From the NCBI GenBank assembly GCA_943354385.1, contig CALRBR010000003.1, forward strand, positions 1,926 to 65,925: a stretch of 64,000 bases of DNA. The letters are read 5' to 3'. The stretch comes from Candidatus Tayloriibacteriota bacterium (GTDB taxonomy: Bacteria > Patescibacteriota > Minisyncoccia > Phycocordibacterales > PALSA-1337). Within the stretch, counting starts at the first letter, position 1. Every line of letters begins with the position of its first letter. A model generated the notes under the pieces. The model had not been told where the DNA came from. It ran no database searches and saw only the letters and a list, made by a program, of their open reading frames with translations. The position numbers and the translations under genes are program-made. Shown here piece after piece: positions 1 to 64,000 of this stretch.

Positions 1-74
1 AAATTGGCTGTTATTTTTTACTAAAAAAGAGGAACACTTCGGGCAAAATAGGTTTTATTAAACGAGCACTGTTC

Positions 75-103
75 TTGCCATTTCTCTGTATTTTCAGTAT
101 ATT
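75..103 (+). promoter_or_regulatory. Putative sigma70-like promoter of uvrB (TTGCCA -17- TATATT); would give a near-leaderless transcript
   Basis: TTGCCA at 75-80, 17-nt spacer, TATATT at 98-103, ATG at 110. Sequence pattern only. Confidence 0.3.
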
Positions 104-109
104 AAGGGA

Positions 110-2152
110 ATGGGTATTTTTACACTTACGTCACAATTTGAGCCAGCTGGAGACCAGCCAAAGGCCATCGAGGCACTGGTAAGAGGTTTTAAAAAGGGCA
201 TGCGACACCAGACTCTTCTCGGTGTGACTGGCTCGGGCAAGACTTTTACTGCGGCCAACGTGATCGCACAGCTCGATAAGCCAACTCTCGTCATCGCGCA
301 CAACAAAACTCTTGCCGCCCAGCTCGCACAGGAGTATCGGGAATTTTTCCCTAAAAACGCTGTGCACTATTTCGTCTCGTACTATGACTACTATCAGCCT
401 GAGGCATATATGCCGGTGACGGATACCTATATAGAGAAAGAGGCAATGATCAATGATGAGATAGACCGATTGAGACATGCTTCGACGCAAGCTTTGCTCA
501 CGCGCAGAGATGTTATTATTGTCGCTTCGGTCTCTTGTATTTATGGTTTGGGTTCGCCGGTTGAATATGAAAAGGTAAATTTGAAACTGGCGGTGAATTT
601 GGTTTTGCCGAGAGCGGAGCTTTTAAGAAAATTAGTAGACCTTCATTTTAAGCGCACTCACGCTGACCTTGAGCCAGGAACATTCAGGGCTATCGGAAAC
701 TCGGTGGAAATCATGCCGGTCAATGAGCAAATTATTTTTCGTATTGAACATGAAGGCACGACTATTAGCTCGATTGCAAAAATCGACCATATTTCTCGTC
801 GACTTGTTGAAAAGGTACCAGTGTTTTTCCTTTTTCCGGCTAAGCACTTTATCTCAGACTCAGTTCAGCAAAAAAGAGCTTTTACTACTATTAAAGCCGA
901 GCTCGAAAATCGACTAAAAGAGCTCACTACCCAGGGTAAAAATCTCGAAGCTGAGAGACTCAAGCGCCGAGTGAGCTATGATCTCGCACTAATTCGCGAG
1001 GTAGGCTATTGCAACGGTATTGAAAATTACTCTCGACATTTTTCTGACAAAAAGCCAGGCGAGGCGCCCGACTCACTTCTCGCATATTTCCCTCGTACTG
1101 CAGATGGTAAGCCAGGCTTTATGACTGTAATAGACGAGTCCCATGTGACCTTGCCCCAGATCGGCGGTATGTATGCGGGAGATGCGTCTCGAAAAAAAAC
1201 ACTTGTCGAACATGGTTTCCGACTCCCTTCGGCGGGGGACAATAGACCACTGAAATCAGAAGAATTTTTTGAGCGAGTCGGTCAGATTTTGTACACATCG
1301 GCCACACCGAGTGAACATGAGCGAAAAGTTAGTGAGCAAATAGTCCAGCAGGTGATCCGACCAACCGGGCTGATCGATCCAGAAATTGTAGTCAAACCTA
1401 TAGTGGAAAGCGGTAATTATAAAGGGCAGATTTTTGACTTTATTTCTGAAGCTGAAAAAGTAATTAAAAGAGGTTTTCGAGTGATTGCGACGACACTGAC
1501 TAAAAAGATGGCGGAGGACTTGAGTTTATATCTCAAAGAGAAGGGAATTAAGTCAGAATATTTACACAGCGATATCAAAACGATGCAGAGAATTGAGATT
1601 TTGACGCAATTTAGAAAAGGGGAGTTTGACTGTATTGTGGGAGTCAATCTGCTCCGAGAAGGTCTCGATTTGCCGGAAGTGGAGCTCATTGGTATTCTAG
1701 ATGCAGACAAAGAAGGTTTTTTGAGATCGGAGACAGCGCTCATTCAAACTATTGGCCGTGCCGCGAGAAATGTCCTCGGCCGGGTGATCTTGTATGCCGA
1801 TGTGATGACTGGCTCCATGACTCGGGCTATAGGAGAGACCAATCGTCGTCGTGCGATACAGGTGGCACACAATACTGCTCACGGCATCACCCCCCAGACT
1901 ATTATTAAAAAGATTCACGATATTACCGATCAGATGCGTACCGAGCATGACAAGGCTATCAAGTTACTTTTGGATGTTGACCAAGCTCTGTACGCCGAAA
2001 ATCCTAAAAAAGTTATGAAAGAAAAGGAAAAACAGATGGCGGATGCGGTAAAGGAACTTGATTTTGATACAGCTGCGATCTTGAGGGATGAGATACGTGT
2101 ATTGCAGACGCCGAAGAGAGAAAAGCTGACTCAAGATAAAAAGAGGAAGTAA
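110..2152 (+). CDS. uvrB: Excinuclease ABC subunit B (UvrB)
   Basis: 680 aa. N-terminus MGIFTLTSQFEPAGDQPKAIEALV..GVTGSGKTF is the canonical UvrB helicase motif I. C-terminal UVR domain (DFDTAAILRDEIRVLQ). Confidence 0.95.
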   Translation: MGIFTLTSQFEPAGDQPKAIEALVRGFKKGMRHQTLLGVTGSGKTFTAANVIAQLDKPTLVIAHNKTLAAQLAQEYREFFPKNAVHYFVSYYDYYQPEAYMPVTDTYIEKEAMINDEIDRLRHASTQALLTRRDVIIVASVSCIYGLGSPVEYEKVNLKLAVNLVLPRAELLRKLVDLHFKRTHADLEPGTFRAIGNSVEIMPVNEQIIFRIEHEGTTISSIAKIDHISRRLVEKVPVFFLFPAKHFISDSVQQKRAFTTIKAELENRLKELTTQGKNLEAERLKRRVSYDLALIREVGYCNGIENYSRHFSDKKPGEAPDSLLAYFPRTADGKPGFMTVIDESHVTLPQIGGMYAGDASRKKTLVEHGFRLPSAGDNRPLKSEEFFERVGQILYTSATPSEHERKVSEQIVQQVIRPTGLIDPEIVVKPIVESGNYKGQIFDFISEAEKVIKRGFRVIATTLTKKMAEDLSLYLKEKGIKSEYLHSDIKTMQRIEILTQFRKGEFDCIVGVNLLREGLDLPEVELIGILDADKEGFLRSETALIQTIGRAARNVLGRVILYADVMTGSMTRAIGETNRRRAIQVAHNTAHGITPQTIIKKIHDITDQMRTEHDKAIKLLLDVDQALYAENPKKVMKEKEKQMADAVKELDFDTAAILRDEIRVLQTPKREKLTQDKKRK

Positions 2153-2209
2153 TCATTTACATTTTAATCATGGGTGGTATAATCAACAAGTATAATCATT
2201 AATACATAT

Positions 2210-2617
2210 ATGACAGATATTCAAAATAATACTGTGTCTCTAGAAGGGAAGAAGATTATGTGGGTGGAAGATGACAATTTTCTTAGTGGCCTTATCGGCA
2301 AAAAGCTGGGTAATGAAAAGGCGATTCTTTTTCGTGCTTCAAATGGCGAAGAGGCGGTGGTAATGGTAGAAAAAGAAATGCCTGATGTACTACTTCTCGA
2401 CATTCTTCTTCCTGGGATGACTGGCCTGCAAGTTTTACAGAAAATAAAGAGCAACCCAGCTACAAAAGACATCCCTGTACTACTCCTTTCAAATCTCGGC
2501 CAGAAAGCAGATATTGATAAGGGGGCGCAGCTTGGTGCGGAGAAGTTTCTGATCAAAGCGACCTTGTCTCTCGATGAAATTATAAAGGAGGTAAAGAGGG
2601 TGGTTGCAAAGAAGTAG
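2210..2617 (+). CDS. Single-domain response regulator (CheY-like receiver)
   Basis: 135 aa. Receiver signature: acidic pocket VEDD, phospho-acceptor region LLLDILLPGMTG, conserved Lys region in KFLIKAT. No output domain. Confidence 0.8.
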   Translation: MTDIQNNTVSLEGKKIMWVEDDNFLSGLIGKKLGNEKAILFRASNGEEAVVMVEKEMPDVLLLDILLPGMTGLQVLQKIKSNPATKDIPVLLLSNLGQKADIDKGAQLGAEKFLIKATLSLDEIIKEVKRVVAKK

Positions 2618-2649
2618 CCTAGTTTTAGTAAAAAATTTTGGCTAACATT

Positions 2650-2679
2650 AAACGGCTAAACACAAGTGTTTAGCCGTTT
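2650..2679. repeat. Perfect 14-bp-stem hairpin (AAACGGCTAAACAC-aa-GTGTTTAGCCGTTT), a member of the AACGGCT-stem hairpin family
   Basis: Inverted repeat read directly from the sequence. Lies 3' of the response regulator gene. No U-tract. Confidence 0.5.
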
Positions 2680-2783
2680 AGCGTAGCTCTATAGAGCCAA
2701 ATGTTAAAAAATGGGCCTCGACGAGTTTAAGCCACCGTTTGGCGGAAGGGCTCAACGCTGTTGGTTTGATATTGGAGAAGTAT

Positions 2784-2811
2784 CCCCCGAAAATCAGTAG
2801 ATTTTCGGGGG
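2784..2811. terminator. 12-bp-stem hairpin (CCCCCGAAAATC-agta-GATTTTCGGGGG) in the RR-uvrA intergenic region
   Basis: Inverted repeat seen in the sequence. No clear U-tract, so terminator function is uncertain. Confidence 0.35.
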
Positions 2812-2888
2812 TCGCTGTATTACTGGTCTTATTTGCCCACACAACCCTTTTTCTTGTGTTAAAAGAAAAAACCTGATATAATCCGCCC

Positions 2889-5549
2889 ATGTCCAAAGCG
2901 CAATATCATGATCATGGCATAGATTCTATTGTTGTAAAGGGTGCGCGCACTCACAATCTAAAGAATATCAATGTTGAAATGCCACGCAACAAGATGGTGG
3001 TGTTTACTGGTCTCTCAGGCTCTGGCAAATCATCACTTGCATTCGATACTATTTTTGCTGAGGGCCAGCGCCGATATGTAGAGTCACTCTCTTCATACGC
3101 TCGACAGTTTCTCCGCCAGATGCAAAAGCCAGATGTAGATGAGATCACCGGTCTTTCACCAGCTATTTCTATCGACCAAAAGTCGCGCTCAAACAACCCT
3201 CGTTCAACTGTCGCAACTATTACTGAAATCTATGACTATCTACGTATTCTCTACGCTCGTATCGGTATGCCACACTGTCTTGTCTGCGGATCAGCAATTA
3301 AGAAACTTTCAAACGAAGAAATAAAAAACTTTGTGCTCGAAAAAGTGGATAGTTCTTCGTCCCACCACGCTGATTTTATTGAAATCTTTTCACCACTCGT
3401 CCGTGGCCGAAAAGGCGAGTACTATCAGCTTCTCTACGACCTGCTCGGCAAAGGTTACAGTGAAGTACTTATCGATGGGAATAGAAAGAAGCTCCGTGAA
3501 CAAATAGAGCTTACTAAAAACAAGCGACATGATATCGCAGTGCTTGTCGATCGTATTCGTATCGATGATTTTAAAAATGATGCCCAATCCTCGCTCGAGC
3601 GTCTCAGTGAATCTCTCGAAAAAGCTCTTGATGAGTCCGAAGGTCTCATTCGAATTATACTTTCCAATACTACAAAGCAGGTCAAAGAAAAAATTGAGGC
3701 AAGTGACAAACCGGAGCTTGCCGGAGCCCTTTCTCCTGTCATCCTCGAAACAAAAGATTTAACTATCAAGGAAGACTTCTTAATGTCCTCAAAATTCTCT
3801 TGTCCAAAAGATGGCTACTCATATCCAGAGATAGAACCTCGACTTTTCTCATTCAACTCTCCATACGGTGCATGTCCAGAATGTAATGGCCTTGGTACCC
3901 AACAGTTTTTTGGTGAGGAACCTTGTACAAAATGTAAAGGAGCACGACTTCGCGAGGAAGCTCTCCACGTCACTATCGGAGGCAAGAATATTGTCGATTT
4001 TACCGCACTCTCCATCTCTGATTCAGAAGTATTTTTGGAAGGTCTAAAACTCACCGTTACTGAAAAAAATATTGCTAAGGTTATTTTAAAAGAAATAGAA
4101 AGTCGCCTGACATTTATGATCAATGTAGGTATTGAATACCTCTCTCTTAATCGTCGTGCCCACACCCTTTCTGGAGGAGAAGCACAGCGTATCAGACTCG
4201 CTTCTCAGCTTGGTTCAGGACTTGTGGGTGCTCTCTATGTGCTCGATGAGCCGACCATCGGGCTTCACTCTCGAGATAATGACCGCTTGATCAAAACTCT
4301 CGTCGATCTTCGCGATGCTGGTAATAGTATTTTGATTGTGGAGCACGACGAGGACACTATTTATGCTTCAGATTATATTATAGACATCGGCCCTGGTGCA
4401 GGAATACACGGGGGTAAAATCGTAGTGGCTGACTACCTAGAGCCTCTTTTGACCGCAAAAACCAATCCGTCTGAATCCCTCACCCTCGACTATCTTCGTG
4501 GGGAGCGAAAAATAGAAGTCCCAAAGACGCGCAGGGACAAAGACAAAGGCAAGATCATGATTCGTGGAGCAAATATTTTTAATCTAAAAAATATCAATGT
4601 CGACATCCCACTCGGCAAGCTCGTCCTCGTGACCGGTGTGTCTGGCTCGGGCAAATCATCTCTCGTGTATGAAGTGATTTATAAAAATCTTCAAGCTCGA
4701 CTCGAACGACGGCATCGTACCAACGATGTCTACAACTGTGCCTCATTTTCAGGCAGCGAATATCTCGGCCGAGTCGTGCTCATCGATCAGTCTCCGATCG
4801 GTCGTACTCCTCGTTCAAACCCGATGACTTATACCGGTGCGTGGAGTTTTGTGCGAGAGCTTTTTGCGGAGTCTGCCGAAGCTCGTGTGCGTGGCTGGAA
4901 AGCCAATCGTTTTTCATTTAACGTTAAAGGAGGACGATGTGAAGCTTGTCAGGGTAACGGCGAAATTGCGGTGGAAATGCATTTCTTGCCGACTGTCTAT
5001 GTACCATGCGAGGTCTGTGAGGGTAAGCGCTTTATGAAGGAGACTCTAGAAATAAAATACAAGCACAAAAATATTTACGAAATTCTCTGCATGACAGCAG
5101 AGGAAGGTCTCGTTTTTTTTGAAGATATTCCAGCTATCTATGATCGTCTAAAAAGTCTGAGTGATGTCGGTTTGACATATCTCAAGCTAGGGCAATCTGC
5201 AACAACCCTTTCTGGTGGAGAAGCTCAGCGTGTAAAAATATCTTCGGAGCTCTATCGCCCACATATTCAAAAAACTATTTATATTTTGGATGAGCCAACT
5301 ATCGGACTTCACTATGAGGACGTGCGAAAATTGATTGAGATTGTTCAGAAACTCGTTGATAAGGGCAATACGGTGGTTGTGATTGAGCATAATATGGATA
5401 TTGTAAAATCAGCTGACTATGTGATCGACATTGGTCCAGAGGGAGGTGATAAGGGAGGTAAGATAGTGGCCAAGGGTACACCTGAGGATATTGCGATGAA
5501 TGAAAAGTCTTATACTGGAACGTATTTGAAGAAGGTACTTAAAAAGTAG
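2889..5549 (+). CDS. uvrA: Excinuclease ABC subunit A (UvrA)
   Basis: 886 aa. Two ABC ATPase modules ([14 protein letters not shown] and [11 protein letters not shown] Walker A). Zn-finger Cys clusters ([14 protein letters not shown] and [16 protein letters not shown]). Two LSGGEAQR signature motifs. Confidence 0.95.
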
Positions 5550-5810
5550 GGGCGGAGGAGATGTTAGATATTAGTAGTTAGACAGCAGATCAAAATAAAA
5601 AACCGACCTACTCTTTTTGTTTTCGAGTGCGTCGGCAAGAGAGATAGGTAGAAAGCATTTTCTGTTGGCGACCATTAGCAATAATTTTTTTCCTTAAGTG
5701 AGCCGATCGTGCCTCGTGCAGGCCTAGCATTAACCAAAGATGCCTAGCGTGAAGACGGAGCATTTCGAGCTCTGTTTTTTTGCGGATAGCTGACGTGACT
5801 TTTTTCGTTT

Positions 5811-6071
5811 TCATATAGGTCTGAATTTGAAACCGCATTCCGGACAGGTAATGGTGAATCGTAAATCATGGGGACCTTTTTTGTGCTTACATCTGCTTTT
5901 GAGAGCCTCCAGAGCTTTCTCCAATTTTCGCAGATGTTTCTCAAGGAGATCTGTGGTATCTGAACAATACTCTGCTATTTTCAGATGACCATCGATCTTA
6001 TCCATCAGCCTTTCTATCCTTATTTCCAGATGCTTTCTCCTTACTGTAATGGAAACAGATTTCTTTGCCAT
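5811..6071 (-). CDS. Hypothetical small protein with C-terminal zinc-ribbon-like motif (CPECGFKF)
   Basis: 86-aa ORF lying divergently between uvrA and uvrC. Coiled-coil-like composition. No recognisable family, so it may be spurious. Confidence 0.25.
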   Translation of the reverse strand: MAKKSVSITVRRKHLEIRIERLMDKIDGHLKIAEYCSDTTDLLEKHLRKLEKALEALKSRCKHKKGPHDLRFTITCPECGFKFRPI

Positions 6072-6092
6072 AAATTTTGTTAAAAAACCAAT

Positions 6093-6120
6093 TTGAATTT
6101 ACCAACGAATAGTGTATAAT
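6093..6120 (+). promoter_or_regulatory. Near-consensus sigma70 promoter upstream of uvrC (TTGAAT -16- TATAAT)
   Basis: TTGAAT at 6093-6098, TATAAT at 6115-6120, ATG at 6128. Confidence 0.4.
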
Positions 6121-6127
6121 ACAAAAT

Positions 6128-7363
6128 ATGAATAGTCAAGAACTCGCCAAAGCAAACCTACCCGATAGTCCTGGGGTCTACTTCTTTAAACAGGGTGGCT
6201 CGGTACTCTATATCGGTAGGGCAACATCACTAAAAGACCGTGTAAGGAGCTATTTTGGCTCAGATTTGATAGCTACACGGGGACCGCTTTTGGTGGATAT
6301 GGTTTTTCAAGCTAGTGAACTTAGCTTTACAATCACTGATTCGGTACTCGAGGCCATCATCCTTGAGGCAAGTCTGATACGCAAACATCAGCCAAAATAT
6401 AATACTAAGGAAAAAGATAATAAAAGTTTCAATTGTGTGGTGATTACCAAAGAAGCATTTCCTCGGGTACTCATTGTTCGTAAGAGAGACCTCGATCAAG
6501 GTAAAAATGATGTTGTAGCCAAATATACTTTCGGGCCATTTCCACAAGGTTCGAGTATTGTGGAAGGTCTACGAATCATTCGAAAAATATTTCCATTTAG
6601 AGACAAGTGTACACCGCTAGCAGGGAAGCCATGTTTCAATGCCCAGATTGGTCTGTGTCCTGGAGTGTGCGCAGGTAATGTGTCTGCAAAAGAGTATGGA
6701 AAAATAATCGCTCGCATAAAACTTTTTTTTGAAGGCAAAAAGGCTATTTTGATACGAAAAATGGAAAAGGAAATGAAGGATTATGCCAAAAAGCAGGAAT
6801 TTGAAAAAGCGGGGGAGCTCAAAAGACAGACGTTTGCACTGACACATATCCAGGATGTGGCTCTTATTAAAAATCGAGAAAGCTTTTCGACAGAGACTGG
6901 CGAATCGCAGTACAGCGCTACATTCCGCATCGAAGCGTACGACATCGCCCATCTGTCTGGTAAAGACACTGTGGGTGTGATGACTGTACTAGAAGATGGT
7001 CAGCCAGCTAAATCGCAATATCGAAAATTTAAAATAAAAAGGGGAGATGGCGCACATGATATTGCTAATCTCAGGGAAATTATTCAGAGACGACTCACTC
7101 ATACCGAATGGCCACACCCTCAGATGATTGTAACCGATGGAAATGAAGTGCAGAGACGAGCTGTAGAGGAAATCATCGCTGAGGCCAAACTTTCTATACC
7201 CGTAGTTTCTGTGACTAAAGATGAAAGACACAAAGCCCGAGCAATTATTGGTGAGGCAAATCTGGTGGAGAAATATAAAAGGGCAATATTGCTCGCAAAC
7301 AGTGAAGCCCATCGTTTTGCTATCGGATATCATCGAAATTTAAGGACTAGAAATTTTCATTAA
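6128..7363 (+). CDS. uvrC: Excinuclease ABC subunit C (UvrC), short form lacking the C-terminal (HhH)2 domain
   Basis: 411 aa. GIY-YIG N-terminal domain (GVYFFKQGGSVLYIGRATSLKDRVRSY). UvrB-interacting UVR motif (EFEKAGELKRQTFAL). RNase H-like endonuclease domain (YDIAHLSGKDTVGVMTV..QYRKFKI..EAHRFAIGYHRNLR). The protein ends directly after this domain. Confidence 0.9.
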   Translation: MNSQELAKANLPDSPGVYFFKQGGSVLYIGRATSLKDRVRSYFGSDLIATRGPLLVDMVFQASELSFTITDSVLEAIILEASLIRKHQPKYNTKEKDNKSFNCVVITKEAFPRVLIVRKRDLDQGKNDVVAKYTFGPFPQGSSIVEGLRIIRKIFPFRDKCTPLAGKPCFNAQIGLCPGVCAGNVSAKEYGKIIARIKLFFEGKKAILIRKMEKEMKDYAKKQEFEKAGELKRQTFALTHIQDVALIKNRESFSTETGESQYSATFRIEAYDIAHLSGKDTVGVMTVLEDGQPAKSQYRKFKIKRGDGAHDIANLREIIQRRLTHTEWPHPQMIVTDGNEVQRRAVEEIIAEAKLSIPVVSVTKDERHKARAIIGEANLVEKYKRAILLANSEAHRFAIGYHRNLRTRNFH

Positions 7364-7485
7364 ATAGAGGTATAATAGGTATGCTTTCACTTTGGCCAAT
7401 TGTTATCTTTCCAATTGGCTAAGTAAAGGTAGCAGTCAATACTCCGCACGATCTGACGAGGATCGTGTTAGTGGGTACACTGTTT

Positions 7486-7520
7486 GGCGGTGTCCGGTTT
7501 CCGGACACCGCTATTTTTTT
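7486..7520 (+). terminator. Rho-independent terminator after uvrC
   Basis: GGCGGTGTCCGG-ttt-CCGGACACCGC 11-bp stem followed by TATTTTTTT. Confidence 0.7.
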
Positions 7521-7576
7521 ATTAAGTACGGAGTTATCCACCCTGCTCATAGCTAGATTTTTGCTATACTATACGT

Positions 7577-8542
7577 ATGTCAAAAATAAGAGTCGGGGTA
7601 CTCCGTGGTGGACCATCGAGCGAATACGATGTATCGCTCAAAACTGGTGCGTCCGTGCTAAAACATTTGCCTGAGGAGTATTACGCGCATGATATTTTTA
7701 TATCTAAAGATGGCTCATGGCACAAAGGTGGCATTGTCTATTCTCCAGGGGAGATTATTAAACACCTCGACGTAGTTTTTAATGCACTTCATGGTGAATA
7801 CGGCGAGGATGGCAGAGTCCAGCATCTTCTCGACACCTTTGCTATGCCATACACTGGGTCAGGGTATCTTGCCTCAGCTCTGGGGATGAATAAAACTTTA
7901 GCGAAAAAAGTTTTTACGGAACACGGCATCAAAACACCACTTCATAAGACATTAAATAAAGGTGAATACACTCACGCCGACGTTCTGCAAATTTTTAAAA
8001 CATTCCCAATGCCTGCTGTGGTCAAGCCAGTACGAGCCGGCTCATCGATAGGTGTATCTATTGCTCGCACGGTGCACGAGCTGGAAGCCGCGATTATAAA
8101 AGCATTTGAATACGAAACAGAAGCATTGATTGAAGAATATATTTCTGGTAGGGAAGCGACATGTGGAGTGATCGAGGGTTTTCGTGGGGAAGCGCTGTAT
8201 TCTCTCTTGCCAGTAGAAATAGCCCACAACAGCTCTTCTGGTCTCTTTGACTACGAAGCAAAATATGCTGGCAAGAGCAAAGAGATTTGCCCAGGCAATT
8301 TTACGAAAGTGGAATTAAAAAAGATTCAGGATACCTCGGTCGCTGTCCACAGGGCTCTTGGTCTTCGCCACTACTCACGATCGGATTTTATTGTACATCC
8401 AAAACGCGGCGTGTATATTTTAGAAACTAACACACTACCCGGACTTACCGAAGAATCTCTTTTTCCACTTTCTCTCAAAGCAGTGGGAAGTAGCTTGCCT
8501 GAATTTTTAGGACATGTACTCGAAATGGCGAGGAAAAAATAA
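7577..8542 (+). CDS. ddl: D-alanine--D-alanine ligase
   Basis: 321 aa. N-terminus MSKIRVGVLRGGPSSEYDVSLKTG. ATP-grasp motifs. C-terminal EICPGN..ILETNTLPG. Confidence 0.92.
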   Translation: MSKIRVGVLRGGPSSEYDVSLKTGASVLKHLPEEYYAHDIFISKDGSWHKGGIVYSPGEIIKHLDVVFNALHGEYGEDGRVQHLLDTFAMPYTGSGYLASALGMNKTLAKKVFTEHGIKTPLHKTLNKGEYTHADVLQIFKTFPMPAVVKPVRAGSSIGVSIARTVHELEAAIIKAFEYETEALIEEYISGREATCGVIEGFRGEALYSLLPVEIAHNSSSGLFDYEAKYAGKSKEICPGNFTKVELKKIQDTSVAVHRALGLRHYSRSDFIVHPKRGVYILETNTLPGLTEESLFPLSLKAVGSSLPEFLGHVLEMARKK

Positions 8543-8589
8543 TTTCTACTCTATCTGGGTATTATTGTGGCTAGATGTCTGAATTTGCA

Positions 8590-9324
8590 TTATATACCTG
8601 CAACAATCTTCACCTCCTTCGCCTCGTCAAGTTTTTTACCAGCTGCGATACTGATATCTGCTCGCGCTTGTTCTGGGTCGGCGATGTTTCGTAATGAAAA
8701 TTCTTTTACTGCACCAGAGGACTCGACCTCTACCGTACCAATTTTAAGAAAAGTGTTGATAATGCCGAAAATCTTGATATTCAGGTCGACAATATGTTCT
8801 AGTCGAATCTCTGAAATATCACGCTTAAATAAGTTGATCTGATCCACATCGATCAGGCGCTTATTGGTCAGAACCCAAATATCAAAAAAATAAGTAGTGG
8901 CCATCACTAAAATACCAAAAAATAAAATAACCGACCATGCGAGGTATAGTGTACTTAAAAAAGGAGTTATACTTTTAATGAGCTGAGTCCATTCTTTTGG
9001 TAAGAAATAGACGGCAAAAGGGATGAGAGCGGCTAAAATCACGAGCAGTACATCTAGCAAAAAAATAAACCAGTGTTTCCGAAATACCTTTATGATTTGT
9101 TCATCGGGAAGAAGTTTGACGGCAGAGTATCGATTATACTTGGTCCAGTGATAGAGTAGTGCTATTAGTGTGATGCCACATATAATCACTGTTAGTAGCA
9201 AGATACCACTAATTACGTACGGACTATTTAGAAAAGTTATGATTTGACTCGGGTATATTTCTGATGGGATCATGGTATAGAATAGTATAACATAAGCTAG
9301 ATTGATTGAGATATTTGGGGACAT
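8590..9324 (-). CDS. Membrane protein with bacterial PH (bPH_2/YdbT-like) domain
   Basis: 244 aa. Two or three N-terminal TM helices. C-terminal WVLTNKRLIDVD..IKIFGIINTFLKIGTVEVESSG is typical of the bPH_2 domain. Confidence 0.7.
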   Translation of the reverse strand: MSPNISINLAYVILFYTMIPSEIYPSQIITFLNSPYVISGILLLTVIICGITLIALLYHWTKYNRYSAVKLLPDEQIIKVFRKHWFIFLLDVLLVILAALIPFAVYFLPKEWTQLIKSITPFLSTLYLAWSVILFFGILVMATTYFFDIWVLTNKRLIDVDQINLFKRDISEIRLEHIVDLNIKIFGIINTFLKIGTVEVESSGAVKEFSLRNIADPEQARADISIAAGKKLDEAKEVKIVAGI

Positions 9325-9497
9325 GAGGAGAGTCGGACTCCTACCACATCTATGCAGTGTATGTGTAATACCATTTTATTACAGACTCAATAGATATATA
9401 GTTTACCTTAAAATAGTCTGTCAGCAATGCTTGATTTTTATACTAACATTCGGTATAGTATCTAGGCAGTTTTTAGAGACTGTACCGTCAATAACAT

Positions 9498-9570
9498 GGG
9501 CCCTTAGCTCATCTGGTAGAGCACCTCATTTGCAATGAGGGGGTGGCAGGTTCGAGTCCTGTAGGGTCCA
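9498..9570 (+). tRNA. tRNA-Ala (anticodon UGC)
   Basis: 73-nt cloverleaf. Acceptor GGGCCCT/AGGGTCC with the G3:U70 alanine identity pair. Anticodon loop TTTGCAA. T-loop GGTTCGAGTCC. Discriminator A. CCA not encoded. Confidence 0.9.
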
Positions 9571-9580
9571 CCGAACAGAA

Positions 9581-9607
9581 AAAATCTCCACTGCTGGAGA
9601 TTTTTTC
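9581..9607 (+). terminator. Rho-independent terminator after tRNA-Ala
   Basis: AATCTCCA-ctgc-TGGAGATT 8-bp stem followed by TTTTCG. Confidence 0.75.
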
Positions 9608-9905
9608 GTGTGTGTGGAAAGCGCAGGTATATTTTTTAAGCAGAAAAAATACCGAGCTGGGGTCGCGAGCACTTACGTAGATTGTGAGGTCTTCCGAAAC
9701 AATATACTTAGTGACTCGTGATACACGATAAATAGTAAAAGCGTACTCGCGGTTCCATATAAAAGGCGAGTAAGAGTTCCCGCAGGGTCCCAAATTTTTA
9801 AAGGCGCAACCCAAGATGCACTATATGTGTTGAGACTTTAACCTAATGTAACCGTATTTTACAGCGTAAAATATTTTTTGTGTCAAAATATGCTATCATT
9901 ATACA

Positions 9906-10895
9906 ATGGCGAAAAAGAAACTCTCACAAAAGAATCCGGTAGTCATCTACCAAGCAAAATCTGGGGCTATCGAGCTTCGGGGCGATTTTGGCAAGGAGAC
10001 GATTTGGGCGACCCTTGATCAGATTGCTGAAGTTTTTGGGCGTGATAAATCTGTCATTTCTCGTCACTTTAAAAATATCTATGCTGAGGGGGAGCTGGAT
10101 GAAAAGGCAACTGTTGCAAAAAATGCAACAGTTCAAAAAGAGGGTACTCGTACAGTTGAGCGTATTATTGAATACTATAATCTCGACGCGATTATTTCTG
10201 TCGGGTATCGAGTTAATTCGAGTACCGCTACGAAATTTCGTCAGTGGGCCACCAAGACCCTCCGGAGTTACATCATCGACGGCTTTGCCATCAATCGCTC
10301 ACGTATCGCCAAAAATCACGAGCACTTTCTAAGTGTCGTTGAGGATCTCAAGAAATTATTACCGACCACTTCGGCGATTGATCCAAAAGATGCTATCGAG
10401 CTCATCTCATTGTTTGCCGACACCTGGCTGTCTCTCGATGCCTACGATCGAGAGCTGTTGCCAAAAGGGAAGCTTACTAAAAAGAAAGTCTCCATCACCC
10501 CAGAACAGATTGCAAAAGACTTGGCGACACTCCGGAAGACTCTGATCGAAAAAGGTGAGGCGACCGATGTGTTTGGTAATGAACGAAGCGCAGGGTCTGT
10601 GTCCGGAATCGTGGGAAATGTTCTCCAGGCGTTTGGAGGTAGCGATGTCTACCCAACGATTGAAGAAAAAGCGGCACACCTCTTGTATTTTATGGTTAAA
10701 AATCATCCGTTTACCGACGGCAACAAACGCTCGGGTGCTTTTGCATTTGTCTGGCTCTTAAAACAGGCACGGATTCTCGATATCCGTCGCCTGACCCCTT
10801 CGGCACTTACCGCGCTCACCGTATTGGTGGCAGAAAGTGATCCAAGTCACAAAGATAAGACGGTAAAATTGATTCTTAACATGATTGCAAAGTGA
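9906..10895 (+). CDS. RhuM-family N-terminal domain fused to Fic/Doc (death-on-curing-like) domain protein
   Basis: 329 aa. N-terminal IELRGDFGKETIWATLDQIAEVFGRDKSVISRHF..NSSTATKFRQWATKTL matches the virulence RhuM family. C-terminal HPFTDGNKRSGAFAF matches the Doc-type Fic motif HxFx(D/N)GNKR. Confidence 0.85.
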   Translation: MAKKKLSQKNPVVIYQAKSGAIELRGDFGKETIWATLDQIAEVFGRDKSVISRHFKNIYAEGELDEKATVAKNATVQKEGTRTVERIIEYYNLDAIISVGYRVNSSTATKFRQWATKTLRSYIIDGFAINRSRIAKNHEHFLSVVEDLKKLLPTTSAIDPKDAIELISLFADTWLSLDAYDRELLPKGKLTKKKVSITPEQIAKDLATLRKTLIEKGEATDVFGNERSAGSVSGIVGNVLQAFGGSDVYPTIEEKAAHLLYFMVKNHPFTDGNKRSGAFAFVWLLKQARILDIRRLTPSALTALTVLVAESDPSHKDKTVKLILNMIAK

Positions 10896-10937
10896 TAATG
10901 CTTTGAGGGGCTACCATACAGGACCCAAACCCCCTTC

Positions 10938-10976
10938 AACGGCTCAGTCCTTTTGGCTACAAAGGACTGAGCCGTT
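10938..10976. repeat. AACGGCT-stem palindromic hairpin (AACGGCTCAGTCCTTT-tggctac-AAAGGACTGAGCCGTT)
   Basis: 16-bp perfect stem 3' of the RhuM/Doc gene. Shares the AACGGCTCAGT...ACTGAGCCGTT base with the hairpin at 14472. Confidence 0.6.
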
Positions 10977-11125
10977 AAACCCATACAGCCCTTGTTTTGC
11001 AACGTTTTTCGCCCAGAGGTTATCCAATCGACAAAGAAAATGGTAGACTAAATCTGACTCTTTCGACTTTGGAAAAGATAGCTAGATTGCTCATAATTTA
11101 GAACAGTGAGTCGATGTGAAAAAAT

Positions 11126-11473
11126 ATGAAAGATATAAAAGATTTAACAAAAAGAATAATTGCTTTCCGCGATGCACGGGACTGGAAACAATTTCATAAT
11201 CCAAAAGATGTTGCTTTGTCTTTAGTACTAGAGGCTACTGAGGTGATGGAACATTTTCAATGGAAGAGTAAAGAAGAGATGGAAAAGTATATCGTGACCA
11301 ATAAAGTTGACATAGGTGAAGAACTTGCAGATGTTTTGTATTGGGTACTTTTGATGAGTACAGATCTTAAAATTGATGTTCTCGATGCGCTCGAGAAGAA
11401 GATTTCAAAAAACGAAGAAAAATATCCGGTCGAAAAAGCGAAGGGTAGGCATACAAAATATAATAAACTATAA
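11126..11473 (+). CDS. MazG-like nucleoside triphosphate pyrophosphohydrolase (small all-alpha MazG/NTP-PPase domain)
   Basis: 115 aa. EATEVMEHFQW..EELADVLYWVLLMS matches the EExxE/D metal-binding helices of the MazG family. The stop (11471-11473) abuts the ATG of the next gene (11475). Confidence 0.8.
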   Translation: MKDIKDLTKRIIAFRDARDWKQFHNPKDVALSLVLEATEVMEHFQWKSKEEMEKYIVTNKVDIGEELADVLYWVLLMSTDLKIDVLDALEKKISKNEEKYPVEKAKGRHTKYNKL

Positions 11474-11474
11474 A

Positions 11475-13499
11475 ATGTCAGACATAGCCACCTTTTCATT
11501 TAATGCAACTGGGGTAGAAAAAATACGTAATTATAAATATGGCAGTGATTGGCCGGTTGTTTACTTGATAGAAAATGGGAAAGAACTATATGTTGGAGAA
11601 ACAATCAGAGCGTATGGTAGAACAAAACAGCATTTAGAAAACGAAGCCAGAAAACATTTAAAGATGATTCATGTTATTTCTGACGACGAATTTAATAAAT
11701 CCGCAACTCTGGATACAGAATCTTCACTAATTGAGTATTTGGTCGCAGACGGTAAATATATTCTTCAGAATGGAAATGGAGGTTTACAAAACCATGATTA
11801 TTTTGACCGTGAAAGATACAGGGGTAAATTTGAGTTATTGTGGAAGAAATTGCAGGATTTAAATATTGCCAGTAAAGATTTACTACAGATTCGTAATAGT
11901 GATATTTTTAAATACTCACCGTACAAAACCCTCACGGATGATCAGTATTTAATTGCCTCAAAACTTCTAGAACAGTTTAAGGAGAATAAAATACAGACCT
12001 ATATTATTCATGGAGGTCCTGGTACTGGAAAAACAATTCTTGCCACATTTCTTATTAAGCAATTGATTGAAGCAGGTAAAAAGGATGTTGCTCTTGTTAT
12101 AGCAATGGTCTCTTTGCGAAAGACTTTAAAAAAAGTATTCAGAGATATTCCAGGTTTAAGTCCAAATATGGTGATTGGACCTAATGAGGTTGTAAACCAG
12201 AAATATGACATATTGATTGTTGATGAAACACATCGTTTACACCAGAGAAGAAATATTCCAAATTATGGAACTTTTGACAAAACCAATAGGGCTTTAGGTT
12301 TAGGAAATGAAGGCACAGAACTTGATTGGGTACTTAAATCCGCGAATCAAGTAGTACTTTTTTATGATGAAAAACAATCCGTTAGACCTTCAGATATATC
12401 AATTAACAAAGTTTTAGAATCAAAACCAATCAGTTTTGAACTTAAAACACAGATGCGAGTGAAAGGAGGGGAAAAGTATCTTGAATTTATAGATAAACTT
12501 CTTGAGAATGATGGAAATATTAAGGCTAATTTTTCAGATTATGATTTTAAGATTTGCGATGATCTTGCGGAGATGGTTTCGGATATAAAGAAACAAGATA
12601 AAATTCATTCTTTGTCTCGTTTGGTTGCTGGATATGCTTGGAAATGGATATCCAGAACAAATAATGGAATGCCAGATATTGTAATAGGGGATGTTAAGTT
12701 ATTTTGGAATAGCAAGATTCATGATTGGGTAAATTCCTCAAATGCTATAAATGAAGTGGGCTGTATACATACCATTCAAGGATACGATTTAAACTACGCG
12801 GGAGTAATTATAGGACCTGAAATGCTGTATGATCCAATCACAAAAAAGATTATTGTTGATAAGTCAAAATATCTAGATTCGAATGGTCACAATGGGGTGA
12901 ACGATCCAGAGGAACTTAAGAGGTATATAGTTAATATTTATAAAACACTACTTACACGGGGGATACTTGGAACATATATTTATATTGTTGATGAAAACCT
13001 GAGAAACTATTTCAAGGAAAAATTTGGACAAGAAACTAGTAAAAAAATGGATTTTAAAGAAAATTATAATGAAAGGAAAATAGTTTCTCCTTTCACAATG
13101 GAAATGATCAGAGTTCCTTTGGTTGGCTCTGCGCCGTGTGGAAATCCGCTTCTTGGCGAAGAAAACATTGAGGAATATATTGAAGTAGAAAAAAGCAAAA
13201 TTAAACCTGGCTATAACTATTTTATTCTTCGAGCTACTGGAGACTCGATGAACCTTGTTGGAATAAATGACGGGGATCTGGTGCTCTGTCGCCAGCAATT
13301 AAAGGCTGATACCGGCAACAGGGTTGTTGCTTTATTGGGTGATAATGTAACGATAAAAGAGTACGGTCCCCGCGAGGATGGAGTGCGTCTTCTTTTGCCC
13401 AAGAGCTCAAATAAGGATCATATGCCCATAACCCCAGGCGAAGGAGATAGTGTGCAAGGTATTGTACAGGAGGTGCTTAAAGGAGTAGACGAAGAATAA
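11475..13499 (+). CDS. GIY-YIG nuclease + DUF2075-type P-loop ATPase (SF1-helicase-related, Nhi-like) + C-terminal LexA/UmuD-like S24 peptidase domain fusion protein
   Basis: 674 aa from the ATG at 11475; the ORF-track N-terminal extension overlaps mazG. GIY-YIG (VVYLIENGKELYVGET..R..E..N). Walker A HGGPGTGKT, Walker B ILIVDETHRL. S24 hallmarks: candidate cleavage site SAPCG/NPLL, nucleophile Ser in GDSM, catalytic Lys in VTIKEY, plus a GINDGDLVL..VVA strand pattern as in LexA. Confidence 0.8.
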   Translation: MSDIATFSFNATGVEKIRNYKYGSDWPVVYLIENGKELYVGETIRAYGRTKQHLENEARKHLKMIHVISDDEFNKSATLDTESSLIEYLVADGKYILQNGNGGLQNHDYFDRERYRGKFELLWKKLQDLNIASKDLLQIRNSDIFKYSPYKTLTDDQYLIASKLLEQFKENKIQTYIIHGGPGTGKTILATFLIKQLIEAGKKDVALVIAMVSLRKTLKKVFRDIPGLSPNMVIGPNEVVNQKYDILIVDETHRLHQRRNIPNYGTFDKTNRALGLGNEGTELDWVLKSANQVVLFYDEKQSVRPSDISINKVLESKPISFELKTQMRVKGGEKYLEFIDKLLENDGNIKANFSDYDFKICDDLAEMVSDIKKQDKIHSLSRLVAGYAWKWISRTNNGMPDIVIGDVKLFWNSKIHDWVNSSNAINEVGCIHTIQGYDLNYAGVIIGPEMLYDPITKKIIVDKSKYLDSNGHNGVNDPEELKRYIVNIYKTLLTRGILGTYIYIVDENLRNYFKEKFGQETSKKMDFKENYNERKIVSPFTMEMIRVPLVGSAPCGNPLLGEENIEEYIEVEKSKIKPGYNYFILRATGDSMNLVGINDGDLVLCRQQLKADTGNRVVALLGDNVTIKEYGPREDGVRLLLPKSSNKDHMPITPGEGDSVQGIVQEVLKGVDEE

Positions 13500-13502
13500 T
13501 TT

Positions 13503-14015
13503 ATGAGTGATAATCAATTTTCAAAATTAAACGACGAGGAACTGTGGCTTCAATATGCCGATACCGAACTAGAATTAAAAAATAGAGGTTTGGTGCGTAC
13601 TAGAAATATCGTTGGTGAGCGTGGAGAATTTCTTGCGATTGCAACCTACAATTCAATTGCGGGTATGCCAAATCTTCAAGCTGCACCAGAGGGAACACAA
13701 AATGTTGATGCCATAAGTCGAAAAGGAGAAAGATATAGTATAAAAACAATTTCTGAACCGGGTTCAACAACAGGAGTTTTTTATAATTGCGGTGAAAAAG
13801 ATGATAAAAATATACCTGAAAGAAAGTTTGAGTATGTAATTATTGTTCAACTTTTTAAAAATTATAGACCAAAAAGGATTATTGAATTAAATTGGGAAAT
13901 ATTCTTAAGGTATAAAAAATGGCACTCAACGATGCGTGCATGGAATTTGAGCGTGACTAGAGCCTTATTAGCAGATAGTAAACTTATTTATGAAAATATA
14001 GAGAGCATACCTTAA
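13503..14015 (+). CDS. Hypothetical protein, third gene of the MazG/DUF2075 operon
   Basis: 170 aa. Starts 3 nt after the preceding stop. No confident family. Possible D...E.K-like nuclease signature (NVDAISRKGERYSIK), weak. Confidence 0.6.
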   Translation: MSDNQFSKLNDEELWLQYADTELELKNRGLVRTRNIVGERGEFLAIATYNSIAGMPNLQAAPEGTQNVDAISRKGERYSIKTISEPGSTTGVFYNCGEKDDKNIPERKFEYVIIVQLFKNYRPKRIIELNWEIFLRYKKWHSTMRAWNLSVTRALLADSKLIYENIESIP

Positions 14016-14101
14016 TTGCCAAATGTTGTGTAAGAATTGATTAGCAAGAACCGTTCTTGCTAAGTTGAGTCGGTGGGTTTAGTACAGCGTGACTAAAACC
14101 A

Positions 14102-14440
14102 GTGTTGTGTGATTCCAAAAATGCTATACTTACTCCCATGAACACCACCGCGATTATTCTTTTTGCTGTCGTTATTCTCGGACTTTTGGGTTGGGGCTAT
14201 CGCAATCGGGGGAATATACATTGGTCTCCTGACGAGCGGGGTAAAAATAAAGCGGAACACAAGAAAACAATCATGACCTTGTTCTCGACTGATGGAGCCC
14301 GAATCACCAATGACGATGTACAGAAGCTGGTAAATGTATCAGACGCCACTGCCACCCGCTATCTAGACGAGCTCGAACAAGAAAAACAGATCACGCAGGT
14401 AGGTAGGGAAGGCAAATACGTGTATTACGAAAAAAGGTAA
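14102..14440 (+). CDS. Hypothetical small membrane-anchored protein with C-terminal winged-helix-like segment
   Basis: One TM helix (TTAIILFAVVILGLLGWGY). C-terminal VSDATATRYLDELEQEKQITQVGREGKYVYY resembles a wHTH. The true start may be M at 14138. Confidence 0.5.
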   Translation: MLCDSKNAILTPMNTTAIILFAVVILGLLGWGYRNRGNIHWSPDERGKNKAEHKKTIMTLFSTDGARITNDDVQKLVNVSDATATRYLDELEQEKQITQVGREGKYVYYEKR

Positions 14441-14471
14441 AAATACCCCCCAACCAAGGCCTTGTTTACTT

Positions 14472-14512
14472 CAACGGCTCAGTGGTCTGAATACAGTACC
14501 ACTGAGCCGTTG
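14472..14512. repeat. AACGGCT-stem palindromic hairpin (CAACGGCTCAGTGGT-ctgaatacagt-ACCACTGAGCCGTTG)
   Basis: 15-bp stem. The conserved base AACGGCTCAGT is shared with 10938. The distal stem differs with compensatory changes. Confidence 0.6.
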
Positions 14513-14559
14513 AGGCAGTAAGTAGTGCTCTCTATTTATTTTCTGATATAATATACTGC

Positions 14560-15267
14560 ATGACTAAAATATATATTTCAGCTACTTTGGTAGCTTTGGT
14601 GCTTGTGGGTGTAGGGTGGTTTGTATTAGAAAAAGGTAATAAGGCTGAACGGTCTGGTACGAGTGCTAGTGCAAATACCCTGACCACAGCCAAAACCACA
14701 AATACTCCAGAGGCAAGCACAAATAAACCGACTCCAGAAACAGTAAGCGAAACGAAACCAAGTAACACAACCACTAACTCCGTCAAAAAAATCATGAATG
14801 CTACATTTAAAACAAATAAAGGGGATATCACGATCGAATTTAATGAAAAAGGGACACCAAATACTGTCGCCAATTTCATCAAACTTGCTCAAGCAAAATT
14901 TTATGATGGCGTGAAATTCCATCGAGTGATCAAAGGCTTTATGATCCAAGGTGGAGACCCGCTGAGCAAGGATGATTCGCAGGCAGCACGATGGGGGACT
15001 GGCGGTCCAGGCTATACTTTTGCCGATGAGATCAATCCTGAAAATAAAAATGATGCAGGTACTATTTCCATGGCCAATGCTGGTGCAAATACAAACGGTA
15101 GTCAATTTTTTATTAACGTAAATAACAATAATTTTCTTGACCCAAAGCACACCGTATTTGGTCGTGTAGTAAAAGGCCTCGAGGTGGTAAAGGCTATTGA
15201 AAATACTCCCACATCATCTGAACGGCCGATTGATCCGGTGATTATCGAGAGTATTGTGCTTCAGTAG
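14560..15267 (+). CDS. Cyclophilin-type peptidyl-prolyl cis-trans isomerase, membrane-anchored
   Basis: 235 aa. N-terminal TM helix plus Thr/Asn-rich linker. Cyclophilin core FHRVIKGFMIQGGDP..GTISMANAG.NTNGSQFFI. Confidence 0.85.
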   Translation: MTKIYISATLVALVLVGVGWFVLEKGNKAERSGTSASANTLTTAKTTNTPEASTNKPTPETVSETKPSNTTTNSVKKIMNATFKTNKGDITIEFNEKGTPNTVANFIKLAQAKFYDGVKFHRVIKGFMIQGGDPLSKDDSQAARWGTGGPGYTFADEINPENKNDAGTISMANAGANTNGSQFFINVNNNNFLDPKHTVFGRVVKGLEVVKAIENTPTSSERPIDPVIIESIVLQ

Positions 15268-15280
15268 TATAGGCAAAACA

Positions 15281-16594
15281 ATGGTAAAAGCCCTCCTCAA
15301 AAAAATCATCCCGAAACAGCTCTTTTCAGCCTACTATTATGGTCTCGCGATAGGCTCTGCGATGTATTATGGAAAGCCGTCGGAAAAAATGATAGTGATC
15401 GGTGTCACAGGTACTAAGGGTAAGACATCTACCTGCAATTTTATTTGGGCTGGACTGAGTGAAAAATATAAAGTGGGTATGATCACTAGCGCCAATATTC
15501 GTATCGGCGATGATGAGGAGCTCAATGCCTACCACATGACTATGCCTGGTCGCGCGACTATTCAGCGACTAATGAAAAAAATGATGGATGCTGGTTGTCA
15601 GTATTGTGTGATAGAAACCACCTCTGAGGGCATTAAACAATTCCGGCACAAAGGTATTGCGTACGACACTCTAGTCTTTACCAACCTCACTCCTGAGCAT
15701 CTCCCTTCACATGGCGGAAGTTTTGAAAATTATAAACAAGCTAAAGGTACTATTTTTAAGGAGCTGTCACAGAGACCGAAAAAAGTGATCGATGGAAAGG
15801 AAATTCCGACGACGGTTATAGTAAATGCCGACAGCGAACACAAAGACTATTTCCTAAGTTTCCCTGCGGACAGTAAATTGACATATAGTATCGTCAATCC
15901 ATCTGACTTTCAGGTCAAAGGCTCTATACACACCCCTCTTGGCCCCCAATTTACCCTAGGAGACGCGAGCTATCATCTCTCGATACTTGGCACATTTAAT
16001 ATATATAATGCCTTGCCGGCGATTATAATCGCAGAGAAAGCGGGAATTATCCCCGCCGATATTCAGGCGGGGCTAGAAAGGCTGACCCTTATTCCTGGTA
16101 GAATGGAGCAGATTAAAGAAGGACAAAACTTTTCAGTGATTGTCGACTATGCGCACGAAAAAGAAAGTATGGGGGCGCTTCTCGCTACGGCAAAGTCGAT
16201 GCGACCGGCAGGCAAAAAGATTATCGTAGTACTCGGTGCTGAAGGTGGTGGACGAGATAAAGCAAAGAGGCCAGCCATGGGACAGATCGTAGGCAAAGAA
16301 GCTGACTATGTAGTAGTCAGTGATGTAGATCCATACGAGGATGATCCAAAGCAAATCGCTGAGGATATTGCCGTAGTGGCAGAAAAAATGGGTAAGGTTC
16401 GTGAGCAAAATTTATTCACTATTTTGGATAGAAAAGAGGGGATTGCAAAAGCACTTTCTCTAGCAAAAACGGGAGATATTGTACTCATCACTGGCAAGGG
16501 TGCTGAGCAGTCGATGTATACCAATTCAGGCAAGATAGCTTGGGATGATCGGACGGTTGTGAAAGAGTTGTTAAGAAATAAAATACAAAACTAA
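15281..16594 (+). CDS. Mur ligase family protein (MurE/MurF-like UDP-N-acetylmuramoyl peptide ligase)
   Basis: P-loop VIGVTGTKGKTSTC. Mur ligase middle and C-terminal domains (DYAHEKESM, LITGKG). The ORF-track start at 15254 overlaps the cyclophilin stop, so the ATG at 15281 is preferred. Confidence 0.8.
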   Translation: MVKALLKKIIPKQLFSAYYYGLAIGSAMYYGKPSEKMIVIGVTGTKGKTSTCNFIWAGLSEKYKVGMITSANIRIGDDEELNAYHMTMPGRATIQRLMKKMMDAGCQYCVIETTSEGIKQFRHKGIAYDTLVFTNLTPEHLPSHGGSFENYKQAKGTIFKELSQRPKKVIDGKEIPTTVIVNADSEHKDYFLSFPADSKLTYSIVNPSDFQVKGSIHTPLGPQFTLGDASYHLSILGTFNIYNALPAIIIAEKAGIIPADIQAGLERLTLIPGRMEQIKEGQNFSVIVDYAHEKESMGALLATAKSMRPAGKKIIVVLGAEGGGRDKAKRPAMGQIVGKEADYVVVSDVDPYEDDPKQIAEDIAVVAEKMGKVREQNLFTILDRKEGIAKALSLAKTGDIVLITGKGAEQSMYTNSGKIAWDDRTVVKELLRNKIQN

Positions 16595-16618
16595 AACCGC
16601 CCTTGAGGCGGTTTTAGT
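16593..16618. terminator. Bidirectional rho-independent terminator (AAAACCGCC-cttga-GGCGGTTTT)
   Basis: Lies between the convergent Mur ligase (+) and DUF4383-like (-) genes. A/U tracts on both sides. Confidence 0.7.
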
Positions 16619-16651
16619 TTGAACATTCAGAACATTAATACTACCGTATAT

Positions 16652-17029
16652 CTACGCCATTGGTGCAACCTCTTTCTTCCCTGCCGCCACACCGAGCCAG
16701 AGAATGACTACTCCGAGCACTACATGGAGCCAGTTGTCTGCCATATTTACTTCAATCAATCCGAGGAGGGGACCGGTTACTGCAAATCCAAGTACTGCAA
16801 CAAGTAGGTATACTACGCCAATTACCTTGAGAGCGAGTGCAGCTTTGTCTACTGCAAACCATGCAACTGCGAGGAGTACGAGACCAATGACGAGATGTAC
16901 TACATCATGAGCTGTATTTGTATGGAACAATGCTCCTTCACCAGCACCGATAATAGGAGTACCTATCATACCGAGCACAGCTACTAAAACAAACACGATA
17001 CCAAACACTAAGCTTATTGTTTTTGCCAT
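16652..17029 (-). CDS. Small integral membrane protein, DUF4383-like (duplicated AHDxxHLxxG motif)
   Basis: 125 aa with 4 TM helices. Internal repeat NTAHDVVHLVIGLV / NMADNWLHVVLGVV. GC content is higher than that of its neighbours. Confidence 0.6.
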   Translation of the reverse strand: MAKTISLVFGIVFVLVAVLGMIGTPIIGAGEGALFHTNTAHDVVHLVIGLVLLAVAWFAVDKAALALKVIGVVYLLVAVLGFAVTGPLLGLIEVNMADNWLHVVLGVVILWLGVAAGKKEVAPMA

Positions 17030-17180
17030 ATATTTTATGTATTAATAATGATGAATAATGTTAAAAATTCTTCTATCTTGAATAACGACCTTTCTTAATA
17101 ATTAATTATATACCTCGTTTGCGGTAAAAAACATACCCCCTGTGGATAAACCAATCGACTATCTGCTATAGTATAGGTTA

Positions 17181-18602
17181 ATGGAACAAGGCACGATTAC
17201 TACTCCGGAGCAGATTTCTCCGACTATTTTTATCATCTGTGGCGTGACGGGAGACCTCGCTCAGAGGAAGCTTTTACCTGCTTTATTGAGTTTGTATACA
17301 AAGAAGCTACTACCGAAAAAGTTTAAAATTGTTGGATTTTCAAGGCGCGAATTTACTGATGCTGACTTCAGGCTATTTCTTAAAGAAGAAATGCATATCA
17401 AACGAGATGTGTATCGTCCAGAGGATATTCATCATTTCTTAAATAATGTAGTTTATCAGCAAGGACAATTTGATTCTCAGGTAGCTTACGAGAACCTATC
17501 AAAAAGACTAGCTCAAATAGACGATTTAGAATTTAAGCAATGTTCAAATAAACTTTTCCATTTGTCTGTGGCACCTTCTTTTTATGAGACTATTCTGGGA
17601 CAACTTTCAAAATCCGGTCTCACCATACCTTGTGGAGGGAATCTCGGCTGGACACGTATTCTAGTGGAAAAACCATTTGGTAATGACATTGAAACTGCCC
17701 AAAAGCTAGATGCTTTGCTCGGAACTTTATTTAAGGAAGAACAGATCTTCCGAATAGATCATTATTTTGCAAAAGAGGCCCTTCAAAATATCCTAGCATT
17801 TCGTTTTTCTAACTCTCTGTTTGAGCCATTGTGGAATAATCAGCATATTGAATGTGTCCACATTCAACTTTTGGAAAAAATAGGTATTGAGGGACGGGGA
17901 AATTTTTACGATAGTATTGGTGCACTCAAGGATGTTGGACAAAGTCATATTCTTGCTATGCTGGCACAACTTGTTATGAATGAACCTGCTTCTTTTGATG
18001 CGCACAATATCCGTAAAGAACGGGCTAATGTGTTAAAAAATATTAGACCAATTACTTCTAGAAATATCCGTGAGTCGGCAGTACGAGCACAGTATGTTGG
18101 ATATACAGAAGAACCAGGAGTATCTAAGTCTTCTAATACCGAAACCTATTTTCAAATTCAGACTTATATTGATTCCAAGGTTTGGAAGGGTGTAACCTTT
18201 TATCTTGAAAGTGGGAAAGCTCTATCGGAAAATAAAACTGAAATTTCCATATATTTTAAGGACAAAACAAAGCAAAATAAACCCAATATTTTATCTCTGA
18301 GAATACAACCCGATGAAGCTATTAAAATACGTTTTTGGGTAAAAAAGCCTGGATTCGGTATGCAAACTGAACCCAAAACTCTTGATTTTCATTATCGCGA
18401 TTTTCATGCTCCACAGTCAATTCCTGATGCATATGAAAGAGTTTTGTACGATGCCATTTTAGGTGACCAAACACTTTTCACTAGTACCGACGAAATAAAA
18501 TATGCTTGGAAGTTTATAACTCCCATTATTGATTCCTGGAAGACATTACCTCTGGAAAGATATCAAAAGGGAAGCAAGAGACCTAACTTGAATACACTAT
18601 GA
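17181..18602 (+). CDS. zwf: Glucose-6-phosphate 1-dehydrogenase
   Basis: 473 aa. NADP-binding GVTGDLAQRKLLPAL. Active-site region RIDHYFAKEALQNILAFRFSN. Confidence 0.9.
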   Translation: MEQGTITTPEQISPTIFIICGVTGDLAQRKLLPALLSLYTKKLLPKKFKIVGFSRREFTDADFRLFLKEEMHIKRDVYRPEDIHHFLNNVVYQQGQFDSQVAYENLSKRLAQIDDLEFKQCSNKLFHLSVAPSFYETILGQLSKSGLTIPCGGNLGWTRILVEKPFGNDIETAQKLDALLGTLFKEEQIFRIDHYFAKEALQNILAFRFSNSLFEPLWNNQHIECVHIQLLEKIGIEGRGNFYDSIGALKDVGQSHILAMLAQLVMNEPASFDAHNIRKERANVLKNIRPITSRNIRESAVRAQYVGYTEEPGVSKSSNTETYFQIQTYIDSKVWKGVTFYLESGKALSENKTEISIYFKDKTKQNKPNILSLRIQPDEAIKIRFWVKKPGFGMQTEPKTLDFHYRDFHAPQSIPDAYERVLYDAILGDQTLFTSTDEIKYAWKFITPIIDSWKTLPLERYQKGSKRPNLNTL

Positions 18603-19693
18603 TGAAAAAATTAAAACTTGATGGGGTATTTTTAATTAGTATTATAGTACTTGCGATTACTGGTTTTTTTATTTTTACATCGGCCTCACTTGGATTACTT
18701 GCCAGGAATGGTCCTCAGTTTAACTCTATTGCCTCCACACAAGCTATTGGATTGATCCTTGGATTTATCTGTATGGCAGTAACTGCGCATGTAAACTATC
18801 GTGAGTGGAGAAAGTATGCTTTTTATATATTTCTAGCAACAATTTTTATAAACCTACTAATTTTTATCCCTGGACTAGGAATTGAGCATGGCGGGGCAAA
18901 AAGATGGTTAGATATTGGACCAATTTCGTTTCAGCCATCCGAGTTACTGAAAATAGGATTCATTATTTATTTTGCAGCCTGGCTATCTGGTATAAAGGAA
19001 AAAATTTCTCAATTTAGATATGGACTTTTACCACTTTTAATAATTGTTGCAATTCTTGGACCAATCCTATACCTACAGACAGACACAAAGACGATTGTCA
19101 TTGTCTTTATTTCAGGTATAGCAATGCTCTTGGTTGGCGGTGCAAAATGGAAGGATATCATTATTCTCGGCCTCGTATCTCTAGTCGCACTTAGTGCCGT
19201 GGCTTATAGTCGTCCATATATACGAGACCGATTAGAGACTTTTATTAATCCAGCTCTAAATCCACAAGGTTCGGGTTATCAAATACAGCAGTCACTCATC
19301 GCTATTGGTTCGGGGCAAATGTTCGGTAGAGGTTTTGGACAAAGTGTACAGAAATTCAATTTTCTGCCTGAGCCTGTCGGGGACTCTATTTTTGCGGTGC
19401 AAGCGGAGGAGTTTGGTTTTGTGGGTAGTCTTTCATTAGTAGGTTTATTTTTATTCTTTGCTTTTAGAGCTCTAAAGATTGCGTCAAGATCTGCCGATCA
19501 ATTTGGTGGACTATTGGTGGTTGGAATTGTTATACTGGTGATATCCGAGTCGTTTATGAACATTGCATCGATGCTCGGCGTAATACCTCTTTCCGGAATG
19601 CCCCTACTTTTTGTGAGTCATGGTGGTACGGCACTACTTCTTGTCCTTGCTGAAGTTGGTATTATTCTCAATGTTTCAAAATATCAAAAATAA
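18599..19693 (+). CDS. ftsW: SEDS-family peptidoglycan glycosyltransferase (FtsW/RodA)
   Basis: 364 aa with about 10 TM helices. Conserved SEDS motifs (PSELLKIGFIIYFAAWL, GDSIFAVQAEEFGFVG). Its start overlaps the zwf stop by 4 nt. Confidence 0.85.
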   Translation: MMKKLKLDGVFLISIIVLAITGFFIFTSASLGLLARNGPQFNSIASTQAIGLILGFICMAVTAHVNYREWRKYAFYIFLATIFINLLIFIPGLGIEHGGAKRWLDIGPISFQPSELLKIGFIIYFAAWLSGIKEKISQFRYGLLPLLIIVAILGPILYLQTDTKTIVIVFISGIAMLLVGGAKWKDIIILGLVSLVALSAVAYSRPYIRDRLETFINPALNPQGSGYQIQQSLIAIGSGQMFGRGFGQSVQKFNFLPEPVGDSIFAVQAEEFGFVGSLSLVGLFLFFAFRALKIASRSADQFGGLLVVGIVILVISESFMNIASMLGVIPLSGMPLLFVSHGGTALLLVLAEVGIILNVSKYQK

Positions 19694-19702
19694 TTATCTG
19701 CT

Positions 19703-20830
19703 ATGAAAATATTACTAACTGGTGGTGGCACAGGCGGACATTTTTACCCAATCATTGCAATTGCGACAGCCATCCGAGCTGTTGCTCGGGAGGAGAAGGT
19801 TATCGCACCGCAAATTTATTATATGGCGGAGACTCGGTACGATAGCCGAGTACTTTTTGATAACGAAATTATTTTTGTACCTGTTTCTGCTGGCAAAATA
19901 CGAAATTATTTTTCCATATTAAATTTTTTTGATTTATTTAAAACAGCTTGGGGAGCGATCCGGGCAACTATAGATATGTTTAGTATTTACCCAGATGTGG
20001 TGTTTGGAAAGGGTGGGTATGTCAGCTTCCCAGCTCTTTTCGCAGCACGAATCTTGCGTATACCAGTAATTATTCACGAGTCTGATAGTACTCCAGGTAA
20101 GGTCAATAAATGGGCGAGTAAATTTGCACAGAAAATCGCTGTGTCCTACAAAGAGGCTGCGGACGATTTTCCACCAGGTAAAGTGGCGTTTACTGGTAAC
20201 CCAATTCGTTCTGAATTGATTACGCCACTCAAAAACGGTGCGCATGAATTTCTTAAACTTGATCCAGATATACCGACATTACTTATTATTGGGGGCTCGC
20301 AGGGCTCACAAATAATTAACGATACGATTCTAGACATTTTACCTAGCTTGATTGAAAAATATCAGGTTATACATCAGACAGGTAAAAATAATTTTACAGA
20401 TGTATCTGGTCGAGCAAGTATAATTCTACAAAAAAACCCGATGAAGGAACGATATCATCCATATGATTATTTGAATGTTTTAGCGATGCGTATGGTGGCT
20501 GGTATTGCGGAGCTGGCCATATCTCGTGCGGGCTCAACTGTTTTTGAAATTGCTTGTTGGGGTATTCCATCTATTTTGATACCTATTGAGAAATCAAACG
20601 GGGATCATCAGCGTAAAAATGCTTTTAGTTATGCTCGTGAGGGTGGTGCGGTAGTACTCGAAGAGCCAAATTTAACCCCCCATGTACTTTTGGGTGAGAT
20701 TACAAGACTCATGGATAGCAAGCAAATACGTGAAAGAATGTCTCTGAGTGCTAAGTCTTTCGCACATATAGATTCTGCAGTAATTATCGCAAAAGAGATA
20801 GTTTCTATCGCGCTAAGGCACGAAAACTGA
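19703..20830 (+). CDS. murG: UDP-N-acetylglucosamine--N-acetylmuramyl-(pentapeptide) pyrophosphoryl-undecaprenol N-acetylglucosamine transferase
   Basis: 375 aa. N-terminal MKILLTGGGTGGHFYP and GT28 C-terminal domain. Confidence 0.9.
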   Translation: MKILLTGGGTGGHFYPIIAIATAIRAVAREEKVIAPQIYYMAETRYDSRVLFDNEIIFVPVSAGKIRNYFSILNFFDLFKTAWGAIRATIDMFSIYPDVVFGKGGYVSFPALFAARILRIPVIIHESDSTPGKVNKWASKFAQKIAVSYKEAADDFPPGKVAFTGNPIRSELITPLKNGAHEFLKLDPDIPTLLIIGGSQGSQIINDTILDILPSLIEKYQVIHQTGKNNFTDVSGRASIILQKNPMKERYHPYDYLNVLAMRMVAGIAELAISRAGSTVFEIACWGIPSILIPIEKSNGDHQRKNAFSYAREGGAVVLEEPNLTPHVLLGEITRLMDSKQIRERMSLSAKSFAHIDSAVIIAKEIVSIALRHEN

Positions 20831-20882
20831 TTATATGCTATACTATCTCTAGTAGGTTTTACTAAGCATTTTTATTAATTAT

Positions 20883-21392
20883 ATGGATACATTCAATACA
20901 CAACCTTCTCCTCTGGGAGAAAACAATAATGTTCAGTATATTTGGGTAATCGGAGGACTTGTTTTAATCGTTCTTATTTTTGTTGGATACCGTATGTACA
21001 ATAAAAATGGCACTTCTAGTGCAGGTACAGATAGTTATAACCAAGAAAGGTCACTAGAAAACATGACTGAAGCCACAGGAGATCTTGAAGTTGAAAATCA
21101 ACTTCCAGGTGACATGATTTATATTTCATCTGTTACCTTGTCACACCAGGGTTTTGTGGAGATCTCAATCACCAAAGGAACAAGTGCAGGTAGGGTAATA
21201 GGATCAAAAGGTTTCCCAGAAGGTAATAACCCTGGACAAATCTCCGTTTCTGAAAGGACTTCGGAAGGTCAGACATACGCTGCTGTTCTATATGCAGACG
21301 ATGGAGATGGAAAGCTTGATGCTACAAAAGACCGAGTACTTGTCAAAAAGACCTTCAGAGCTACCAAGTATCTTGATTATATAAAGGGATAA
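20883..21392 (+). CDS. Hypothetical membrane-anchored protein
   Basis: 169 aa with one TM helix (IWVIGGLVLIVLIFVGY). No family recognised. Confidence 0.5.
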   Translation: MDTFNTQPSPLGENNNVQYIWVIGGLVLIVLIFVGYRMYNKNGTSSAGTDSYNQERSLENMTEATGDLEVENQLPGDMIYISSVTLSHQGFVEISITKGTSAGRVIGSKGFPEGNNPGQISVSERTSEGQTYAAVLYADDGDGKLDATKDRVLVKKTFRATKYLDYIKG

Positions 21393-21424
21393 TCTTTTTC
21401 ATCATAGTAGGAAAGTGACGAAAC

Positions 21425-21452
21425 AAAAAATCGCCTTTCGTGGCGATTTTTT
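21425..21452 (+). terminator. Rho-independent terminator (AAAAAATCGCC-tttcgt-GGCGATTTTTT)
   Basis: Perfect stem plus U-tract after the hypothetical gene. The stem sequence is shared with the terminator at 49462. Confidence 0.7.
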
Positions 21453-21477
21453 GTTTCAAATATGTTATACTAAAAAA

Positions 21478-22836
21478 ATGTCGCTATCAAAAGTTATTAC
21501 TCGTTTTCCACCATCACCGACAGGTTTTTTACACCTAGGTCGTGCTCGTACGGCTCTTTTTAACTATATATTTGCTAAACAGAGCAAAGGCGAAATGGTA
21601 CTCAGATTTGAAGATACTGATTCTGATCGATCAAAAAAAGAGTTTGAAAATGATATGACTGAGTGTCTAAGCTGGCTCGGGATTAAGTATGATGTGGGAC
21701 CATTTTGGCAATCTAAGCGAACAGATATATACAAAAAATATCTCAAAAAAATGATTGATGACGGCTTTGCTTATTTATCAAAAGAAGATCCGACTGAAGC
21801 TGATAGGGCAGAGGGTAGAACCAGAACTGAAGTAATTCGTTTTAAAAATCCCAATAAAAAAATTACGTTTACTGATCTTATTCGGGGCGATATTACATTT
21901 GATACGACAGATTTAAAAGATTTTGTGATTGCCAGGTCTGTGAATGAGCCACTCTACCACCTGGCCGTTGTTGTTGATGACTATGAGATGGGCATTACTC
22001 ACATTATTCGTGGGGAAGACGGCATCTCAAATACACCTCGTCAAATTCTCATACAAGAAGCAATAGGTGCAGGAAGACCTCTATATGCACATTTACCACT
22101 TATTCTCGCAAAGGACAAGAGTAAATTGTCAGGTAGACACGGAGCTGTTTCTGTAAAAGAATATAGGGAAAAAGGTTATCTGCCTGATGCATTGATCAAC
22201 TACCTAGCTCTTTTGGGTTGGAACCCTGGTACTGAGCAGGAAATCTTTAGTCTAGGTGACCTAATCAGAGAATTTAAAATCGAGGGCATCAATAAAGCTG
22301 GGGCTATTTTCAATGATGAGAAATTACAGTGGACGAATAAAGAATATATTAGAAAAATCCCTTTGGTAGAGCAGACGAAACTACTTACTAAATGGGCGCC
22401 GGGACTCATTTCATTAAACACAGAAACTTTGACAAAACTAACACCACTTGTGTTTGAACGTATTAGTATTTTTGGAGAAATTACCCAAATGTTTAATGAT
22501 GGAGAATTCGATTATTTACTAAGTGCACCAACATACGCACCGGAGGTTCTACTCTGGAAAGGGAAGTCAACGACCGAGGAAGTATCTGCGTATCTCTCAA
22601 AATCTATTGAATTACTTTCTTCTGTTTCAGATCAGACATTTGACAGGGTTGTGGTAAAGGAGGCTATTTGGACATATGCCGAAAGTGTTGGTAGGGGACA
22701 GCTTCTATGGCCTATGCGCTACGCACTTTCTGGGCGAGAAAAGTCGCCAGATCCTTTTATCCTTTCAGAATTACTCGGCAAAACAGAGACCCTTAAAAGA
22801 CTCACTCATGCTCGAGATCTTCTTCTCAAAAAATAA
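21478..22836 (+). CDS. gltX: Glutamyl-tRNA synthetase
   Basis: Class I HIGH motif (PSPTGFLHLGRARTA) and KMSKS-type motif (KLSGRHGA). The start is taken at the ATG at 21478, after the terminator, rather than the track start at 21415. Confidence 0.9.
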   Translation: MSLSKVITRFPPSPTGFLHLGRARTALFNYIFAKQSKGEMVLRFEDTDSDRSKKEFENDMTECLSWLGIKYDVGPFWQSKRTDIYKKYLKKMIDDGFAYLSKEDPTEADRAEGRTRTEVIRFKNPNKKITFTDLIRGDITFDTTDLKDFVIARSVNEPLYHLAVVVDDYEMGITHIIRGEDGISNTPRQILIQEAIGAGRPLYAHLPLILAKDKSKLSGRHGAVSVKEYREKGYLPDALINYLALLGWNPGTEQEIFSLGDLIREFKIEGINKAGAIFNDEKLQWTNKEYIRKIPLVEQTKLLTKWAPGLISLNTETLTKLTPLVFERISIFGEITQMFNDGEFDYLLSAPTYAPEVLLWKGKSTTEEVSAYLSKSIELLSSVSDQTFDRVVVKEAIWTYAESVGRGQLLWPMRYALSGREKSPDPFILSELLGKTETLKRLTHARDLLLKK

Positions 22837-24127
22837 AACTGTAACTAGAAATAACGCGATTAGCACTATTTATCTTATTGCGTTGTTGTTTGTTTTTTCT
22901 ATATTGTTACCGGCAGAAGCTCAGGGTACTAAATCAGTAGACGAACTCAGAGTATCTATTATAGAAACTCAAAATAAGCGAGCCGATCTCGAACGAGAAA
23001 TTGCCCGTTTTCAGGAACAAATAGACATTCTCGGTAAAAGTGCCAATACCCTTGCCAACACAATCAAGTCACTAGATTTATCGAGAAAAAAAATTGAAGC
23101 AACGATCTCCTTAACCGAGAATAAAATTAAATTAACAAATCTAGATATACAAAGATTGGGTGTCCAGATTGGTCTAAAGAGGGATGCGATTACCGAGGAT
23201 AAAGAAATCATAGCTAAAACATTTCGGGGTGTACATAAAAAGGAATCAACAAGTCTTATGGAGATACTTCTTTCTACAGAATCGATTTCTGGTGTTTCTG
23301 ATGATGTGTATTCCTTGCTTAAAGTACAGGAGGGGATTGCTCTGGTAGTAGAAAACCTGGAAAAAGCAAAGCAAGGACTCGAAACTAACAAAAAAGAGAC
23401 AGAGGGAAAGAAAAAGCATTTGGTAGTCCTGCGTATTGAGCTTAGAGACCAAGTACGAGTGCTTGAAGAAAGTAAAAAAGAAAAAAATAAACTTTTAGCA
23501 GAAACAAAAAATCAGGAGTCCATTTATAAAAGTCTCCTCGCGGAAAAAGAAGCTAAACACGATCAATTTGAGAGGGAATTGTTCCAATACGAATCTGAAC
23601 TTCGCATCGCAATCAATTTAAACGATATACCGTCTGTTGGTTTAAAAGTACTCAAATGGCCTTTAGATAAAGTATTTGTCACCCAATATTATGGAGATAC
23701 ACCCTTTTCTAAAGAATATAATGCATACAACGGCAAGGGACACAACGGCATAGACCTAAGAGCTTCTGTTGGTACAAAGGTAAAAAGTGCACTCGGTGGG
23801 GTAGTCAAAGGTACAGGAAATACAGATGCTGCGAAAAGTTGCTATTCTTATGGTAAATGGGTACTAATTGAACATGCAAATGGCCTTTCTACGGTGTATG
23901 GGCACCTATCTTATATTAGTGTACAGGCAGGTCAATTGGTGGCGACCGGTGATACTATCGGCTATAGCGGTAATACTGGGTATTCATTTGGACCCCATTT
24001 ACACTTAGGTGTGTTCGCTACCGAGGGTGTTCGAATTACCCGAAATCTCAAAAGTAAATACTGCAGTACAGTCGATATGCCGAGTGTCAGTATTAACGCA
24101 TACCTAAACCCACTTTCGTATCTTTAA
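22808..24127 (+). CDS. M23-family peptidase with N-terminal signal peptide and long coiled-coil region
   Basis: M23 LytM motifs HNGIDLRA..GTKV and GHLSYISVQAGQLVATGDTIGYSGNTG..GPHLHLGV. Signal peptide IYLIALLFVFSILLPAEAQG. The start is uncertain; the ATG at 22808 overlaps the gltX end. Confidence 0.8.
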   Translation: MLEIFFSKNKTVTRNNAISTIYLIALLFVFSILLPAEAQGTKSVDELRVSIIETQNKRADLEREIARFQEQIDILGKSANTLANTIKSLDLSRKKIEATISLTENKIKLTNLDIQRLGVQIGLKRDAITEDKEIIAKTFRGVHKKESTSLMEILLSTESISGVSDDVYSLLKVQEGIALVVENLEKAKQGLETNKKETEGKKKHLVVLRIELRDQVRVLEESKKEKNKLLAETKNQESIYKSLLAEKEAKHDQFERELFQYESELRIAINLNDIPSVGLKVLKWPLDKVFVTQYYGDTPFSKEYNAYNGKGHNGIDLRASVGTKVKSALGGVVKGTGNTDAAKSCYSYGKWVLIEHANGLSTVYGHLSYISVQAGQLVATGDTIGYSGNTGYSFGPHLHLGVFATEGVRITRNLKSKYCSTVDMPSVSINAYLNPLSYL

Positions 24128-24175
24128 TTCGTTTTTTAGATGCGATGAACATTGTTCACAGTTGCGATCTAGTAT

Positions 24176-24535
24176 TTGAGGTTTGAGTCTAGTATTATAG
24201 GTCATATGGTACACACACATAGTGTTCAAAAAAAGGGTTTTATCAAACTAATTATAATTATTGTTATTGGTTTAATTGTACTCGGTTATTTCGGGTTTGA
24301 TATAAAAAAAATTATTGATTCGCCGACGGTAAGCAAAAATTTGACCTATACCAAAGATTTAGTGGTAGGTGTATACCAAAAGTATCTTGCAAGACCAATT
24401 GACTATCTTTGGAACAATTTTTTTTTAAATCTTTTGTGGTCAGGATTTATAGATAACCTAGAGCGCATTAAAAATAATAAGCCCTCGGATATCTATAAGT
24501 ACGCACCCAGAGCTCTACCATTCCCAGTCACTTGA
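24176..24535 (+). CDS. Hypothetical small membrane protein
   Basis: 119 aa with one TM helix. No family recognised. Alternative start at 24206. Confidence 0.4.
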   Translation: MRFESSIIGHMVHTHSVQKKGFIKLIIIIVIGLIVLGYFGFDIKKIIDSPTVSKNLTYTKDLVVGVYQKYLARPIDYLWNNFFLNLLWSGFIDNLERIKNNKPSDIYKYAPRALPFPVT

Positions 24536-24800
24536 GTTCAGGAGACCATAACGCAGTCATGCAAAGTAACGAGAACACCGAGAGGGGCCTTTACTATCAC
24601 TTGGACGTAAGGAGTATATATGTCTAAAAGATATATTGTGCGACATCTTTACTTTGGGAACTATTAGGTGTTTAAAACCTCGGGCACTACCTTCCCTAGC
24701 AATACATTTGGATGCCCTAATCTAGGTTGGGACAAGTTTGTAATTTCCTTGTAAATCATATTTGCAATTATATCTCAGAACACATTACATACTTACAATA

Positions 24801-24832
24801 AAATACACCGGCCATAAGTGGCCGGTGTATTT
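24801..24832. terminator. Bidirectional terminator hairpin (AAATACACCGGCC-ataagt-GGCCGGTGTATTT)
   Basis: 13-bp stem flanked by A- and T-tracts. Lies 3' of both the plus-strand hypothetical gene and the minus-strand SLT-like gene. Confidence 0.65.
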
Positions 24833-24842
24833 TATTGTTACT

Positions 24843-25313
24843 TTATCTTACCGCTATTTGGGCACTTACTTTCTTTCCCCAACATGGAGATGAAGCTGAC
24901 CAAGGGGCTGTCCCCTTTTTGTCATAGAGGTACTTTCCATATGCAAGATTACCTTCCACAGAGTAAATATTGTAACCAAGCTTTTTTGCTGGCTCTGCGT
25001 GATAATACTCATTGATCTGCATGAGTCCAACATCGGCTGGGTTTTCAATTCCACGCATGACCTTACCGTTCTTAGTGAACTGAGTAAAGGTTGATTCACA
25101 ACGAGATACTTCTGCGAGAATTGGTGTGTCTTTATAGTACTCACGAACATACGTTTTAATATCAGCAATAGTTGCTCGCTTTTCAGTAAGCATCTGTTCT
25201 TTTGCAATTATTTCAGCTTTTGTCTGTATCGGAGCAGTAGAGTCCAGAGTTGCTGGAGACCCCGCATAGACGGCAGACATAAGCATCATTAGACTTGTAG
25301 TTAATTCAATCAT
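24843..25313 (-). CDS. Secreted lytic transglycosylase-like (SLT domain) protein
   Basis: 156 aa. Signal peptide. Catalytic-Glu region CESTF and GLMQIN resemble the SLT/GEWL ES...GLMQ signature. Confidence 0.5.
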   Translation of the reverse strand: MIELTTSLMMLMSAVYAGSPATLDSTAPIQTKAEIIAKEQMLTEKRATIADIKTYVREYYKDTPILAEVSRCESTFTQFTKNGKVMRGIENPADVGLMQINEYYHAEPAKKLGYNIYSVEGNLAYGKYLYDKKGTAPWSASSPCWGKKVSAQIAVR

Positions 25314-25531
25314 AAAGGTTTAAAATGAAAACACCAGACCGAAATCTGATGTGTATCCATTATAGCACCTTCCTTTACTTTTGTCAATGATTTACAATAT
25401 AAAAATGGCTGTGTCAAACACCAGAAAATAGCCTAGAATAAGACTAAAATGCTTGACAACACCCCTAAAACGTCGTACATAGTATAGCGCTCGTTTAGGA
25501 ATAGATTCTTGAAGTTTTTGGTTAAAAATGA

Positions 25532-26437
25532 CTACTTTGAAATGCCTAATCTATCCGCGTAAATCTGCTCACATTTGTCACTACAAAAGGCTTCTCCTGA
25601 GCTTGCGAGGCAATTTTTACAGCTGATAAAGTGCCTGTGACACATTATGTAGGCACAGTTTACATAATTTTCAGAAGATGAGGCGCATCGTAAGCACTTA
25701 CCTACAATCGTGCGCTTTTCGTCTGGTGTGAATGTCATTCCTACACGATTATCAAAAACATAAAGCTTTCCCTGAAAATCATCGTTCTTATACTTTTCCA
25801 TATAACTCACAATACCGCCGTCGAGCTGGTATACATCTTTGAAACCTTGCTTTACGAGATAGCCAGAAGCCTTTTCACAACGGACGCCACCAGTACAGAC
25901 AGTTAAAACAGTTTTTTCTTTAAGAGGTTCAAGAGTCGGTAATACCTTAGGTAGATCACGAAAATTTTCAAGAGGAGGTAAAATAGAATCTTTAAAATGA
26001 CCGATCGCATGCTCATAATCATTTCTCATGTCTACTATCTCAAACTCCTTACCTTCCGCGAGCCATTTATGAAGCTCCTCAGGGGGCAGATGTTTACCCG
26101 TCACTTCTGTTGGGCTAAAATTTTGTTCGCCAAGACCAAGTGTAACTATTTCGTCTCTGACCTTAATTGAAAGCTTCGAGAAGGCCTTCCCTGTTCCCTC
26201 ACTTTTCTTTATATGAGTATCTGTAAATCGAGAGTCTCTTAAAAGATGCCTAATGTATAGATCAATATTTGAATCGGTACCCTCAAATGTCATGTTAATA
26301 CCCTCATGAGCAATAATACCTCGTCCAGTTAGACGAAGTTTGGCGCATATAGCCTTTTGAGTACCCATAAGCGCTATGGGATCTTCTACATATGTATATT
26401 TATAAAATAAAATAATTGTGTGGTCAGATTCAATCAT
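25532..26437 (-). CDS. trhO: tRNA uridine(34) hydroxylase (rhodanese-domain protein TrhO/YceA)
   Basis: 301 aa. UPF0176 N-terminus (ILFYKY..LMGTQ..AHEGIN). Rhodanese active-site loop CTGGVRCEKA. C-terminal Cys cluster. Confidence 0.85.
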   Translation of the reverse strand: MIESDHTIILFYKYTYVEDPIALMGTQKAICAKLRLTGRGIIAHEGINMTFEGTDSNIDLYIRHLLRDSRFTDTHIKKSEGTGKAFSKLSIKVRDEIVTLGLGEQNFSPTEVTGKHLPPEELHKWLAEGKEFEIVDMRNDYEHAIGHFKDSILPPLENFRDLPKVLPTLEPLKEKTVLTVCTGGVRCEKASGYLVKQGFKDVYQLDGGIVSYMEKYKNDDFQGKLYVFDNRVGMTFTPDEKRTIVGKCLRCASSSENYVNCAYIMCHRHFISCKNCLASSGEAFCSDKCEQIYADRLGISK

Positions 26438-26461
26438 AGCAAAAGTACTATAGCATTTTCC

Positions 26462-27463
26462 TTATCTTTTCGGAATGGTTTCAAGAATCTTCTCTAGTCT
26501 TTTGAAAAGGGTGAGTCTGCTTGACTCAGTGATTTGTATTTCCCTATTTCTTACATCTAATAGTTTTGAAATCTCGTCATGAGGATTTTGTACCGAACTA
26601 AACGCTTCAAAAAGATTCTTTTTTAATACTATAAGGCTCGCATGCAAACTTAGTCTTATTACGCGAGGAGAAACACCCTCCATACAGTCATTTTTTGCAG
26701 TAGCTAAGGATTTCGAAGTAATGTCCTCAAAACCAGAAAGGTTCTTGCTAATCTTCTTTTGGTATATATCTATCGCATCCCTGGCACCGAGACTTACTGA
26801 GTCTGTTGACAGATCTGCCTTTTTTCTCGATTCATTTATTACCATCATAATTTCTGTTTGTAGTGCACTCAGCTGAGTGTACGATGTTGAAGTAGCTAGT
26901 GAATTTTTTAATCTGGTAAAATATGTCCCAATTTGTTCATCACTAAGATTTCTATTTCGCTCAACTTTCTTTTCTCGAAACAATTTTTCTGCCGAAATAG
27001 TTCTCGCCTGTTTTTCAAATAAATCTGCTATCTTTATCTTCGCATCACCTACTCTCTTAGTTAGGAGCTCTGAATAGGTTGAAAGTTTTGAACAAAATGT
27101 CTTTTTGTCATTACCCGGAAGAGTATTTATCGTGTCTTCAATTTTCACCAAATGATTAGTAGTAATATCTGGTATACTCGAGGTCGCAAAAGTATCATCA
27201 CGCGCTACAGACGATTCGAAGGAATTTACTTGTAAAACTGTTGCTATCAAAAACTCGAAATCTGAGCGAGCTTTCCTAGATAACAATGGCTCATCGATTT
27301 GTGGTATTGAAGAGGCTGTGGATATGACATTACTTAAAATCGATGGCAGAGCAACAACATCTTTTTTCGAATAAAAGATAATTAGAGACAAAATAATCAG
27401 GACAGCAAAACCAAATGTTATATGCGTGGTGGAAATTGAGCGTTTTATTTTTCTTGAAATCAT
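26462..27463 (-). CDS. Hypothetical membrane-anchored coiled-coil protein
   Basis: N-terminal TM helix then coiled-coil composition. Start chosen at MISRK (27463), because the track start at 27517 would overlap the upstream gene by 44 nt. Confidence 0.5.
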   Translation of the reverse strand: MISRKIKRSISTTHITFGFAVLIILSLIIFYSKKDVVALPSILSNVISTASSIPQIDEPLLSRKARSDFEFLIATVLQVNSFESSVARDDTFATSSIPDITTNHLVKIEDTINTLPGNDKKTFCSKLSTYSELLTKRVGDAKIKIADLFEKQARTISAEKLFREKKVERNRNLSDEQIGTYFTRLKNSLATSTSYTQLSALQTEIMMVINESRKKADLSTDSVSLGARDAIDIYQKKISKNLSGFEDITSKSLATAKNDCMEGVSPRVIRLSLHASLIVLKKNLFEAFSSVQNPHDEISKLLDVRNREIQITESSRLTLFKRLEKILETIPKR

Positions 27464-27473
27464 ACAAACAAGG

Positions 27474-27956
27474 TTAGAGAACAAAAACGAGGAATGTGAC
27501 CAGAAATGAAATCGCAAGTATGCAATTTATTACCATTCCTACAAAAGTACCAATGAGGCTACCCGTAGCAGCTTTTAAGGCCAAGTTTTGATTGCGATGC
27601 GCCATAAATTCTGCAATTAGGACTCCACCAAATAGTCCTAGGAGGCCACCAAGTGGAAAAAAGAGCACCGTACCGACAATAATGCCGACAAAACCATAGA
27701 TGATAGATTTTTTTGAGGCTCCTCCATACTTTGCACCAACAATGCCAGACAGTGTATCTACCAGCATCGAAAGAAGCACGATCCCGGCAAGTATAGCTAA
27801 TCCTGTTAGGGATATATGGACAAACCCATCAAACAAAGCAAATGCTGATGCAACAAAAAGCATATACCAGAGTGCTGGAAAGGCAGGGATGAATACCAAA
27901 AAGATTGCTGGCACAAGCAGTAGGGATGATATGATAAGAAAAATTGAGTAGTACAT
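27474..27956 (-). CDS. DUF456-like small membrane protein, continuous in frame with the upstream def reading frame
   Basis: About 160 aa from MYYSIFLI. 4 TM helices with GAKYGGASKK and GGLLGLFGGVLIAEF, typical of DUF456. No stop codon separates it from the def-derived frame. Confidence 0.55.
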   Translation of the reverse strand: MYYSIFLIISSLLLVPAIFLVFIPAFPALWYMLFVASAFALFDGFVHISLTGLAILAGIVLLSMLVDTLSGIVGAKYGGASKKSIIYGFVGIIVGTVLFFPLGGLLGLFGGVLIAEFMAHRNQNLALKAATGSLIGTFVGMVINCILAISFLVTFLVFVL

Positions 27957-28487
27957 ATTATTTTTTTTATGTTTAATAAAATAATTTCGACTGACTAATT
28001 TATGCATGTCAGAAATTTTGTCTAGAAACACCACCCCGTTTACATGATCATTTTCATGCTGGACCAACCACGCAAGCATTCCTTTTGCAGAAAGTTTAAA
28101 AGGCTTGCCATACATACCAAGGGCTTCAACCGTCACTGCCTGAGCAAGTTTTACTGGCCTAAAAAGCTTTCCGTAGGCAATACTCCCACACCCTTCGTAG
28201 CCCACAACCTGTTTCTTTAAATACGAACGAATTCGGGGGTTAATAAAGACATACAGGGGGCATGTATCGAGGTCTTTTCGAGCTTTGATTTTTCGAAGCT
28301 CGACTACAAAGATACGCGTGCTGCTTCCGATTTATGGCGCCGCCATACCGACGAGCCCCATAGATCTCAGAGAGTCAGTCAAATCTTTTGCTATTTTACT
28401 AGTTGATAGAGCCGAGGGCTTTTTAATCTCATTTGCAATATTCCTTATCACCGGCTCTTTTATTTGTATTGCTTTTTTAATAGCCAT
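27957..28487 (-). pseudogene. def: Peptide deformylase (def) with an in-frame TAA at the motif-1 Gln codon and a possible 1-nt deletion
   Basis: Minus-strand translation from the ATG at ~28487: MAIKKAIQIKEPVIRNIANEI..GLVGMAAP*IGSSTRIFVVEL (motif 1 G[IV]GLAAPQ[IV]G with TAA in place of Q, + strand tta at ~28332-28334). Continues ..CPLYVFINPRI..VVGYEGCGS (motif 2 EGCLS-like) ..QHENDH (motif 3). As printed, a G4 run at ~28257-28260 puts motif 1 and motif 2 in different frames. The ORF-track coordinates here disagree with my reading by 1 nt, so the frameshift is uncertain. Confidence 0.55.
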
Positions 28488-28744
28488 AAATAATTGATAG
28501 CAGAAATTCTTAGATTAATATTTAGATCGCAACTTAAACCAGACACGCGGTGATTTAAATACACTAATGGCACAGAGAACTAGCCCCAACAATCAACCAC
28601 TTTTATTATTGAATTATACCAAAAAATGATCAAAAATACTAGGAAATAAATAGTGTAATTTAATATTATCACATATAAATAAAAAAGTACGCTCACATCA
28701 ATTGTGCTACGTACTTGTGCGAGGCTAGGCCTCAACTGCTTTCG

Positions 28745-30118
28745 TCAGGTTCCCGTCGGACCGGGCAAAACCCTGAACTTGATCTCGGGATTCATCCCGG
28801 AGATCTTGATCAGGTTTGAGCCCGTCCGCTCGGCGAGGAACTTTGCGAATAGCTTCCCCAGGTTGCTCTGCTGGAGAGTCTCCCTGTCCTTGACGTAATC
28901 GTCATTGTCGGCCAAATCCTTTGCATGATGCGCGAGGAAGAGGTCGAGTGCCGACTGCGCCACTGCTATGTCTTCCTGGGTTTTGACGTCCACTGCGAGG
29001 GAGTATTCCCGAGTGATCACCTGACCACCCTTTGATTCCCGCGAGTCAAACTTTCGGAAGGTCCAACCAATCCCCCAACCACGGTCTTTGAGTCCCTTAT
29101 CCAGGGTGACCGTATTGATGTGCTTCACGAGCACGCGACCAGCCTTGAATGCCGGAGCCTTCGGTGCGGGAACGACTTGCGTTACTTTCGTGGGAGGCTG
29201 AACCTCGGCCGGCGGAGTCGCAGGCGCCTTCTGGGCCTTCACTTTCGCCGGTTGCTTGGGAGCAACAGGTGGAGCGGGGGCTAGCGCAGGTGCGAGCGTA
29301 GCGGGCTTCGGGGTCACGATCACTTTGGTCGGGACTGCCGACGTCAGTGTCCCAGTTGTCACGTTGGTGATGGTAAATGTCACGGGTGTGGGTTGCACAA
29401 CCGTCACATTCGTCACCACATTCTGAATGGTCACCGGCGGGGTTGCCGCAGGTGCCACATTCACAATGTTCGTGACAGCCGACGCCTGCACCGTAAAGGT
29501 CGCCGTTGAGGGCGCGACATTGACGATGTTGGTGATAGTGGGAACCTGCACTGTCGTGTAGTTCGTCACATTCACCACCGGCGGTTTCTGCGTGGAGATC
29601 TTCTCCAGCAGTTTCAGTTGGCCTTCGCCAACTTTCGCAAACCGTTCGAACACAGCGAGCTTGCTGTCGAGTTTTTCAGCCTTCAAGGCTTGCTCGCGTT
29701 GCTTCTCGATGTGTGCGCGGTCAGCCTTGGTCGTCGCCGCTTGGGCGTCGCTCAGGGCCATCTGGCGTTTGTGCACATCGCGGAGCTCTTGCTCGATCTG
29801 CTTCTGCACTGTCGTCTCGTGAAGAGTCGGCGGGACAGGAACGGGATTGGCAACAAGCACCGGAGCCGTGTCTTGCTTCTTGAGCGAAGCCAAGGAGTCA
29901 TGGCCGTTGGTCACGATGTAGGTGAACACGCAAGCCACCACAGCGAGAAACAGGACGGTCATGATAACCGCAAACATGTTCTTCTCTTTCTGCTTGGGGT
30001 TCGGGCTGACCGTGGGATCCCCGATGCCGAGCCAATGATTGTAGGCCCAGGCGCCGAGGACGGTGCAGAACACGACGAAGGCGGCCATCTGGAGGAGGAG
30101 TGACAGGGTGGAGTTCAT
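28745..30118 (-). CDS. Hypothetical membrane-anchored protein with coiled coil, VTNIVNVAP repeats and Pro/Ala-rich linker, encoded in a GC-rich (60-67%) island
   Basis: 457-aa ORF. Local GC is 60-67% against ~38% for the window. No recognisable family. Likely start at MFAVIMTV (~29977), giving a single TM helix. Confidence 0.6.
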   Translation of the reverse strand: MNSTLSLLLQMAAFVVFCTVLGAWAYNHWLGIGDPTVSPNPKQKEKNMFAVIMTVLFLAVVACVFTYIVTNGHDSLASLKKQDTAPVLVANPVPVPPTLHETTVQKQIEQELRDVHKRQMALSDAQAATTKADRAHIEKQREQALKAEKLDSKLAVFERFAKVGEGQLKLLEKISTQKPPVVNVTNYTTVQVPTITNIVNVAPSTATFTVQASAVTNIVNVAPAATPPVTIQNVVTNVTVVQPTPVTFTITNVTTGTLTSAVPTKVIVTPKPATLAPALAPAPPVAPKQPAKVKAQKAPATPPAEVQPPTKVTQVVPAPKAPAFKAGRVLVKHINTVTLDKGLKDRGWGIGWTFRKFDSRESKGGQVITREYSLAVDVKTQEDIAVAQSALDLFLAHHAKDLADNDDYVKDRETLQQSNLGKLFAKFLAERTGSNLIKISGMNPEIKFRVLPGPTGT

Positions 30119-30280
30119 AGAATTTCAGGAGTTTCCGAGTTTTCCGAGTGTTTGTTGACCGACGTTAACCGAAACCGATTGAATTGTGAAGGTGCCCTAC
30201 ACAAGTAGGCCCAACCCTAATACTAGCACATTGTAGTATAAAAGTCAAGCAAGTGCTTGACGTACCCATATTTTGTATCA

Positions 30281-30424
30281 TTATTCGCCCAAATATGCCT
30301 CAACCACGGCCTTTTCTGAGAGGGCTTTATCCGGAGTACCTTCTGCCGAAAGCTTGCCACTGTCCAGCACAAAAACATAGTCCGAAAGTTGACATATCAA
30401 GTCCTTATATGCTCCATAGTGTAA
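30281..30424 (-). pseudogene. Remnant of the C-terminus of a branched-chain amino acid ABC transporter ATP-binding protein (LivF-like tail)
   Basis: Minus-strand frame reads ..YGAYKDLICQLSDYVFVLDSGKLSAEGTPDKALSEKAVVEAYLGE*. This matches the LivF C-terminus (..YVLENG.IV..GT..EL..NE.V..AYLG). A stop precedes it and there is no start. Confidence 0.5.
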
Positions 30425-30679
30425 TTAAAAAAGTAGACTTACCGGATACGTTTGGACGATTACATAAGTAATTTTCCTTATTGAAAAAAAGAGATGGTCT
30501 ACTGCATATACCCCATCAAACTTTTTAACCCAATTTTTTGTTTATAGATTGGGCTGGAAATAAATTTAAAGTTTAAATGATCTTAGTTTCAAATCCTACA
30601 CTTCGACTACTCACCGAGTCGATCGTTTGTGATCGACACCTGTGGACGGCCTTCTTTAAAAGGAGGAATGAGTACCAAA

Positions 30680-31096
30680 CTACTTCTTTAAATCCCCGAC
30701 AATATGATAAACTGCTTCGTAGGCACGGAGGGCAGAAGGTATTTCTGGCGACCGGCCAAAACGCGCTCTGAATCTTCTTTCAAAAACTTCGTAGCCTGGA
30801 GTTGTGGTAGATACTTGCGTAGAGATAAAAGGCACATCTTCAGCGATCAGATCTACTGGTCGTCCATCTACACCTCCCTTTCCGTTTATTTCATCTATTG
30901 CGAGGTGTACTGCCTTTAAATTCTCCTCACCAATTGAGCTTCCCACACCACTAAGTGCAGAAATAAAACCAACCTTCACCGGCTCGAGAGTGGATACATC
31001 ACGACGATTATTAGATATCGCGGAAAAAGTCACTATACCAAAAGCAATTACCATCGTCACCAATAGCATTTTTTCATATCGAGGACTCGTAGACAT
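30680..31096 (-). pseudogene. Truncated LivK-family periplasmic substrate-binding protein fragment
   Basis: 138 aa. Signal/TM helix then VKVGFISALSGVGSSIGEENLKAVHLAIDEINGKGGVDGRPVDLIAEDV, typical of Leu/Ile/Val-binding proteins. Then it degenerates and stops at about one third of normal length. Confidence 0.55.
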
Positions 31097-31114
31097 GCCT
31101 ATATAATAGCGTAT

Positions 31115-32149
31115 TTATTCTTTTTTAGGTACTGTTCCTGACACCATCATTTTATAAATATCTCCGAGGGTAAAGAGAAGGCTCAAGAGAAGTGGCCCGA
31201 GCAAAAAACCAAGTATTCCAAAAAAAGATATTCCACCGAGCACTGAGAGAAGGATAAGGAGTGGATGAATATGAAAATCTTTTTTCAGGAAAATTGGTAG
31301 GAGCATATTGTCTATGAGTCCTATGGCAAGTACACCCCAGGCCAGGAGTCCTATTGACGAGCCTGTGTTGCCTGTAACAAAAAGGAAAATCGCTGACGGC
31401 AGAATAACAAAAGCCGTACCGAGACCTGGTACTAGTGCAGCGACCGCAGCAATGGTCGCCCAAAGTGTAGCGTTGGGTACTCCGAAAAATGCAAGACCGA
31501 CACCAGTAAAGATACCTTGAATGACGGCTACCAAAAGTGAACCCTTGACCACCGAGTTTACCGCAAGCGAAATACGAGAAAGAATCTCTTGATCGTAGTT
31601 ATCTGAGAGTGGACTTAATCGCACAATTTCGTTTCTAAACCTTACACCATCTTTGAGAAAATAAAATAGCATGAGGATACCGAGGAATACATTAAACACA
31701 CCATATGCCGTGCTTGAGAAAAGCTTGCCCAAATTATCAGCAATAAAAGATACGATGAGCGCGGCATACTTTTGTACATCAATCGAGAAGTTAGGGAAAA
31801 ATTCCTGTATTGGAAGTTCTATCTTGTGTACCATAGTAACCAGTCCATCTACCCCTCCAGCTTTTATTGTTCCATAAAGACCAACTGCATCAGCAAAGAC
31901 CTGGTGGGTAATGAAAACTAGCGGAGCTACAATAGCCACGGCAACCAAAGACAGAACAGCGAGCGATGCTAAACTTTTTTTTCCACGAAAAATTTTTTCA
32001 AAGCTATCATAGAGTGGAGAGAGAATGATTGCACACATTGAGGAAACTACAATAACAATGAGGAATGGCAAAAAAACAGCGATATTTGCTACTACAGCTA
32101 TCAAACCAAGTACTCCGAGAAAATATAGTTGTCCTTTTTGTGGGATCAT
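31115..32149 (-). CDS. AI-2E family transporter (PerM/YdiK-like, UPF0118)
   Basis: About 8 TM helices. Conserved AI-2E architecture. Start probably MIPQKGQLY (32149); the track start is at 32200. Confidence 0.8.
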   Translation of the reverse strand: MIPQKGQLYFLGVLGLIAVVANIAVFLPFLIVIVVSSMCAIILSPLYDSFEKIFRGKKSLASLAVLSLVAVAIVAPLVFITHQVFADAVGLYGTIKAGGVDGLVTMVHKIELPIQEFFPNFSIDVQKYAALIVSFIADNLGKLFSSTAYGVFNVFLGILMLFYFLKDGVRFRNEIVRLSPLSDNYDQEILSRISLAVNSVVKGSLLVAVIQGIFTGVGLAFFGVPNATLWATIAAVAALVPGLGTAFVILPSAIFLFVTGNTGSSIGLLAWGVLAIGLIDNMLLPIFLKKDFHIHPLLILLSVLGGISFFGILGFLLGPLLLSLLFTLGDIYKMMVSGTVPKKE

Positions 32150-32430
32150 AATTAAATAGTATACCTTGTAATGATAACCTGGACAAGAAAACAGAAGCAA
32201 CTGAACCCTCTCCTGACTTTGTCGGTGGAGGGTTCAATTACGCCGCGATTAAGGACAACTGTAAATTTCAGCTCGATACCAAAAACATCCTAGATTACTA
32301 CCTAAATTTAGACCCCAATTAGTAAACACCCTGTTAATACTTTTCATCGTACCACATACAGAGGTTACCTCCAGGGCAGTCTAATGCTCCCGAATCTGCC
32401 GATTTTAGGGAGAAATGCTCAAAAACTCAC

Positions 32431-33675
32431 CTACTTGCCATTCCTATAATCCTTTAGAAACGTCTCCTTGAACTCGTTGAAAGTATCTGCCAAAATAGCT
32501 AGCCGAATCTTCTCCACAAGATGCACGATAAAATGTAAATTATGAATCGAGGTCAGTGTATGTGCCAAAAGCTCTTTAGTACGGGCTAGGTAAGCTACAT
32601 AGGCCAAAGTATAGTTGCGACAGGTATAGCAGGTACAGTCCGCTTCAATCGGTGAAAAATATTCCCGATATTTTGTATTATCAATATGTATTTTGCCAGC
32701 CCTGGTGTAGAGAGTGCCGTTGCGAGCTTGTCGAGTAGGGGCAACACAGTCAAAGGTATCACACCCATTTTCAATTGCGAGGAAAAAATCTTCTGGCTCG
32801 CCAATTCCGAGCAAGTGTCTAGGTTTCCCTTCTGGTAACTCTTCATTGATCCAAGAGACTGCAGTTCCAATATCCTGCTTATCAAAACTTCCCCCAATAC
32901 CAAAGCCGTCAAAGTCCATCGCACCGATAGTCTTCGCACTTTCTTTTCTCAAATCTTCAAAGCGTCCGCCCTGCACCACACCAAAAAGCGCTTGCTTACC
33001 CTTCCTCTCCTCAAATTTTAATTTTGCATTTTCAATTTGTAGTTCTCGATGCCTAGCAAGGCTTCGAGCCGCCCACCTATGAGTCCGATCCATTGCCTCT
33101 TTTTGGTATTGTTTGTCAGCGGTCGGTGAAGTACATTCATCAAACGCAAAAATAATATCTGCGCCAATACTGTTTTGTATTTCAATTGATTTTTCTGGAG
33201 AGAAAAAATGCTCGCCACCGTCTCTGTATGATTTGAACATCACCCCGTCTTCAGTAATTTTTGCCAAAGGTGGCATTCCTTCACTTCGCACAGATTCGCT
33301 CTGCCTCTCTCGTTCCTCAAAGCCGTTTGATTGGGGCTTAGAAAGTTTACTAATAGTAGTACCGAAAGCCACACCAAGTGAAAAGGCCTGAAACCCTCCT
33401 GAATCAGTAAATGTCGGCCCAGACCAATTCATAATTTTGTGCAAACCGCCACATGCTTTGACTATTTTTTCACCTGGCTCTAGGTAGAGATGATAGGTAT
33501 TGGCCAGTACCGCCTGAGCACCGAGCTCTTTGACCTGCTCAGGTGTCAGTGCTTTGACCGTCGCTTTTGTCCCCACCACAATAAAAGCCGGGGTATTTAT
33601 AGTCCCATGTGGTGTTTCTATTTTTCCAGCTCGTCCGAGCTTGCCAAACATTTTTTTCTCAATGGTAAATTTCAT
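32431..33675 (-). CDS. tgt: Queuine tRNA-ribosyltransferase
   Basis: 414 aa. N-terminal GTINTPAFIVVGTKATVKAL. Catalytic DSGGFQ. Zn-binding CTCYTCRNYTLAYVAYL..H. Contains a ~55-aa low-complexity insertion. Confidence 0.9.
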   Translation of the reverse strand: MKFTIEKKMFGKLGRAGKIETPHGTINTPAFIVVGTKATVKALTPEQVKELGAQAVLANTYHLYLEPGEKIVKACGGLHKIMNWSGPTFTDSGGFQAFSLGVAFGTTISKLSKPQSNGFEERERQSESVRSEGMPPLAKITEDGVMFKSYRDGGEHFFSPEKSIEIQNSIGADIIFAFDECTSPTADKQYQKEAMDRTHRWAARSLARHRELQIENAKLKFEERKGKQALFGVVQGGRFEDLRKESAKTIGAMDFDGFGIGGSFDKQDIGTAVSWINEELPEGKPRHLLGIGEPEDFFLAIENGCDTFDCVAPTRQARNGTLYTRAGKIHIDNTKYREYFSPIEADCTCYTCRNYTLAYVAYLARTKELLAHTLTSIHNLHFIVHLVEKIRLAILADTFNEFKETFLKDYRNGK

Positions 33676-33816
33676 AATAGCGAAACATCAGCCATCAGAG
33701 CACAATTCCTCCTTTCTTAAAGTAGGTGCCTTGTACTCAATATGGAGGATTTTAAAATGAAAAAATCCCTTTCCCTTCGGGTACTCACTTTACAAAGGGA
33801 GGATTAATACTTAAGT

Positions 33817-34392
33817 CTACTTCACGCTAAGCAACTCTACATCAAACAAAAGTGTTGAGTTCCCAGGAATCGGCCCGTATGTATTTGCTCCGTACCCAAG
33901 ACTCGCAGGAATAGTGAGCTGTCTTTTACCACCCACTTTCATACCAGCCACTCCGAGATCCCAACCCTTGATCACTTTTCCTGCACCGAGCAAAAAAGGA
34001 AGTGGCTGTCCTCGATCTACAGAACTATCAAACTTTTTACCATTAGTAAATGTTCCCGTGTAATGCACAGTCACTTCTTTACCTGCCACAGCCACAGCTC
34101 CAGTACCAACAACTATGTCAGTATATTTCAAACCCTCTTTTGTTGTAATTTCTTCAGACATTATTTTTGTTGTTTCTTTTTTAATTTCTTCTGGTTTTGT
34201 AGCCTCGGGTGTAGTCTGAATTGCAGTCTGTTCAATATTCGCCTGTGGCACCTGATCAAAATCGCTTGTATTGGTTACAGAATCTACATCACCAGGAGAC
34301 TGCACTACCGAGGTACCGAACATCAACAACCCTAATACCACGATTACCCCCGCCCCTATCGCCACCCCCTGATTTACCTTTGGATTATTCAT
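33817..34392 (-). CDS. FKBP-type peptidyl-prolyl cis-trans isomerase, secreted/membrane-anchored
   Basis: 191 aa. FKBP core VTVHYTGTFTNGKKFDSSVDRGQPLPFLLGAGKVIKGWDLGVAGMKVGGKR..LLFDVELL. Confidence 0.8.
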   Translation of the reverse strand: MNNPKVNQGVAIGAGVIVVLGLLMFGTSVVQSPGDVDSVTNTSDFDQVPQANIEQTAIQTTPEATKPEEIKKETTKIMSEEITTKEGLKYTDIVVGTGAVAVAGKEVTVHYTGTFTNGKKFDSSVDRGQPLPFLLGAGKVIKGWDLGVAGMKVGGKRQLTIPASLGYGANTYGPIPGNSTLLFDVELLSVK

Positions 34393-34534
34393 ATGTGTTT
34401 ACTATTTATTTTTTTTATAATAACTAAAGACAATGTATCACATTTTTTTATAAAAATCAAAAGTTACAAGGTACAAATTAGACAAAAACCTATTTTTGTT
34501 GTAATTTCTACAATTTTATGCTAGACTGCACCAC

Positions 34535-35365
34535 ATGTATAGACCAAGAGCTAAGACATCGAAGAGAGCATATCCGGCAAAAGACTATCCAACACCTTCT
34601 CAAAAAAAGGTGGTAAAGATAGATGTACCAGAAACCCAGAATATTGAGTACCCTATTCGCATCAATCGTTACCTTTCTCTCAAAAACTATTGCACACGTC
34701 GCAAGGCAGATGTAATTATTGAATCTGGTAAGGTGTTTATCAATCATAAAAAAGCGGTTCTCGGTGACAAGGTAGAGGAAAGTGATGTGGTGGAAGTCAA
34801 TCTTCCGCGTGACTTTGCTCCAGAGACACGCACCTACTACGCCTACAACAAACCCGTAGGAGTGGTGACCAATCTACCTCAAGCCGGTGAAAAAAGTATC
34901 ATCAATATTACTAAATTTCCTAAAAAAGTTTTCCCGATCGGCCGACTTGACAAAGACTCTCGCGGATTGATTATTTTGACTGACGACGGACGTATCACAG
35001 ACAAACTTTTAAACCCGAAATATGTTCACAGCAAGGAATATATTGTTCGTGTACACAAAACCATTAATGAAAACTTTATAAAAAAAATGAGCCTGGGTAT
35101 TAAGCTCGATGATGGGTACACAACCAAACCTTGTGAAGTGTCCCAGTTGGACGATCAACATTTCCGTATTGTATTAACAGAAGGTAAAAAAAGACAGATC
35201 CGTCGAATGTGTATGGTACTCAACCATGAAGTACTTGACCTTTTGCGCATTCGTATTATGAACATCGAGCTAGGTGAGCTCCGAGAAGGTCAGTACCGAG
35301 AAATAAAAGGTGACGATCTAGCGGAGTTTTTGAAAAGCCTGAGTATGACTAATCCGAAGGAATAG
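34535..35365 (+). CDS. Pseudouridine synthase (RsuA/RluB family) with S4 domain
   Basis: S4 domain (IRINRYLSLKNYCTRRKADVIIESGKVFIN). Catalytic Asp motif GRLDKDSRGLIILTDDG. Confidence 0.85.
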   Translation: MYRPRAKTSKRAYPAKDYPTPSQKKVVKIDVPETQNIEYPIRINRYLSLKNYCTRRKADVIIESGKVFINHKKAVLGDKVEESDVVEVNLPRDFAPETRTYYAYNKPVGVVTNLPQAGEKSIINITKFPKKVFPIGRLDKDSRGLIILTDDGRITDKLLNPKYVHSKEYIVRVHKTINENFIKKMSLGIKLDDGYTTKPCEVSQLDDQHFRIVLTEGKKRQIRRMCMVLNHEVLDLLRIRIMNIELGELREGQYREIKGDDLAEFLKSLSMTNPKE

Positions 35366-35407
35366 GTACTTTAGTATTAGCAACATATTTCATGCTATAC
35401 TATTTGC

Positions 35408-36103
35408 ATGAAATTTTTCAAAACTTTTAAAAAAGGTGTAGCAAAGCCAATCTTGGTAGGAGAAATGGATCATGAAACATCTGATAGACTCGACAGAATA
35501 AATCGAGAGCTCAGAGAAGGTTTCGATTTTATTCGTCCACACAAAAAATCAGTTACTTTTTTTGGCTCTGCTCGTTTAGTTGAAGATAACCCACACTACA
35601 AATGGGCGTACGAAATTGCAAAAATGATAGTTACCGAGCTTGGTTATGCAGTAGTAACAGGAGGTGGTTACGGCATCATGGAAGCTGCAAATAAGGGTGC
35701 AAGTGAAGCAAGTGGGGTGTCGCTGGGCGTCCACATCAAACTTCCTCATGAACAACTGGTAATAAACAAGTATGTCCAGAAATCTATCATCTGTAACTAT
35801 TTCTTCACACGAAAAGTAATTCTTGCCTTTTCTGCTGAAGCATACCTCTTCTTCCCCGGTGGTTTTGGTACTCTTGACGAATTTTTCGGTATAGTGACTC
35901 TAGTTCAGACTCACAAGATTCCAAGAGTTCCACTCATCCTTGTCGGTAAGGATTATTGGGAACCCCTTCAAGAAACTATTTTCAAAGATTTATACGAAGA
36001 ACATGGTACTATTACTAAGAAAGATATGCAATTATATACCATTACCGATAGTCCTGAGGAGATTTTAGAAATGGTGAGAAAAGCCCCGATGAGAAAGGAG
36101 TAA
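35408..36103 (+). CDS. LOG-family protein (cytokinin riboside 5'-monophosphate phosphoribohydrolase-like, TIGR00730)
   Basis: GGGYGIMEA and PGGFGTLDEF signature motifs. Confidence 0.85.
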   Translation: MKFFKTFKKGVAKPILVGEMDHETSDRLDRINRELREGFDFIRPHKKSVTFFGSARLVEDNPHYKWAYEIAKMIVTELGYAVVTGGGYGIMEAANKGASEASGVSLGVHIKLPHEQLVINKYVQKSIICNYFFTRKVILAFSAEAYLFFPGGFGTLDEFFGIVTLVQTHKIPRVPLILVGKDYWEPLQETIFKDLYEEHGTITKKDMQLYTITDSPEEILEMVRKAPMRKE

Positions 36104-36141
36104 TAGTCAGTGATTGACTAATACCTCTTAAGTGATAAGGT

Positions 36142-36390
36142 ATGTATGGATTAAAAATCAATATTCACATGAAACTTTTCAAAGCTGGTCAGACTGTCCG
36201 ACCGAAAGCAAAGCTTCTACCAATAGACTCAGGAAACAGTGAGATTGCTGGTCAATACCGGATCACAGATGGTATTGACCTCCTCGTCAACACCGTTACA
36301 GCTCCCCACAACGGAGAACAGATGCTTAGTTTCCTGGGTATCCGAGGAAGCTACGTTTCTTCTTTTTTTGAGTTGGTGGATAGAAATTAA
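36142..36390 (+). CDS. Possible small hypothetical protein in a long intergenic region. Uncertain.
   Basis: 82-aa ORF followed by two terminator hairpins. No homology recognised and no clear RBS. Confidence 0.2.
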   Translation: MYGLKINIHMKLFKAGQTVRPKAKLLPIDSGNSEIAGQYRITDGIDLLVNTVTAPHNGEQMLSFLGIRGSYVSSFFELVDRN

Positions 36391-36396
36391 TGTTTT

Positions 36397-36424
36397 CAAA
36401 CAACTGCTTTCGAGCAGTTTTTTA
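36397..36424 (+). terminator. Rho-independent terminator (AACTGCT-ttcg-AGCAGTT plus TTTTT)
   Basis: Stem-loop plus U-tract. Confidence 0.6.
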
Positions 36425-36427
36425 ATT

Positions 36428-36469
36428 AAAAGAATTCCCCCGGCCGTACTCGGCCGGGGGAATTCTTTT
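36428..36469. terminator. Perfect 19-bp-stem hairpin AAAAGAATTCCCCCGGCCG-tact-CGGCCGGGGGAATTCTTTT (bidirectional terminator-like)
   Basis: Perfect inverted repeat flanked by A/T runs. Lies 3' of the minus-strand dnaB. Confidence 0.7.
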
Positions 36470-36579
36470 AATCCAATCTTAAATCTTAAAACTCTGCCCC
36501 CAAAAAATTTTTATTAAAATGTTCCGGCGAATAAGTTTTATATCTAAATAGAGTCTATTTCTGCCAAGAAAAATTTGTT

Positions 36580-37953
36580 TTAGCTTTTATCAAAATCACC
36601 AAAATCATTTCTTTCAATACTCATAAAAGTAGTTTTCTTTTCATCAAAGAATAGCTCAGCTACACCAGTAGGGCCATTTCGATGTTTTTCTATCATAATT
36701 TCTGCAATACCCTTTTTGTCTGAATTTTCATTGTACTTGTCTTCTCGATGAATGAACATAACTACGTCTGCATCCTGCTCAATAGAGCCTGAGTCTCGCA
36801 AGTCAGAAAGCCTCGGCTTGCCACCTCTTTGCTCCACCGCACGAGAAAGCTGTGACAAAGCGATTACCGGCACATCTAGCTCACGAGCTAGGTTTTTTAG
36901 TGAGCGGGAAATTTCGGTCACCTGTTGCACTACATTGTCAGAATGGCGACTAGTAGTAGGTACCATGAGCTGGAGGTAGTCAACAATAATAAGACCAAGT
37001 CCCTTTTCACTTTTTAGTCGACGTGCAATAGCTCGCATTTTTAATATATTATTTCCTGGCTGATCGTCAATATAAATAGGCGCCTTCGAAAGCTTATCCA
37101 TTGCGTCACGGATACGGCCAAAGTCATTTTCGATCGACAAATTTTGTCCTGTACGGATTTTCCACGAGTCCACCTGAGACTCTGCAGAGAGCATTCTGTC
37201 TACAAGCTGTTGCGAGCTCATTTCAAGAGAGAATATACCTACTGGGATTTTATGATTGATTGCGGTTTTTCGAGCAATATCGAGCGCAAGGGATGTCTTA
37301 CCCATACTAGGTCGCGCGGCAAGAATGATCAAGTCAGACTTCTGGAAACCTGCGAGCTTGTTATCGAGCTCTTTGAAACCAGTCGGTACACCACGCATAT
37401 CATCTTTCGTTTTATGCAAACGGTCAATTCTATCCCATGCCTCCACTAAAGTATCTTTAATTTCTACAAACTTACTCGAGCCTGAATAATTGGTAACCTC
37501 AAAAATTTTTTTCTCTGCACGATCGAGCAAATCTTCGAGCTCAGAAGCCTCGTCAAAGCCAAGCTCCCCGATATGCTCAGCAGCCTCAATCAGGCTTCTC
37601 ATCATATGCTTTTTTTCTACTATTTCCGCATAGTGTTTTGCATTCGTGGATGAAGGCACTGCGTTTACGAGCTCGGTGAGAAAGCTCGCACCGCCCACCT
37701 GTTCAAGCTGCTCTTTTTCCTTGAGACGAGATGAGAGTGAGAGAAGATCAATCGGTGTGCCTTTACCAAAAAGCTCGAGCATCGTCTTCCAAATATTACG
37801 GTGCTTTTCGACGTAAAAAGAATGTCCGCCCACCACGTCCATCACTTCATTGATCGCATCAGGACGTATCATAATAGAACCAAGCAATGCTTTTTCAGCC
37901 TCAATACTTTGAGGTGGAATGCGAAGTGGCGCTGGTCGGATTGTTTTTTGCAT
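36580..37953 (-). CDS. dnaB: Replicative DNA helicase DnaB
   Basis: 457 aa. N-terminal PPQSIEAEKALLGSIM. Walker A ARPSMGKTSLAL. Walker B/H3-H4 motifs (IIVDYLQLM, ALSQLSRAVEQR). Confidence 0.92.
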   Translation of the reverse strand: MQKTIRPAPLRIPPQSIEAEKALLGSIMIRPDAINEVMDVVGGHSFYVEKHRNIWKTMLELFGKGTPIDLLSLSSRLKEKEQLEQVGGASFLTELVNAVPSSTNAKHYAEIVEKKHMMRSLIEAAEHIGELGFDEASELEDLLDRAEKKIFEVTNYSGSSKFVEIKDTLVEAWDRIDRLHKTKDDMRGVPTGFKELDNKLAGFQKSDLIILAARPSMGKTSLALDIARKTAINHKIPVGIFSLEMSSQQLVDRMLSAESQVDSWKIRTGQNLSIENDFGRIRDAMDKLSKAPIYIDDQPGNNILKMRAIARRLKSEKGLGLIIVDYLQLMVPTTSRHSDNVVQQVTEISRSLKNLARELDVPVIALSQLSRAVEQRGGKPRLSDLRDSGSIEQDADVVMFIHREDKYNENSDKKGIAEIMIEKHRNGPTGVAELFFDEKKTTFMSIERNDFGDFDKS

Positions 37954-38172
37954 AGAGTCATTCTAGCATGTCTGTTTTATTCGCAAAGATTGAAAATGGG
38001 AGAAGTCTGTGTCTAAGCTGTGTACAAATAAAGAGCCTCCGCAATAGGTACTTAAAAATGGGCTACGGAGACTGTCGAGGCGAGTATCGAGACACTTTTC
38101 AGCAGAAAAATAGTCGTACCATTTTTAAGTACCTATGGCGGAGGCTTGTTATGATTTGCTATACTAGTCTCT

Positions 38173-38829
38173 ATGGACTCAATTCATTCACTGATACAGT
38201 ATTTTACCGAGTTACCTGGGGTCGGCCCAAGACAGGCAAAAAGATTTGTCTATTTTCTCCTCAGTCGTAATGCACATTACTTAGACGAGATGTGTCGGCT
38301 AATACAAGAGCTCAAAAATACAATTCGCACCTGTAGCGAATGTTTTCGCTTTTTTCCCAATGATACTCGTGGTGACCTCATCTGCTCTATTTGTAAAAAT
38401 AAAAATCGGGAAATGGTGAGCCTGATGGTAGTCTGTCGAGATATTGATTTTGAAACAATAGAAAAGAATCATATTTTCAATGGTAAATATTTTATTCTCG
38501 GAGGAACAGTGCCGGTACTTGAAAAAATACCAGAAAAGAAAATCCGCCTTAGTGAGCTCTTGGCAAAAGTTGAAAAAAGAGCTGTAGCGGACGGGCTCAA
38601 AGAAATTATCTTTGCGATGAGCGTCAATCCCGAAGGAGAAAATACTTTAGACTTTTTGAAACAGTCGCTTGCACCGCTTGCACAAAAATATAACATCACC
38701 ATGAGTGCTCTCGGTCGTGGTCTCTCGACAGGCACTGAGCTCGAATACTCAGATAGCGATACAATTAAAAATGCTCTTAAAAATAGAGTTTCGGAGCAAA
38801 AAAGCGAGACTCCTAGCGAAATAGTATAA
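38173..38829 (+). CDS. recR: Recombination protein RecR
   Basis: 218 aa. HhH (LPGVGPRQAKRF). C4 zinc finger (CSEC..CSIC). Toprim domain and C-terminal Walker-B-like segment. Confidence 0.92.
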   Translation: MDSIHSLIQYFTELPGVGPRQAKRFVYFLLSRNAHYLDEMCRLIQELKNTIRTCSECFRFFPNDTRGDLICSICKNKNREMVSLMVVCRDIDFETIEKNHIFNGKYFILGGTVPVLEKIPEKKIRLSELLAKVEKRAVADGLKEIIFAMSVNPEGENTLDFLKQSLAPLAQKYNITMSALGRGLSTGTELEYSDSDTIKNALKNRVSEQKSETPSEIV

Positions 38830-39205
38830 AAAATCGGCAATGTTGGCTAAAATTCTCTCGGTCCCTGGATTTTCTACTAAAATCCAGGGGCCTTCCCAAA
38901 TTACCCTTCTACACAGCCACCAAACTCCCACCACACCATAGTACTTGACATTTATGTACATAGTATGCTATAATAGATAAATAAAGGTAAGTAATGGTTC
39001 TTTGATACAAGTTCGCCGACAGGATAGTGTGTGGGAGATAAAAAGGTAATATTCGCTCAGTTGATTTAATTTTACCGAACCACACCTTTCATCTCTCCCC
39101 CACTCTTCTGTCGTGTGAACAACTAAATACACATAATGGATCTTGTGCTCCCGTTTGGGCACGGAGGTAGGAATCGGAAACAGTCGGAAGGAAAAAAGGA
39201 AAATT

Positions 39206-40009
39206 ATGTTACGCAACATCACCTCCCTCGCAACAGCGATGGGACCAAAGTTCGACAAGATGTGGAGAATCGACGGCCAGTTTGGCCTCGAGGACCCCAC
39301 GCTCACGGTCATCCAAGTGCGAATGAGCTTCTTGGGCAACCAGCACCGCGTCCTCGCACGGGAGGTAGATGAGAAAATCTCCACCCGTCCGGGCACGGAT
39401 TTCAAAAAAATCCAGGGGGCGAAATACGTCCCTCTCGGCAAGGAAGTCATCCGCACGCACGGCGTGCGGATCACCAACCTATCTGCGGGGTTGCGAAACA
39501 ACAACTGGAGGTTGGTCGAACTTTACAAAACAACGGGATGGGTCAAGAACCAATATGATCCCCGTGGGCCACAACTCGAGAAGACCACCATCATGCAGGA
39601 GTGGCTCCGGTTTGAAAATATGGACGATGGCTCCCGTCCCACACAGGATGGAATCCCCATCGAAAAGACCGCGGCGAGCTTCGGTATCAGTGTCGAACAT
39701 CTCCAACAAAAGCTGGCAGCACTCGACGCCCTGCCAAAAGTCAAGGTTTTCGGGGCAGACACGCTAGACCTCATCCGTGAGCTCAACCGTGGCAAAGCAT
39801 GGAAAGATGCATTCGTGTGGGAGAACCCTCCAGGGATGTATCCCGATCGGTCCGGCCAGCTCGTCATGCAGGAGGATGGCATCCTGGCAATCAACGTTCG
39901 TGGCCCCAGCTGGGACCAGAACGCTAGGGGCGCCAACAACGCGTTGGTCGTCCACGATCACCATCTGATGGTGGTCAAAAATCTCCAGCCTGGAGAGATG
40001 GAGGAATAA
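39206..40009 (+). CDS. Hypothetical protein encoded in a second GC-rich (~60%) island
   Basis: About 267 aa from MLRNIT; the ORF-track start is at 39143. GC is ~60% against ~38% in the flanks. No family recognised. Confidence 0.55.
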   Translation: MLRNITSLATAMGPKFDKMWRIDGQFGLEDPTLTVIQVRMSFLGNQHRVLAREVDEKISTRPGTDFKKIQGAKYVPLGKEVIRTHGVRITNLSAGLRNNNWRLVELYKTTGWVKNQYDPRGPQLEKTTIMQEWLRFENMDDGSRPTQDGIPIEKTAASFGISVEHLQQKLAALDALPKVKVFGADTLDLIRELNRGKAWKDAFVWENPPGMYPDRSGQLVMQEDGILAINVRGPSWDQNARGANNALVVHDHHLMVVKNLQPGEMEE

Positions 40010-40020
40010 CCCTCATCTAG

Positions 40021-40056
40021 GCACACAAACAATGGGCGGCTCTTTCGAGACCGCCC
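40021..40056 (+). terminator. Rho-independent terminator (AATGGGCGG-loop-CCGCCCATT plus CCTTTTTT)
   Basis: GC-rich stem plus U-tract directly after the GC-rich ORF. Confidence 0.65.
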
Positions 40057-40084
40057 ATTCCTTTTTTATATACTTTCTCAAAAC

Positions 40085-40108
40085 ATTAAATCCCCGAAAG
40101 GGGATTTA
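40085..40108 (-). terminator. Terminator hairpin 3' of rplU (TTAAATCCCC-gaaa-GGGGATTTAA)
   Basis: 10-bp stem with GNRA-like loop, flanked by A/T. Confidence 0.6.
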
Positions 40109-40117
40109 ATGTTTCAG

Positions 40118-40435
40118 TTATTTTATTGAATCAATCGCTACTTTGAAGAAAGGCTGGCGGTGGCCGTTTTTCTTGAAGTATCGGCTCTTTTGCTTATACT
40201 TGATGACGTTTACCTTTGCCTCTCGGCCAATTTCTTTGAGGGTTGCTTCTACTGCTGCGCCAGCAATAAAAGGAGTACCGATAGTGGTATCTTTGCCGTT
40301 ATCTACAAGCAAAACCTTGTCAAAAGTGATCTTGTCACCTTCGGCATAAGTACCCGTGATTTTCTCAATCATCACCACATCGCCCTTGGCGACCTTGTAT
40401 TGCTTACCTCCTGTTTGTATAACCGCAAATTCCAT
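40118..40435 (-). CDS. rplU: 50S ribosomal protein L21
   Basis: 105 aa. MEFAVIQTGGKQYKVAKGDVV..EKI is the canonical bL21 N-terminus. No rpmA downstream. Confidence 0.9.
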   Translation of the reverse strand: MEFAVIQTGGKQYKVAKGDVVMIEKITGTYAEGDKITFDKVLLVDNGKDTTIGTPFIAGAAVEATLKEIGREAKVNVIKYKQKSRYFKKNGHRQPFFKVAIDSIK

Positions 40436-40624
40436 AGTGCTACACAGTATATATGAAACAAAATAAAAGTCAACGATACCTGGTGGTATAGGGAAATAGC
40501 CCCATGGAGCACTTGACGATATTCATTATTTATATTAATATATAGACAGAATAGTCAAGAAAGAGTCAAAAGACACTTTCCCTTGAAAACCTCTCACCTC
40601 GGTCAACCGTCAGTATAGGAATCC

Positions 40625-41659
40625 ATGAAAAAACACTACACTCCCCCACCCGTTTCCGAATGTAAGCTTGATCGGTTTTCCATGTTCTGTGTTCTCTGTG
40701 TCATCATCGTAGCCTCAGTCTGGCTAATGACTCGGCCATCGAAAACTGGCGAGGGAGCACAGACCACCTCCCCGACACCAGTAGCGAAAACAGTCTCGAG
40801 TCCATCTGGTCAAAAAGTCCACGCCCTAGAAACTGCCTATTTTCGAGAGAAAGCTAAAGTTCCCGAAATATGGTGGCTCAGCGACCTTCCGCTCAATCCG
40901 GAAGATGGTGCCTTTGTCCAAAAAATGATGGATCGAGAAAAACTAGTGAAAAATACTCTCGATCGCTTCCGCAAAGTCAGTCCCCTGGCTGAGCAAATAC
41001 ACACGAAATTTGGAACATTTGCAGTATCTGTATTCCTACGTGGAAATGCCTCTATTACTATTGGCCAAGCTCATCAGATTAAACAAGCTGGTGTGGAAAT
41101 ATGCTTCGTCGCCAAAAAACAGGCTGGAACACTCGAAAAAAGTATTAACGCTCCCTCCAGCCTTTACTGGCGATCAGACTGGGGAATGTTTGTAAATGCG
41201 GTTGAGGTGCCTTACTCGGTTTTTGCAGGCCTCCTCTACCACGAACTTGGACATGGAATAAGGCATCCTGTCTCACTTACTGGCAAGGGGTATTTTACAC
41301 CTGACTCAAGCGAGTATGTAGCCGAAGAGATTGAAATGCACAGGCTCGAAACTCTTGTTTTTAACGAAGCCTCAGGCGGGATCTTCGAAAAAACAATTGC
41401 TGAGATTATGTTGAGAAATCCAAAAGCCTTGCATGTCACCGAGGTTATGGCAGGAGTCACTCTAGATGATCTGGGGAAACTTGATCGCTCGATCGGTGCC
41501 GACAAAGCTGGACTAGAGACTTCACAGCTTCTGTTTGCTCACTACATGATCGCTATCGGAACAGCCTACAGTGACCTCAAATCACTCGGGATTATGGAGC
41601 AGATTAGTATGTTCCGCTGGCTTAATCGAGAGGTTTTTGATGTTCCTGTAAAAATGTAA
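40625..41659 (+). CDS. Hypothetical membrane-anchored protein with HExxH zinc-metallopeptidase-like motif
   Basis: 344 aa. N-terminal TM helix. YHELGHG motif. No specific family recognised. Confidence 0.55.
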   Translation: MKKHYTPPPVSECKLDRFSMFCVLCVIIVASVWLMTRPSKTGEGAQTTSPTPVAKTVSSPSGQKVHALETAYFREKAKVPEIWWLSDLPLNPEDGAFVQKMMDREKLVKNTLDRFRKVSPLAEQIHTKFGTFAVSVFLRGNASITIGQAHQIKQAGVEICFVAKKQAGTLEKSINAPSSLYWRSDWGMFVNAVEVPYSVFAGLLYHELGHGIRHPVSLTGKGYFTPDSSEYVAEEIEMHRLETLVFNEASGGIFEKTIAEIMLRNPKALHVTEVMAGVTLDDLGKLDRSIGADKAGLETSQLLFAHYMIAIGTAYSDLKSLGIMEQISMFRWLNREVFDVPVKM

Positions 41660-41707
41660 AGTGTTTAGACAGAAACACTTCACGGCGACTACTGTAGTCG
41701 CTTTTTT
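41659..41707 (+). terminator. Tandem hairpins (AAGTGTTT-agacag-AAACACTT; GCGACTA-ctg-TAGTCGC plus TTTTTT) terminating the HExxH gene
   Basis: Two stem-loops, the second followed by a U-tract. Confidence 0.65.
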
Positions 41708-42253
41708 ATTTACATTGTTTGATTTACCTAGTTCACCATAAGAGTACGCTATTGAAAAAGAGAAACCTCTGAACGTAAGCTCTCTCCCGGGGCTGCGACT
41801 CGATAGTCGCAATAGGTGATTGGAATACTGATAAGACCGTTACTCTATCGTCAGCAATTTGCCATGATCCTAACCAAGGCTGGCCTCTCTGCATGAAACA
41901 AAGGGGTGGTTATGGGCCACCTCCAAATCATATATATTGAATCTATTTGGTATAACATAATGCCTTTAAAACAAGCAGAGAGACAGAATAAATCACCTAC
42001 AAAAACACAACACATCGTCATAAAATTAAAAATAGGAAAAAGTGAAGCCACGGGGATGAGGATTCCCCGTGGCTTTTTCGTGGTGGTGACACGATGGTGA
42101 TAAAGCTCGTAGCTTTTTTAATAGTGTCGCAGATCCAGGGTAGGACGGATTTCAACACACCCTTTGGGTTCTTTTTTAGTCAGCTAGCGAGCAAGAACAA
42201 AATCACCGCTATGCATTGTAACACAATCTCACAAAAAAACACCTACAAAAAAA

Positions 42254-43354
42254 TTACTCCTCCTGCGCAATATCTGGCTTCTCCAGCATTGCAACCTCAA
42301 TCCCCGCCGAAACTCCAGCAATGCGCAAAACATCCTTATCGATTTTTTTAAATTCCTTGCCGGAATTGTTGTAATGGCTCACCACCGTGCCGAGCGAAGT
42401 GCCGAGCTTTTTATGATATTCCTCAAAGCTCTTTAAATGCTTACCAAGCTCCTCCACCCGCTTCACTATATCTTTTGCCGTCTCCTCGATTTGCATCGCC
42501 TTTAGGCCCTGTAACACGGTCTGGAGATAGGCAAGGAAGGAGGTCGGCGACACAATAATTACCTTGTACTTGCCCGCCGCTCTTTGTATCAAATTTTCAG
42601 TATCTTCCACCACCGCACCAATTTTGTTGATAAGTAAATCATAATAAATCGCCTCGTGCGGAATAAACATAAAAGCGAAATCCATAGTTCCTTCGTTGGG
42701 TCGGATATATTTTGATGTTTCCACAATACGTAGTTTTAAATCATTTACAAAGGTTTTCTCCAGACGCTCCTTCTCCGCTGGGTCACGAGTTTCCACCATA
42801 CGATTGTAATTTTCAAGAGAAAACTTTGAGTCAATCGGTATAATTTTATCCCTTACAAAAACAGCTGCATCTACGATTTCGCCGTTTGCAAAAGCATACT
42901 GCATTTGAAACTGCGCGGGAGACAACACATTTTTTAAAAGGGTTTCGAGGTAGTACTCGCCCAAAACTCCGCGCTGTTTTGGATTTTTTAAAATATCTTG
43001 AAGGCCTTGGAGCTGGTCAGCAAAAGATACCACCTGCCTATTGGTCTCATCGAGCTTAGTAAGACCCTGAGTTACTTCTTTTATAAGCTTTGCCGACTCC
43101 CCAAACTGACGGTGGATAGTGTCACTCATTCCTCTTGCTGATTCAGTCATTTTTGCATCAACAGTTTTATTGAGTTCCCCCACTTTGCTATCTACCGTAC
43201 GGGAAAGCTCATTCATTTGTTGGAGCAAAAGTTGCATACTGTTACTCTCGGAGGTGTCTGCAGGTTCCTTCTTTTTTCGCAAAGCAAAAAACACTAAAGC
43301 AATGTTGCCTACGAGAAGGAGCGCGACGAGGAAAATTAGAATATTTTGAATCAT
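42254..43354 (-). CDS. rmuC: DNA recombination protein RmuC
   Basis: From MIQNILIFLVALLLVG (N-terminal TM helix), then coiled coil and the conserved RmuC C-terminal domain (DFAFMFIPHEAIYYDLL). The ORF-track N-terminal extension to 43669 overlaps yqeY and is rejected. Confidence 0.85.
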   Translation of the reverse strand: MIQNILIFLVALLLVGNIALVFFALRKKKEPADTSESNSMQLLLQQMNELSRTVDSKVGELNKTVDAKMTESARGMSDTIHRQFGESAKLIKEVTQGLTKLDETNRQVVSFADQLQGLQDILKNPKQRGVLGEYYLETLLKNVLSPAQFQMQYAFANGEIVDAAVFVRDKIIPIDSKFSLENYNRMVETRDPAEKERLEKTFVNDLKLRIVETSKYIRPNEGTMDFAFMFIPHEAIYYDLLINKIGAVVEDTENLIQRAAGKYKVIIVSPTSFLAYLQTVLQGLKAMQIEETAKDIVKRVEELGKHLKSFEEYHKKLGTSLGTVVSHYNNSGKEFKKIDKDVLRIAGVSAGIEVAMLEKPDIAQEE

Positions 43355-43475
43355 GTCGAAATTATACCAATTATCTCCTCTGTATGATAGTATGAGGTCA
43401 GCTATTATTCCTCCTTTCATAAAGGAGGTGGCGAGTATTCGAGACGGAGGATTTAAAAAAATAATATAAAAAACC

Positions 43476-43931
43476 ATGTCCCTACAACAAACCATCAAAG
43501 ACCAAATGAAGCCAGCTATGATCGCAAAAGATGCTGTAAGACTAGGTGTGATCCGAGGACTGATGGCTGGATTTATCAACGAGCTCGTAGCAAAAAACAA
43601 AAGCCCGCAAGACGCTCTCATCGATGAAGAAACTATAGCTGTGGTCAAAAAGGCAGTCAAACAGCGCAAAGATTCTATCGATCAATTTACTAAAGGCGGA
43701 CGAGAAGATCTTGCAATAGATGAAAAAGCTGAGCTTGCTATACTTGAAACATTCCTCCCAAAAATGATGGGGCAGGATGAGATAAAAAAGATTGCTGAAG
43801 TCCTAAAAATCAAAATGGCTGTGACTGATAAAGCCAAGATGGGTCAGTTTATTGGGGTTGTAATGAAAGAGACAAAGGGCCAAGCAGATGGTATGGATGT
43901 TAAAGCAGTAGTTGAAAGTTTGTTTCAGTAG
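43476..43931 (+). CDS. yqeY: GatB/YqeY domain protein
   Basis: 151 aa. The MSLQQTIKDQMKPAMIAKDAVRLGVIRGLMA..KNK pattern is typical of YqeY. Confidence 0.8.
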   Translation: MSLQQTIKDQMKPAMIAKDAVRLGVIRGLMAGFINELVAKNKSPQDALIDEETIAVVKKAVKQRKDSIDQFTKGGREDLAIDEKAELAILETFLPKMMGQDEIKKIAEVLKIKMAVTDKAKMGQFIGVVMKETKGQADGMDVKAVVESLFQ

Positions 43932-44231
43932 TATTTCTGGATGTTGTAAAATTTACATAGACATGAAATAAAAAGCAGAGTAACGCTCTGTTTTTTATGG
44001 ATGCACATATTGAAAAAGTGCATGTAATGGAAAAATGATGGTGGCGTGAAGGAAATGGAAATTGAACACTCTCCAGACAAAGTTGTGGGAGGGTTCAATA
44101 TTTTTTCTTATGAGTACATCTTCAAAAATTTAGAAAGTCTTTCAAGTCCTCTCTCGCAAAACGGTTCCCACTTTGCTTTGGCACAAAATACAGGTTGTTT
44201 TTCTTTCAGTGTTCTACCCGTAAGGATATTC

Positions 44232-44305
44232 ACGCAGGTGGCGGAACAATGCGGACGAGGTTTAGCGAAAACTATTTTTTGGGTTGAGAAAGTGGGGACA
44301 CTTTT
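44232..44305 (+). repeat. Partial (third) copy of the repeat family that flanks the R-M cassette
   Basis: GCAGGTGGCGGAACAATGCGGACGAGGTTTAGCGAAAACTATTTTTTGGG closely matches 58795-58850 (GCAGGTGGCGGAACAATGTGGACGAAGTTTTGGCAAAACTATTTTTTGGG). Similarity decays afterwards. Confidence 0.65.
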
Positions 44306-44348
44306 GCAAGGCCTTTTGAGCTTGTACTCAAGCCCAAATTGGATGGGA

Positions 44349-44558
44349 TTATTTTTTCTTCCAAAATTGGAATTTATCAAAAAACAAAATTCGTACACCT
44401 AATAATTCAAGACCAATAATTGCTAACCATGAACCTGGTGTGAGTGGCGTAAAGAAAGCGGCAAATCCAATAAAAAACAAAATTGCCCCTACTACCTTTT
44501 TGATTTTCGGTTTACTATGAATATATTTTTTAATGGTTTTGAGCAGATTTATACACAT
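44349..44558 (-). CDS. Possible small membrane protein downstream of the P-type ATPase
   Basis: 69 aa. Lys-rich N-terminus plus 2 hydrophobic helices. No family recognised. Confidence 0.35.
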   Translation of the reverse strand: MCINLLKTIKKYIHSKPKIKKVVGAILFFIGFAAFFTPLTPGSWLAIIGLELLGVRILFFDKFQFWKKK

Positions 44559-47240
44559 TTAAGCTAACTTTCTTCGGTAAAAGAATTTGCGTATTTCTTC
44601 AGCAGGGACAATCAATATTGCCACTGGTATGAGTATCATCCAATCGGAAAGATTGAGGGGAACTGTTTTCAAGTATGTATTCATGATTGGAGTATAAATA
44701 GCAAGTAATTGTAGTGAGATAACAGTGACAGTGGCCCACACTAAATATTTGTTAGAAAACGGGTTCATTTTGAAGATAGATTTGCTATCGGATCTACAAT
44801 TCCATGCATTAAACCATTGGAACGCAGCTAAGACGGTAAGTGATATTGTCCAAGCTTTTGCCAAGTCCGCCTCGTAGTAATTTTTAAAAAGAAAGAGTGT
44901 TCCGACAGCCATCACCAAGGACATAAGCACCATTCTCTTTGCCATCAGTTTATCAACGAAATATTTTTTCGGCTTTTCAAACTTGCCGTCGAGCAAATGA
45001 TGCTCTTTGGGTTCCATGGCCAGCGACACATCAAGAAAACCATCTGTGACAAAATTCAGCCAGATAATCTGTGCCGCTAATATTGGTAGTGGATATCCCA
45101 AAATAAGCGCACCTATAATAGTAAAAACTTCTCCCATGCTTGTTGAAAAGAGATACAAAATGACTTTCTTGATAGTCTTATAAATACTGCGACCTTCTTC
45201 AATCGCCGAAACAATACTTTCTAAATTGTCGTCGAGAAGAACGATATCAGAGGCCTCTTTTGCTACTTCGGTCCCGATGTTACCCATTGCCACACCAATA
45301 TCGGCGGCAACTAGCGATGGCGCATCATTTACCCCATCTCCAGTCATGGCCACCACTTCACCGCGAGCGCGATATGCCCCGATGATTTTCATCTTATGTT
45401 CTGGGTTCACTCGAGCAAACACTGAAATCGTTTTGAGTCTTTCTGATAACTCCCCACCGGACATGCCTTCAATTTCCAACCCAGTGAGCACTTCATCACC
45501 TTCATGCCAGATACCTACTTCTTTGGCTATGGCATGGGCGTTTATATTGTGGTCACCGGTAATCATCACTACTTTTACTCCAGCGGATTCCACCTTCTTT
45601 ATAGCCATGGCCGCTTCCGTCCTTGTGGCATCTTTCATTCCATAGAAGCCCCCGAAAGAAAGATTTTTTATCTTTTCCGGCTTGAGAGTTTTGCCTGCAT
45701 CAGGATCGATGGCAAAAGCGACCACACGCAAACCCTCCTGCGACATTTTATAAAAAACTGACTTAAGATTTTTTCGTTCATCATTTGTGAGTTCTTTCCG
45801 TTTGCCGTTCAACCAGACAGTCTCAGATAATTCCAAAATAATTTCAGGGGCACCGACGGTAATTAAAAAATTCTTGCCTTCGACAGCTCGAAGCATTGCG
45901 TGATATTTGAGCCGGTAGTCAAATGGAATTTCTCCAATAACAGCAGACTCTCTCTCAAGGTCTTCTTTGTGAAAACCAAGCTTTTGCGAGAGTACAAGCA
46001 TTGCTGCTTCGGTCGGGTCTCCGCTGATCCGGAACCGTTTATCCTCTTCGGAATACATGACCCTGGCACTAGAACAAAAAGCACCAGTCTTTCCGGCGAG
46101 TAAAAGTTCCGGATGATTAACGGCGTCAATGATACGGCCATTCAAAATGATATTACCTTTTGACTCATATCCAATACCCCCAACATCAAACATTGTTTCT
46201 CCCACATACACCTTTCGAATCACCAGCTCGTTTTTGGTGATCGTACCGGTTTTATCAACAGCAATGATACTGACTTGCCCTAAAGCCTCGACCGCCTGAA
46301 GTTTCTTGACCAGTGCGTTGCGCTTACTCATTCGTCGCACGCCCATGGCGAGAATAAGAGTCACCACAATAGGTAGTCCTTCCGGTATAATTGATACCGA
46401 CAGAGAAACAACTGTAGTGAACATATCTTTGACTGGTTTGCCAACAGCGATGCCCAGGGTAAAGATCACCAAAGAAACAACGGCTACTGTAATTATGATG
46501 AGGCGTGAAAGATACCTAATATTGCCTTTAAGAGGAATCTCGGTATTGACCAGTGCAATCTTGCTTGCAATTGCGCCTATAGTAGTTTGCGATCCTGTTG
46601 CGATAACAACAGCACGACCATTACCAGCGACTATATTCGTTCCTTTGTACGCAATATTTTTATACTTTCCGAGCGTTTCTACATTGACCTCCTGTTCACT
46701 AGTTTTATGTACTGGCTCAGACTCTCCGGTTAGGGCCGCCTCATCAATCTTAAGATTATGGGAAACAATGACTCGCGCGTCAGCCGGAATTTTCTCTCCT
46801 TCTTGGAGTATGAGAATATCCCCAGGTACCAATTCCGTATCCGGAATGATGATCTCCTTGTCGTCCCGAAGTACAGTGGCTTTGGTCTCAACGAATTTCT
46901 TAAGAGCCAGCAATGTGTTCTGCGCTTTGCCTTCCTGAATTGTCCCAACGATAGCGTTAAAAAGAAGGACAGCGAGAATGATCGATCCATCAACCACTTC
47001 TCCGATTACAAACACCACGACACTTGCGGCGACAAGTATATAAATGAGAGGACTTTGGAATTGACGCAGGAAAATAATAAAAATGCTGTCTACCTTTGCT
47101 TCCGGTAGTTTATTTTGTCCATATAGTTTCAGTCGAAGTGCCACCTCTGCGTGACTTAAGCCGCGCTCGCTTGAGTGCAATTCTTCAATAACGACTATTG
47201 ATGATTTTGTGTGCCATAAAATTTGTCGTGTTTTTGCCAT
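44559..47240 (-). CDS. Cation-transporting P-type ATPase (type II, Ca2+/Mg2+-ATPase-like)
   Basis: 893 aa. Phosphorylation motif DKTGTIT. TGES motif (LTGESEPV). Hinge MTGDGVNDAPSL. 10 TM segments. Confidence 0.9.
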   Translation of the reverse strand: MAKTRQILWHTKSSIVVIEELHSSERGLSHAEVALRLKLYGQNKLPEAKVDSIFIIFLRQFQSPLIYILVAASVVVFVIGEVVDGSIILAVLLFNAIVGTIQEGKAQNTLLALKKFVETKATVLRDDKEIIIPDTELVPGDILILQEGEKIPADARVIVSHNLKIDEAALTGESEPVHKTSEQEVNVETLGKYKNIAYKGTNIVAGNGRAVVIATGSQTTIGAIASKIALVNTEIPLKGNIRYLSRLIIITVAVVSLVIFTLGIAVGKPVKDMFTTVVSLSVSIIPEGLPIVVTLILAMGVRRMSKRNALVKKLQAVEALGQVSIIAVDKTGTITKNELVIRKVYVGETMFDVGGIGYESKGNIILNGRIIDAVNHPELLLAGKTGAFCSSARVMYSEEDKRFRISGDPTEAAMLVLSQKLGFHKEDLERESAVIGEIPFDYRLKYHAMLRAVEGKNFLITVGAPEIILELSETVWLNGKRKELTNDERKNLKSVFYKMSQEGLRVVAFAIDPDAGKTLKPEKIKNLSFGGFYGMKDATRTEAAMAIKKVESAGVKVVMITGDHNINAHAIAKEVGIWHEGDEVLTGLEIEGMSGGELSERLKTISVFARVNPEHKMKIIGAYRARGEVVAMTGDGVNDAPSLVAADIGVAMGNIGTEVAKEASDIVLLDDNLESIVSAIEEGRSIYKTIKKVILYLFSTSMGEVFTIIGALILGYPLPILAAQIIWLNFVTDGFLDVSLAMEPKEHHLLDGKFEKPKKYFVDKLMAKRMVLMSLVMAVGTLFLFKNYYEADLAKAWTISLTVLAAFQWFNAWNCRSDSKSIFKMNPFSNKYLVWATVTVISLQLLAIYTPIMNTYLKTVPLNLSDWMILIPVAILIVPAEEIRKFFYRRKLA

Positions 47241-47244
47241 AAAT

Positions 47245-47445
47245 CTACCTTATTAAGTTATCCACTTTAACTTCTAATGCATTGGCGATCCTGGTTAGGG
47301 TTTCTATCGTTGGATTTTGATTAGCGCCATTTTCAACTTTAACAATGGTATTAAGAGATAAATCAGCAAGGCGAGCTATCTTTTCGAGGGAGTAACCCCT
47401 TTTACTCCTCAACTTTCCTAGATTATCCGAAATATTATTTAACAT
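47245..47445 (-). CDS. XRE-family helix-turn-helix transcriptional regulator
   Basis: 66 aa. HTH_3 pattern (LRSKRGYSLEKIARLADLSLNTIVKVENG). Confidence 0.7.
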   Translation of the reverse strand: MLNNISDNLGKLRSKRGYSLEKIARLADLSLNTIVKVENGANQNPTIETLTRIANALEVKVDNLIR

Positions 47446-47605
47446 TACTTTGGTAATTGTTTAGCATTAAAATATAATGTATAGCGTGATTTCTTGATAT
47501 TATAATGATACATAATTTAAGCAATTTTGTAAATAAATTTTTAATGATTTTCTTTGTATTATTCGCTCGAATTTCTCCAAAATCAGCGGAGCCAATCAAA
47601 AAAAC

Positions 47606-47637
47606 AAAAAACCAACCGTATATGCGGTTGGTTTTTT
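47606..47637 (-). terminator. Terminator hairpin 3' of tRNA-Leu (ACCAACCG-loop-CGGTTGGT with A/T tracts)
   Basis: Stem-loop flanked by AAAAA and TTTTT. Confidence 0.6.
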
Positions 47638-47645
47638 GTAATTTG

Positions 47646-47727
47646 TGCCGGGGAGAGGACTTGAACCTCCATGGGTTACCCCGCTTGCTCCTAAGGCAAG
47701 TGCGTCTGCCAATTTCGCCACCCCGGC
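47646..47727 (-). tRNA. tRNA-Leu (anticodon UAG), type II with long variable arm
   Basis: Reverse complement folds as acceptor GCCGGGG, D-arm GCGAAATTGGCAGACGC, anticodon arm CTTGC-CTTAGGA-GCAAG (anticodon TAG), variable arm GGGGTAACCC, T-arm GGAGGTTCAAGTCCTCT, 3' end CCCCGGCA. Confidence 0.88.
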
Positions 47728-48006
47728 ATATTTTCTATTTTGTTGACTACAACTTTTTCACTTTGTGAACTCAGTGAAAAGTAGAAGCCCCCGCCTCCCT
47801 CCGCTATGCTCCAGTCCGACCCGCCCATTGCAAAGAAAATTCTTAAGGATTGGGACAATTTTCTTTGCAATATGGTCACAAATATTTTGCTAGTCGCCAC
47901 TCCCAAAATTTCTCGATTCTGACTCAGTAGTTTTGATTGCTATCAAAACTACTATCGTCTTGCACAAGTCTCAAAAAATCTACGGCCGTGCAGATTTTTT
48001 AGCTTG

Positions 48007-48079
48007 TGCGCCCAGTTGGAGTCGAACCAACGACCTTATCCTTAAGAGGGATCTGCTCTACCAGCTGAGCTATGGGCGC
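48007..48079 (-). tRNA. tRNA-Lys (anticodon CUU)
   Basis: Reverse complement: GCGCCCA-TA-GCTCAGCTGGTAGAGC-A-GATCC-CTCTTAA-GGATA-AGGTC-GTTGGTTCGACTCCAAC-TGGGCGC-A. Anticodon CTT with U33 and A37. Confidence 0.88.
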
Positions 48080-48225
48080 AAGGAATAACCTAGAGAATAT
48101 AGCAGGTTTTTAGTATTTCAGCAATACCGAAATCAATCGACCTTTGGCAGGAACACCGAAGTGGGCTTGATTGACTAACAAAAAAACACCCTATTGGGGT
48201 GTTTTTTAATTTTTATACCTGTATA

Positions 48226-49074
48226 TTACTGAGTCGCTGTCGTTGTAGAAGCGGTCACTGCCACTGGTTTCAGAGCGGTCTTCAGATCCTTTCGTGCCTG
48301 ATCCACTGTTGCCTTAAAATCAGCGTGGGCTTTTTCTATTCCTGCCTTGCGGGTTGTCTTTTCGGCTTCTGAAATGTCTTTTACTTTTTCCACAGACTGT
48401 ACGGTCGTTTTGAATGTATCCTGAGCAGACTTTACTGATGTACGGAGAGTAGTCTTTATCATCTCTGAAGATGTGCCGGCTGTACACGACGCTTTTGCAG
48501 TAGCCTTAGCAGAATCTATAGTAGCTTTCATTGTAGCCATTGCTGTCTCAATCGAAGCCATTCTAGATATGACCACAGTGTCCACTGAATCTCGGTGTGA
48601 CTTTAAAATTGCATCTACAGCAGAGTCACGGGTAACTAGAGCTTTGTCCATAACAGCGACAAAAGCAGCAATGGCTTGCTTTTGAACATCGGTCGTTGCT
48701 CGAGCTGAGAGTTCTGCCAGCTGTGTCTTTTTCTTTGCATCGTTCTCATTACGCTTCATGTCAACCTTCTCTCGCATCTCATCTCTCTTTTCCATTTTCT
48801 TTACCCCTTTTTCATCACGCTTTTTTTCCATTTTTAGACCTCTCGTATCAAGACCTGCGAGCATCTTGTCTATTTGCGCACAAAACATATCCTGTCGAGT
48901 AGTCGAGGCGTTAGCTTTTTTCTCAGCTCTATTCTCCCCCATCATCTCTATCTTTTCAGCACGATTTTGTCTACTCTCCTTCTGTGCTATTCCAACCATG
49001 CCAGATGTATTTGCAAATGCGAATGATGGTGCCAAAAGACTGGTAATAGTAAGTGTTAAAATTAATGTATTCAT
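48226..49074 (-). CDS. Hypothetical secreted Ala/Lys-rich coiled-coil protein
   Basis: 282 aa. Signal peptide (MNTLILTLTITSLLAPSFAFA). Low-complexity helical repeats. Confidence 0.5.
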   Translation of the reverse strand: MNTLILTLTITSLLAPSFAFANTSGMVGIAQKESRQNRAEKIEMMGENRAEKKANASTTRQDMFCAQIDKMLAGLDTRGLKMEKKRDEKGVKKMEKRDEMREKVDMKRNENDAKKKTQLAELSARATTDVQKQAIAAFVAVMDKALVTRDSAVDAILKSHRDSVDTVVISRMASIETAMATMKATIDSAKATAKASCTAGTSSEMIKTTLRTSVKSAQDTFKTTVQSVEKVKDISEAEKTTRKAGIEKAHADFKATVDQARKDLKTALKPVAVTASTTTATQ

Positions 49075-49080
49075 AGATAG

Positions 49081-49392
49081 TTAGAAATTAGTGTTAATAC
49101 TAGAACCAGCATCTGCTTGCGATGATGCTTTTGTACTATCAATATTTGCTTCAGAAGTAGTCTTTGAGTCATCTGAGAGACCATCTACAAGGTAATCAAC
49201 AATTTCATCCGTTGAGCTCGTTTTTGCTGGTACTTTTGCAGTCATTGTTTCTGTCTGTGTTTCCTGTACGACGACCGTTTTCTCCACTGGCTTTACCGAC
49301 ACCCCAGTATTCACACTGTTACTTGAATAAAGAAATAAACCAAGAAGCACAATCACTACCATTACAGCTATCGCGACTTTTTTTGAAGACAT
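49081..49392 (-). CDS. Hypothetical small membrane-anchored Thr/Ser-rich protein
   Basis: 103 aa with one TM helix. Confidence 0.4.
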   Translation of the reverse strand: MSSKKVAIAVMVVIVLLGLFLYSSNSVNTGVSVKPVEKTVVVQETQTETMTAKVPAKTSSTDEIVDYLVDGLSDDSKTTSEANIDSTKASSQADAGSSINTNF

Positions 49393-49461
49393 TGATGTAT
49401 AAATTAAACGCTAGTAATATACTAAGTATACACCCAGAAAGATATATATCAAAACGACAAT

Positions 49462-49491
49462 AAAAAAATCGCCTATACTGGCGATTTTTTT
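49462..49491 (-). terminator. Terminator 3' of the DEAD-box helicase gene (AAAAAAATCGCC-tatact-GGCGATTTTTTT)
   Basis: Perfect stem with A/U tracts. Same stem sequence as the terminator at 21425. Confidence 0.7.
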
Positions 49492-49511
49492 AGTGCTTGG
49501 CATTTATATGA

Positions 49512-50804
49512 TTACTCAACAAATGTCAGGGCTTTTCCCTTTTTGTTACCTCGTCCGGTACGGCCGATGCGGTGTACATAGTCATCGTATGTCGCAGGAA
49601 TATCATAGTTGATTACGTGACTGACATCGGCAATATCAAGGCCTCGAGCAGCCACGTCAGTAGCCACGAGCACCTGCATTTGATTATTTTTAAACATAGT
49701 CAAAGCTTTTTGTCGGCGAGAATGATTTTTGTCACCATGGATAGAGTCGGCTTTGAAACCCTTTTGCACAAGTAGTCCGGAAAGTTTTTCTACACCATGT
49801 TTCGTCCTTCCAAAAATAAGAACTTTACTAAATTCTTTCTGGTTGAGTAAATCATGGAGCACGTCTATCTTGTTTGCCCCACGAGCAACCTTGACCACAT
49901 CCTGGTCAACGTTCTTTGAAGTATCCTGGGTCTTCACTGAAATACGCACAGGCTCTTTTAAAAATTCATGAATCAACTTTTCGATTTCTGAAGAAAGTGT
50001 TGCTGAAAAGAAAAGAGTTTGGCGATCCTTTGGCATACCGGCCATTACCGCTCGCATATCATTCACAAATCCCATATCGAGCATACGGTCAGCCTCATCG
50101 AGTACGATCGTATTAAATTCTTTTAAGAAAATCATCTTTCGGTCGATCAGATCCTTGAGTCGTCCTGGAGTACCGATGATAAAGTTGTATTGATACCTGA
50201 GATCGTTAATCTGTCGACTGAGACTCGCTCCTCCCACGCAACAGACCGAATACATACGCATACCGGCAGCAAATGTTTTAAGCTCGGCATCGATCTGTAT
50301 TGCAAGCTCTCGTGTTGGGACAACGATGAGAACTTGCTGTTTTCGGTTGAGAAGTACTTTGTTGATAAGGGGTAGAAGAAAGGCTGCGGTTTTGCCGGTA
50401 CCGGTGTTGGCAATACCCACCACATCCGTACCCTTCAGTACATGCGGAATAGCCCGATCTTGAATCGGTGTGGGGAGCAAGTAGCCCTTAGTGACGATGG
50501 CTTGTTTGAGAGATGGCTCAAAAACAAAGTCTTGAAATTTATGCTCAGGTACAAAGTGCACCATCTCTTCGGTAATAATTGCTTTGTTTATAAATCGAGC
50601 ATGGTTGATATTCTCACCACGGGCACCACCGCCTCTACCACCAAAAGATGGTCGGCCTCGAAATCCTCCACTGTTTCCTCCGCGGTATCCACTGCTGGTT
50701 CCACCACGAGAAAATCGCGACGGCCCGCTGGGTCGAAATGATGAAGACGGCTTATGAGTAGAGAATCGTGAAGACCCTCCTGTGTTTGTATTTTTTGTGT
50801 ACAT
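49512..50804 (-). CDS. DEAD-box ATP-dependent RNA helicase with N-terminal RGG/Gly-Arg-rich tail
   Basis: 430 aa. Q-motif, Walker A (GTGKTAAF), DEAD (VLDEADRM), SAT, HRIGRTGR. N-terminal 60 aa rich in GG/RG/SR. Confidence 0.9.
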   Translation of the reverse strand: MYTKNTNTGGSSRFSTHKPSSSFRPSGPSRFSRGGTSSGYRGGNSGGFRGRPSFGGRGGGARGENINHARFINKAIITEEMVHFVPEHKFQDFVFEPSLKQAIVTKGYLLPTPIQDRAIPHVLKGTDVVGIANTGTGKTAAFLLPLINKVLLNRKQQVLIVVPTRELAIQIDAELKTFAAGMRMYSVCCVGGASLSRQINDLRYQYNFIIGTPGRLKDLIDRKMIFLKEFNTIVLDEADRMLDMGFVNDMRAVMAGMPKDRQTLFFSATLSSEIEKLIHEFLKEPVRISVKTQDTSKNVDQDVVKVARGANKIDVLHDLLNQKEFSKVLIFGRTKHGVEKLSGLLVQKGFKADSIHGDKNHSRRQKALTMFKNNQMQVLVATDVAARGLDIADVSHVINYDIPATYDDYVHRIGRTGRGNKKGKALTFVE

Positions 50805-51161
50805 ATTCTTTTTAAAAAATCCCCTTCCCCTTTCGGAGAAACAAAAATTCGTTGAAGGCGTATCTTTTAAAAGGACTTCGCAAGCGCGACGGCGCGAGAC
50901 TTAAGGAAAATTTCAGCAGAAATTTATTCGTGCCTTTTAAAAGACATGCCGATTAATAATTTTTGTTTCGAGATCAATATAACCCTCTAGTCTTTATAAT
51001 AAAGATAGTGACTAGGTTGTCTCGAAAGTTCTTAAAAAGCCTTACGACTTCTGGGGTTTAGAGAGTTATCCCCAAACACAAAAACCAATGAGATTCAGTT
51101 ACATTTACTATTATACACCCATTCGTATTTTTTGTCAACCTTTTAGTCGCTTACTCCTAAA

Positions 51162-51665
51162 CTACAGCCCACTGCCTAGCAAAACAAGGAGTACCGCATA
51201 GAATATATTGAACCAGAAAAAACGGGTACTGTTTGCAATTTTGATTAGCCAAACAAAGGGAAATGCGAGGTAGTGCAAAAAAGAGCCTCCCTGCCCCAAG
51301 GCCGATCGACTGGCTCCGGAAATATGTCGCATGTCATGATTGCTCGGAAAAGATTGAAAGCCGATAGAAAAAGCAATCCAGAGCAAGACAAGCTGACTCC
51401 ACTCCGGGACAAACCAGTGGAAAGCGATGAAACTTACAAGAACGGTAAAAATAGAACTTAAAATAAGTGGCCCGATTGATATCCAAAAAATTTGCCGATA
51501 GGTGCTGGGTGCTTCGTGAAGTACAAACCCCGCAGGATTACCAAATTTAAAATAAACCACTTTCTGTACCCGCACACCGAGCCAATCACAAAACTTTTTA
51601 TGCGACATCTCGTGCATAATCACACCAGGAAAGGTGAGTAGAAAAATAAGCCACATCGGTATCAT
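51162..51665 (-). CDS. Membrane protein with HExxH motif (putative zincin-like metallopeptidase, DUF3267-like)
   Basis: 167 aa. HEMSH within the first TM region, 4 TM helices. Confidence 0.55.
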   Translation of the reverse strand: MIPMWLIFLLTFPGVIMHEMSHKKFCDWLGVRVQKVVYFKFGNPAGFVLHEAPSTYRQIFWISIGPLILSSIFTVLVSFIAFHWFVPEWSQLVLLWIAFSIGFQSFPSNHDMRHISGASRSALGQGGSFLHYLAFPFVWLIKIANSTRFFWFNIFYAVLLVLLGSGL

Positions 51666-51690
51666 CGTAGTTGAGTATAATAATTATATA

Positions 51691-53403
51691 TCATGAAATC
51701 TTTTTATCCCCTGTTGCCCTCTCTGCCATCATATATAGTCGCACGAGACGGAGGTCTTCAAAAGGTACTTTACTGTTCAACTTTTCAAAAACAGGCGTCA
51801 AAATTTCGGTTTTTAATTCGATGAAAGCTGCACTGATTTTTGGAATCTGAGGGACGAGCTCTTTTGGAATGATATTTTTGATGACTGCAATATCCAGATC
51901 CCCTCGCATAAAAAGAGTCTCGAGATGGCCGATGATAGTGCCTTTTGTTACATCACGCTGTTTTGCAATCTCCTCTACACTCTTGCCGTCCTTGCATAGC
52001 GAAAGGGTTTGATCATAAGTGCTGACTTTTGCCACGCTGATTTTTCCTGATTTACTTTTTTTCTTTTTGACTTTGCTCGGATCGACGCTACCACCACAGG
52101 CGTGAATAAAATTGTGTTCGAGCTTCATCTGTTCTGCTTCAACTATTTTATCAAGTGAATTTTCGGCTTTGAGAGATGCTTCCTTGAACTGACTATCGAC
52201 AGAGGCGACCTCGGGATGCACTTCGAGCGCTCGAGCATTGTAGCCGAGAAGAGAGAGTCCGGAAAAAGACCTTACTCGAGAAAGCGCCACATACCCCTGA
52301 CCGTATTCAAAAGCCTCTCTCAGATCTATGGTCGCCTCATCGAGTGTCATACCCTGGCTTTTGTGTACCGTGATCGCCCACGCTAGCCGTAGTGGTATCT
52401 GGGAAATAGTCGCGAGTACCCGCGTCCCATCAGACATAGTCCAGTCTTGGGGTACAACCTGGATACGCTTGCCTTTTTTCGTCCGTACTACCGGATCACC
52501 ATCGGCAGTAAAACTTTCTACTTCTCCCAGCGTCCCATTGACATACCCAGATTCAAATACATTTTTAGTAAACATAACCTGCGCGCCCACCTTGAGAGAA
52601 AGTGATTCTGGAGACAGACAACTTTTTTTCAGTGACTCGATAGAATATTCTCCTCCACGAGCAGACATAGAAAAAGTCCGGCCGGTATGAGTGAGGGCAT
52701 TTAGCTTTTCAATATTTACTCGGTCTACATTTACATTATGTGCATACAGTCTAGTTGCATTTCCATGTTCCGTTTTATTAGTGATGCGTGCTTGCAAAAT
52801 CTCGTGAATATCCTCGGTGATTTCCCCACTGCGTATAGCTGAAAGAAATTTTAAAAAGCTTGCGTCTTCGGTACGATGTTGCTCAGAAAGATAGCACACG
52901 ATAGGCTCAGCTTCCTGCCACACTGGGGCTAGATAGGCAAAAAGGGATATTTCCTGCCCAGCCCTGTTTACCGGTGGAAGTTGGAAAAAATCCCCCACAA
53001 ACACCGTCTGCATGCCTCCAAAAGGCTCATCACGACGTCTGAGTGCCTTACACGCCATATCAACGGCTGTCAGGGTCTGCGAGTCTAGCATCGAAATTTC
53101 GTCGATGATGAGTACTTTGGTTTTTGATACCCTTGAGACCAGTCGCTCGCGCTGGCAGAGCTCATCGAGGTCATTTTCAGATAAAAACTTCTTAATACCG
53201 ATACCACTCCAGGCGTGTATCGTCATCCCTCCGATATGTGTGGAGGCTATACCAGTCGAAGCGGTGATAGCTGGCTCGATACCGTGAGCCCGCAGATATT
53301 TTACATACTCATTGATCGTGTGTGTTTTGCCTGACCCTGGCTCCCCTGTCAGAAAAACATTTGCACCAATTTTTAAAAACGCCAGTGCCTCTTTTTGAGT
53401 CAT
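51691..53403 (-). CDS. Pif1/RecD-like SF1 DNA helicase with C-terminal HTH domain
   Basis: 570 aa. Walker A GEPGSGKTH. Pif1-type motifs (VLIIDEISML, FVGDFFQLPPV). C-terminal helix-turn-helix-like segment (SVEEIAKQRDVTKGTIIGHLE). Confidence 0.8.
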   Translation of the reverse strand: MTQKEALAFLKIGANVFLTGEPGSGKTHTINEYVKYLRAHGIEPAITASTGIASTHIGGMTIHAWSGIGIKKFLSENDLDELCQRERLVSRVSKTKVLIIDEISMLDSQTLTAVDMACKALRRRDEPFGGMQTVFVGDFFQLPPVNRAGQEISLFAYLAPVWQEAEPIVCYLSEQHRTEDASFLKFLSAIRSGEITEDIHEILQARITNKTEHGNATRLYAHNVNVDRVNIEKLNALTHTGRTFSMSARGGEYSIESLKKSCLSPESLSLKVGAQVMFTKNVFESGYVNGTLGEVESFTADGDPVVRTKKGKRIQVVPQDWTMSDGTRVLATISQIPLRLAWAITVHKSQGMTLDEATIDLREAFEYGQGYVALSRVRSFSGLSLLGYNARALEVHPEVASVDSQFKEASLKAENSLDKIVEAEQMKLEHNFIHACGGSVDPSKVKKKKSKSGKISVAKVSTYDQTLSLCKDGKSVEEIAKQRDVTKGTIIGHLETLFMRGDLDIAVIKNIIPKELVPQIPKISAAFIELKTEILTPVFEKLNSKVPFEDLRLVRLYMMAERATGDKKIS

Positions 53404-53710
53404 GGGTTTATTGTAGCATTAAAAACTAACTGTGGTCACACCAAGTAGCACTAAAATAATCGGCGACAGACAGCAAAGTTATGCGAAGAGTACTGGTATC
53501 TAGCTAATTTTTAAAATTTCCTTTATATTAGTCATTTTACTAATATCATACCACAAAAGAAAGAGACTAAGTTTAGAAAATAAGCAAAGCTTTTTCAACT
53601 TCGACTCGAACGCTGTAAACAAGAGTACTCGCGCAAGCGCCGTCGATAGGTGCACATTATCAAACGATGAGCCTTCTCGCTCGTTGAAATAAAAAATCAC
53701 ATTTTAGTGA

Positions 53711-54076
53711 TTAACCAAGATTCATTCTCACTACCAGACGCTCAGGATAAATAGCCCACCCAGTCAAGCTACCAAATCTGGATGTGACAAACTCCGTTAC
53801 CTCGGATATGTCTAGGCCGAGAGCGTGCGTGCTCAGCGTCAGCAGGTTTTGATCAACATCGCAGCGAACTACCGAGAAGTCCCAACGGGTGATACTGATC
53901 AAACCGAGTGTCGCCTTTCTAAGGGCTTCCGGGTTATTGACGTCTATTTCAAGCTCCCCCTTGAATTCAGCGATTGGGAGATTATCTCCATTTGTTTGAC
54001 TAAATTTTACGGGAACAAAAACCTGGGCAATTACATTCAATTTCATAATGAGCCTTTCTCCAAAACCATTGTGCAA
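53711..54076 (-). CDS. Hypothetical protein
   Basis: 121 aa. No confident family (possibly DUF3467-like). Alternative start at MKLNVIAQ. Confidence 0.4.
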   Translation of the reverse strand: MHNGFGERLIMKLNVIAQVFVPVKFSQTNGDNLPIAEFKGELEIDVNNPEALRKATLGLISITRWDFSVVRCDVDQNLLTLSTHALGLDISEVTEFVTSRFGSLTGWAIYPERLVVRMNLG

Positions 54077-54100
54077 TCTACCACAATCATTCTAAAATGT

Positions 54101-55579
54101 CTACTTCTCCAAATCCAATGTCTCATCTATCCTTATCTGTGCCACAAACTCTGGGACATGGGAGACGAGAATCATCGCGCCCTTGTATTCAGAGAGAGCC
54201 TTTGCAATCAGAGGAAGGTGGCGAAAGTTAATATGGTTGGTCGGCTCGTCAAGAATAAGGAAACCTGGTTTCTCGAGGACTAGGCGAGCAAAAGCTACCA
54301 AACCTTTTTGCCCTTCAGAAAGACTTCCTATTTTTGTGTCGATCACATCTGAGGTAATGAGAAATCCTGATGCGACGGCACGCACTCGTTCCTGATCAAA
54401 TCCCCCAGCCGCGGTCATCAGTGACTTGAGTACTGTCTCATCAAAATTAAGTGTTGAAAAATCTTGTCTATAGTAGCCCACCTTCACTCCGTCAGTTATT
54501 TTAGTACCTGGAGCCGTACCTCGTGCCATAGCCTCAAGCAAAGTACTTTTACCGATACCGTTTGGACCACGCAAAAGTAAATGTTGTCCTCGTTTAAGAG
54601 AAATGTGGGATTTCCGGGCTACCGGCTTATGATTTTTACTTATTACAGTATATGAGGAAATGTTGACCAGCTCGCCGAGCATATCTTGGTGTGGAATTTC
54701 AAAAGGTCTGATAGTGCGATCCTCTTTGCGTACATCCACTTTTTCATCCTCAAGCTCTTCAGCTTTTTCTCGCATTCTTTTTGCCACCAAACGCATTTGG
54801 CCTCCCTTTTGAGCAAAAAAGTTGGCTTTGTCTTTGTTGTCTTGAATCTCTTTTGCGAGCTGGGCGTTTTTACGATTTTCTTTTTCAATACGAGCAGAAA
54901 TTTCTTTTACTACATCAAAATAATTACCGTGATACTGCTCGACTTTGCGAGTATGAATATCGAGATAAAGCACACCATCAGTAAACGCATTAAGAAAGTC
55001 TGCGTCATGAGAAATCACCACCACCGTCTTTTTATAGCCAGTTAAAAATTGTGTGAGGTGCTCGATACCGGCTTTGTCGAGGTTGTTGGTCGGCTCATCG
55101 AGAAGGAGGAGGTCTGGGTCTTGGATCAGGGCGGAAGCAAGGAGGAGACGTGCTTGCTGACCGCCTGAAAAGCTTTTAACGATTCGCTCGTGCATTTTGG
55201 CATGACCTTTGAGATTGACCACTTCCAGTACAGCATCAATACGAGGATCAATATCATACACTTTCTCAGTAAAACATTTTTCGAAAAATGCTCGGACAGT
55301 AAGTTCTAGGTCTGGCCGAGGAATGACCTGACGAGAGAGTGCTATCGTTACACCGTTCGTAAGATTTACTTTTCCTGATTCTGGCTTCAGCGCTTTAGTG
55401 ATGAGCTGAAAGATGGTGCTTTTGCCGGCACCGTTCTGACCCATAAATGTAATCTTTGTGCCACGACGAATGACAAAATTAGCCTCATCTAAAATAGGCT
55501 TGTTTTGTCCATAATCAAAGGATGTTTTTTCAAACGAAACGATGCTATCGGTTTTTGCCATGAGGTAGTACTGTAACAC
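54101..55579 (-). CDS. ABC-F family ATPase (tandem ABC domains, no TMD)
   Basis: 492 aa. Two Walker A motifs (GQNGAGKST, GPNGIGKST), two signature motifs (FSGGQQARL, LSEGQKGLV) and an inter-domain linker. Confidence 0.85.
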   Translation of the reverse strand: MLQYYLMAKTDSIVSFEKTSFDYGQNKPILDEANFVIRRGTKITFMGQNGAGKSTIFQLITKALKPESGKVNLTNGVTIALSRQVIPRPDLELTVRAFFEKCFTEKVYDIDPRIDAVLEVVNLKGHAKMHERIVKSFSGGQQARLLLASALIQDPDLLLLDEPTNNLDKAGIEHLTQFLTGYKKTVVVISHDADFLNAFTDGVLYLDIHTRKVEQYHGNYFDVVKEISARIEKENRKNAQLAKEIQDNKDKANFFAQKGGQMRLVAKRMREKAEELEDEKVDVRKEDRTIRPFEIPHQDMLGELVNISSYTVISKNHKPVARKSHISLKRGQHLLLRGPNGIGKSTLLEAMARGTAPGTKITDGVKVGYYRQDFSTLNFDETVLKSLMTAAGGFDQERVRAVASGFLITSDVIDTKIGSLSEGQKGLVAFARLVLEKPGFLILDEPTNHINFRHLPLIAKALSEYKGAMILVSHVPEFVAQIRIDETLDLEK

Positions 55580-55646
55580 GAGAATCGGAACGAATCAAGA
55601 TTTACTATTCACGATTTATGAATGGGAATGAAAACAAACGACTTAT

Positions 55647-55692
55647 ACAAATTAAAATAGCGCGACCTTTCGGTCGCGCTATTTTAATTTGT
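55647..55692. terminator. Long bidirectional terminator hairpin (CAAATTAAAATAGCGCGACC-tttc-GGTCGCGCTATTTTAATTTG)
   Basis: About 20-bp perfect stem. Lies 3' of the minus-strand csp and upstream of the ABC-F gene. Confidence 0.7.
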
Positions 55693-55711
55693 ATTCGTAC
55701 TTACGTACTAT

Positions 55712-55915
55712 TTACGCAACTACTGATACGTTGATCGCTGAAGGGCCTTTTGGTCCGTCACCGATTTCAAATGCAACTTTCATACCCTCTTTTAGAGCGT
55801 CGAAAGCAACACCTTTAAGATCCTTTGAATGGAAGAAAAGGTCCTTTGCTTCGCCTTCGCGTGCAATGAATCCAAATCCTCGATCTGTAAGAGTCTTGAT
55901 TGTTCCTGACATCAT
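55712..55915 (-). CDS. cspA: Cold-shock protein (CspA family)
   Basis: 67 aa. RNP motifs GFGFI and FFH. Confidence 0.9.
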   Translation of the reverse strand: MMSGTIKTLTDRGFGFIAREGEAKDLFFHSKDLKGVAFDALKEGMKVAFEIGDGPKGPSAINVSVVA

Positions 55916-56152
55916 GTGAATATTCTATTAGTTATACTAAGAAACTCGACTGCGTTTCTGTGCCTCTAGGCACCTATATATCAAGTATATACTATAAGTA
56001 TTATTTTGTCAAGCTTTTTGTATAAGATTTTCAATATTCACTTACAGGAATAGTAAGTACTGACAATATCAGAATGGCCCTACAGAGAATATATAAAACA
56101 AAAAGCCCGCACCCTCTGGCGCGCGCTTTTTTTGTTTGACTACTTTTAAAAA

Positions 56153-56410
56153 TTATGAGAGGTGCTTTGAAATATGTCCCGCCATCTTCATCATGTGCAC
56201 TGTCTTTTCCCCACCAAAAACCTTTTTTAACTTTTCATCATTGTTAATCATGCGCTTATCTTTTGGATCCTGAAGATTATTACCCTTGATGTAAACCCAG
56301 AGAGCTTTGACAACTTCTGATCGAGCCATTGGGCCCTTGCCAACAACAGCGGCTAGGTCAGCGCTCACAGTCAGCGGCTTCATAAATGCAGATGTAGCTT
56401 TTGGTGCCAT
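56153..56410 (-). CDS. SWIB/MDM2 domain protein
   Basis: 85 aa. PLTVSADLAAVVGKGPMARSEVVKALWVYIKGNNLQDPKDKRMINNDEKLKKVFG is the canonical SWIB domain pattern. Confidence 0.75.
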   Translation of the reverse strand: MAPKATSAFMKPLTVSADLAAVVGKGPMARSEVVKALWVYIKGNNLQDPKDKRMINNDEKLKKVFGGEKTVHMMKMAGHISKHLS

Positions 56411-56473
56411 ATATGTTTAATTATTTAATAACAAATCAATTGTATCACAGTGCAGGCGACTTGGGAAGCAGGG

Positions 56474-57214
56474 CTACTTTTTTATAAAACCCTCAAGGGC
56501 TTTCAGAGCCTCTACCGGTACCATGTACACTACGGTATTGCTTTGATCAGAAGACATGTCATTTATCGACTGGAGTGTTCTCAAATGAAGCGCTCCGGGT
56601 GTTTTTGCAAGCATTTCTGCCGCTTTTGCGATATTTTCTGATGCCGCAAGCTCCCCCTCGGAATTGATAATAACCGCTCGCTTTTCTCGTTCCGCTTCTG
56701 CTTGCTTACCGATAGTACGCTCCATATCTGCTGGCAAACTCACATCTTTCAATTCAACATTTTGAACTTTTAAACCCCAGGCATCAGTTTCCTTGTCGAC
56801 AATCTCCCTTATTCTATCCGCAATCTTATCTCGACTTGAAAGTAGCTCGTCGAGCGTGACCTCCCCTACAATATTTCGCATTGTTGTCTGTGCATATTGA
56901 GAAATCGCGTATTTAAAGTCTTCTACTTCAACTATCGCTTTGTTTGCATCACTTACTTTATAATAAATAACTGCATTTACTTTTACAGTCACATTATCTC
57001 GTGTGATGGCATTTTGATCTGGCACGTCAACTGCCTTTGTACGTATGTCCACCTTTTGGTACCCCTGAACTACAGGTAAAACAAGTCTCCAGCCAGGTTC
57101 CATAATCGAAGTAAACCTACCAAAGGTAAATTTTACCCCTCTTTCATATTGATTGATTTGGCGGATACTGATTAGTATTAAAAACAGAACAATAGCTAAA
57201 ATTGTATACAACAT
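56474..57214 (-). CDS. SPFH/band-7 (stomatin/prohibitin-like) membrane protein
   Basis: 246 aa. N-terminal TM helix then SPFH domain (RGVKFTFGRF..NVTVKVNAVIYYKV). Confidence 0.85.
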   Translation of the reverse strand: MLYTILAIVLFLILISIRQINQYERGVKFTFGRFTSIMEPGWRLVLPVVQGYQKVDIRTKAVDVPDQNAITRDNVTVKVNAVIYYKVSDANKAIVEVEDFKYAISQYAQTTMRNIVGEVTLDELLSSRDKIADRIREIVDKETDAWGLKVQNVELKDVSLPADMERTIGKQAEAEREKRAVIINSEGELAASENIAKAAEMLAKTPGALHLRTLQSINDMSSDQSNTVVYMVPVEALKALEGFIKK

Positions 57215-57272
57215 AATATGGTGTTAATAATTAAATCTGCTTAGTGTGAATACTAGCACAAGTTATTACAAA

Positions 57273-57533
57273 TTAGAATTCTTCTTTTTTCTGACTCATC
57301 AGACTTATTTTTCTCTCTCTCGACCAGCTTTGTAACTCCATTTCCCTCTTTCGTGCCTCAGAAAACGTTTTGTAGGTTTCAAAATACTTGAGTACGACAG
57401 GTCGGCGGATTTTAGTATAATGTGCGCCTGTTTTAGAGTTGTTGTGTTGATGTACCCGCTTTTCCAAATCATTTGTAAAGCCTGTATAAAAAGTCTTGTC
57501 ATTGCACTCGAGAATGTAGGTGTAGTAAAGCAT
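57273..57533 (-). CDS. GIY-YIG nuclease family protein (UPF0213/YhbQ-like)
   Basis: 86 aa. YTYILECNDKTFYTGFTNDLEKRVHQHN..E. Confidence 0.8.
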   Translation of the reverse strand: MLYYTYILECNDKTFYTGFTNDLEKRVHQHNNSKTGAHYTKIRRPVVLKYFETYKTFSEARKREMELQSWSRERKISLMSQKKEEF

Positions 57534-58156
57534 TATTTTTTTGTGACTATGAATTTGATTTTCTCGACAAGCTCAGGAAAAATCTCCTGATTGAAATGCT
57601 GGCGATTCTCAATTAAAATAGCTTCTGCCTCTGGAAGAGCTTTTTGATATTTATAAAAATTAGACACAGGAACAACCGAGTCGTCTGAGCTGTGGTAAAT
57701 ATAAATGTTTTGAATTTGTTCTGATAGTTTATTCAAATTGGTAGGTAAAATAAAGTCAACCAACGAATCTTCAAAGTCTGCATCATCATACGGAGCCGAG
57801 ATCATAAAAACTGCTTTGATCTTCTTTGAAACAGTTTCCTCAGACAAATATTTTGCCAGGAAAATACCACCCAGAGAATGTCCGATCAAAATACATCCTT
57901 CCTCGAGAAAAGGTGCTATTTTATCAAACCAAATTTTCCATTCGAGGTATTTGGCATTCTTTTTGTTGGGCATTTGCGGAAGTATCACCTGGAAGTTATT
58001 ACCCAGCTTGTCTGCGAGACCTGTTTTCCAGTCTTCTTGCATCAGTCGTGTAAAGTCCAGTTTTTTCGCCTGCAAATTTTCCAGATATTCTTCATAAGTA
58101 TCAAATGTCTCCCCTCCGTGTAGTACAATAACTTGAGTTTTCATAAGATATTTCAA
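57533..58156 (-). CDS. Alpha/beta hydrolase (YdeN/RBBP9-like serine hydrolase)
   Basis: 207 aa. GHSLGG nucleophile elbow. Start at 58156 or 58141. Confidence 0.7.
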   Translation of the reverse strand: MKYLMKTQVIVLHGGETFDTYEEYLENLQAKKLDFTRLMQEDWKTGLADKLGNNFQVILPQMPNKKNAKYLEWKIWFDKIAPFLEEGCILIGHSLGGIFLAKYLSEETVSKKIKAVFMISAPYDDADFEDSLVDFILPTNLNKLSEQIQNIYIYHSSDDSVVPVSNFYKYQKALPEAEAILIENRQHFNQEIFPELVEKIKFIVTKK

Positions 58157-58774
58157 GAATACAATATCTCTGGGTATTTAACAACAGTTTTTATAAGGAA
58201 ATGGTCGCTGACTGAGCAATCTTGTTGATATAAAAAATCGCCTGCGGGACTTGGACCATGAGTACATTTATCTCCCGCGACTAAATTTTGCTACCCGCAG
58301 AATTTGTCTGGACACCGCCTAACATTTTTATTTACTAATAAAAAAGGGCTCCGGAGTTCGATTCCAAGCGAAGGTAGTACCCACCACTTTCTTCCCGCAT
58401 AAAAATACCTTTGGTATTTTGGCTGCGGGACTTGGACGCTTCGCTATCTCACTCGCCCTCCGTGTGTCGGGCTCTTTAGAAACCCACGGTTTCTAACACT
58501 CGAGTACTCGTTGTTTTCCTCCACGGGGAACTCCCGTTCCCCGACCACTCCCCGTTCGATTCCAAGTCCCTCCGTAAAACGGCGCTTTGCGCGTTTGGCT
58601 GTGTCTCCTGAACAAAATCCGAACTTTTTACCAACAAAATCCCGATGTGGAATGAATCGTTCCGCCACTGCCTCGCTTCACTCGGCAACACCAAAGAAAA
58701 ATGTTCCTTGCTTTCCTGATTTGGCGGTGGTGAAATTTTTCTTGAAAAAGGAAAGGACATTTTTCTTCGGTGTT

Positions 58775-58967
58775 CTGCCCTCAAGGTCTCGGGCAGGTGG
58801 CGGAACAATGTGGACGAAGTTTTGGCAAAACTATTTTTTGGGGAAAGGATTTGCCAAAACTTCGGCTCATTTGTTTTTGAATTCGGATGTCGCAAATGGA
58901 AAAAGAGGGGTTTGGGGAGGAATTTTCCATTTGCTCCTCTTTTTGTTTTGGCGAAATTCGGGGCGGA
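58775..58967 (+). repeat. Left terminal inverted repeat of the R-M cassette (repeat family copy B)
   Basis: 58802-58967 is the reverse complement of 63834-64000, with 3 mismatches in ~166 bp. Confidence 0.85.
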
Positions 58968-58995
58968 CAAAAAACAGAAAAATCAAATCCAATTT

Positions 58996-61038
58996 TCATT
59001 CTTTCACTATTTTTATAGAAAATTGTATATTTTCGGCTTGATAATTCAAACGTTCACATATTTTTGCTAAAAATGCGATTATTCCATTAGCACTCATATT
59101 ACCCTCTACGACTTCATTCGTGCGAAATTCTAGTGAGTGTCTAAGCGGTTTGTCTTTATTAAAATACCATTTGAATTCTGAACTATTCTGAATTTCAGTA
59201 AATTGTGTCGGAGAATATTCGTATAAGAAATTGCAAGTTTTAGTTAGTAAATCTCTCCAATTTTTTAATTCAATTCCTTTTTCATCTTCTTCAAAATATA
59301 AATGAGAGGGCTTGCTTCGACTAAAACTATCTTCACTGGTTAAATCAAATAACTGTTCTTCTGGAATTGGTTTTGAATATGTTGTTTTTGGGTATGGCCA
59401 AATGTCTTTAGCATTTTTGACTAGATCTTTTGCTCTTTCCACTATTTTTTCTTCATTCCAAATTGTTAAACCCTCAAGTTTATAATTTAATTTTAGTCTA
59501 CTAACTTGAAAATCAATCTGTTGCTTATCTTCAAAAGAACTGTTTGATAATTCAGTATTTTTTGCAGTTAAACTTAAATTTCCAAGAGTGTGTAGATATT
59601 TATTATGTATTTCTTGCCAATTTTCTCCTAGTTTATTTTTCCAATCCTTTGTTAAAGTTTGAGGCATTATATGTTCAACAGTTAATTCATCTAAACTGAC
59701 GGGATAAGCGGAGTGGAAATTTTCTAAAGATTCTAACAAGAAATTTCTATTTTTTGATTGAAGTCTATATATCTCTTTATTTATAAGTGCACTTTCAAAT
59801 TCTTCATTGTTTGGAAATCTCTGAGAGACTCTTTTTTCAAGTAGAATATAACTCAAAATATTAATATATTGCTCTTTCCACGACTCTTCTTTTTTAATAT
59901 CTCTAGCTAGGGAAATAAATAACTTATTCAATCCTTGCGTAGTATTGTCTACTAAAATCTTTCTAAAAGCATAACTTTCTATGATAAGAAGGATATCTTT
60001 TGTAGTTTCTTCCGTTATATTTTTAGAATCTAGCTCATTAAAAACATCCAACAAGTACGGATAACAAACTGTGAACTCTATTTTATTTATTTTTAACAGT
60101 TCTTTATTGATGGCACTATTGGGATGATTTTGAATTTGTGTTAACCAGCTATAAATTCCAGCAAAATATAATAAGTCTTTCAAGACACCTTCCTTGTTTT
60201 TATAGAAGTTATCTGTTGATAATTTTTTAAAAACAGAGTAAACATCATCTTTTTTAACCCAAATCCTTAGTTTAAAAATTAAATAATTTCTTACAAATTC
60301 CGCTATATCACCAGTTGATTTTTCAATTTCAACCCAGTATTTCTTATACATTTGCTCTTGTTGGAGCGGTTCTAAATCCATTAGGATATAATTGCGTATC
60401 AAATCACCAGCGGTAAGATCTACTCCAGTAGAATTTAAGCTTTCAAAAATCAATTGGGGATCGTCTTGCCCCCTCACCAAATCTATTAAAACTATTTTTA
60501 ATCTTCTAAATGCCTCGAATAGTTGTTGAGGAGTTAATGCTTCAGATGAAATTTTATCAAAAAAGAAATTATAGTTAGTAACTATATTAGAATTAGCATT
60601 TAAGTTATTGGAATTTTCAAACAGATTTTCAAAATTCTCCTTATCTTGTTTGTTTGGCTTTAATCTAATTCTTTTATCTTTTTCGGGAGAATATTTATTA
60701 ACAAGAAAATCTAATAACTGCTCTATTAAAATATTTTCTTCATTATTTTTTGTTTCTTTTGTCTTTAAAAACTTGTGTAAGGCGATCAACATGATCGAAA
60801 CCGTTGTTAGTCTTTGTTGCCCATCAATTATGGTATATTCCTCAAATCCGCTACCAATTGTAACAAGAGTACCCAAAAAATGATCACTCCTAGTATTGTT
60901 ATTCAGGTCTACTAAATCATCCCATAGCTTCTGACAATTTATTCTTGTCCAAGCATAATCTCTTTGGTATACAGGTATAGCAAAACTTTTCCCTGTGCCT
61001 TCTAAGAATTGATAAATTGGTAATTGTTGAACTTGCAT
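58996..61038 (-). CDS. GmrSD-like type IV (modification-dependent) restriction enzyme, DUF262 + DUF1524 architecture
   Basis: 680 aa. N-terminal DUF262/ParB-like NTPase with IPVYQRDYAW and DGQQRLTT motifs. C-terminal DUF1524 His-Me finger (ELTVEHIMPQT..W..LGNLSL). Confidence 0.8.
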   Translation of the reverse strand: MQVQQLPIYQFLEGTGKSFAIPVYQRDYAWTRINCQKLWDDLVDLNNNTRSDHFLGTLVTIGSGFEEYTIIDGQQRLTTVSIMLIALHKFLKTKETKNNEENILIEQLLDFLVNKYSPEKDKRIRLKPNKQDKENFENLFENSNNLNANSNIVTNYNFFFDKISSEALTPQQLFEAFRRLKIVLIDLVRGQDDPQLIFESLNSTGVDLTAGDLIRNYILMDLEPLQQEQMYKKYWVEIEKSTGDIAEFVRNYLIFKLRIWVKKDDVYSVFKKLSTDNFYKNKEGVLKDLLYFAGIYSWLTQIQNHPNSAINKELLKINKIEFTVCYPYLLDVFNELDSKNITEETTKDILLIIESYAFRKILVDNTTQGLNKLFISLARDIKKEESWKEQYINILSYILLEKRVSQRFPNNEEFESALINKEIYRLQSKNRNFLLESLENFHSAYPVSLDELTVEHIMPQTLTKDWKNKLGENWQEIHNKYLHTLGNLSLTAKNTELSNSSFEDKQQIDFQVSRLKLNYKLEGLTIWNEEKIVERAKDLVKNAKDIWPYPKTTYSKPIPEEQLFDLTSEDSFSRSKPSHLYFEEDEKGIELKNWRDLLTKTCNFLYEYSPTQFTEIQNSSEFKWYFNKDKPLRHSLEFRTNEVVEGNMSANGIIAFLAKICERLNYQAENIQFSIKIVKE

Positions 61039-61087
61039 AATAACTACATATTAGCATTTTTAGCCCTTAATATCAACGATTCTTAAT

Positions 61088-61837
61088 TTATTTTTGAAAC
61101 ACAAAAAGATGTTCGTGCATTATCAGTAAGAAGTTTGATTCCTTTGATTTTGTGACCCAAAAACCTGTTGCTTTGCAATTAAACTGTCTTTTGATTATGT
61201 CCTCTTTTAAAACAAAACCTACATCTAAAAACTTCTGCATTACCTTAAATGCAAGAGGTTGATACATTTTATTTCTGCGAGTGTCTCCCATTAAAATTGC
61301 ACAGTATTTTCCTTTCTTTAAAACTCGAAACAACTCTTTGGCAACTTTTTCTATTTCATCAACAAAAACGTCTATGTCGTGTATTCCCGAAAGATCTTCC
61401 TTAATCTTACCCTCACTGTATTTTATTATGTCTGCATAGGGAGGATGAGTTAAAACAAAATCAATTTCATTGTCTTTAATAAAGCTCATATCTCTCGCAT
61501 CACATTTCACGATCCGTTGTTTCGCTTTATTATCAACCTCAAATTCAAGAGATTTTTTAGTTCTCTCTAGTGCTTCTTCATTTACATCAATACAAGTAAT
61601 ATGGCGATTTAGTATCTTTGCTTCTATTGCCGTAGTACCTCCACCGATCATGCAATCGAGCAAGTGATCTTTTTCTTTTGAATAACGCAAAATAAGATTG
61701 CGGGCTACTTCGGGCGACCAGTTTCCGCGCCAGTCAGAAGTATGCGTTGCCCAATTACCACGACGAGGAAAAGCCCATACGGTTGTACACTCTAGTTCAA
61801 ATTCATCTGGGTTAAGTTTCATCTCTATTTCAGACAT
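61088..61837 (-). CDS. SAM-dependent DNA methyltransferase (amino-MTase; motif I before motif IV)
   Basis: 249 aa. AdoMet motif LLDCMIGGGTTAIEA. Catalytic (D/H)PPY-type motif DFVLTHPPYADII. Its start abuts the REase stop (61837/61838). Confidence 0.75.
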   Translation of the reverse strand: MSEIEMKLNPDEFELECTTVWAFPRRGNWATHTSDWRGNWSPEVARNLILRYSKEKDHLLDCMIGGGTTAIEAKILNRHITCIDVNEEALERTKKSLEFEVDNKAKQRIVKCDARDMSFIKDNEIDFVLTHPPYADIIKYSEGKIKEDLSGIHDIDVFVDEIEKVAKELFRVLKKGKYCAILMGDTRRNKMYQPLAFKVMQKFLDVGFVLKEDIIKRQFNCKATGFWVTKSKESNFLLIMHEHLFVFQK

Positions 61838-62437
61838 TTAGACGATTTTATATTTTTTAGATTTAACTAATTTAATAGAATCGTAACTATTTTTATCTGT
61901 AAACTTATATTGCCAAATTAAATACTCATCAATTCTTTTTTCAAAAAACAATAGGAAAACTTCTTTTTTTGTATGTTCTGTCCATTGTCTGTATGGATAA
62001 TATAATTGCCTAATTATTGTATTTTTTGTAGATGAATTTTTAGCTTCTATTAGAACAATTTTATTTTTTCCTTCATAACCAGCATCAACTTCTGTCTGAA
62101 CCCCCTTCGTTTCAATTGTGGTATTACCAATTTTATAACTAAACTCCGGTGTATATTTTCTCCCTCTGATTGCTAGCACAAGCGAAGGATCGTCCATGAA
62201 TGTTCTAATGAGACTTGAAGCATAGGCAAAATCAAGATGTTGCATCTCAGAATTTCCAATTTTTGCTGTGTCTAAATCAAAATCGAGCTTGGTATTATAA
62301 ATTTCAGCTTCACTTTTAATTTCAGGAATATCAACATATCCCTCGGCTTTTACAAGAACATATTGACCATTTTTTACTGGCAATAAGACTAGCCCATTTT
62401 CTTTCATTATTACTGGAACACTTTCTCTTGTATCCAT
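61838..62437 (-). CDS. Putative type II restriction endonuclease (PD-(D/E)xK)
   Basis: 199 aa. Candidate catalytic core ..TEVDAGYEGKNKIVLIEAKN.. (D...E-A-K). Sandwiched between two MTase genes. Confidence 0.5.
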   Translation of the reverse strand: MDTRESVPVIMKENGLVLLPVKNGQYVLVKAEGYVDIPEIKSEAEIYNTKLDFDLDTAKIGNSEMQHLDFAYASSLIRTFMDDPSLVLAIRGRKYTPEFSYKIGNTTIETKGVQTEVDAGYEGKNKIVLIEAKNSSTKNTIIRQLYYPYRQWTEHTKKEVFLLFFEKRIDEYLIWQYKFTDKNSYDSIKLVKSKKYKIV

Positions 62438-62600
62438 CTTGCATAAAATCCGAACTTCTTTTTCTGTTGTACTTTTAAAATCTTGAACTGATTTTTTTAT
62501 ATCTTTTGCAGATAAATAAAATGGTGATTTAGAAAAATTATGTTCTAAAATTTTGTTATCCTTAAATATTTTTGTCCAAGAATTATTGTTAGCCTTAAAT

Positions 62601-63557
62601 TTAATAATTAGTTACCAATACCTCTGTAATTTTTCCTCTTTTAGAAGCGTCGGAGTTAATGGCACGACCCGCTTGTACTTTTGTAATACGGACACCTTTA
62701 ATCTTGGAATAAATTTTGTTAATAAATGCAGTGTCGGAATTTGAAAGCATAACAAAACAACCTCGTTTGTGTAGTTCTACAAATGTATCTCTTAGTTCGG
62801 TTTGCTCTTTATCTAAAAATGCCTCGCTGGTGTATGAAGTAAATGACGCGGTTTTACTTACTGGATAATATGGTGGATCAAAATAAACAAAATCTCCTTT
62901 CTTTGCTTTTTTAAGCACTTCTCTGTAATCCTGTTTTATTATCTCAACATTTTTCAATGCTTTTGATGCTTTTCTAAGATTATTTTCATCACAAATAAGA
63001 GGGTTTGTATATTTACCAAACGGAACATTAAACCCACCTTTGCTGTTCACGCGATACATACCATTGAAACAAGTTCTGTTCAGATAGATAAAACGAGAGG
63101 CAGTATTTAAATCAGAAAGCTTTTCTGGATTTTGTGCCCGTATTTTTAGAAAATATTCCTTGTCTAGTTTATGTTTTTTGAGTGATTTTATTAGACTTTC
63201 AACATCACTTTTAATTACATTGTAAGTGATAACAAGTTCATTGTTCAAATCAGAAAGATAAGCTGTTTCAGGAAGAAGATCAAAGAATACTGCACCTCCG
63301 CCGACAAATGGTTCAAAATATTTTCCGCTTTGTGGATCAAATTTTTCTGGTGGATAAAGATTCATTAAACGAAATTGTGCGAGGAGTTGTCTTTTTCCAC
63401 CAACCCACTTAACAAAAGGTTTTGGTTTTTCTGCAATAATGCGGGAAGCGTCTTCAATGAGTTTTGTTTTATCTGCAAGCGAAAAAACCCTGTAAGCATA
63501 AATCGAATTTATGTTGAAGGTTTCTTTAATTTCTAAAATTGCTTGGTCTTTTGTCAT
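62601..63557 (-). CDS. Dam-family (D12 class, alpha) N6-adenine DNA methyltransferase
   Basis: 318 aa. KWVGGKRQLL (Dam motif). Motif I YFEPFVGGGAVFF. Motif IV VYFDPPYYP. Confidence 0.85.
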   Translation of the reverse strand: MTKDQAILEIKETFNINSIYAYRVFSLADKTKLIEDASRIIAEKPKPFVKWVGGKRQLLAQFRLMNLYPPEKFDPQSGKYFEPFVGGGAVFFDLLPETAYLSDLNNELVITYNVIKSDVESLIKSLKKHKLDKEYFLKIRAQNPEKLSDLNTASRFIYLNRTCFNGMYRVNSKGGFNVPFGKYTNPLICDENNLRKASKALKNVEIIKQDYREVLKKAKKGDFVYFDPPYYPVSKTASFTSYTSEAFLDKEQTELRDTFVELHKRGCFVMLSNSDTAFINKIYSKIKGVRITKVQAGRAINSDASKRGKITEVLVTNY

Positions 63558-63561
63558 ATGT

Positions 63562-63774
63562 CTATTTTAACAATTCATCGCTCGAAACACCAAGGGCTTT
63601 GGCAATATTAGTAATGGTTGAAAGTGTCGGGTTTGTCTTCCCATTTTCAATATTGCTTATAAAACTTCGGCTAACGCCGAGGTTTCGGACAATATCGCCC
63701 TGTGTTATGCCTTTTTCTGTTCGGATACGCTTTAAATTCTTGCCTAATTTCGCAGATTCGCTTTTCATATCCAC
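63562..63774 (-). CDS. R-M controller (C) protein, XRE-family HTH
   Basis: 70 aa. HTH_3 (LKRIRTEKGITQGDIVRNLGVSRSFISNIENGK). First gene of the cassette, 4 nt upstream of the Dam-like MTase. Confidence 0.75.
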   Translation of the reverse strand: MDMKSESAKLGKNLKRIRTEKGITQGDIVRNLGVSRSFISNIENGKTNPTLSTITNIAKALGVSSDELLK

Positions 63775-63825
63775 AGTATAGCACTAACATTTACATTATA
63801 CACCAATATTATAGTATAATGTAAT

Positions 63826-64000
63826 AGTATGATTTCCGCCCCGAATTTCGCCAAAACAAAAAGAGGAGCAAATGGAAAATTCCTCCCCAAACCCCTCCTT
63901 TTCCATTTGCGACATCCGAATTCAAAAACAAATGAGCCGAAGTTTTGGCAAATCCTTTCCCCAAATAATAGTTTTGCCAAAACTTCGTCCGCATTGTTCC
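63826..64000 (-). repeat. Right terminal inverted repeat of the R-M cassette (copy C, truncated by the window end)
   Basis: Reverse complement matches 58802-58967. Confidence 0.85.

Follow-up and report, generated by a model that had tools for sequence, protein, structure and literature searches.

A probable recombinase-less, strain-variable defence island immediately 3' of tRNA-Ala(UGC) in a Patescibacteria species

The window, that is, the whole 64-kb stretch of DNA analysed here, comes from an uncultivated, ultra-small bacterium of a Paceibacteria-like (Patescibacteria) species and contains a tRNA-Ala(UGC) gene at 9498-9572 according to ARAGORN (9498-9570, 63.9 bits, according to Rfam). 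A canonical terminator, with an A-run, a stem and a T-run, is seen in sequence and fold 3' of this gene at 9577-9607, and an accessory block of 4.95 kb, with refined edges of 9572 to 14537, directly follows the tRNA. In order, the island encodes a RhuM-Doc protein, a MazG-like protein, a nuclease-helicase with GIY-YIG, DUF2075 and S24 regions, a BisI-like candidate methyl-dependent nuclease, and a small protein with a transmembrane helix and a winged helix-turn-helix (TM-wHTH). The genes for cyclophilin, a Mur ligase, and G6PD lie 3' of it. The features are as follows.

9498..9572, + strand: tRNA-Ala(UGC), left anchor of the hot spot (ARAGORN, Rfam, allele comparison)
9573..9905, + strand: left arm of the island, with the terminator at 9577-9607, which is bidirectional (sequence, fold, shuffle test, promoter scan)
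9906..10895, + strand: module 1, RhuM N-terminal domain plus Fic/Doc domain (Pfam PF13310 and PF02661; PADLOC PDC-S23)
10919..11054, + strand: H1 block, a conserved non-coding junction of 136 nt (alignment with contig L001, fold, tRNA-fragment test)
11126..11473, + strand: module 2a, MazG-like all-alpha NTP pyrophosphohydrolase (Pfam PF12643, E=1e-15)
11475..13499, + strand: module 2b, GIY-YIG plus DUF2075 (Schlafen group 3, SLFN-g3) helicase plus C-terminal S24 (Pfam, TIGR00498, PDB, PADLOC)
13503..14015, + strand: module 2c or 3, candidate BisI-like methyl-directed restriction endonuclease of the PD-(D/E)XK type (PADLOC mREase_II; PDB Eco15I)
14041..14063, + strand: hairpin closing the low-GC block on its 3' side, where GC passes from 0.345 to 0.458
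14102..14440, + strand: TM-wHTH small protein, N-terminal transmembrane helix plus winged helix-turn-helix (Pfam HTH_24, E=1e-4)
14471..14513, + strand: hairpin H2, right edge of the island (fold z=-5.8)
14520..14919, + strand: right recombination tract, the cyclophilin promoter and the first ~360 nt of the gene (mismatch map, four-way alignment)

The first-pass annotation of this DNA had described a tRNA-Ala(UGC) gene and its terminator followed by ~5 kb of non-core genes, which is borne out by ARAGORN, Rfam, Pfam, PADLOC, and the allele comparison; the housekeeping genes that it placed after the island (cyclophilin, Mur ligase, zwf) were found as cyclophilin, Mur ligase, and G6PD. The content of its gene list also matches ours, but the 170-aa protein that it called unknown is now the BisI-like candidate, and the helicase carries a GIY-YIG domain in addition. 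The compositional comparison that it proposed came out partly in favour of foreign DNA, in the GC content of one block, but codon usage did not discriminate. The GC content of 11055-14050 is 0.345, versus 0.40-0.41 in the flanks, and it changes stepwise near both ends of this block (about 11055 and about 14050); RhuM-Doc (0.446) and the wHTH part (0.458) are close to the host or slightly richer in GC, and the codon usage of all the island genes is within about 1.7 sd of that of the other window genes. The composition supports a foreign origin of the island only in part. If the segment were conserved core content or a chimeric mis-assembly, with no island at all, codon usage and GC within about 1.7 sd of the window genes would be unsurprising. 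However, that reading, which we consider to have practically no chance of being right, is refuted by independent assemblies and by an empty-site allele: an identical island was assembled independently in at least five samples or metagenome-assembled genomes (MAGs; 99.95-99.99% identity), and the same species has an allele lacking the island. The island genes were found within 10 kb downstream of ddl in 0 of 80 class-level relatives. The empty-site allele and these relatives confirm the accessory status assigned in the first pass.

The RhuM-Doc protein matches PADLOC PDC-S23, which is a computational candidate only, along its full length (E=1.7e-112). Its Fic/Doc domain matches PF02661 (E=1.5e-11), and the match to TIGR01550 DOC_P1 is below the cut-off (E=2.7e-7). 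The translated ORF contains the Doc-type motif HPFTDGNKR, in agreement with the pattern HxFx(D/N)(A/G)NKR. The protein thus resembles phage P1 Doc and PDC-S23 in its Doc-type Fic motif (HxFxDGNKR), whereas it differs from P1 Doc in being fused to a RhuM domain and in having no adjoining Phd-like antitoxin gene. From its sequence it is a candidate single-gene abortive-infection toxin. A promoter-like site lies upstream of the gene at 9880-9907 (promoter scan), and a second hairpin lies within the left arm at about 9625-9655. The RhuM gene was not found at the corresponding position in the congener, contig L001.

The MazG-like gene and the nuclease-helicase gene form an adjacent pair, the stop of the former lying 1 nt upstream of the start of the latter, which is really the ATG at 11475 and not the TTG at 11373. 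The MazG-like gene is directly upstream of the helicase in all five Patescibacteria contexts and in both of the Bacillus thuringiensis plasmids (megaplasmids) examined, whose equivalent gene encodes a protein 52% identical to that of the island. The pair occurs at four other loci in other Patescibacteria, and DNA homology extends from the MazG ATG to the 3' end of the helicase. The nuclease-helicase matches PF09848 (3e-66), PF00717 (1.6e-19), and, at its N-terminus, GIY-YIG (3e-4); its S24 tail matches positions 79-200 of TIGR00498 lexA (E=3.6e-22) as well as LexA/UmuD structures in the PDB. Among 36 homologs, Walker A and B, the GIY-YIG residues Y30, Y39, G41, R49, E82, and N99, and the Ser-Lys dyad of the S24 tail (G589-D-S591-M and K628) are all invariant, as is C555-G556, within VPLVGSAPCGxPLL, which aligns with the cleavage-site region of LexA. 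The LexA/UmuD-type self-cleaving domain appears to be intact.

Judged by its domains, the island helicase is an Nhi-like nuclease-helicase. Proteins that combine a nuclease with DUF2075 (Nhi and Nhi-like) protect against phage (bioRxiv 10.1101/776245; 10.1101/2022.05.11.491447). As in Nhi of S. epidermidis and in Nhi-like (Millman et al. 2022), an N-terminal nuclease and a DUF2075 SF1-type helicase are joined in one polypeptide, and the island protein has weak, partial matches to PADLOC Nhi (3.7e-15) and AbiO (4.6e-14). The likeness to the Nhi model is, however, confined to the ATPase core, spanning only residues 179-402 of the 708-aa query ORF (about 145-368 of the 674-aa protein). The nuclease is of the GIY-YIG type rather than the PD-(D/E)XK type of Nhi, a LexA/UmuD-type S24 domain is present at the C-terminus, and in every context examined a MazG-like gene stands in front of the helicase gene, which is therefore not a stand-alone single-gene system. 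With LexA, UmuD, and lambda CI, the tail shares an invariant GDSM serine, an invariant lysine of the catalytic dyad, and an invariant Cys-Gly pair at the place of the scissile bond, the same pair as in UmuD, but here S24 is carried by a nuclease-helicase and not by a DNA-binding repressor domain or a polymerase subunit. That cleavage of the tail might be stimulated by RecA is suggested purely by analogy with these proteins.

The BisI-like gene starts 4 nt past the helicase stop. Its 170-aa product matches PADLOC mREase_II along its full length (E=3.8e-57), and its similarity to Eco15I in the PDB is weak (E=0.011 with a single sequence, 9e-4 with a profile) and lies mainly in the first 70 residues. 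More than 700 homologs have 70-81% identity, and the named ones are all from Patescibacteria/Parcubacteria MAGs. The active site of the BisI family has been described as E ... xD ... QxK (PMC11347163); in the island protein E42, D69, and K81 are invariant, and the Gln position of QxK is Ser79 (SIK). The size (170 versus 174 aa in Eco15I), the strong mREase_II match, the N-terminal helix with a conserved Glu, and the xD motif are shared with the family, but the similarity to Eco15I is weak (E about 1e-3) and SIK replaces QxK; the protein is a candidate enzyme. This third slot varies among genomes: next to the MazG-helicase module, HEPN_AbiU2, XRE-SocA (SocA/Panacea), Fic, or nothing takes the place of the BisI-like gene.

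We offer tentatively, as a possibility with the odds somewhat against it, that the MazG-like and GIY-YIG/DUF2075 pair constitutes an anti-phage system not described before, one that spans two phyla or more (Patescibacteria and, on megaplasmids, B. thuringiensis) and that captured a LexA/UmuD-type autoprotease in Patescibacteria as a built-in sensor. When phage replication or DNA damage gave rise to RecA-ssDNA filaments, the protein would be cleaved at Cys555-Gly556, and the nuclease-helicase would thereby be turned on or off. The third gene, tightly coupled to the pair, would then occupy an exchangeable effector slot, filled by a BisI-like, HEPN_AbiU2, SocA, or Fic gene.

The TM-wHTH gene, whose start is more likely the ATG at 14138, has homologs of 53-76% identity in contigs L163, L185, and L140; it was not found in the empty-site allele. 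It is followed by hairpin H2, and a hairpin of the same type lies directly 3' of the homolog in L163 and L185 and about 500 nt off in L140. Hairpin H1, of 19 bp (10935-10979; fold z=-3.5), lies in the H1 block, which is 91% identical to positions 9661-9796 of L001, compared with 77-85% for the neighbouring core genes. A possible extended -10 element (TGGTAGA) at the 3' end of the block may be part of a promoter. The left arm of H1, 15 nt long (CTTCAACGGCTCAGT), recurs exactly in H2, as does its complement, and arm matches number four in the 64 kb, against 0.19 expected.

These hairpins might be taken as the sites of an integron-like or REP-like cassette array, on which a recombinase encoded elsewhere acts. 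The exact arms bracket the segment from MazG to wHTH, no more than about 8 nt separate H2 from the right boundary, the cargo of the window and that of L001 differ from H1 onwards, and two contigs break at H1 or shortly beyond (L222 within the hairpin and L215 in MazG, about 220 nt farther on); the hairpin ends, CTTCAAC...GTTAAAC or GTTGAAC, fit RYYYAAC...GTTRRRY loosely. However, H1 and H2 fold into essentially perfect palindromic stems of 17-20 bp without bulges, lacking the extrahelical bases (R''/L''-L'/R') that define attC sites, and there are only two of them, with neither IntI nor another recombinase in the window ORFs and gene calls checked. About 75 nt 3' of H1 (10980-11054) are also conserved between alleles, unlike what a crossover inside H1 would give. 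Hairpins with AACGGCT...AGCCGTT outer stems are ordinary gene-end terminators in this lineage, with compensatory changes in the inner stem. The pattern had 120+ metagenome matches, of 30-74% GC, presumably about as many as an 11-nt stem would yield by chance in a pool of hundreds of millions of hairpins (our own estimate), and no H1/H2-type hairpins were found at the MazG-helicase module elsewhere. A hairpin-directed array is very improbable. That H1 and H2 are recombination landmarks organising cassette exchange at hot spots of CPR bacteria is a possibility weaker than the one offered above for the MazG-helicase pair.

The history of the locus is seen best within the species. Contigs encoding an identical bPH-like protein, from the gene between ddl and tRNA-Ala, carry three within-species alleles, all of which part 1-2 nt past the discriminator base of tRNA-Ala (9570). 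The first is the island (the window, L081-L083, L215, and L220-L222), the second is an empty site (L204 and L224), and the third, in L218, is a large serine recombinase gene (PF07508 + PF13408) abutting tRNA-Ala. In L204, tRNA-Ala is followed by 123 nt and then by cyclophilin; in the congener L001, it is followed by about 215 nt, the H1 block, and then a Dam methylase gene. The left arm of the island is unlike the tRNA-proximal terminator that L204 and L001 have in common.

The left flank of L204 is 99.15% identical to the window over 2.1 kb, with no mismatch in the last 1362 nt (8210-9571), and because of this identity the left endpoint of recombination is unmappable. On the right, there are 39 mismatches in 14538-14919 and then one in 14920-15284; in other words, a tract about 10% divergent from the empty-site strain gives way to essentially identical sequence. 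This flank is mosaic in its similarity to other species, the window resembling L205 and L204 resembling L206 both in the promoter and in the 14799-14919 patch. The 123-nt spacer of L204, owing to which the empty site is not the two flanks joined precisely, was found neither in the window nor at either end of the island, and so island and empty site are related by replacement, not by insertion. The replaced spacer and the divergent mosaic tract into cyclophilin together speak for an exchange in which the core flanks recombined homologously, although the cyclophilin tract could be the product of a separate event. Only one complete configuration of the island was recovered, so that module turnover within the species is inferred from the sister species and from the contig breaks at H1.

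The absence of an integrase, claimed in the first pass, holds for every window ORF and gene call that was checked: neither those of the island nor the others gave a domain of an integrase, recombinase, or transposase, or a Phage_integrase (IntI) match, part of 25-64 kb being covered through gene calls on the conspecific contigs L213 and L214, and the systematic scan extending down to ORFs of about 100-140 aa. The first pass had also reported no clear att repeat, which stands, and a 7-nt AGGGTCC match at 9783, which is really part of an 11/14 match to the tRNA 3' end at 9778-9791, equalled in 24% of shuffles. A search for direct repeats of the tRNA 3' end (attL/attR), as it had suggested, returned only this non-significant match on the left and nothing at the right edge. 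The synteny comparison that it proposed gave ddl and tRNA-Ala leading directly to cyclophilin in L204 and in the class-level relative L035.

The first pass had named two possible origins, decay of an old integrative element and assembly of a defence island by other means; its interpretation is supported, and the evidence leans to the second. A prophage, satellite, or integrative mobilisable element that entered at the tRNA-Ala 3' end and lost its recombinase and most of its backbone, leaving defence cargo, would account for a left edge lying exactly at the tRNA end, where L218 has its serine recombinase gene; such an enzyme would leave no direct repeat. Divergence exactly at the tRNA 3' end is expected from site-specific integration too, and looks the same as conservation that simply ends with the tRNA. 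Fragments of the tRNA 3' end are scattered at this locus in relatives: L077 carries a split tRNA-Ala 3' remnant, and inverted T-arm-like fragments stand beside H1 both in the window, where one opens the H1 block (10910-10931, minus strand, 16/22, p about 0.01), and in L001 (12-nt exact match). The tRNA-Ala gene is inverted relative to ddl in 9/37 relatives, and islands and prophages typically carry RhuM and Doc genes (SPI-3 at selC; phage P1). Because of the recombinase in L218 and these tRNA fragments, the locus is a genuine target of integrative elements. For the island itself, however, decay of such an element, though it may have contributed, is an unlikely explanation: there is no att repeat, neither island end keeps the spacer of the empty site, the island has no homology to the recombinase-bearing allele and no phage or conjugation genes, its modules differ in GC and occur separately elsewhere, and the hairpin pattern has no match in viral contigs. 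It is the replacement instead of a clean insertion, the mosaic flank, and the separate occurrence of the modules that make us lean towards modular assembly and homologous exchange.

We therefore read 9572-14537, with a probability of roughly 0.7, as a recombinase-less mosaic defence island that varies among strains, occupies a hot spot of integration and recombination, is exchanged by homologous recombination, and serves layered anti-phage functions. It would consist of at least three separately acquired pieces, namely, RhuM-Doc, a low-GC operon (MazG-like, GIY-YIG/DUF2075/S24 nuclease-helicase, and BisI-like nuclease), and the TM-wHTH gene with its hairpin, joined by the H1 block, which precedes different cargo in the sister species. 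The whole allele would be gained or lost between strains with the tRNA/ddl side and the cyclophilin gene as arms, most probably after DNA uptake, and not by a site-specific recombinase of its own; the serine-recombinase element of another strain would have used the same tRNA junction independently. Genomic islands and competence genes have been reported in Patescibacteria (PMC12455944). As for function, the Doc-type kinase toxin would arrest translation, RecA-ssDNA filaments may induce self-cleavage of the tail at Cys555-Gly556 and thereby release or re-tune the Nhi-like nuclease-helicase with the pyrophosphohydrolase as its partner, and the BisI-like enzyme would cut cytosine-methylated DNA. 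The PADLOC matches (PDC-S23, mREase_II, and those at the Nhi/AbiO level) mark a cluster of defence-type genes, and the core-flanked slot holds different cargo or none in the three alleles and the Dam-bearing congener.

Salmonella SPI-3 at selC is the tRNA-linked genomic island that gave RhuM its name. Like such islands, the present one has its edge at the tRNA 3' end, carries RhuM-family cargo, and is polymorphic for presence and absence; unlike them, it has no integrase or att direct repeats, is related to the empty allele by replacement, and, at 5 kb, is very small and lies in a Patescibacteria genome that is itself reduced. Hot spots for defence genes in the core genome have been described in Pseudomonas, E. 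coli, and Vibrio. Varied defence genes in one slot among close relatives, conserved core flanks bearing a signature of homologous recombination, and the lack of dedicated mobility genes are common to these and to our locus, whereas here the tRNA gene that forms one edge also serves a serine-recombinase element, alleles have a conserved non-coding hairpin block in common, and the host belongs to the uncultivated CPR bacteria.

As a swappable defence island it is real but otherwise fairly ordinary, and its most interesting cargo is the MazG-like and nuclease-helicase pair. To our knowledge, Patescibacteria have tiny genomes and largely lack CRISPR, so that the ways in which they gain and swap immunity are of practical interest. 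Within one uncultivated species, the locus offers a natural series of three alleles, namely, the empty site, the defence island, and the recombinase element, and the footprint in its flank suggests that defence cargo can move through homologous recombination at a hot spot anchored by a tRNA gene, with no mobility genes of its own. The LexA-like tail in this widespread and as yet uncharacterised pair of genes suggests that a defence nuclease is tied directly to the RecA damage signal.

Five genes, all on the plus strand, lie between tRNA-Ala(UGC) and the cyclophilin gene, and the gene list that the first-pass annotation gave for this stretch proved accurate. Upstream of the tRNA are uvrB, a response-regulator gene, uvrA, uvrC, ddl, and a small bPH-like gene, and the genes for cyclophilin, a Mur ligase, G6PD, FtsW, and MurG follow downstream of 14560. 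The best relatives of the Ddl protein all come from Patescibacteria (Paceibacteria/Taylorbacteria-like) MAGs, and an Rfam scan of 9300-15000 matched the tRNA alone.

9498-9570/72, tRNA-Ala(UGC)
9577-9607, classic terminator directly after tRNA-Ala
9906-10895, plus strand, RhuM fused to a Doc-type Fic domain
10935-10979, hairpin H1
11126-11473, plus strand, MazG-like pyrophosphohydrolase
11475-13499, plus strand, 674-aa protein with a GIY-YIG nuclease, a DUF2075/Schlafen-group-3 helicase core, and a C-terminal S24 peptidase
13503-14015, plus strand, 170-aa BisI-like protein
14102/14138-14440, plus strand, TM-wHTH protein
14471-14513, hairpin H2

That this island is accessory is directly shown by an empty-site allele in the same species. 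A homolog of the cyclophilin protein with 96% identity (P0001) is encoded on L204, a 2983-bp contig that comes from the study which also yielded the island-bearing contigs; its gene order is ddl, bPH, tRNA-Ala, 123 nt, and cyclophilin. Positions 1-2113 of this contig match window 7469-9583 at 99.15% identity, with zero mismatches over 8210-9571, and positions 2237-2983 match 14538-15284 at 94.6%. When every contig encoding the identical bPH protein was looked up, three alleles were found directly after the tRNA: the island (A1; the window, L081-L083, L215, and L220-L222), the empty site (A2; L204 and L224), and a flank coding for the last 300 residues of a large serine recombinase (A3; L218; PF07508 and PF13408). 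All three diverge 1-2 nt past the discriminator base. The A1 island was assembled independently at 99.95-99.99% identity; several assemblies stop where the tRNA ends, and two stop in H1 or shortly after it, a pattern that strain heterogeneity produces. The synteny comparison proposed in the first-pass annotation thus has a clear outcome, because both L204 and the class-level relative L035 run from tRNA-Ala to cyclophilin without the island. The order uvrA-uvrC-ddl-tRNA-Ala is widely conserved at class level, and in the 10 kb that follow ddl, island genes are missing from all 80 class-level loci. Gene order on that side is scrambled at such evolutionary distance, which leaves class-level synteny uninformative as a test except in L035, the one locus of the 80 with cyclophilin right after the tRNA.

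The island was not acquired by a clean insertion, because the 123-nt spacer of the empty allele occurs nowhere in the window; the recombinase allele, sought there together with the spacer, is likewise absent from it. The divergence between island-plus and island-minus contigs extends about 360 nt into the cyclophilin gene, with 39 mismatches in 14538-14919 and then one in the following 365 nt. Over the cyclophilin tract and its promoter, the window haplotype is like that of species L205, and the empty-site haplotype is like that of species L206. This flank pattern is the footprint of homologous recombination that imported a diverged allele via conserved arms. Clustered mismatch patches also occur between otherwise identical conspecific strains, one in cyclophilin (26 in 120 nt, 14799-14919) and a second in ddl (10 in 67 nt, 8083-8149), and are small recombination tracts inside core genes.

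The first-pass annotation had also noted the lack of an integrase, and this stands: recombinase, transposase, and excisionase domains are absent from the five island genes and from the other ORFs and gene calls checked across the 64 kb, a check that relied for part of 25-64 kb on the gene calls of conspecific contigs and that covered ORFs of about 100-140 aa and longer. No att repeats were found, and the degenerate tRNA 3'-end copy that the same annotation had suggested looking for is not significant, since the direct match at 9778 (11/14) is reached in 24% of shuffles. Nevertheless, the site is a real integration target, as indicated by the A3 recombinase, the tRNA fragments, a tRNA remnant in a relative, and inversions. 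The A3 recombinase gene converges on the tRNA, its ORF reading into the tRNA complement; this fragment had no relatives among viral contigs. An inverted fragment like the tRNA T-arm adjoins H1 at 10910-10931 (16/22, p ~0.01) and is also present beside H1 in L001, a contig of a congener. In the class-level relative L077, only a split tRNA-Ala 3' remnant is left (11466-11520), and tRNA-Ala(UGC) is inverted with respect to ddl in 9 of the 37 class-level relatives that have the tRNA nearby (L013, L015, L017, L022, L024, L025, L028, L035, and L048). Inversion and rearrangement are therefore recurrent at the tRNA-Ala/ddl locus. We propose that the hot spot was seeded over evolutionary time by integrative elements, and that the present-day alleles would be mosaics swapped by homologous recombination. 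DNA uptake is a plausible route, because competence and pilus genes have been reported for the phylum Patescibacteria (PMC12455944).

The island runs from a left edge at 9572 to a right edge at about 14520-14537, which lies just past H2, with the cyclophilin ATG about 25 nt farther on. Base composition varies along the island: the GC content is 0.446 in 9573-11054, 0.345 in 11055-14050, and 0.458 in 14051-14537, with flanks of 0.40-0.41. In 3-kb windows, values of 0.345 or less occur only in the MazG-to-BisI block, the sole compositional standout within the island, and in a second variable region at 58.6-64 kb. Codon usage, which the first-pass annotation had suggested as a test of the island, and GC are not decisive alone, as none of the island genes departs from the genes of the window by more than about 1.7 sd. 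In L001, the nearest other species (core genes at 77-85% nucleotide identity), tRNA-Ala is followed by about 215 nt, a 136-nt block, and a Dam methylase gene, and the RhuM gene is absent. The 136-nt block, including H1, is 91% identical to the non-coding junction 10919-11054 of the window, and because it accompanies other cargo there, the locus has at least two independently variable slots with a conserved non-coding block between them. Between ddl and tRNA-Ala, the window carries a 244-aa gene with weak matches to bacterial PH domains (8590-9324, minus strand). L001 lacks this gene and has 73 nt between ddl and the tRNA; therefore, the 5' side of the tRNA is also variable.

H1 and H2 are strong hairpins with a common exact 15-nt arm, CTTCAACGGCTCAGT, and its complement, and the window holds four occurrences of this arm, against 0.19 expected. 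An integron/attC role was considered because the hairpin ends resemble RYYYAAC/GTTRRRY, and was rejected because the hairpins are perfect palindromes without extrahelical bases, no IntI was found in the ORFs and gene calls checked across the window, and about 75 nt past H1 (10980-11054) are kept between alleles with different cargo. A metagenome scan with the H1/H2 stem matched at least 120 loci (GC 30-74%), which we estimate to be about the chance yield of any 11-nt stem in such a database, and most of the matches were judged to be chance or terminator hairpins and not members of a mobile family. A viral scan with the same stem gave no matches. Elsewhere in the lineage, hairpins with the outer stem AACGGCT...AGCCGTT are gene-end structures whose inner stems have changed in a compensatory way, as seen in the response-regulator/uvrA spacer of both the window species and L001. 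Low-GC (0.30-0.37) metagenome contigs carry several copies each of TTCAACGGCTCAGTC...GACTGAGCCGTTGAA hairpins, often directly after tRNA or wHTH genes and with compensating changes in the inner stems (L099, L117, L120, L136, L142, L154, L156, L180, L192, and L202, among others), and these hairpins seem to form a genuine family of repeated, REP-like palindromes belonging to some CPR-like lineages. The same hairpin type lies directly 3' of wHTH homologs in L163 and L185, and about 500 nt away in L140, so that the wHTH gene and H2 look like one unit. In our reading, H1 and H2 are terminator palindromes of a type usual in this lineage, positioned where modules meet; a part in recombination is conceivable but has no support.

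RhuM-Doc matches the PADLOC candidate PDC-S23 over its full length, and its motif HPFTDGNKR is that of the Doc kinase; if it works like Doc, it would block translation. The 170-aa protein, earlier listed as unknown, is indeed present and can now be named: it matches the PADLOC methyl-directed type II restriction enzyme family (E=3.8e-57) and, weakly, the BisI-family enzyme Eco15I. Over 700 homologs share 70-81% identity with it, and those with a named source all come from Patescibacteria/Parcubacteria MAGs. Its predicted active site consists of E42, D69, and SIK81, and its activity is uncertain because SIK replaces the QxK of BisI enzymes (PMC11347163). The third gene slot, after the nuclease-helicase, varies, being BisI-like here and HEPN_AbiU2, XRE-SocA, or Fic elsewhere.

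The MazG-like gene lies directly upstream of the helicase gene in 5 of 5 Patescibacteria contexts, each at a different locus. DNA homology of the pair is limited to the two ORFs; compared with the four other loci, it ends at the ORF ends, and no terminal repeats of the module were found. In another Patescibacteria genome (L211/L212, 6643-9001), the pair and then a Fic gene stand directly after rpsL-rpsG, normally a conserved str operon neighbourhood. Megaplasmids of B. thuringiensis carry the same pair without the S24 tail (MazG-like protein 52% identical, helicase about 37%), and more distant homologs have DUF3578 as partner, or none. Walker A and B, the GIY-YIG residues, Cys555-Gly556, GDS591M, and Lys628 are invariant in 36 homologs, and the S24 tail can be aligned both to residues 79-200 of LexA and to the solved structures of LexA and UmuD. 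Proteins that join a nuclease to DUF2075 (Nhi and Nhi-like) are experimentally validated defences (10.1101/776245; 10.1101/2022.05.11.491447), and MDRE genes beside DUF2075 NTPases have been noted earlier (PMC6765204). We propose that the 674-aa protein may be an Nhi-like nuclease-helicase, that RecA*-type self-cleavage would control it, and that the MazG-like protein would be its nucleotide-hydrolysing partner; the natural S24-less forms of 517-523 aa would correspond to the cleaved product. No description of the MazG/DUF2075/S24 combination was found in the literature searched, and the fusion is absent from phage and plasmid collections.

A second strain-variable defence region of low GC (0.29-0.36) occupies 58634-64000.

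58996-61038, minus strand, GmrSD
within 58634-64000, minus strand, N6_N4 methylase and DUF6996/6997
62601-63557, minus strand, Dam D12 methylase
63562-63774, minus strand, HTH controller

The conspecific contig L214, 99.7% identical up to 58634, has an HTH gene, an N6_N4 methylase, and ResIII there instead. The Dam gene of L001 (9796-10209) is 81% identical in nucleotide sequence to window 63147-63560, in a different defence cluster; defence genes thus appear to shuttle between hot spots, Dam being at tRNA-Ala in L001 and in the 58-64 kb region in the window. On both sides of the 58-64 kb cluster lie the arms of an inverted repeat, 166 nt or longer (58802-58967 vs 63835-64000, 98.2% identical), that runs past the window end. 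Partial copies lie at 44243-44283 (41 nt) and in L077 (11670-11757, 88 nt, 83% match), the latter about 750 nt downstream of ddl and adjoining the tRNA-Ala remnant. The element has no Rfam match and may be a small mobile or RNA element tied to hot spots. Two ORFs of high GC, 28745-30118 (0.58) and 39143-40009 (0.56), with GC3 of about 0.70 and z of about +3, are compositional outliers in this 41% GC window and have no Pfam match.

The initial observation is therefore confirmed, and its interpretation as an accessory island is supported, more precisely as a small mosaic defence island that lacks a recombinase and lies at a hot spot anchored by a tRNA gene. Features of this kind are already known, and the genomic islands reported in Patescibacteria include R-M islands (PMC12455944). 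This locus adds a natural series of alleles that bears the footprint of recombination, and a widespread, as yet uncharacterised pair of genes carrying what its sequence predicts to be a LexA-like switch.

What the first reader, a model, noticed from the sequence alone, without database searches (positions are those of the whole stretch)
11126..14015. MazG-like gene, a GIY-YIG + DUF2075 ATPase + LexA-type S24 peptidase fusion, and a 170-aa partner: candidate SOS/RecA-gated defence operon
Three genes are packed with 1-nt and 3-nt spacers, so they are almost certainly co-translated.

The central 674-aa protein combines an N-terminal GIY-YIG nuclease with a DUF2075/Nhi-like SF1-related P-loop ATPase (HGGPGTGKT, ILIVDETH). 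This effector pair is typical of anti-phage nuclease-helicases.

Its C-terminal ~130 aa carry every catalytic hallmark of LexA/UmuD/cI-type self-cleaving S24 peptidases:
- a cleavage-site-like SAPCG/NPLL (compare UmuD Cys24-Gly25 and LexA Ala84-Gly85);
- the Ser nucleophile in GDSM;
- the general-base Lys in TIKEY;
- the intervening beta-strand pattern GINDGDLVL..NRVVALL.

In LexA and cI this module lies C-terminal to a DNA-binding HTH and is triggered by RecA-ssDNA filaments. Here the HTH is replaced by a nuclease-ATPase. I do not know of a described defence system with this architecture.

Inference: S24 dimerisation or occlusion keeps the nuclease-helicase inactive. RecA*-stimulated autocleavage (phage replication, DNA damage) then releases an active effector. 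MazG-like NTP pyrophosphohydrolases, and the small partner (weak D..E.K nuclease-like pattern), would be accessory components.

The location is also consistent with defence: an island after tRNA-Ala, next to a RhuM/Doc toxin gene.
Basis: partly seen in the sequence, partly recalled or inferred. Interest (0 to 1): 0.88.

Follow-up and report, generated by a model that had tools for sequence, protein, structure and literature searches.

The report
Defence nuclease-helicase carrying a LexA self-cleaving tail
A candidate anti-phage nuclease-helicase in an uncultured Patescibacteria genome has captured the self-cleaving C-terminal half of the SOS repressor LexA, which could wire a DNA-cutting enzyme directly to the cell's DNA-damage/RecA signal, an arrangement I found in no paper of the searchable library.

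Summary
Genes at 11126-11473, 11475-13499 and 13503-14015 are separated by 1 and 3 nt.

The 674-aa protein is a GIY-YIG nuclease + DUF2075/Schlafen-type SF1 helicase + LexA-type S24 peptidase. The Cys555-Gly556 site, Ser591 and Lys628 are invariant in 48/48 aligned homologues.

- **True partner:** the DCTPP1-like MazG gene lies directly upstream on the same strand in 77 of 80 related loci.
- **Not a partner:** the 170-aa gene is adjacent in only 2 of 80 loci. It is an independent BisI-family-like, methylation-dependent restriction enzyme.
- **S24 is optional:** about half the family lacks it, including relatives 83% identical in the core.
- **S24 is mobile:** its similarity does not track the core's (rho ~0.1). 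A related cassette also ends a Sau3AI/MutH-like nuclease beside a C5 methylase, and an HD protein.

Best reading: a two-gene Nhi-like defence module whose effector has gained a RecA*-responsive, cleavable dimerisation cassette. Whether cleavage arms the enzyme or switches it off (restriction alleviation) is unresolved. No paper found describes it.

Verdict: new variant of a known kind, interest 0.74.

The parts
11069..11097 (+). sigma-70-like promoter candidate (TTGGAA-17-CATAAT) ahead of the MazG gene
   Evidence: Consensus scan only. Weak evidence: promoter-like sites are not enriched over shuffles.
11126..11473 (+). g1: DCTPP1/RS21-C6-like all-alpha NTP pyrophosphohydrolase (MazG-like), the conserved partner gene
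   Evidence: PF12643 E 1e-15. PDB dCTP pyrophosphatase 1 E 2e-16 and 4qgp E 4e-19. Metal-binding residues E36, E39, E42, E66 and D69 are at least 95% conserved in 78 copies. Directly upstream of the helicase gene on the same strand in 77 of 80 loci.
11475..13499 (+). g2: 674-aa GIY-YIG nuclease + DUF2075/SLFN-type SF1 helicase + LexA-type S24 autopeptidase
11475..11804 (+). g2 residues 1-110: GIY-YIG nuclease domain
   Evidence: PF01541 hit in 49 of 56 members. Y30, Y39, G41, R49, H53, E82 and N99 are invariant. PADLOC PDC-S14 hits over residues 2-103. pLDDT about 90.
11922..13019 (+). g2 residues ~150-515: SF1 helicase/ATPase (Walker A GPGTGKT at 181, Walker B VDETH at 249)
   Evidence: PF09848 E 3e-66. 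Foldseek hits to UPF1, RecD2, Dda, Dna2 and SLFN11. Motif positions.
13026..13103 (+). g2 residues 518-543: variable, disordered tether
   Evidence: pLDDT 30-37. Length and sequence vary across homologues.
13104..13496 (+). g2 residues 544-674: LexA C-terminal-domain-type S24 cassette
   Evidence: PF00717 E 1.5e-19. TIGR00498 lexA E 4e-22 over residues 546-669. PDB LexA E 3e-13. Foldseek LexA CTD TM 0.73-0.81 normalised to the C-domain-only target chains. Next-best relatives outside the family are ~200-aa LexA proteins at 45-50% identity.
13137..13142 (+). codons for Cys555-Gly556, the predicted scissile bond (LexA Ala84-Gly85)
   Evidence: Alignment. 48/48 invariant.
13245..13247 (+). codon for Ser591, predicted nucleophile (LexA Ser119)
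   Evidence: 48/48.
13356..13358 (+). codon for Lys628, predicted general base (LexA Lys156)
   Evidence: 48/48.
13503..14015 (+). g3: BisI-family-like modification-dependent restriction endonuclease. A co-located, probably co-transcribed, but independent defence gene.
   Evidence: PADLOC mREase_II E 4e-57. Eco15I by sequence at E 0.011, and 0.0012 with a profile. The top 8 Foldseek hits are all Eco15I/NhoI, from a poor model. E42, D69 and K81 are invariant. Adjacent to the pair in only 2 of 80 loci.
9906..10895 (+). neighbour: RhuM + Fic/Doc protein (candidate defence gene PDC-S23)
   Evidence: Recurs near the pair in about 8 loci.
10935..10979 (.). hairpin 1 of a pair that brackets the block
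14469..14515 (.). hairpin 2 of the pair (same 13-15-nt arm sequence)

Best explanation
The unit is a two-gene defence module, not a triad. It consists of a DCTPP1-like MazG nucleotide pyrophosphohydrolase, translationally coupled to an Nhi-like nuclease-helicase (GIY-YIG nuclease + DUF2075/Schlafen-type SF1 helicase).

In this lineage the effector has acquired, through a flexible tether, a cassette derived from the C-terminal domain of LexA. That cassette keeps everything needed for intramolecular Ser-Lys self-cleavage at Cys555-Gly556. It also keeps the hydrophobic pocket that LexA uses to dock on the RecA L2 loop.

Proposed working:
1. The S24 cassette dimerises and holds the effector as a tethered, restrained dimer.
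2. RecA-ssDNA filaments form during phage replication, prophage induction or DNA damage. They bind the cassette and stimulate cleavage.
3. Cleavage frees a ~555-residue nuclease-helicase. This fragment is equivalent to the natural S24-less members of the family.
4. The freed enzyme attacks ssDNA-containing replication intermediates, as Nhi does.
5. MazG hydrolyses (modified) dNTPs alongside.

Shown here: the domain identities, the conservation of catalytic, cleavage-site and pocket residues, the obligatory MazG linkage, and the modularity of the cassette.

Inferred:
- that self-cleavage occurs (about 0.8);
- that RecA* is the trigger (about 0.6);
- that cleavage arms rather than disarms the enzyme (about 0.4, against 0.3 for an off-switch);
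- the defence role itself (about 0.75);
- the role of MazG (open).
For: Domains and residues:
- Domain calls.
- The Cys-Gly site, the Ser of GDSM and the Lys of T-I/L/V-K are invariant in 48/48 aligned homologues. They are kept in all 41 S24-bearing genome copies, including a divergent third cassette type with an Ala-Gly site.
- The LexA residues that take RecA F203 are F111, L113 and V153 (PMC9926225). Here they correspond to F583 (48/48), L585 (42 L, 6 V) and V625 (40 V, 7 A, 1 I).

Origin of the cassette:
- Its nearest relatives outside the family are ~200-aa LexA repressors at 45-50% identity. Several of these also have Cys-Gly sites.

Architecture:
- The tether is disordered in AF2 while the core scores pLDDT about 90.

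MazG linkage:
- MazG is directly upstream on the same strand in 77 of 80 loci. Spacers are -4 to +5 nt in 67 of those 77.
- Its metal ligands are conserved.
- The same pair is found on Bacillus thuringiensis megaplasmids.

Defence context:
- Neighbours include RhuM/Fic, a BisI-like REase, SMODS, SocA/Panacea, zeta toxin, HNH, SIR2 and RT genes.
- The distribution is patchy, modules are shuffled, and some copies are pseudogenes.

For the 'arming' direction:
- S24-less proteins 82-83% identical in the core exist as intact operons. The cleaved fragment should therefore equal a working enzyme.

Precedent:
- Nhi is a nuclease + DUF2075 protein that dimerises and degrades phage replication intermediates (10.1101/776245).
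Against: - No experiment exists. Cleavage, RecA dependence, nuclease activity and phage defence are all untested.
- The acidic RecA-contact patch of LexA (D150-D151-E152) is reduced to G-(D/E)-N.
- No recA or lexA gene lies in the 64-kb window, so the host's RecA could not be checked.
- Half of the family works without S24. The cassette is therefore not needed to keep the enzyme harmless, which weakens the 'autoinhibition' rationale.
- A related cassette sits on a Sau3AI/MutH-like nuclease paired with a C5 methylase. There an activating switch makes little sense and an off-switch does.
- The AF2 output reports pLDDT but no inter-domain error, and there is no dimer model. Restraint by dimerisation is a guess.
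- The biochemical role of MazG in the pair is unknown.
Confidence: 0.42

Rival explanations
1. SOS-triggered off-switch (built-in restriction alleviation). The S24 cassette supplies the dimerisation that the nuclease needs to be fully active. When the host's own DNA is damaged, RecA* cuts the cassette off. The effector falls apart, or is degraded, so it does not attack the host's repair and recombination intermediates.
For: - A near-identical cassette, including its 'SPY...PLYDSVGCG' linker, is fused to a Sau3AI/MutH-like nuclease. That gene sits divergently beside a C5 DNA methylase, i.e. the restriction enzyme of an R-M pair that must be on in normal conditions.
- In LexA and lambda cI, cleavage inactivates by separating a functional domain from its dimerisation domain (established knowledge).
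- GIY-YIG nucleases have one active site and often need dimers to make double-strand cuts (own knowledge). Nhi dimerises.
- Type-C cassettes expose -VAA, -IAA or -AAA C-termini after cleavage. This resembles the LexA degron (own knowledge).
- Restriction alleviation after DNA damage is a known phenomenon for EcoKI (own knowledge).
Against: - S24-less relatives with a nearly identical core are intact and presumably active. Loss of the cassette alone should therefore not inactivate the enzyme.
- Type A and B cassettes expose -APC or -GC ends, which are not degron-like.
- No data exist on oligomeric state.
Confidence: 0.27
2. RecA-filament targeting. The cassette mainly acts as an address tag. 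It docks the nuclease-helicase in the groove of RecA-ssDNA filaments and so delivers an SF1 helicase to ssDNA at phage replication or recombination intermediates. Cleavage is secondary (local release) or lost.
For: - The F203-binding pocket residues are conserved.
- The LexA CTD alone binds deep in the RecA groove (PMC9926225).
- A long flexible tether would let the enzyme reach DNA.
- By analogy, SLFN11, a structural relative of the helicase, is recruited to RPA-coated ssDNA (own knowledge).
Against: Absolute conservation of the Cys-Gly site, Ser and Lys in all copies argues that catalysis, not just binding, is under selection. The acidic RecA-contact patch is degraded.
Confidence: 0.12
3. 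Housekeeping DNA-repair or nucleotide-salvage module rather than immunity. An SOS-regulated repair helicase-nuclease works with a nucleotide-pool sanitising MazG in a reduced genome.
For: - DCTPP1-type enzymes are house-cleaning pyrophosphatases (for the homology; the function is own knowledge).
- uvrB, uvrA and uvrC lie a few kb upstream.
- S24 proteins are classically SOS components.
Against: - The module has a patchy distribution across Patescibacteria, Bacteroidota, Bacillota plasmids and archaea, at varying genomic positions.
- It has defence-gene neighbours.
- Some copies are pseudogenised.
- Cassettes are shuffled.
- GC is low relative to the flanks.
- The helicase domain is the same as in the proven defence protein Nhi.
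Confidence: 0.08
4. The first reader's three-gene operon, in which the 170-aa protein is an accessory subunit of the MazG/DUF2075-S24 system.
For: A 3-nt spacer and the same strand in this window. The same arrangement occurs in L034 at 80% identity. DUF2075 NTPases have been noted next to modification-dependent REases (PMC6765204).
Against: - It is adjacent in only 2 of 80 loci, and in one of those on the opposite strand.
- Downstream genes are otherwise nearly all unrelated singletons.
- The protein belongs to a family of more than 700 stand-alone ~167-aa proteins. It matches a self-sufficient REase family.
Confidence: 0.06

Closest known systems
Nhi / Nhi-like (nuclease-helicase immunity; Bari et al., bioRxiv 10.1101/776245; Millman et al. 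2022, bioRxiv 10.1101/2022.05.11.491447)
   Same: An N-terminal nuclease followed by a DUF2075 (PF09848) SF1 helicase. It sits in defence islands. Nhi dimerises and degrades phage replication intermediates, and is related to the eukaryotic Schlafen helicase domain.
   Different: - The nuclease is GIY-YIG, not PD-(D/E)XK.
- The PADLOC Nhi profile matches only residues 145-368 (192 of 470 profile positions, E 3e-15).
- A MazG partner gene is obligatory, whereas Nhi is a single gene.
- The C-terminus carries an S24 cassette, absent from Nhi.
LexA / UmuD / lambda cI (MEROPS family S24 self-cleaving proteins)
   Same: The C-terminal domain fold, the Ser-Lys dyad, the Ala/Cys-Gly scissile bond in the preceding loop, the pocket for RecA F203, and 45-50% identity to real LexA C-domains.
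   Different: There is no DNA-binding HTH. The N-terminal passenger is a 540-residue enzyme rather than a repressor domain or a 24-residue arm. The acidic RecA patch is mostly lost. The consequence of cleavage is unknown.
DCTPP1 / RS21-C6 and MazG-like all-alpha NTP pyrophosphohydrolases
   Same: g1 matches at E 2e-16 and keeps the EExxE...ExxD metal ligands.
   Different: It is bacterial, 115 aa, and always coupled to a nuclease-helicase gene. Its substrate and its role in the pair are unknown.
[quoted passage not shown]
   Same: g3 matches PADLOC's type II methyl-directed REase model at E 4e-57. The best PDB sequence and fold hits are Eco15I and NhoI. Size is ~170 aa. It has the Glu ... xD ... 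xIK active-site layout.
   Different: The third motif is S-I-K instead of Q-I/V-K. Identity to solved members is only 15-18%. Specificity is untested. It is not part of the conserved module.
CapH/CapP-type DNA-damage-responsive control of defence (CBASS and others; own knowledge)
   Same: Couples an immune system to a DNA-damage or ssDNA signal through proteolysis.
   Different: CapP is a separate metallopeptidase that cleaves a transcriptional repressor. Here the protease is a serine autopeptidase fused to the effector itself, so control would be post-translational.

Membership tests
Peptidase S24 (LexA-type autopeptidase) | S24 domain by profile and fold | tested here: met
   PF00717 at 70.2 bits against a cut-off of 23.3. 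Foldseek LexA CTD TM 0.73-0.81 normalised to the C-domain-only target chains, at 30-36% identity.
Peptidase S24 (LexA-type autopeptidase) | Ser nucleophile and Lys general base at the aligned positions | tested here: met
   Ser591 aligns with LexA S119 and Lys628 with K156. Both are 48/48 invariant.
Peptidase S24 (LexA-type autopeptidase) | Ala/Cys-Gly scissile bond in the loop preceding the core | tested here: met
   Cys555-Gly556 aligns with A84-G85. It is 48/48 invariant. The type-C cassette has Ala-Gly.
Peptidase S24 (LexA-type autopeptidase) | Self-cleavage, stimulated by RecA-ssDNA | not testable with these tools
   Only indirect evidence. Pocket residues F583, L585 and V625 are conserved, while the acidic patch is reduced to G-(D/E)-N.
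LexA repressor proper (TIGR00498) | N-terminal winged-helix DNA-binding domain; whole-protein score above the cut-off | tested here: not met
   79 bits against a cut-off of 110.95, with only model positions 79-200 matched. The N-terminus is a nuclease-helicase.
Nhi / Nhi-like defence proteins | DUF2075 SF1 helicase with Walker A and B | tested here: met
   PF09848 E 3e-66. GPGTGKT at 181 and VDETH at 249.
Nhi / Nhi-like defence proteins | Full-length match to the Nhi family profile, including its PD-(D/E)XK nuclease | tested here: not met
   PADLOC Nhi matches only residues 145-368 (profile positions 176-367 of 470). The N-terminal nuclease is GIY-YIG.
Nhi / Nhi-like defence proteins | Protects against phage as a single gene | not testable with these tools
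   Here a MazG gene is linked in 77 of 80 loci.
GIY-YIG nuclease superfamily | GIY and YIG strands plus catalytic Arg, His/Tyr, Glu and Asn | tested here: met
   Y30, Y39, G41, R49, H53, E82 and N99 are invariant in 56 sequences. PF01541 is hit in 49 of 56 members. In this protein alone the hit is just below the cut-off (21.3 against 22.6 bits).
MazG / all-alpha NTP pyrophosphohydrolase (DCTPP1-like) | Profile match and EExxE...ExxD metal ligands | tested here: met
   PF12643 at 58 bits against 27. DCTPP1 E 2e-16. E36, E39, E42, E66 and D69 are at least 95% conserved.
BisI family modification-dependent REase (g3) | Family profile match | tested here: met
   PADLOC mREase_II PDLC03205 at E 4e-57, covering profile positions 9-166 of 172.
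BisI family modification-dependent REase (g3) | Active site Glu (helix) ... xD ... Q-I/V-K, as in NhoI and Eco15I | tested here: inconclusive
   E42, D69 and K81 are invariant, but the third motif is S79-I80-K81 rather than QxK. PDB sequence E is only 0.0012-0.011. The AF2 model is poor at pLDDT 65.
BisI family modification-dependent REase (g3) | Cleaves only m5C- or hm5C-modified GCNGC | not testable with these tools

The most novel reading that the evidence does not exclude
LexA C-terminal domains circulate as mobile, plug-in cassettes that place diverse defence nucleases under direct post-translational control of RecA-ssDNA filaments. Passengers seen here are the MazG-linked GIY-YIG/DUF2075 nuclease-helicase, a Sau3AI-like restriction enzyme of an R-M pair, an HD phosphohydrolase, and possibly DUF3427 enzymes. 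This would be a previously unrecognised layer of bacterial immunity. It would work either as an SOS-armed effector or as a genetically encoded restriction-alleviation switch, and it would be most common in Patescibacteria and Bacteroidota.
Probability: 0.4. Interest if true: 0.85.

Novelty: new variant of a known kind. Interest (0 to 1): 0.74.

Why it matters
Every described S24 autopeptidase I know of controls a DNA-binding domain (LexA, cI, SetR) or a polymerase accessory factor (UmuD). Here the passenger is a catalytic nuclease-helicase, and in related proteins a restriction enzyme.

If cleavage is real and RecA-dependent, it would be a direct protein-level link between the SOS signal and an immune effector. 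That makes two old questions testable with simple reagents:
- how nuclease-based defences avoid or exploit host DNA damage;
- how restriction alleviation can be hard-wired.

It also defines the MazG + DUF2075 pair as a widespread, unstudied two-gene module. The pair occurs in Patescibacteria, Bacteroidota, Bacillus megaplasmids and archaea. It offers a bacterial parallel to Schlafen-11, a relative of the same helicase domain that responds to ssDNA at stressed forks.

A portable 'cleave-on-RecA*' tag could also be useful as an engineering part.

Tried and rejected
1. **Conserved third gene.** I clustered the first downstream ORF of 80 loci. Nearly all were singletons, so I rejected the triad.
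2. **The 112-aa TM + wHTH gene after g3 as a partner.** It is found near the pair in only 4 other loci. Rejected.
3. **recA or lexA in the window.** I used a motif search and tblastn with the S24 domain and found none. The host's RecA status could not be tested.
4. **tRNA-Ala att-type direct repeats bounding the island.** None were found. Instead a pair of related hairpins brackets the block.
5. **System-level matches.** PADLOC has nothing for MazG and only partial Nhi/AbiO/PDC-S41/PDC-S14 hits for g2. NCBIfam has no family model.
6. **Literature.** Eight full-text searches were run, seven of them on the g2/MazG module. No paper combined DUF2075 with S24 or LexA, or DUF2075 with MazG. Other combinations (S24 or LexA-like with nuclease or defence terms; MazG-like with defence systems) returned papers, none describing this fusion or the pair. 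The eighth search was on the BisI family. The domain-centric discovery paper PMC13069673 mentions none of these domains. The library does not cover most subscription journals.
7. **AF2 model of g3.** It was low confidence (pLDDT 65), so the fold match to Eco15I/NhoI is only supportive.
8. **The ~190-aa 'stand-alone' S24 proteins of Bacteroidota.** I first took them for an unfused version of the system. The two I inspected are fragments of disrupted fusion genes, one with an in-frame stop and one with a 1-nt deletion. Rejected.
9. **Occlusion of the active site by S24.** It is not supported by a disordered tether, but AF2 inter-domain confidence was not available to me.

Full report
**1. What is there**

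The three ORFs are exactly as described:
- g1: 11126-11473, 115 aa.
- g2: ATG 11475 to 13499, 674 aa.
- g3: 13503-14015, 170 aa.

The junctions read TAA-A-ATG and TAA-TTT-ATG. The block lies about 1.5 kb after tRNA-Ala (9498-9572) and directly after a RhuM + Fic/Doc gene (9906-10895). That gene matches the PADLOC candidate PDC-S23 at E 1e-112. GC falls to 0.33-0.37 over 11-14 kb, against about 0.42 in the flanks.

The flanking genes are uvrB, uvrA, uvrC, ddl, a cyclophilin, a Mur ligase and ftsW. Homologues are named 'Patescibacteria group bacterium'. Together these place the window in an uncultured Patescibacteria (CPR) genome.

**2. The proteins**

*g1* is a MazG-like all-alpha NTP pyrophosphohydrolase (PF12643, E 1e-15). 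Its closest solved relatives are dCTP pyrophosphatase 1/RS21-C6 (E 2e-16) and 4qgp (E 4e-19). The metal-binding acids E36, E39, E42, E66 and D69 are at least 95% conserved in 78 copies.

*g2* has four parts.
- **GIY-YIG nuclease.**
  - In this protein alone the Pfam hit is marginal (E 3.5e-4).
  - 49 of 56 family members hit PF01541.
  - Y30, Y39, G41, R49, H53, E82 and N99 are invariant.
- **DUF2075/Schlafen-group-3 SF1 helicase.**
  - PF09848, E 3e-66.
  - Walker A is at residue 181 and Walker B at 249.
  - Fold matches go to UPF1, RecD2, Dda, Dna2 and SLFN11.
- **Tether.** Residues 518-543 are variable and disordered (pLDDT 30-37).
- **S24 domain.**
  - PF00717, E 1.5e-19.
  - TIGR00498 lexA, E 4e-22, C-terminal half of the model only.
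  - Foldseek to LexA C-domain-only chains, TM 0.73-0.81.

*g3* matches PADLOC's type II methyl-directed restriction enzyme model at E 4e-57.
- Its only PDB relatives, by sequence and by fold, are the BisI-family enzymes Eco15I and NhoI. Those matches are weak, and my model was poor.
- Its invariant E42, D69 and S79-I80-K81 fit the family's E ... xD ... QxK site, except for Ser in place of Gln.

**3. Is the S24 module a working autopeptidase?**

The alignment to E. coli LexA puts Cys555-Gly556 on Ala84-Gly85, Ser591 on Ser119 and Lys628 on Lys156. All three are invariant in 48 of 48 aligned homologues. They are kept in all 41 S24-bearing copies recovered from genomes.

There are three cassette types:

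| Type | Cleavage-site context | Where seen |
|---|---|---|
| A | SAPCG | this window |
| B | SVGCG | other Patescibacteria loci |
| C | ..AAG.., G[KE]SM, T[VI]K | Chitinophagaceae, Sphingobacterium, a Firestonebacteria MAG |

Outside the family, the nearest relatives of the type A cassette are ordinary ~200-aa LexA proteins at 45-50% identity. Several of these also use Cys-Gly. One is annotated as LexA of Omnitrophota.

RecA-contact determinants are partly kept.
- The cryo-EM study of RecA-LexA names F111, L113 and V153 as the pocket for RecA F203. It names D150, D151 and E152 as an acidic contact patch (PMC9926225).
- Here the pocket is conserved: F583 in 48/48, L585 in 42/48 (the rest Val), and V625 in 40/48.
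- The acidic patch is reduced to G-(D/E)-N.

So autoproteolytic competence is strongly supported by conservation. RecA responsiveness is plausible but unproven.

**4. What is the functional unit?**

I scanned one genome per species and kept the 80 best loci.
- **MazG is obligatory.**
  - A MazG-like gene lies immediately upstream on the same strand in 77 of 80 loci.
  - The exceptions are two Clostridium loci with it divergent and one contig end.
  - The spacer is -4 to +5 nt in 67 of the 77.
  - The same pair, annotated 'nucleotide pyrophosphohydrolase' + 'DUF2075 domain-containing protein', is on Bacillus thuringiensis megaplasmids at 35-37% identity. There it sits next to zeta-toxin and HNH genes.
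- **g3 is not a partner.**
  - It is adjacent in only two loci. L034 has the same arrangement. In L070 it is upstream on the opposite strand.
  - Downstream ORFs are otherwise almost all unrelated singletons.
  - g3 belongs to a family of more than 700 stand-alone proteins.

The unit is therefore MazG + nuclease-helicase. g3 is a neighbouring, probably co-transcribed, independent restriction gene.

**5. The S24 cassette is optional and mobile**

About half of the 80 loci lack it. There the protein stops about 10-20 residues after the helicase. These include intact operons whose core is 82-83% identical to the window protein (L084, L086).

Similarity of the modules is decoupled:

| Comparison (pairwise identity) | Spearman rho |
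|---|---|
| Nuclease vs helicase halves | 0.6-0.7 |
| S24 vs core | about 0.1 |
| MazG vs core | 0.1-0.2 |

The closest S24-bearing relatives of the window's core carry type-B-like cassettes: 47% identity in S24 against 70% in the core. Its own type A cassette is 70-86% identical to cassettes on cores only about 55% identical.

The cassette also occurs on other passengers.
- **Sau3AI/MutH-like nuclease.** The 630-aa protein P0160/P0391 carries a type B cassette, including the upstream 'SPYQEEMVELPLYDSVGCG' linker. By eye it is almost the same as that of DUF2075 proteins P0011 and P0012. That gene sits divergently beside a C5 DNA methylase, i.e. an R-M pair.
- **Other passengers.** There is an HD-domain protein (P0261), a protein with no Pfam domain (P0153), and short proteins with DUF3427 hits.

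**6. Mechanism**

Shown:
- a conserved nuclease-helicase with intact motifs;
- an obligatory MazG partner;
- a LexA-derived cassette with intact catalytic machinery on a flexible tether;
- a defence-island setting.

Inferred: the cassette dimerises like the LexA CTD and self-cleaves on RecA-ssDNA filaments. That separates the ~555-residue enzyme from the dimerising module.

Which way this acts is open.
- **I favour arming (about 0.4).** The cleaved product is essentially a natural S24-less family member, which must be a working enzyme.
- **An off-switch is a strong rival (about 0.3).** The same cassette sits on a restriction enzyme that must be constitutively on. LexA and cI are inactivated by the same cut. 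Damage-induced restriction alleviation is an established need.
- **Pure RecA-filament targeting is a third option.**

The nearest characterised system, Nhi, dimerises, needs no sequence motif and degrades phage replication intermediates. A phage SSB protects against it. A link to ssDNA/RecA status would therefore be biologically coherent.

MazG's role is unknown. It could be dNTP depletion, removal of modified dNTPs, or regulation. Its DCTPP1 affinity hints at a shared anti-modified-DNA theme. So does the window's other modification-directed nucleases: g3, and a GmrSD gene at 58996-61038. This is speculation.

**7. Known or new?**
- GIY-YIG-DUF2075 fusions and DUF2075 neighbours of modification-dependent enzymes have been noted in passing (PMC6765204).
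- Nhi and Nhi-like proteins are validated defences.
- I found no paper that combines DUF2075 with S24 or LexA, or with MazG. Searches pairing S24 or LexA-like terms with nuclease or defence terms, and MazG-like with defence systems, returned papers, but none describes an S24 domain fused to a nuclease or this pair.
- PADLOC and NCBIfam have no model for the pair.
- The searchable library omits most subscription journals, so absence is not proof.

I file it as a new variant of a known kind: an Nhi-like nuclease-helicase defence with a new partner and a new, LexA-derived regulatory cassette. It is a member of the S24 peptidase family by every testable criterion. It is not a LexA repressor and not a member of the Nhi family proper.

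**8. Verdict**

- The domain reading and the idea of RecA coupling stand.
- The triad, the accessory status of MazG and the assumed direction of control do not.
- Interest is 0.74.
- The family is large: more than 100 full-length S24-bearing clusters at 57-85% identity.
- The residue conservation is striking.
- The cassette's spread to a restriction enzyme suggests a general principle that is directly testable.

Noticed in passing
window 10935-10979 and 14469-14515: Two hairpins share the arm TCAACGGCTCAGT. There are 4 arm copies in 64 kb against 0.02 expected by chance. They bracket exactly the block MazG-g2-g3-112-aa gene. Neither is followed by a T-run, and the motif is absent from the related loci fetched up to that point; the only matches were the two re-fetched copies of this contig. 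They may be cassette boundaries or a local palindromic element.
   Followed up: partly
L089-L091 (gene at L090:6001-7893; methylase at 4632-5909 on the opposite strand): A 630-aa Sau3AI/MutH-like nuclease ends in a type-B LexA-CTD cassette, including its linker. By eye it closely matches that of some DUF2075 fusions. It sits divergently next to a C5 DNA methylase, i.e. a restriction-modification pair whose endonuclease carries an S24 tail. An AIPR gene is adjacent.
   Followed up: partly
proteins P0261 (511 aa), P0153 (393 aa), P0413 / P0435 / P0513: Further non-HTH S24 fusions: HD phosphohydrolase + S24 with an Ala-Gly site, an N-terminus with no Pfam domain + S24, and short proteins combining DUF3427 (a modified-DNA sensor domain) hits with a type-C S24-like tail. 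The last group may be fragments.
   Followed up: partly
L092:3390-5576 (Flavobacterium humidisoli CP096829.1); L093 and L094 at ~4935-4950: Bacteroidota copies of the MazG + DUF2075-S24 operon are disrupted. One has an in-frame stop. One has a 1-nt deletion and is seen in 9 contigs. The two short 'S24 family peptidase / LexA' entries I inspected (191 and 278 aa) are such fragments; other ~190-280-aa hits in databases may be too.
   Followed up: yes
L087, L088 (Bacillus thuringiensis plasmids pBMB431 and pIS56-233): The S24-less pair 'nucleotide pyrophosphohydrolase' + 'DUF2075 domain-containing protein' (35-37% identity) sits on megaplasmids. Its neighbours are a zeta toxin, an HNH endonuclease and a second (d)NTP pyrophosphohydrolase.
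   Followed up: partly
window 58996-63557 (minus strand): A second, low-GC (0.29-0.33) defence island. It holds a GmrSD type IV restriction enzyme (58996-61038), an N6/N4 DNA methylase (61088-61837), a DUF6996/DUF6997 protein (61838-62437) and a D12-class Dam methylase (62601-63557).
   Followed up: partly
window 11126-11473 (g1) versus 11475-13499 (g2): The MazG protein falls in a 90%-identity cluster of 76 members, while g2's cluster has 2. MazG copies up to 89% identical accompany cores only ~54% identical. MazG is therefore far more conserved, or more freely exchanged, than its partner.
   Followed up: partly
window 14102-14440: A 112-aa protein with one predicted TM helix and a C-terminal winged HTH follows g3. 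Relatives lie 1-3 kb downstream of the pair in 4 other loci (L007, L026, L039, L066). This is too few to call it a partner.
   Followed up: partly
window 28745-30118 (minus strand): A 457-aa ORF with no Pfam match lies in the most GC-rich kilobase of the window (0.58 against ~0.41). Another GC peak (0.53) at 39-40 kb was not examined.
   Followed up: no
window 11373-11474: The g2 reading frame is open from a TTG 102 nt upstream of the ATG and overlaps the end of the MazG gene. Homologues align from the ATG, so the ATG start is preferred. No Shine-Dalgarno motif precedes it, which is consistent with termination-reinitiation coupling to MazG.
   Followed up: partly

Follow-up and report, generated by a model that had tools for sequence, protein, structure and literature searches.

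The peptide deformylase gene (def) on the minus strand of the window, a term used here for the whole 64,000-nucleotide stretch of DNA analysed, is very probably an ordinary decaying pseudogene in an uncultured bacterium of the Patescibacteria (CPR) type. Its stop is fixed in the species, constraint on the remaining sequence is relaxed, genes upstream of it have been deleted, and the ancestral layout of the locus comprised two separate genes; a def pseudogene of this sort is an ordinary, already-known kind of feature. Read from the ATG at 28487–28485 to the stop at 27474, the frame comprises 338 codons and holds one internal stop only, the TAA of codon 52 (28334–28332, minus strand), which occupies the position of the motif-1 Gln of Def ('GLVGMAAP*IGSSTRIF', or in the longer reading 'MGLVGMAAP*IGSSTRIFVVEL'). 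A sequence-only reading of the window had placed the TAA at exactly this residue of the frame from 28487, correctly. The features of the gene are as follows.

27957–28487, minus strand: def relic (peptide deformylase pseudogene; PF01327), 73–77% identical to the orthologues of the same synteny
28485–28502, minus strand: TGCTATCAA-TTATTT-ATG, a promoter-like box immediately ahead of the def ATG; a sequence pattern only
28332–28334, minus strand: premature TAA in place of the motif-1 Gln (codon 52); a lesion in all haplotypes
28256–28260: G5 run on the plus strand (C5 on the coding strand); no frameshift
28182–28196, minus strand: motif 2, EGCGS, intact in the window haplotype (H1), ERCGS (G99R) in H2, H3 and H4
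28044–28061, minus strand: motif 3, QHENDH (HExxH metal site), intact

With Gln substituted for the stop, the product matches the Pfam Pep_deformylase profile (PF01327) over its full length, at aa 4–162 (E = 1e-31). Compared with bacterial Def/PDF (PF01327, TIGR00079; 176–180 aa in the Patescibacteria/CPR form), the relic shares the length and the full-length family match and keeps the GMAAP-[Q] context of motif 1, EGCGS in motif 2 (in the window haplotype), and QHENDH, with its HExxH, in motif 3. It differs in having a stop for the Gln codon, seven near-invariant residues replaced and the original stop of the 176-codon ancestral gene (TAA, 27960–27958) now out of frame in the window; in scoring under the curated cut-offs of the NCBIfam deformylase models (106 and 93 bits, against 125 and 104); and, in most strains, in G99R. 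The uninterrupted frame through G-x-G-x-AA-x-Q, with its catalytic Gln, is absent from all 13 records spanning the site. The copy is a relic and no working member of the Def family, and the TAA of codon 52 is an inactivating lesion common to all haplotypes.

The intact motifs 2 and 3 reported from the sequence were confirmed for the window haplotype; G99R (EGC to ERC) is carried by H2, H3 and H4, the commonest haplotype among them. The Cys of motif 2, EGCxS, is a metal ligand. Among single-PDF genomes, conservation of motif II exceeds 95% (PMC12690207).

Records of the locus were obtained by exact-protein look-ups in NCBI MAGs, ENA assemblies and Logan assemblies (L001–L006 and L011–L017). All 13 public records that span codon 52, including L001–L006, L011–L015 and L017, carry TAA there; they are partially independent, and some may share source reads. 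Four haplotypes are represented: H1 (the window and L001–L004), H2 (L005 and L006), H3 (L011–L014 and L017; the commonest) and H4, which rests on one short contig (L015) that may be a low-coverage assembly. The same contig (from ERZ27280264) carries a nonsense change, E111*, near the end of the rhodanese gene at window position 26107, as well as private changes in the def relic.

An error of sequencing or assembly as the source of the TAA or of the fusion with the downstream DUF456 gene, described below, is vanishingly improbable. The fusion hangs on the length of an A8 homopolymer, and homopolymers are error-prone; against an error, the A8 state was found in seven records (the window and L001–L006), and each alternative indel state is linked to its own set of SNPs. 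For the TAA itself, the option of a sequencing error raised by the sequence-only reading is excluded, because the same codon recurs in 13 records from NCBI, ENA and Logan, among them strains of four haplotypes with differences elsewhere. The TAA is genuine, and the species is fixed for it. A second supposed lesion, a G4 run at 28257–28260 that would split motifs 1 and 2 between frames, proved to be a miscount: the plus strand reads 'cataca ggggg catg', which gives G5 at 28256–28260, the 282 nt (94 codons) from ATG 28487 to GTG 28205 lie in one frame, and apart from the TAA the frame is continuous. Ten-base display blocks, splitting the run as 'gggg g', may be the source of the miscount.

Intact orthologues of 176 aa, at 69–78% identity, were recovered in a search with a Def-only profile (P0022, P0027, P0032, P0045, P0048, P0054 and P0066). 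The named hits among the farther Defs all belong to the Patescibacteria/CPR (Moranbacteria, Paceibacteria, Sungbacteria, 'Patescibacteria group'), and the placement of the organism is based on them. Other distant Defs (P0002, P0003 and P0005) lie at loci with neither a DUF456 neighbour nor synteny. The first protein search, with the whole fused sequence, returned five hits only and missed the 70–78% orthologues, probably with hydrophobic DUF456 words dominating the choice of candidates, and its outcome is no argument for the absence of the fusion elsewhere. A scan of representative-genome contigs, a set that lacks the window species, yielded distant Defs only (a Rubricoccaceae MAG and a Bacilli MAG).

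Common to the window and the related loci L018, L019, L020, L021 and L022 is the gene order def (176 aa), DUF456 (160 aa), an unknown protein of about 333 aa, a UPF0176/rhodanese protein and a small SLT-like protein. Where related def genes were to be checked for CAA at the stop codon, they carry CAA (L018, L021) or CAG (L020, L022) and no stop, in the context CCA CAA ATC or CCG CAG AT.; the closest relative has CCA CAA ATC GG for the CCA TAA ATC GG of the window, a single C-to-T transition. The 333-aa protein encoded in the window (26462–27463, minus strand; no Pfam match) is 26–27% identical to its syntenic orthologues, against 80–87% for its neighbours, so that its gene evolves very fast; with 8 differences in 1002 nt, 5 being non-synonymous, it is also the intact gene that varies most between strains.

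The distal part of the 338-codon frame, and the point at which it is entered, are given by two further features.

27474–27956, minus strand: DUF456 gene, 160 aa (MYYSIFL...), with its own ATG at 27956–27954; PF04306
27961–27968, minus strand: A8 run, one C lost relative to AAA CCA AAA TAA in relatives and AAA CAA AAA TAA in H4

The stop-free continuation of the frame into DUF456 was borne out for the window: Pfam PF04306 is matched at aa 199–334 of the Q-substituted frame (E = 2e-26; profile positions 1–137 of 139). In 15 contigs the downstream protein is called at 160 aa (P0006); all haplotypes encode it with one and the same amino-acid sequence, and its orthologues, 160 aa long and 81–84% identical, start 1 nt after the def stop (L018, L020 and L022). 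With a full-length profile match, a start of its own and the length of its orthologues, DUF456 is a separate, intact gene. It resembles the DUF456 family (PF04306, for example Bacillus subtilis YqgC) in matching the profile over its whole length, and in this clade it is ancestrally unfused, a separate gene 1 nt after the def stop. In B. subtilis, YqgC, of the yqgC-sodA operon, has been linked to manganese efflux (bioRxiv 10.1101/2024.02.14.580342).

The junction in all relatives reads 'CAT AAA CCA AAA TAA T ATG TAC TAC', comprising the def stop, one base and the DUF456 start. The two genes are split by TAA plus 1 nt at four related loci, and the short contig L021 has the same stop-T-ATG junction. 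H4 keeps the ancestral frame ('CAT AAA CAA AAA TAA T ATG', def ending in …KHKQK). In H1 and H2 the junction is one base shorter than in H4 ('CAT AAA AAA AAT AAT ATG'); this one-base loss at the A8 run takes the old def stop out of frame, so that the def frame enters DUF456. H3 has lost two more bases (three in total, part of the stop included), and its def frame continues, but not in the frame of DUF456.

The natural-looking and unusual fusion of the sequence-only reading is thus real as an open frame of the window haplotype, yet the architecture is not conserved: H3 and H4 have it out of frame, and relatives have two separate genes. The fusion of Def with DUF456 arose secondarily, through the loss of 1 nt immediately ahead of the ancestral stop of def. 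The public 243-aa protein 'Pep_deformylase + DUF456' (P0001/P0007; PF01327 + PF04306), which starts at the internal GTG at 28205, is a gene-calling artefact, because the dead def frame is in frame with DUF456 only through a haplotype-specific deletion.

Relaxed constraint on the relic is seen both between and within species. Aligned with 120 related Defs, the relic carries seven replacements at columns that are at least 95% conserved (G10K, M40L, T67I, S90L, R114L, R140W and I142V), with the stop in addition; at the same columns the seven close orthologues have none, and the other 113 sequences average 0.45, with no more than 2 in any. In a Tajima-type relative-rate test with P0109 as outgroup, 18–23 changes fall on the relic lineage against 3–7 per orthologue (p = 0.0015–0.04), orthologue against orthologue is balanced, and farther outgroups give the same direction with less power. 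By both measures (7 versus 0 replacements, and relative rate), the relic lacks the purifying selection on family-wide conserved residues that marks working members. These tests were used in place of between-species dN/dS, which is uninformative with saturated synonymous sites (pS 0.43–0.79).

Between strains, the relic differs by 7–12 substitutions per 531 nt (1.3–2.3%), compared with about 0.3% in the rest of the ~8.5-kb locus and 0–1 substitutions in DUF456, so that its SNP density is 4–7 times that of neighbouring genes. This density, and not the ratio of non-synonymous to synonymous changes, is the informative within-species measure: synonymous changes in the relic are not rarer than non-synonymous ones (5 versus 7), but the counts are too small and the intact neighbours stand at about 1:1. 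Mutations of relaxed selection, named beforehand, alongside a second intact def, as the mark of a plain pseudogene, were thus found in conserved sites, SNP density and relative rate alike. The earlier suggestion of a recent def pseudogene holds as to the pseudogene and not as to its age: with seven near-invariant replacements and indels that differ between strains, the decay is not especially recent.

A gene that is still functional would need its TAA to be read through, by a programmed mechanism or by near-cognate suppression with tRNA-Gln, restoring the catalytic Gln and giving enough full-length Def, which in the window haplotype would be a Def–DUF456 product. Near-cognate readthrough of UAA can insert Gln, and the stop lies exactly at the Gln codon, one transition from CAA. 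In the window haplotype motifs 2 and 3 have stayed intact, the promoter-like box is kept before the def ATG, no second def lies within the 64-kb window, and a hairpin is predicted about 30 nt downstream of the stop in H1 (z = -2.0). The likeness to programmed readthrough or reassignment consists in an in-frame stop inside a conserved gene, where a near-cognate tRNA restores the native residue; conservation in relatives, a genome-wide pattern, a shared structure and downstream purifying selection, which would complete it, are all lacking here. The hairpin is missing from relatives and from H3 (z = +0.2), which is the commonest haplotype and shares the TAA, and an Rfam scan of the window found no RNA element close to def. 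In orthologues the codon is a sense codon (CAA/CAG), so the position is not a conserved recoding site.

TAA is also the normal terminator and the commonest true stop in the window; because it ends 32 of the 53 window ORFs that reach 100 aa, against 12 for TAG and 9 for TGA, it is not reassigned. A tRNA scan of the window detected Ala-TGC, Leu-TAG and Lys-CTT only, none of them a suppressor. Beyond the stop the sequence is under relaxed constraint, with the seven near-invariant replacements, G99R in most haplotypes and variable 3′ frames. Programmed readthrough at an essential gene, another option of the sequence-only reading, is accordingly not supported, given the sense codon in orthologues, the lack of a structure shared between haplotypes and the unconstrained sequence after the stop, and a functional gene of this kind is very unlikely.

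The pseudogene lies in a neighbourhood that has itself decayed. Three features upstream of def record this.

28745–30118, minus strand: 457-aa protein with no Pfam match, orthologue of unk432
30284–30403, minus strand: ABC-transporter ATPase remnant, last 40 codons (244 aa in relatives), found by tblastn; a deletion scar upstream of def
30680–31096, minus strand: Peripla_BP_6 binding-protein fragment, 138 aa (353–379 aa in relatives)

Ahead of def, L018 and L020 carry unk432, a 379-aa periplasmic binding protein, TrmB, another binding protein (358 aa) and a 240-aa ABC ATPase. The 379-aa binding protein, TrmB, the 358-aa binding protein and the 240-aa ATPase have no counterpart in the window, four genes being deleted and a fifth truncated. 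The ATPase remnant stems from a different ABC ATPase gene, and its tblastn match (85% identity) covers residues 83–122 of the visible 122-residue C-terminal piece only. The Liv-type transporter cluster is deleted in the window species, and the closest relative, L021, is intermediate, with the orthologue of the 457-aa protein, a terminator, the 240-aa ATPase and then def. Because neighbouring transporter genes have also been lost, the inactivation of def is one step in a series of losses at the locus. The def gene starts 5 nt after the ATPase stop in L018, L021 and L022 (the spacer is 74 nt in L020), and because it follows the last transporter gene so closely, it is probably co-transcribed with that gene in those relatives.

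The gene for the 457-aa protein is GC-rich, its 2-kb interval having about 51% GC against 37–43% in the flanking intervals, and the protein has an N-terminal TM helix, 'TNIVNVAP'-type repeats and a Pro/Ala/Lys-rich stretch. Because orthologues are present in related species (56–64% identity over the best-aligned parts), the gene is not a recent foreign insert. Right after its stop, at 28672–28744 on the minus strand, is a non-coding element of about 75 nt comprising two hairpins and a T-run, terminator-like in form. The element is 92–94% identical at the same position in L018, L020 and L021, with the synonymous sites of the flanking genes saturated, and is conserved beyond the need of a plain terminator.

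The box before def resembles, without the final T, a TGnTAnnnT-N6-9-ATG arrangement that precedes about 17 window genes. A scan for sigma-70 promoters and terminators around def gave nothing above the shuffled expectation. In the genes with the full arrangement, an extended -10-like box, TGnTAnnnT (often TGCTATACT), ends 6–9 nt before the ATG; start codons preceded by it include those at 2889, 7577, 9906, 14560, 17181, 21478, 26437, 34535, 35408, 37953, 38173, 53403, 55561, 61038 and 63557. An SD-like purine run precedes 6 of the 33 window genes that start with ATG. The spacing of 6–9 nt between box and ATG, together with the scarcity of SD-like runs, suggests that the mRNAs of this organism are mostly leaderless.

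Elsewhere in the window, the cumulative GC skew peaks at about 24000–24800, where gene orientation turns from plus (left) to minus (right), convergent as at a replication terminus. At 9906–13499, where GC dips to 35%, are a RhuM+Fic protein and a Schlafen-type helicase fused to an S24 peptidase, and a low-GC block (31–36%) at 58996–63557 encodes a GmrSD endonuclease, an N6/N4 methylase and a Dam-type (D12) methylase; the two are possible defence or mobile islands.

Several points weigh against a def pseudogene: the window haplotype still has motifs 2 and 3 intact; within the species, synonymous changes in the relic are no rarer than non-synonymous ones, on counts too small to discriminate; some of the 13 records may share source reads, and H4 rests on a single short contig; the promoter-like box still stands before the def ATG, although it would serve DUF456 too; and Def is normally essential, with no other def or fmt in the 64-kb window. 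An HMM search over six-frame fragments of the window found no second def, and a search of the same 64 kb for fmt, made with an E. coli Fmt probe, was a weak negative. For a pseudogenized def, a surviving paralogue elsewhere in the genome is the likeliest situation, and a probable one. It is the simpler account because multiple PDFs occur in 48% of bacterial species (PMC12690207), and the survey of PDF duplication and loss that gives this figure (Mol Biol Evol 2025, PMC12690207) provides context for the loss of one def copy.

Rather unlikely, by comparison, is that the relic is the only def of the organism, the cycle of formylation and deformylation having been given up with fmt lost or inactive/silent, a course known from certain strongly reduced symbionts. 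Once fmt is inactive, def is dispensable. The empty searches of the window and the gene loss ongoing at the def locus are in keeping with such an abandonment, as is, weakly, the absence, among the 120 best related Def hits, of any with the source pattern that a second copy from the window species should show. Losses of this kind are on record, 31 of 5,042 reference genomes having no PDF (29 of those 31 being endosymbionts) and 73 having no fmt, mostly obligate endosymbionts (PMC12690207). On the other side are the frequency of multiple PDFs given above, the scope of the searches, which is about 64 kb of the genome, and the close relatives, which hold def under strong constraint, implying that formylation was in use recently.

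On the pseudogene reading, in which deformylase activity would be supplied by another def or no longer needed, the history is as follows. The ancestral layout was a def of 176 codons, TAA, one base and the ATG of a separate DUF456 gene of 160 codons. Transporter genes upstream of def were deleted stepwise in the lineage, followed by the nonsense mutation in def and then by drift and indels. A C-to-T change converted the motif-1 Gln codon CAA to TAA, ending translation after 51 residues, and the remainder of def drifted, acquiring near-invariant replacements, G99R in most strains and three indel states in the last codons. In the window haplotype, loss of one C produced the A8 run, moved the old stop out of frame and placed the dead def in the frame of DUF456. 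If the promoter-like box is active, it would give a transcript of which the first 51 codons are translated, followed by release; initiation at the DUF456 ATG, which lies behind an A-rich stretch lacking an SD, would come next, and DUF456 is probably still expressed from this start.

The main value of these results is one of correction, in that a public 243-aa protein with the look of a novel domain fusion stems from a gene-calling artefact in a pseudogene tail, and the in-frame TAA in def is no sign of recoding. The locus neatly illustrates how a bacterium with a reduced genome loses genes step by step. Owing to the near universality and essentiality of peptide deformylase in bacteria, its wider interest hinges on whether any other def is absent genome-wide. 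If the species does have no working deformylase, the locus would represent a natural, recent and datable loss of a near-universal pathway and antibiotic target in a free-living or episymbiotic species of Patescibacteria, outside the classic insect endosymbionts and with sister species that still hold def under strong constraint.
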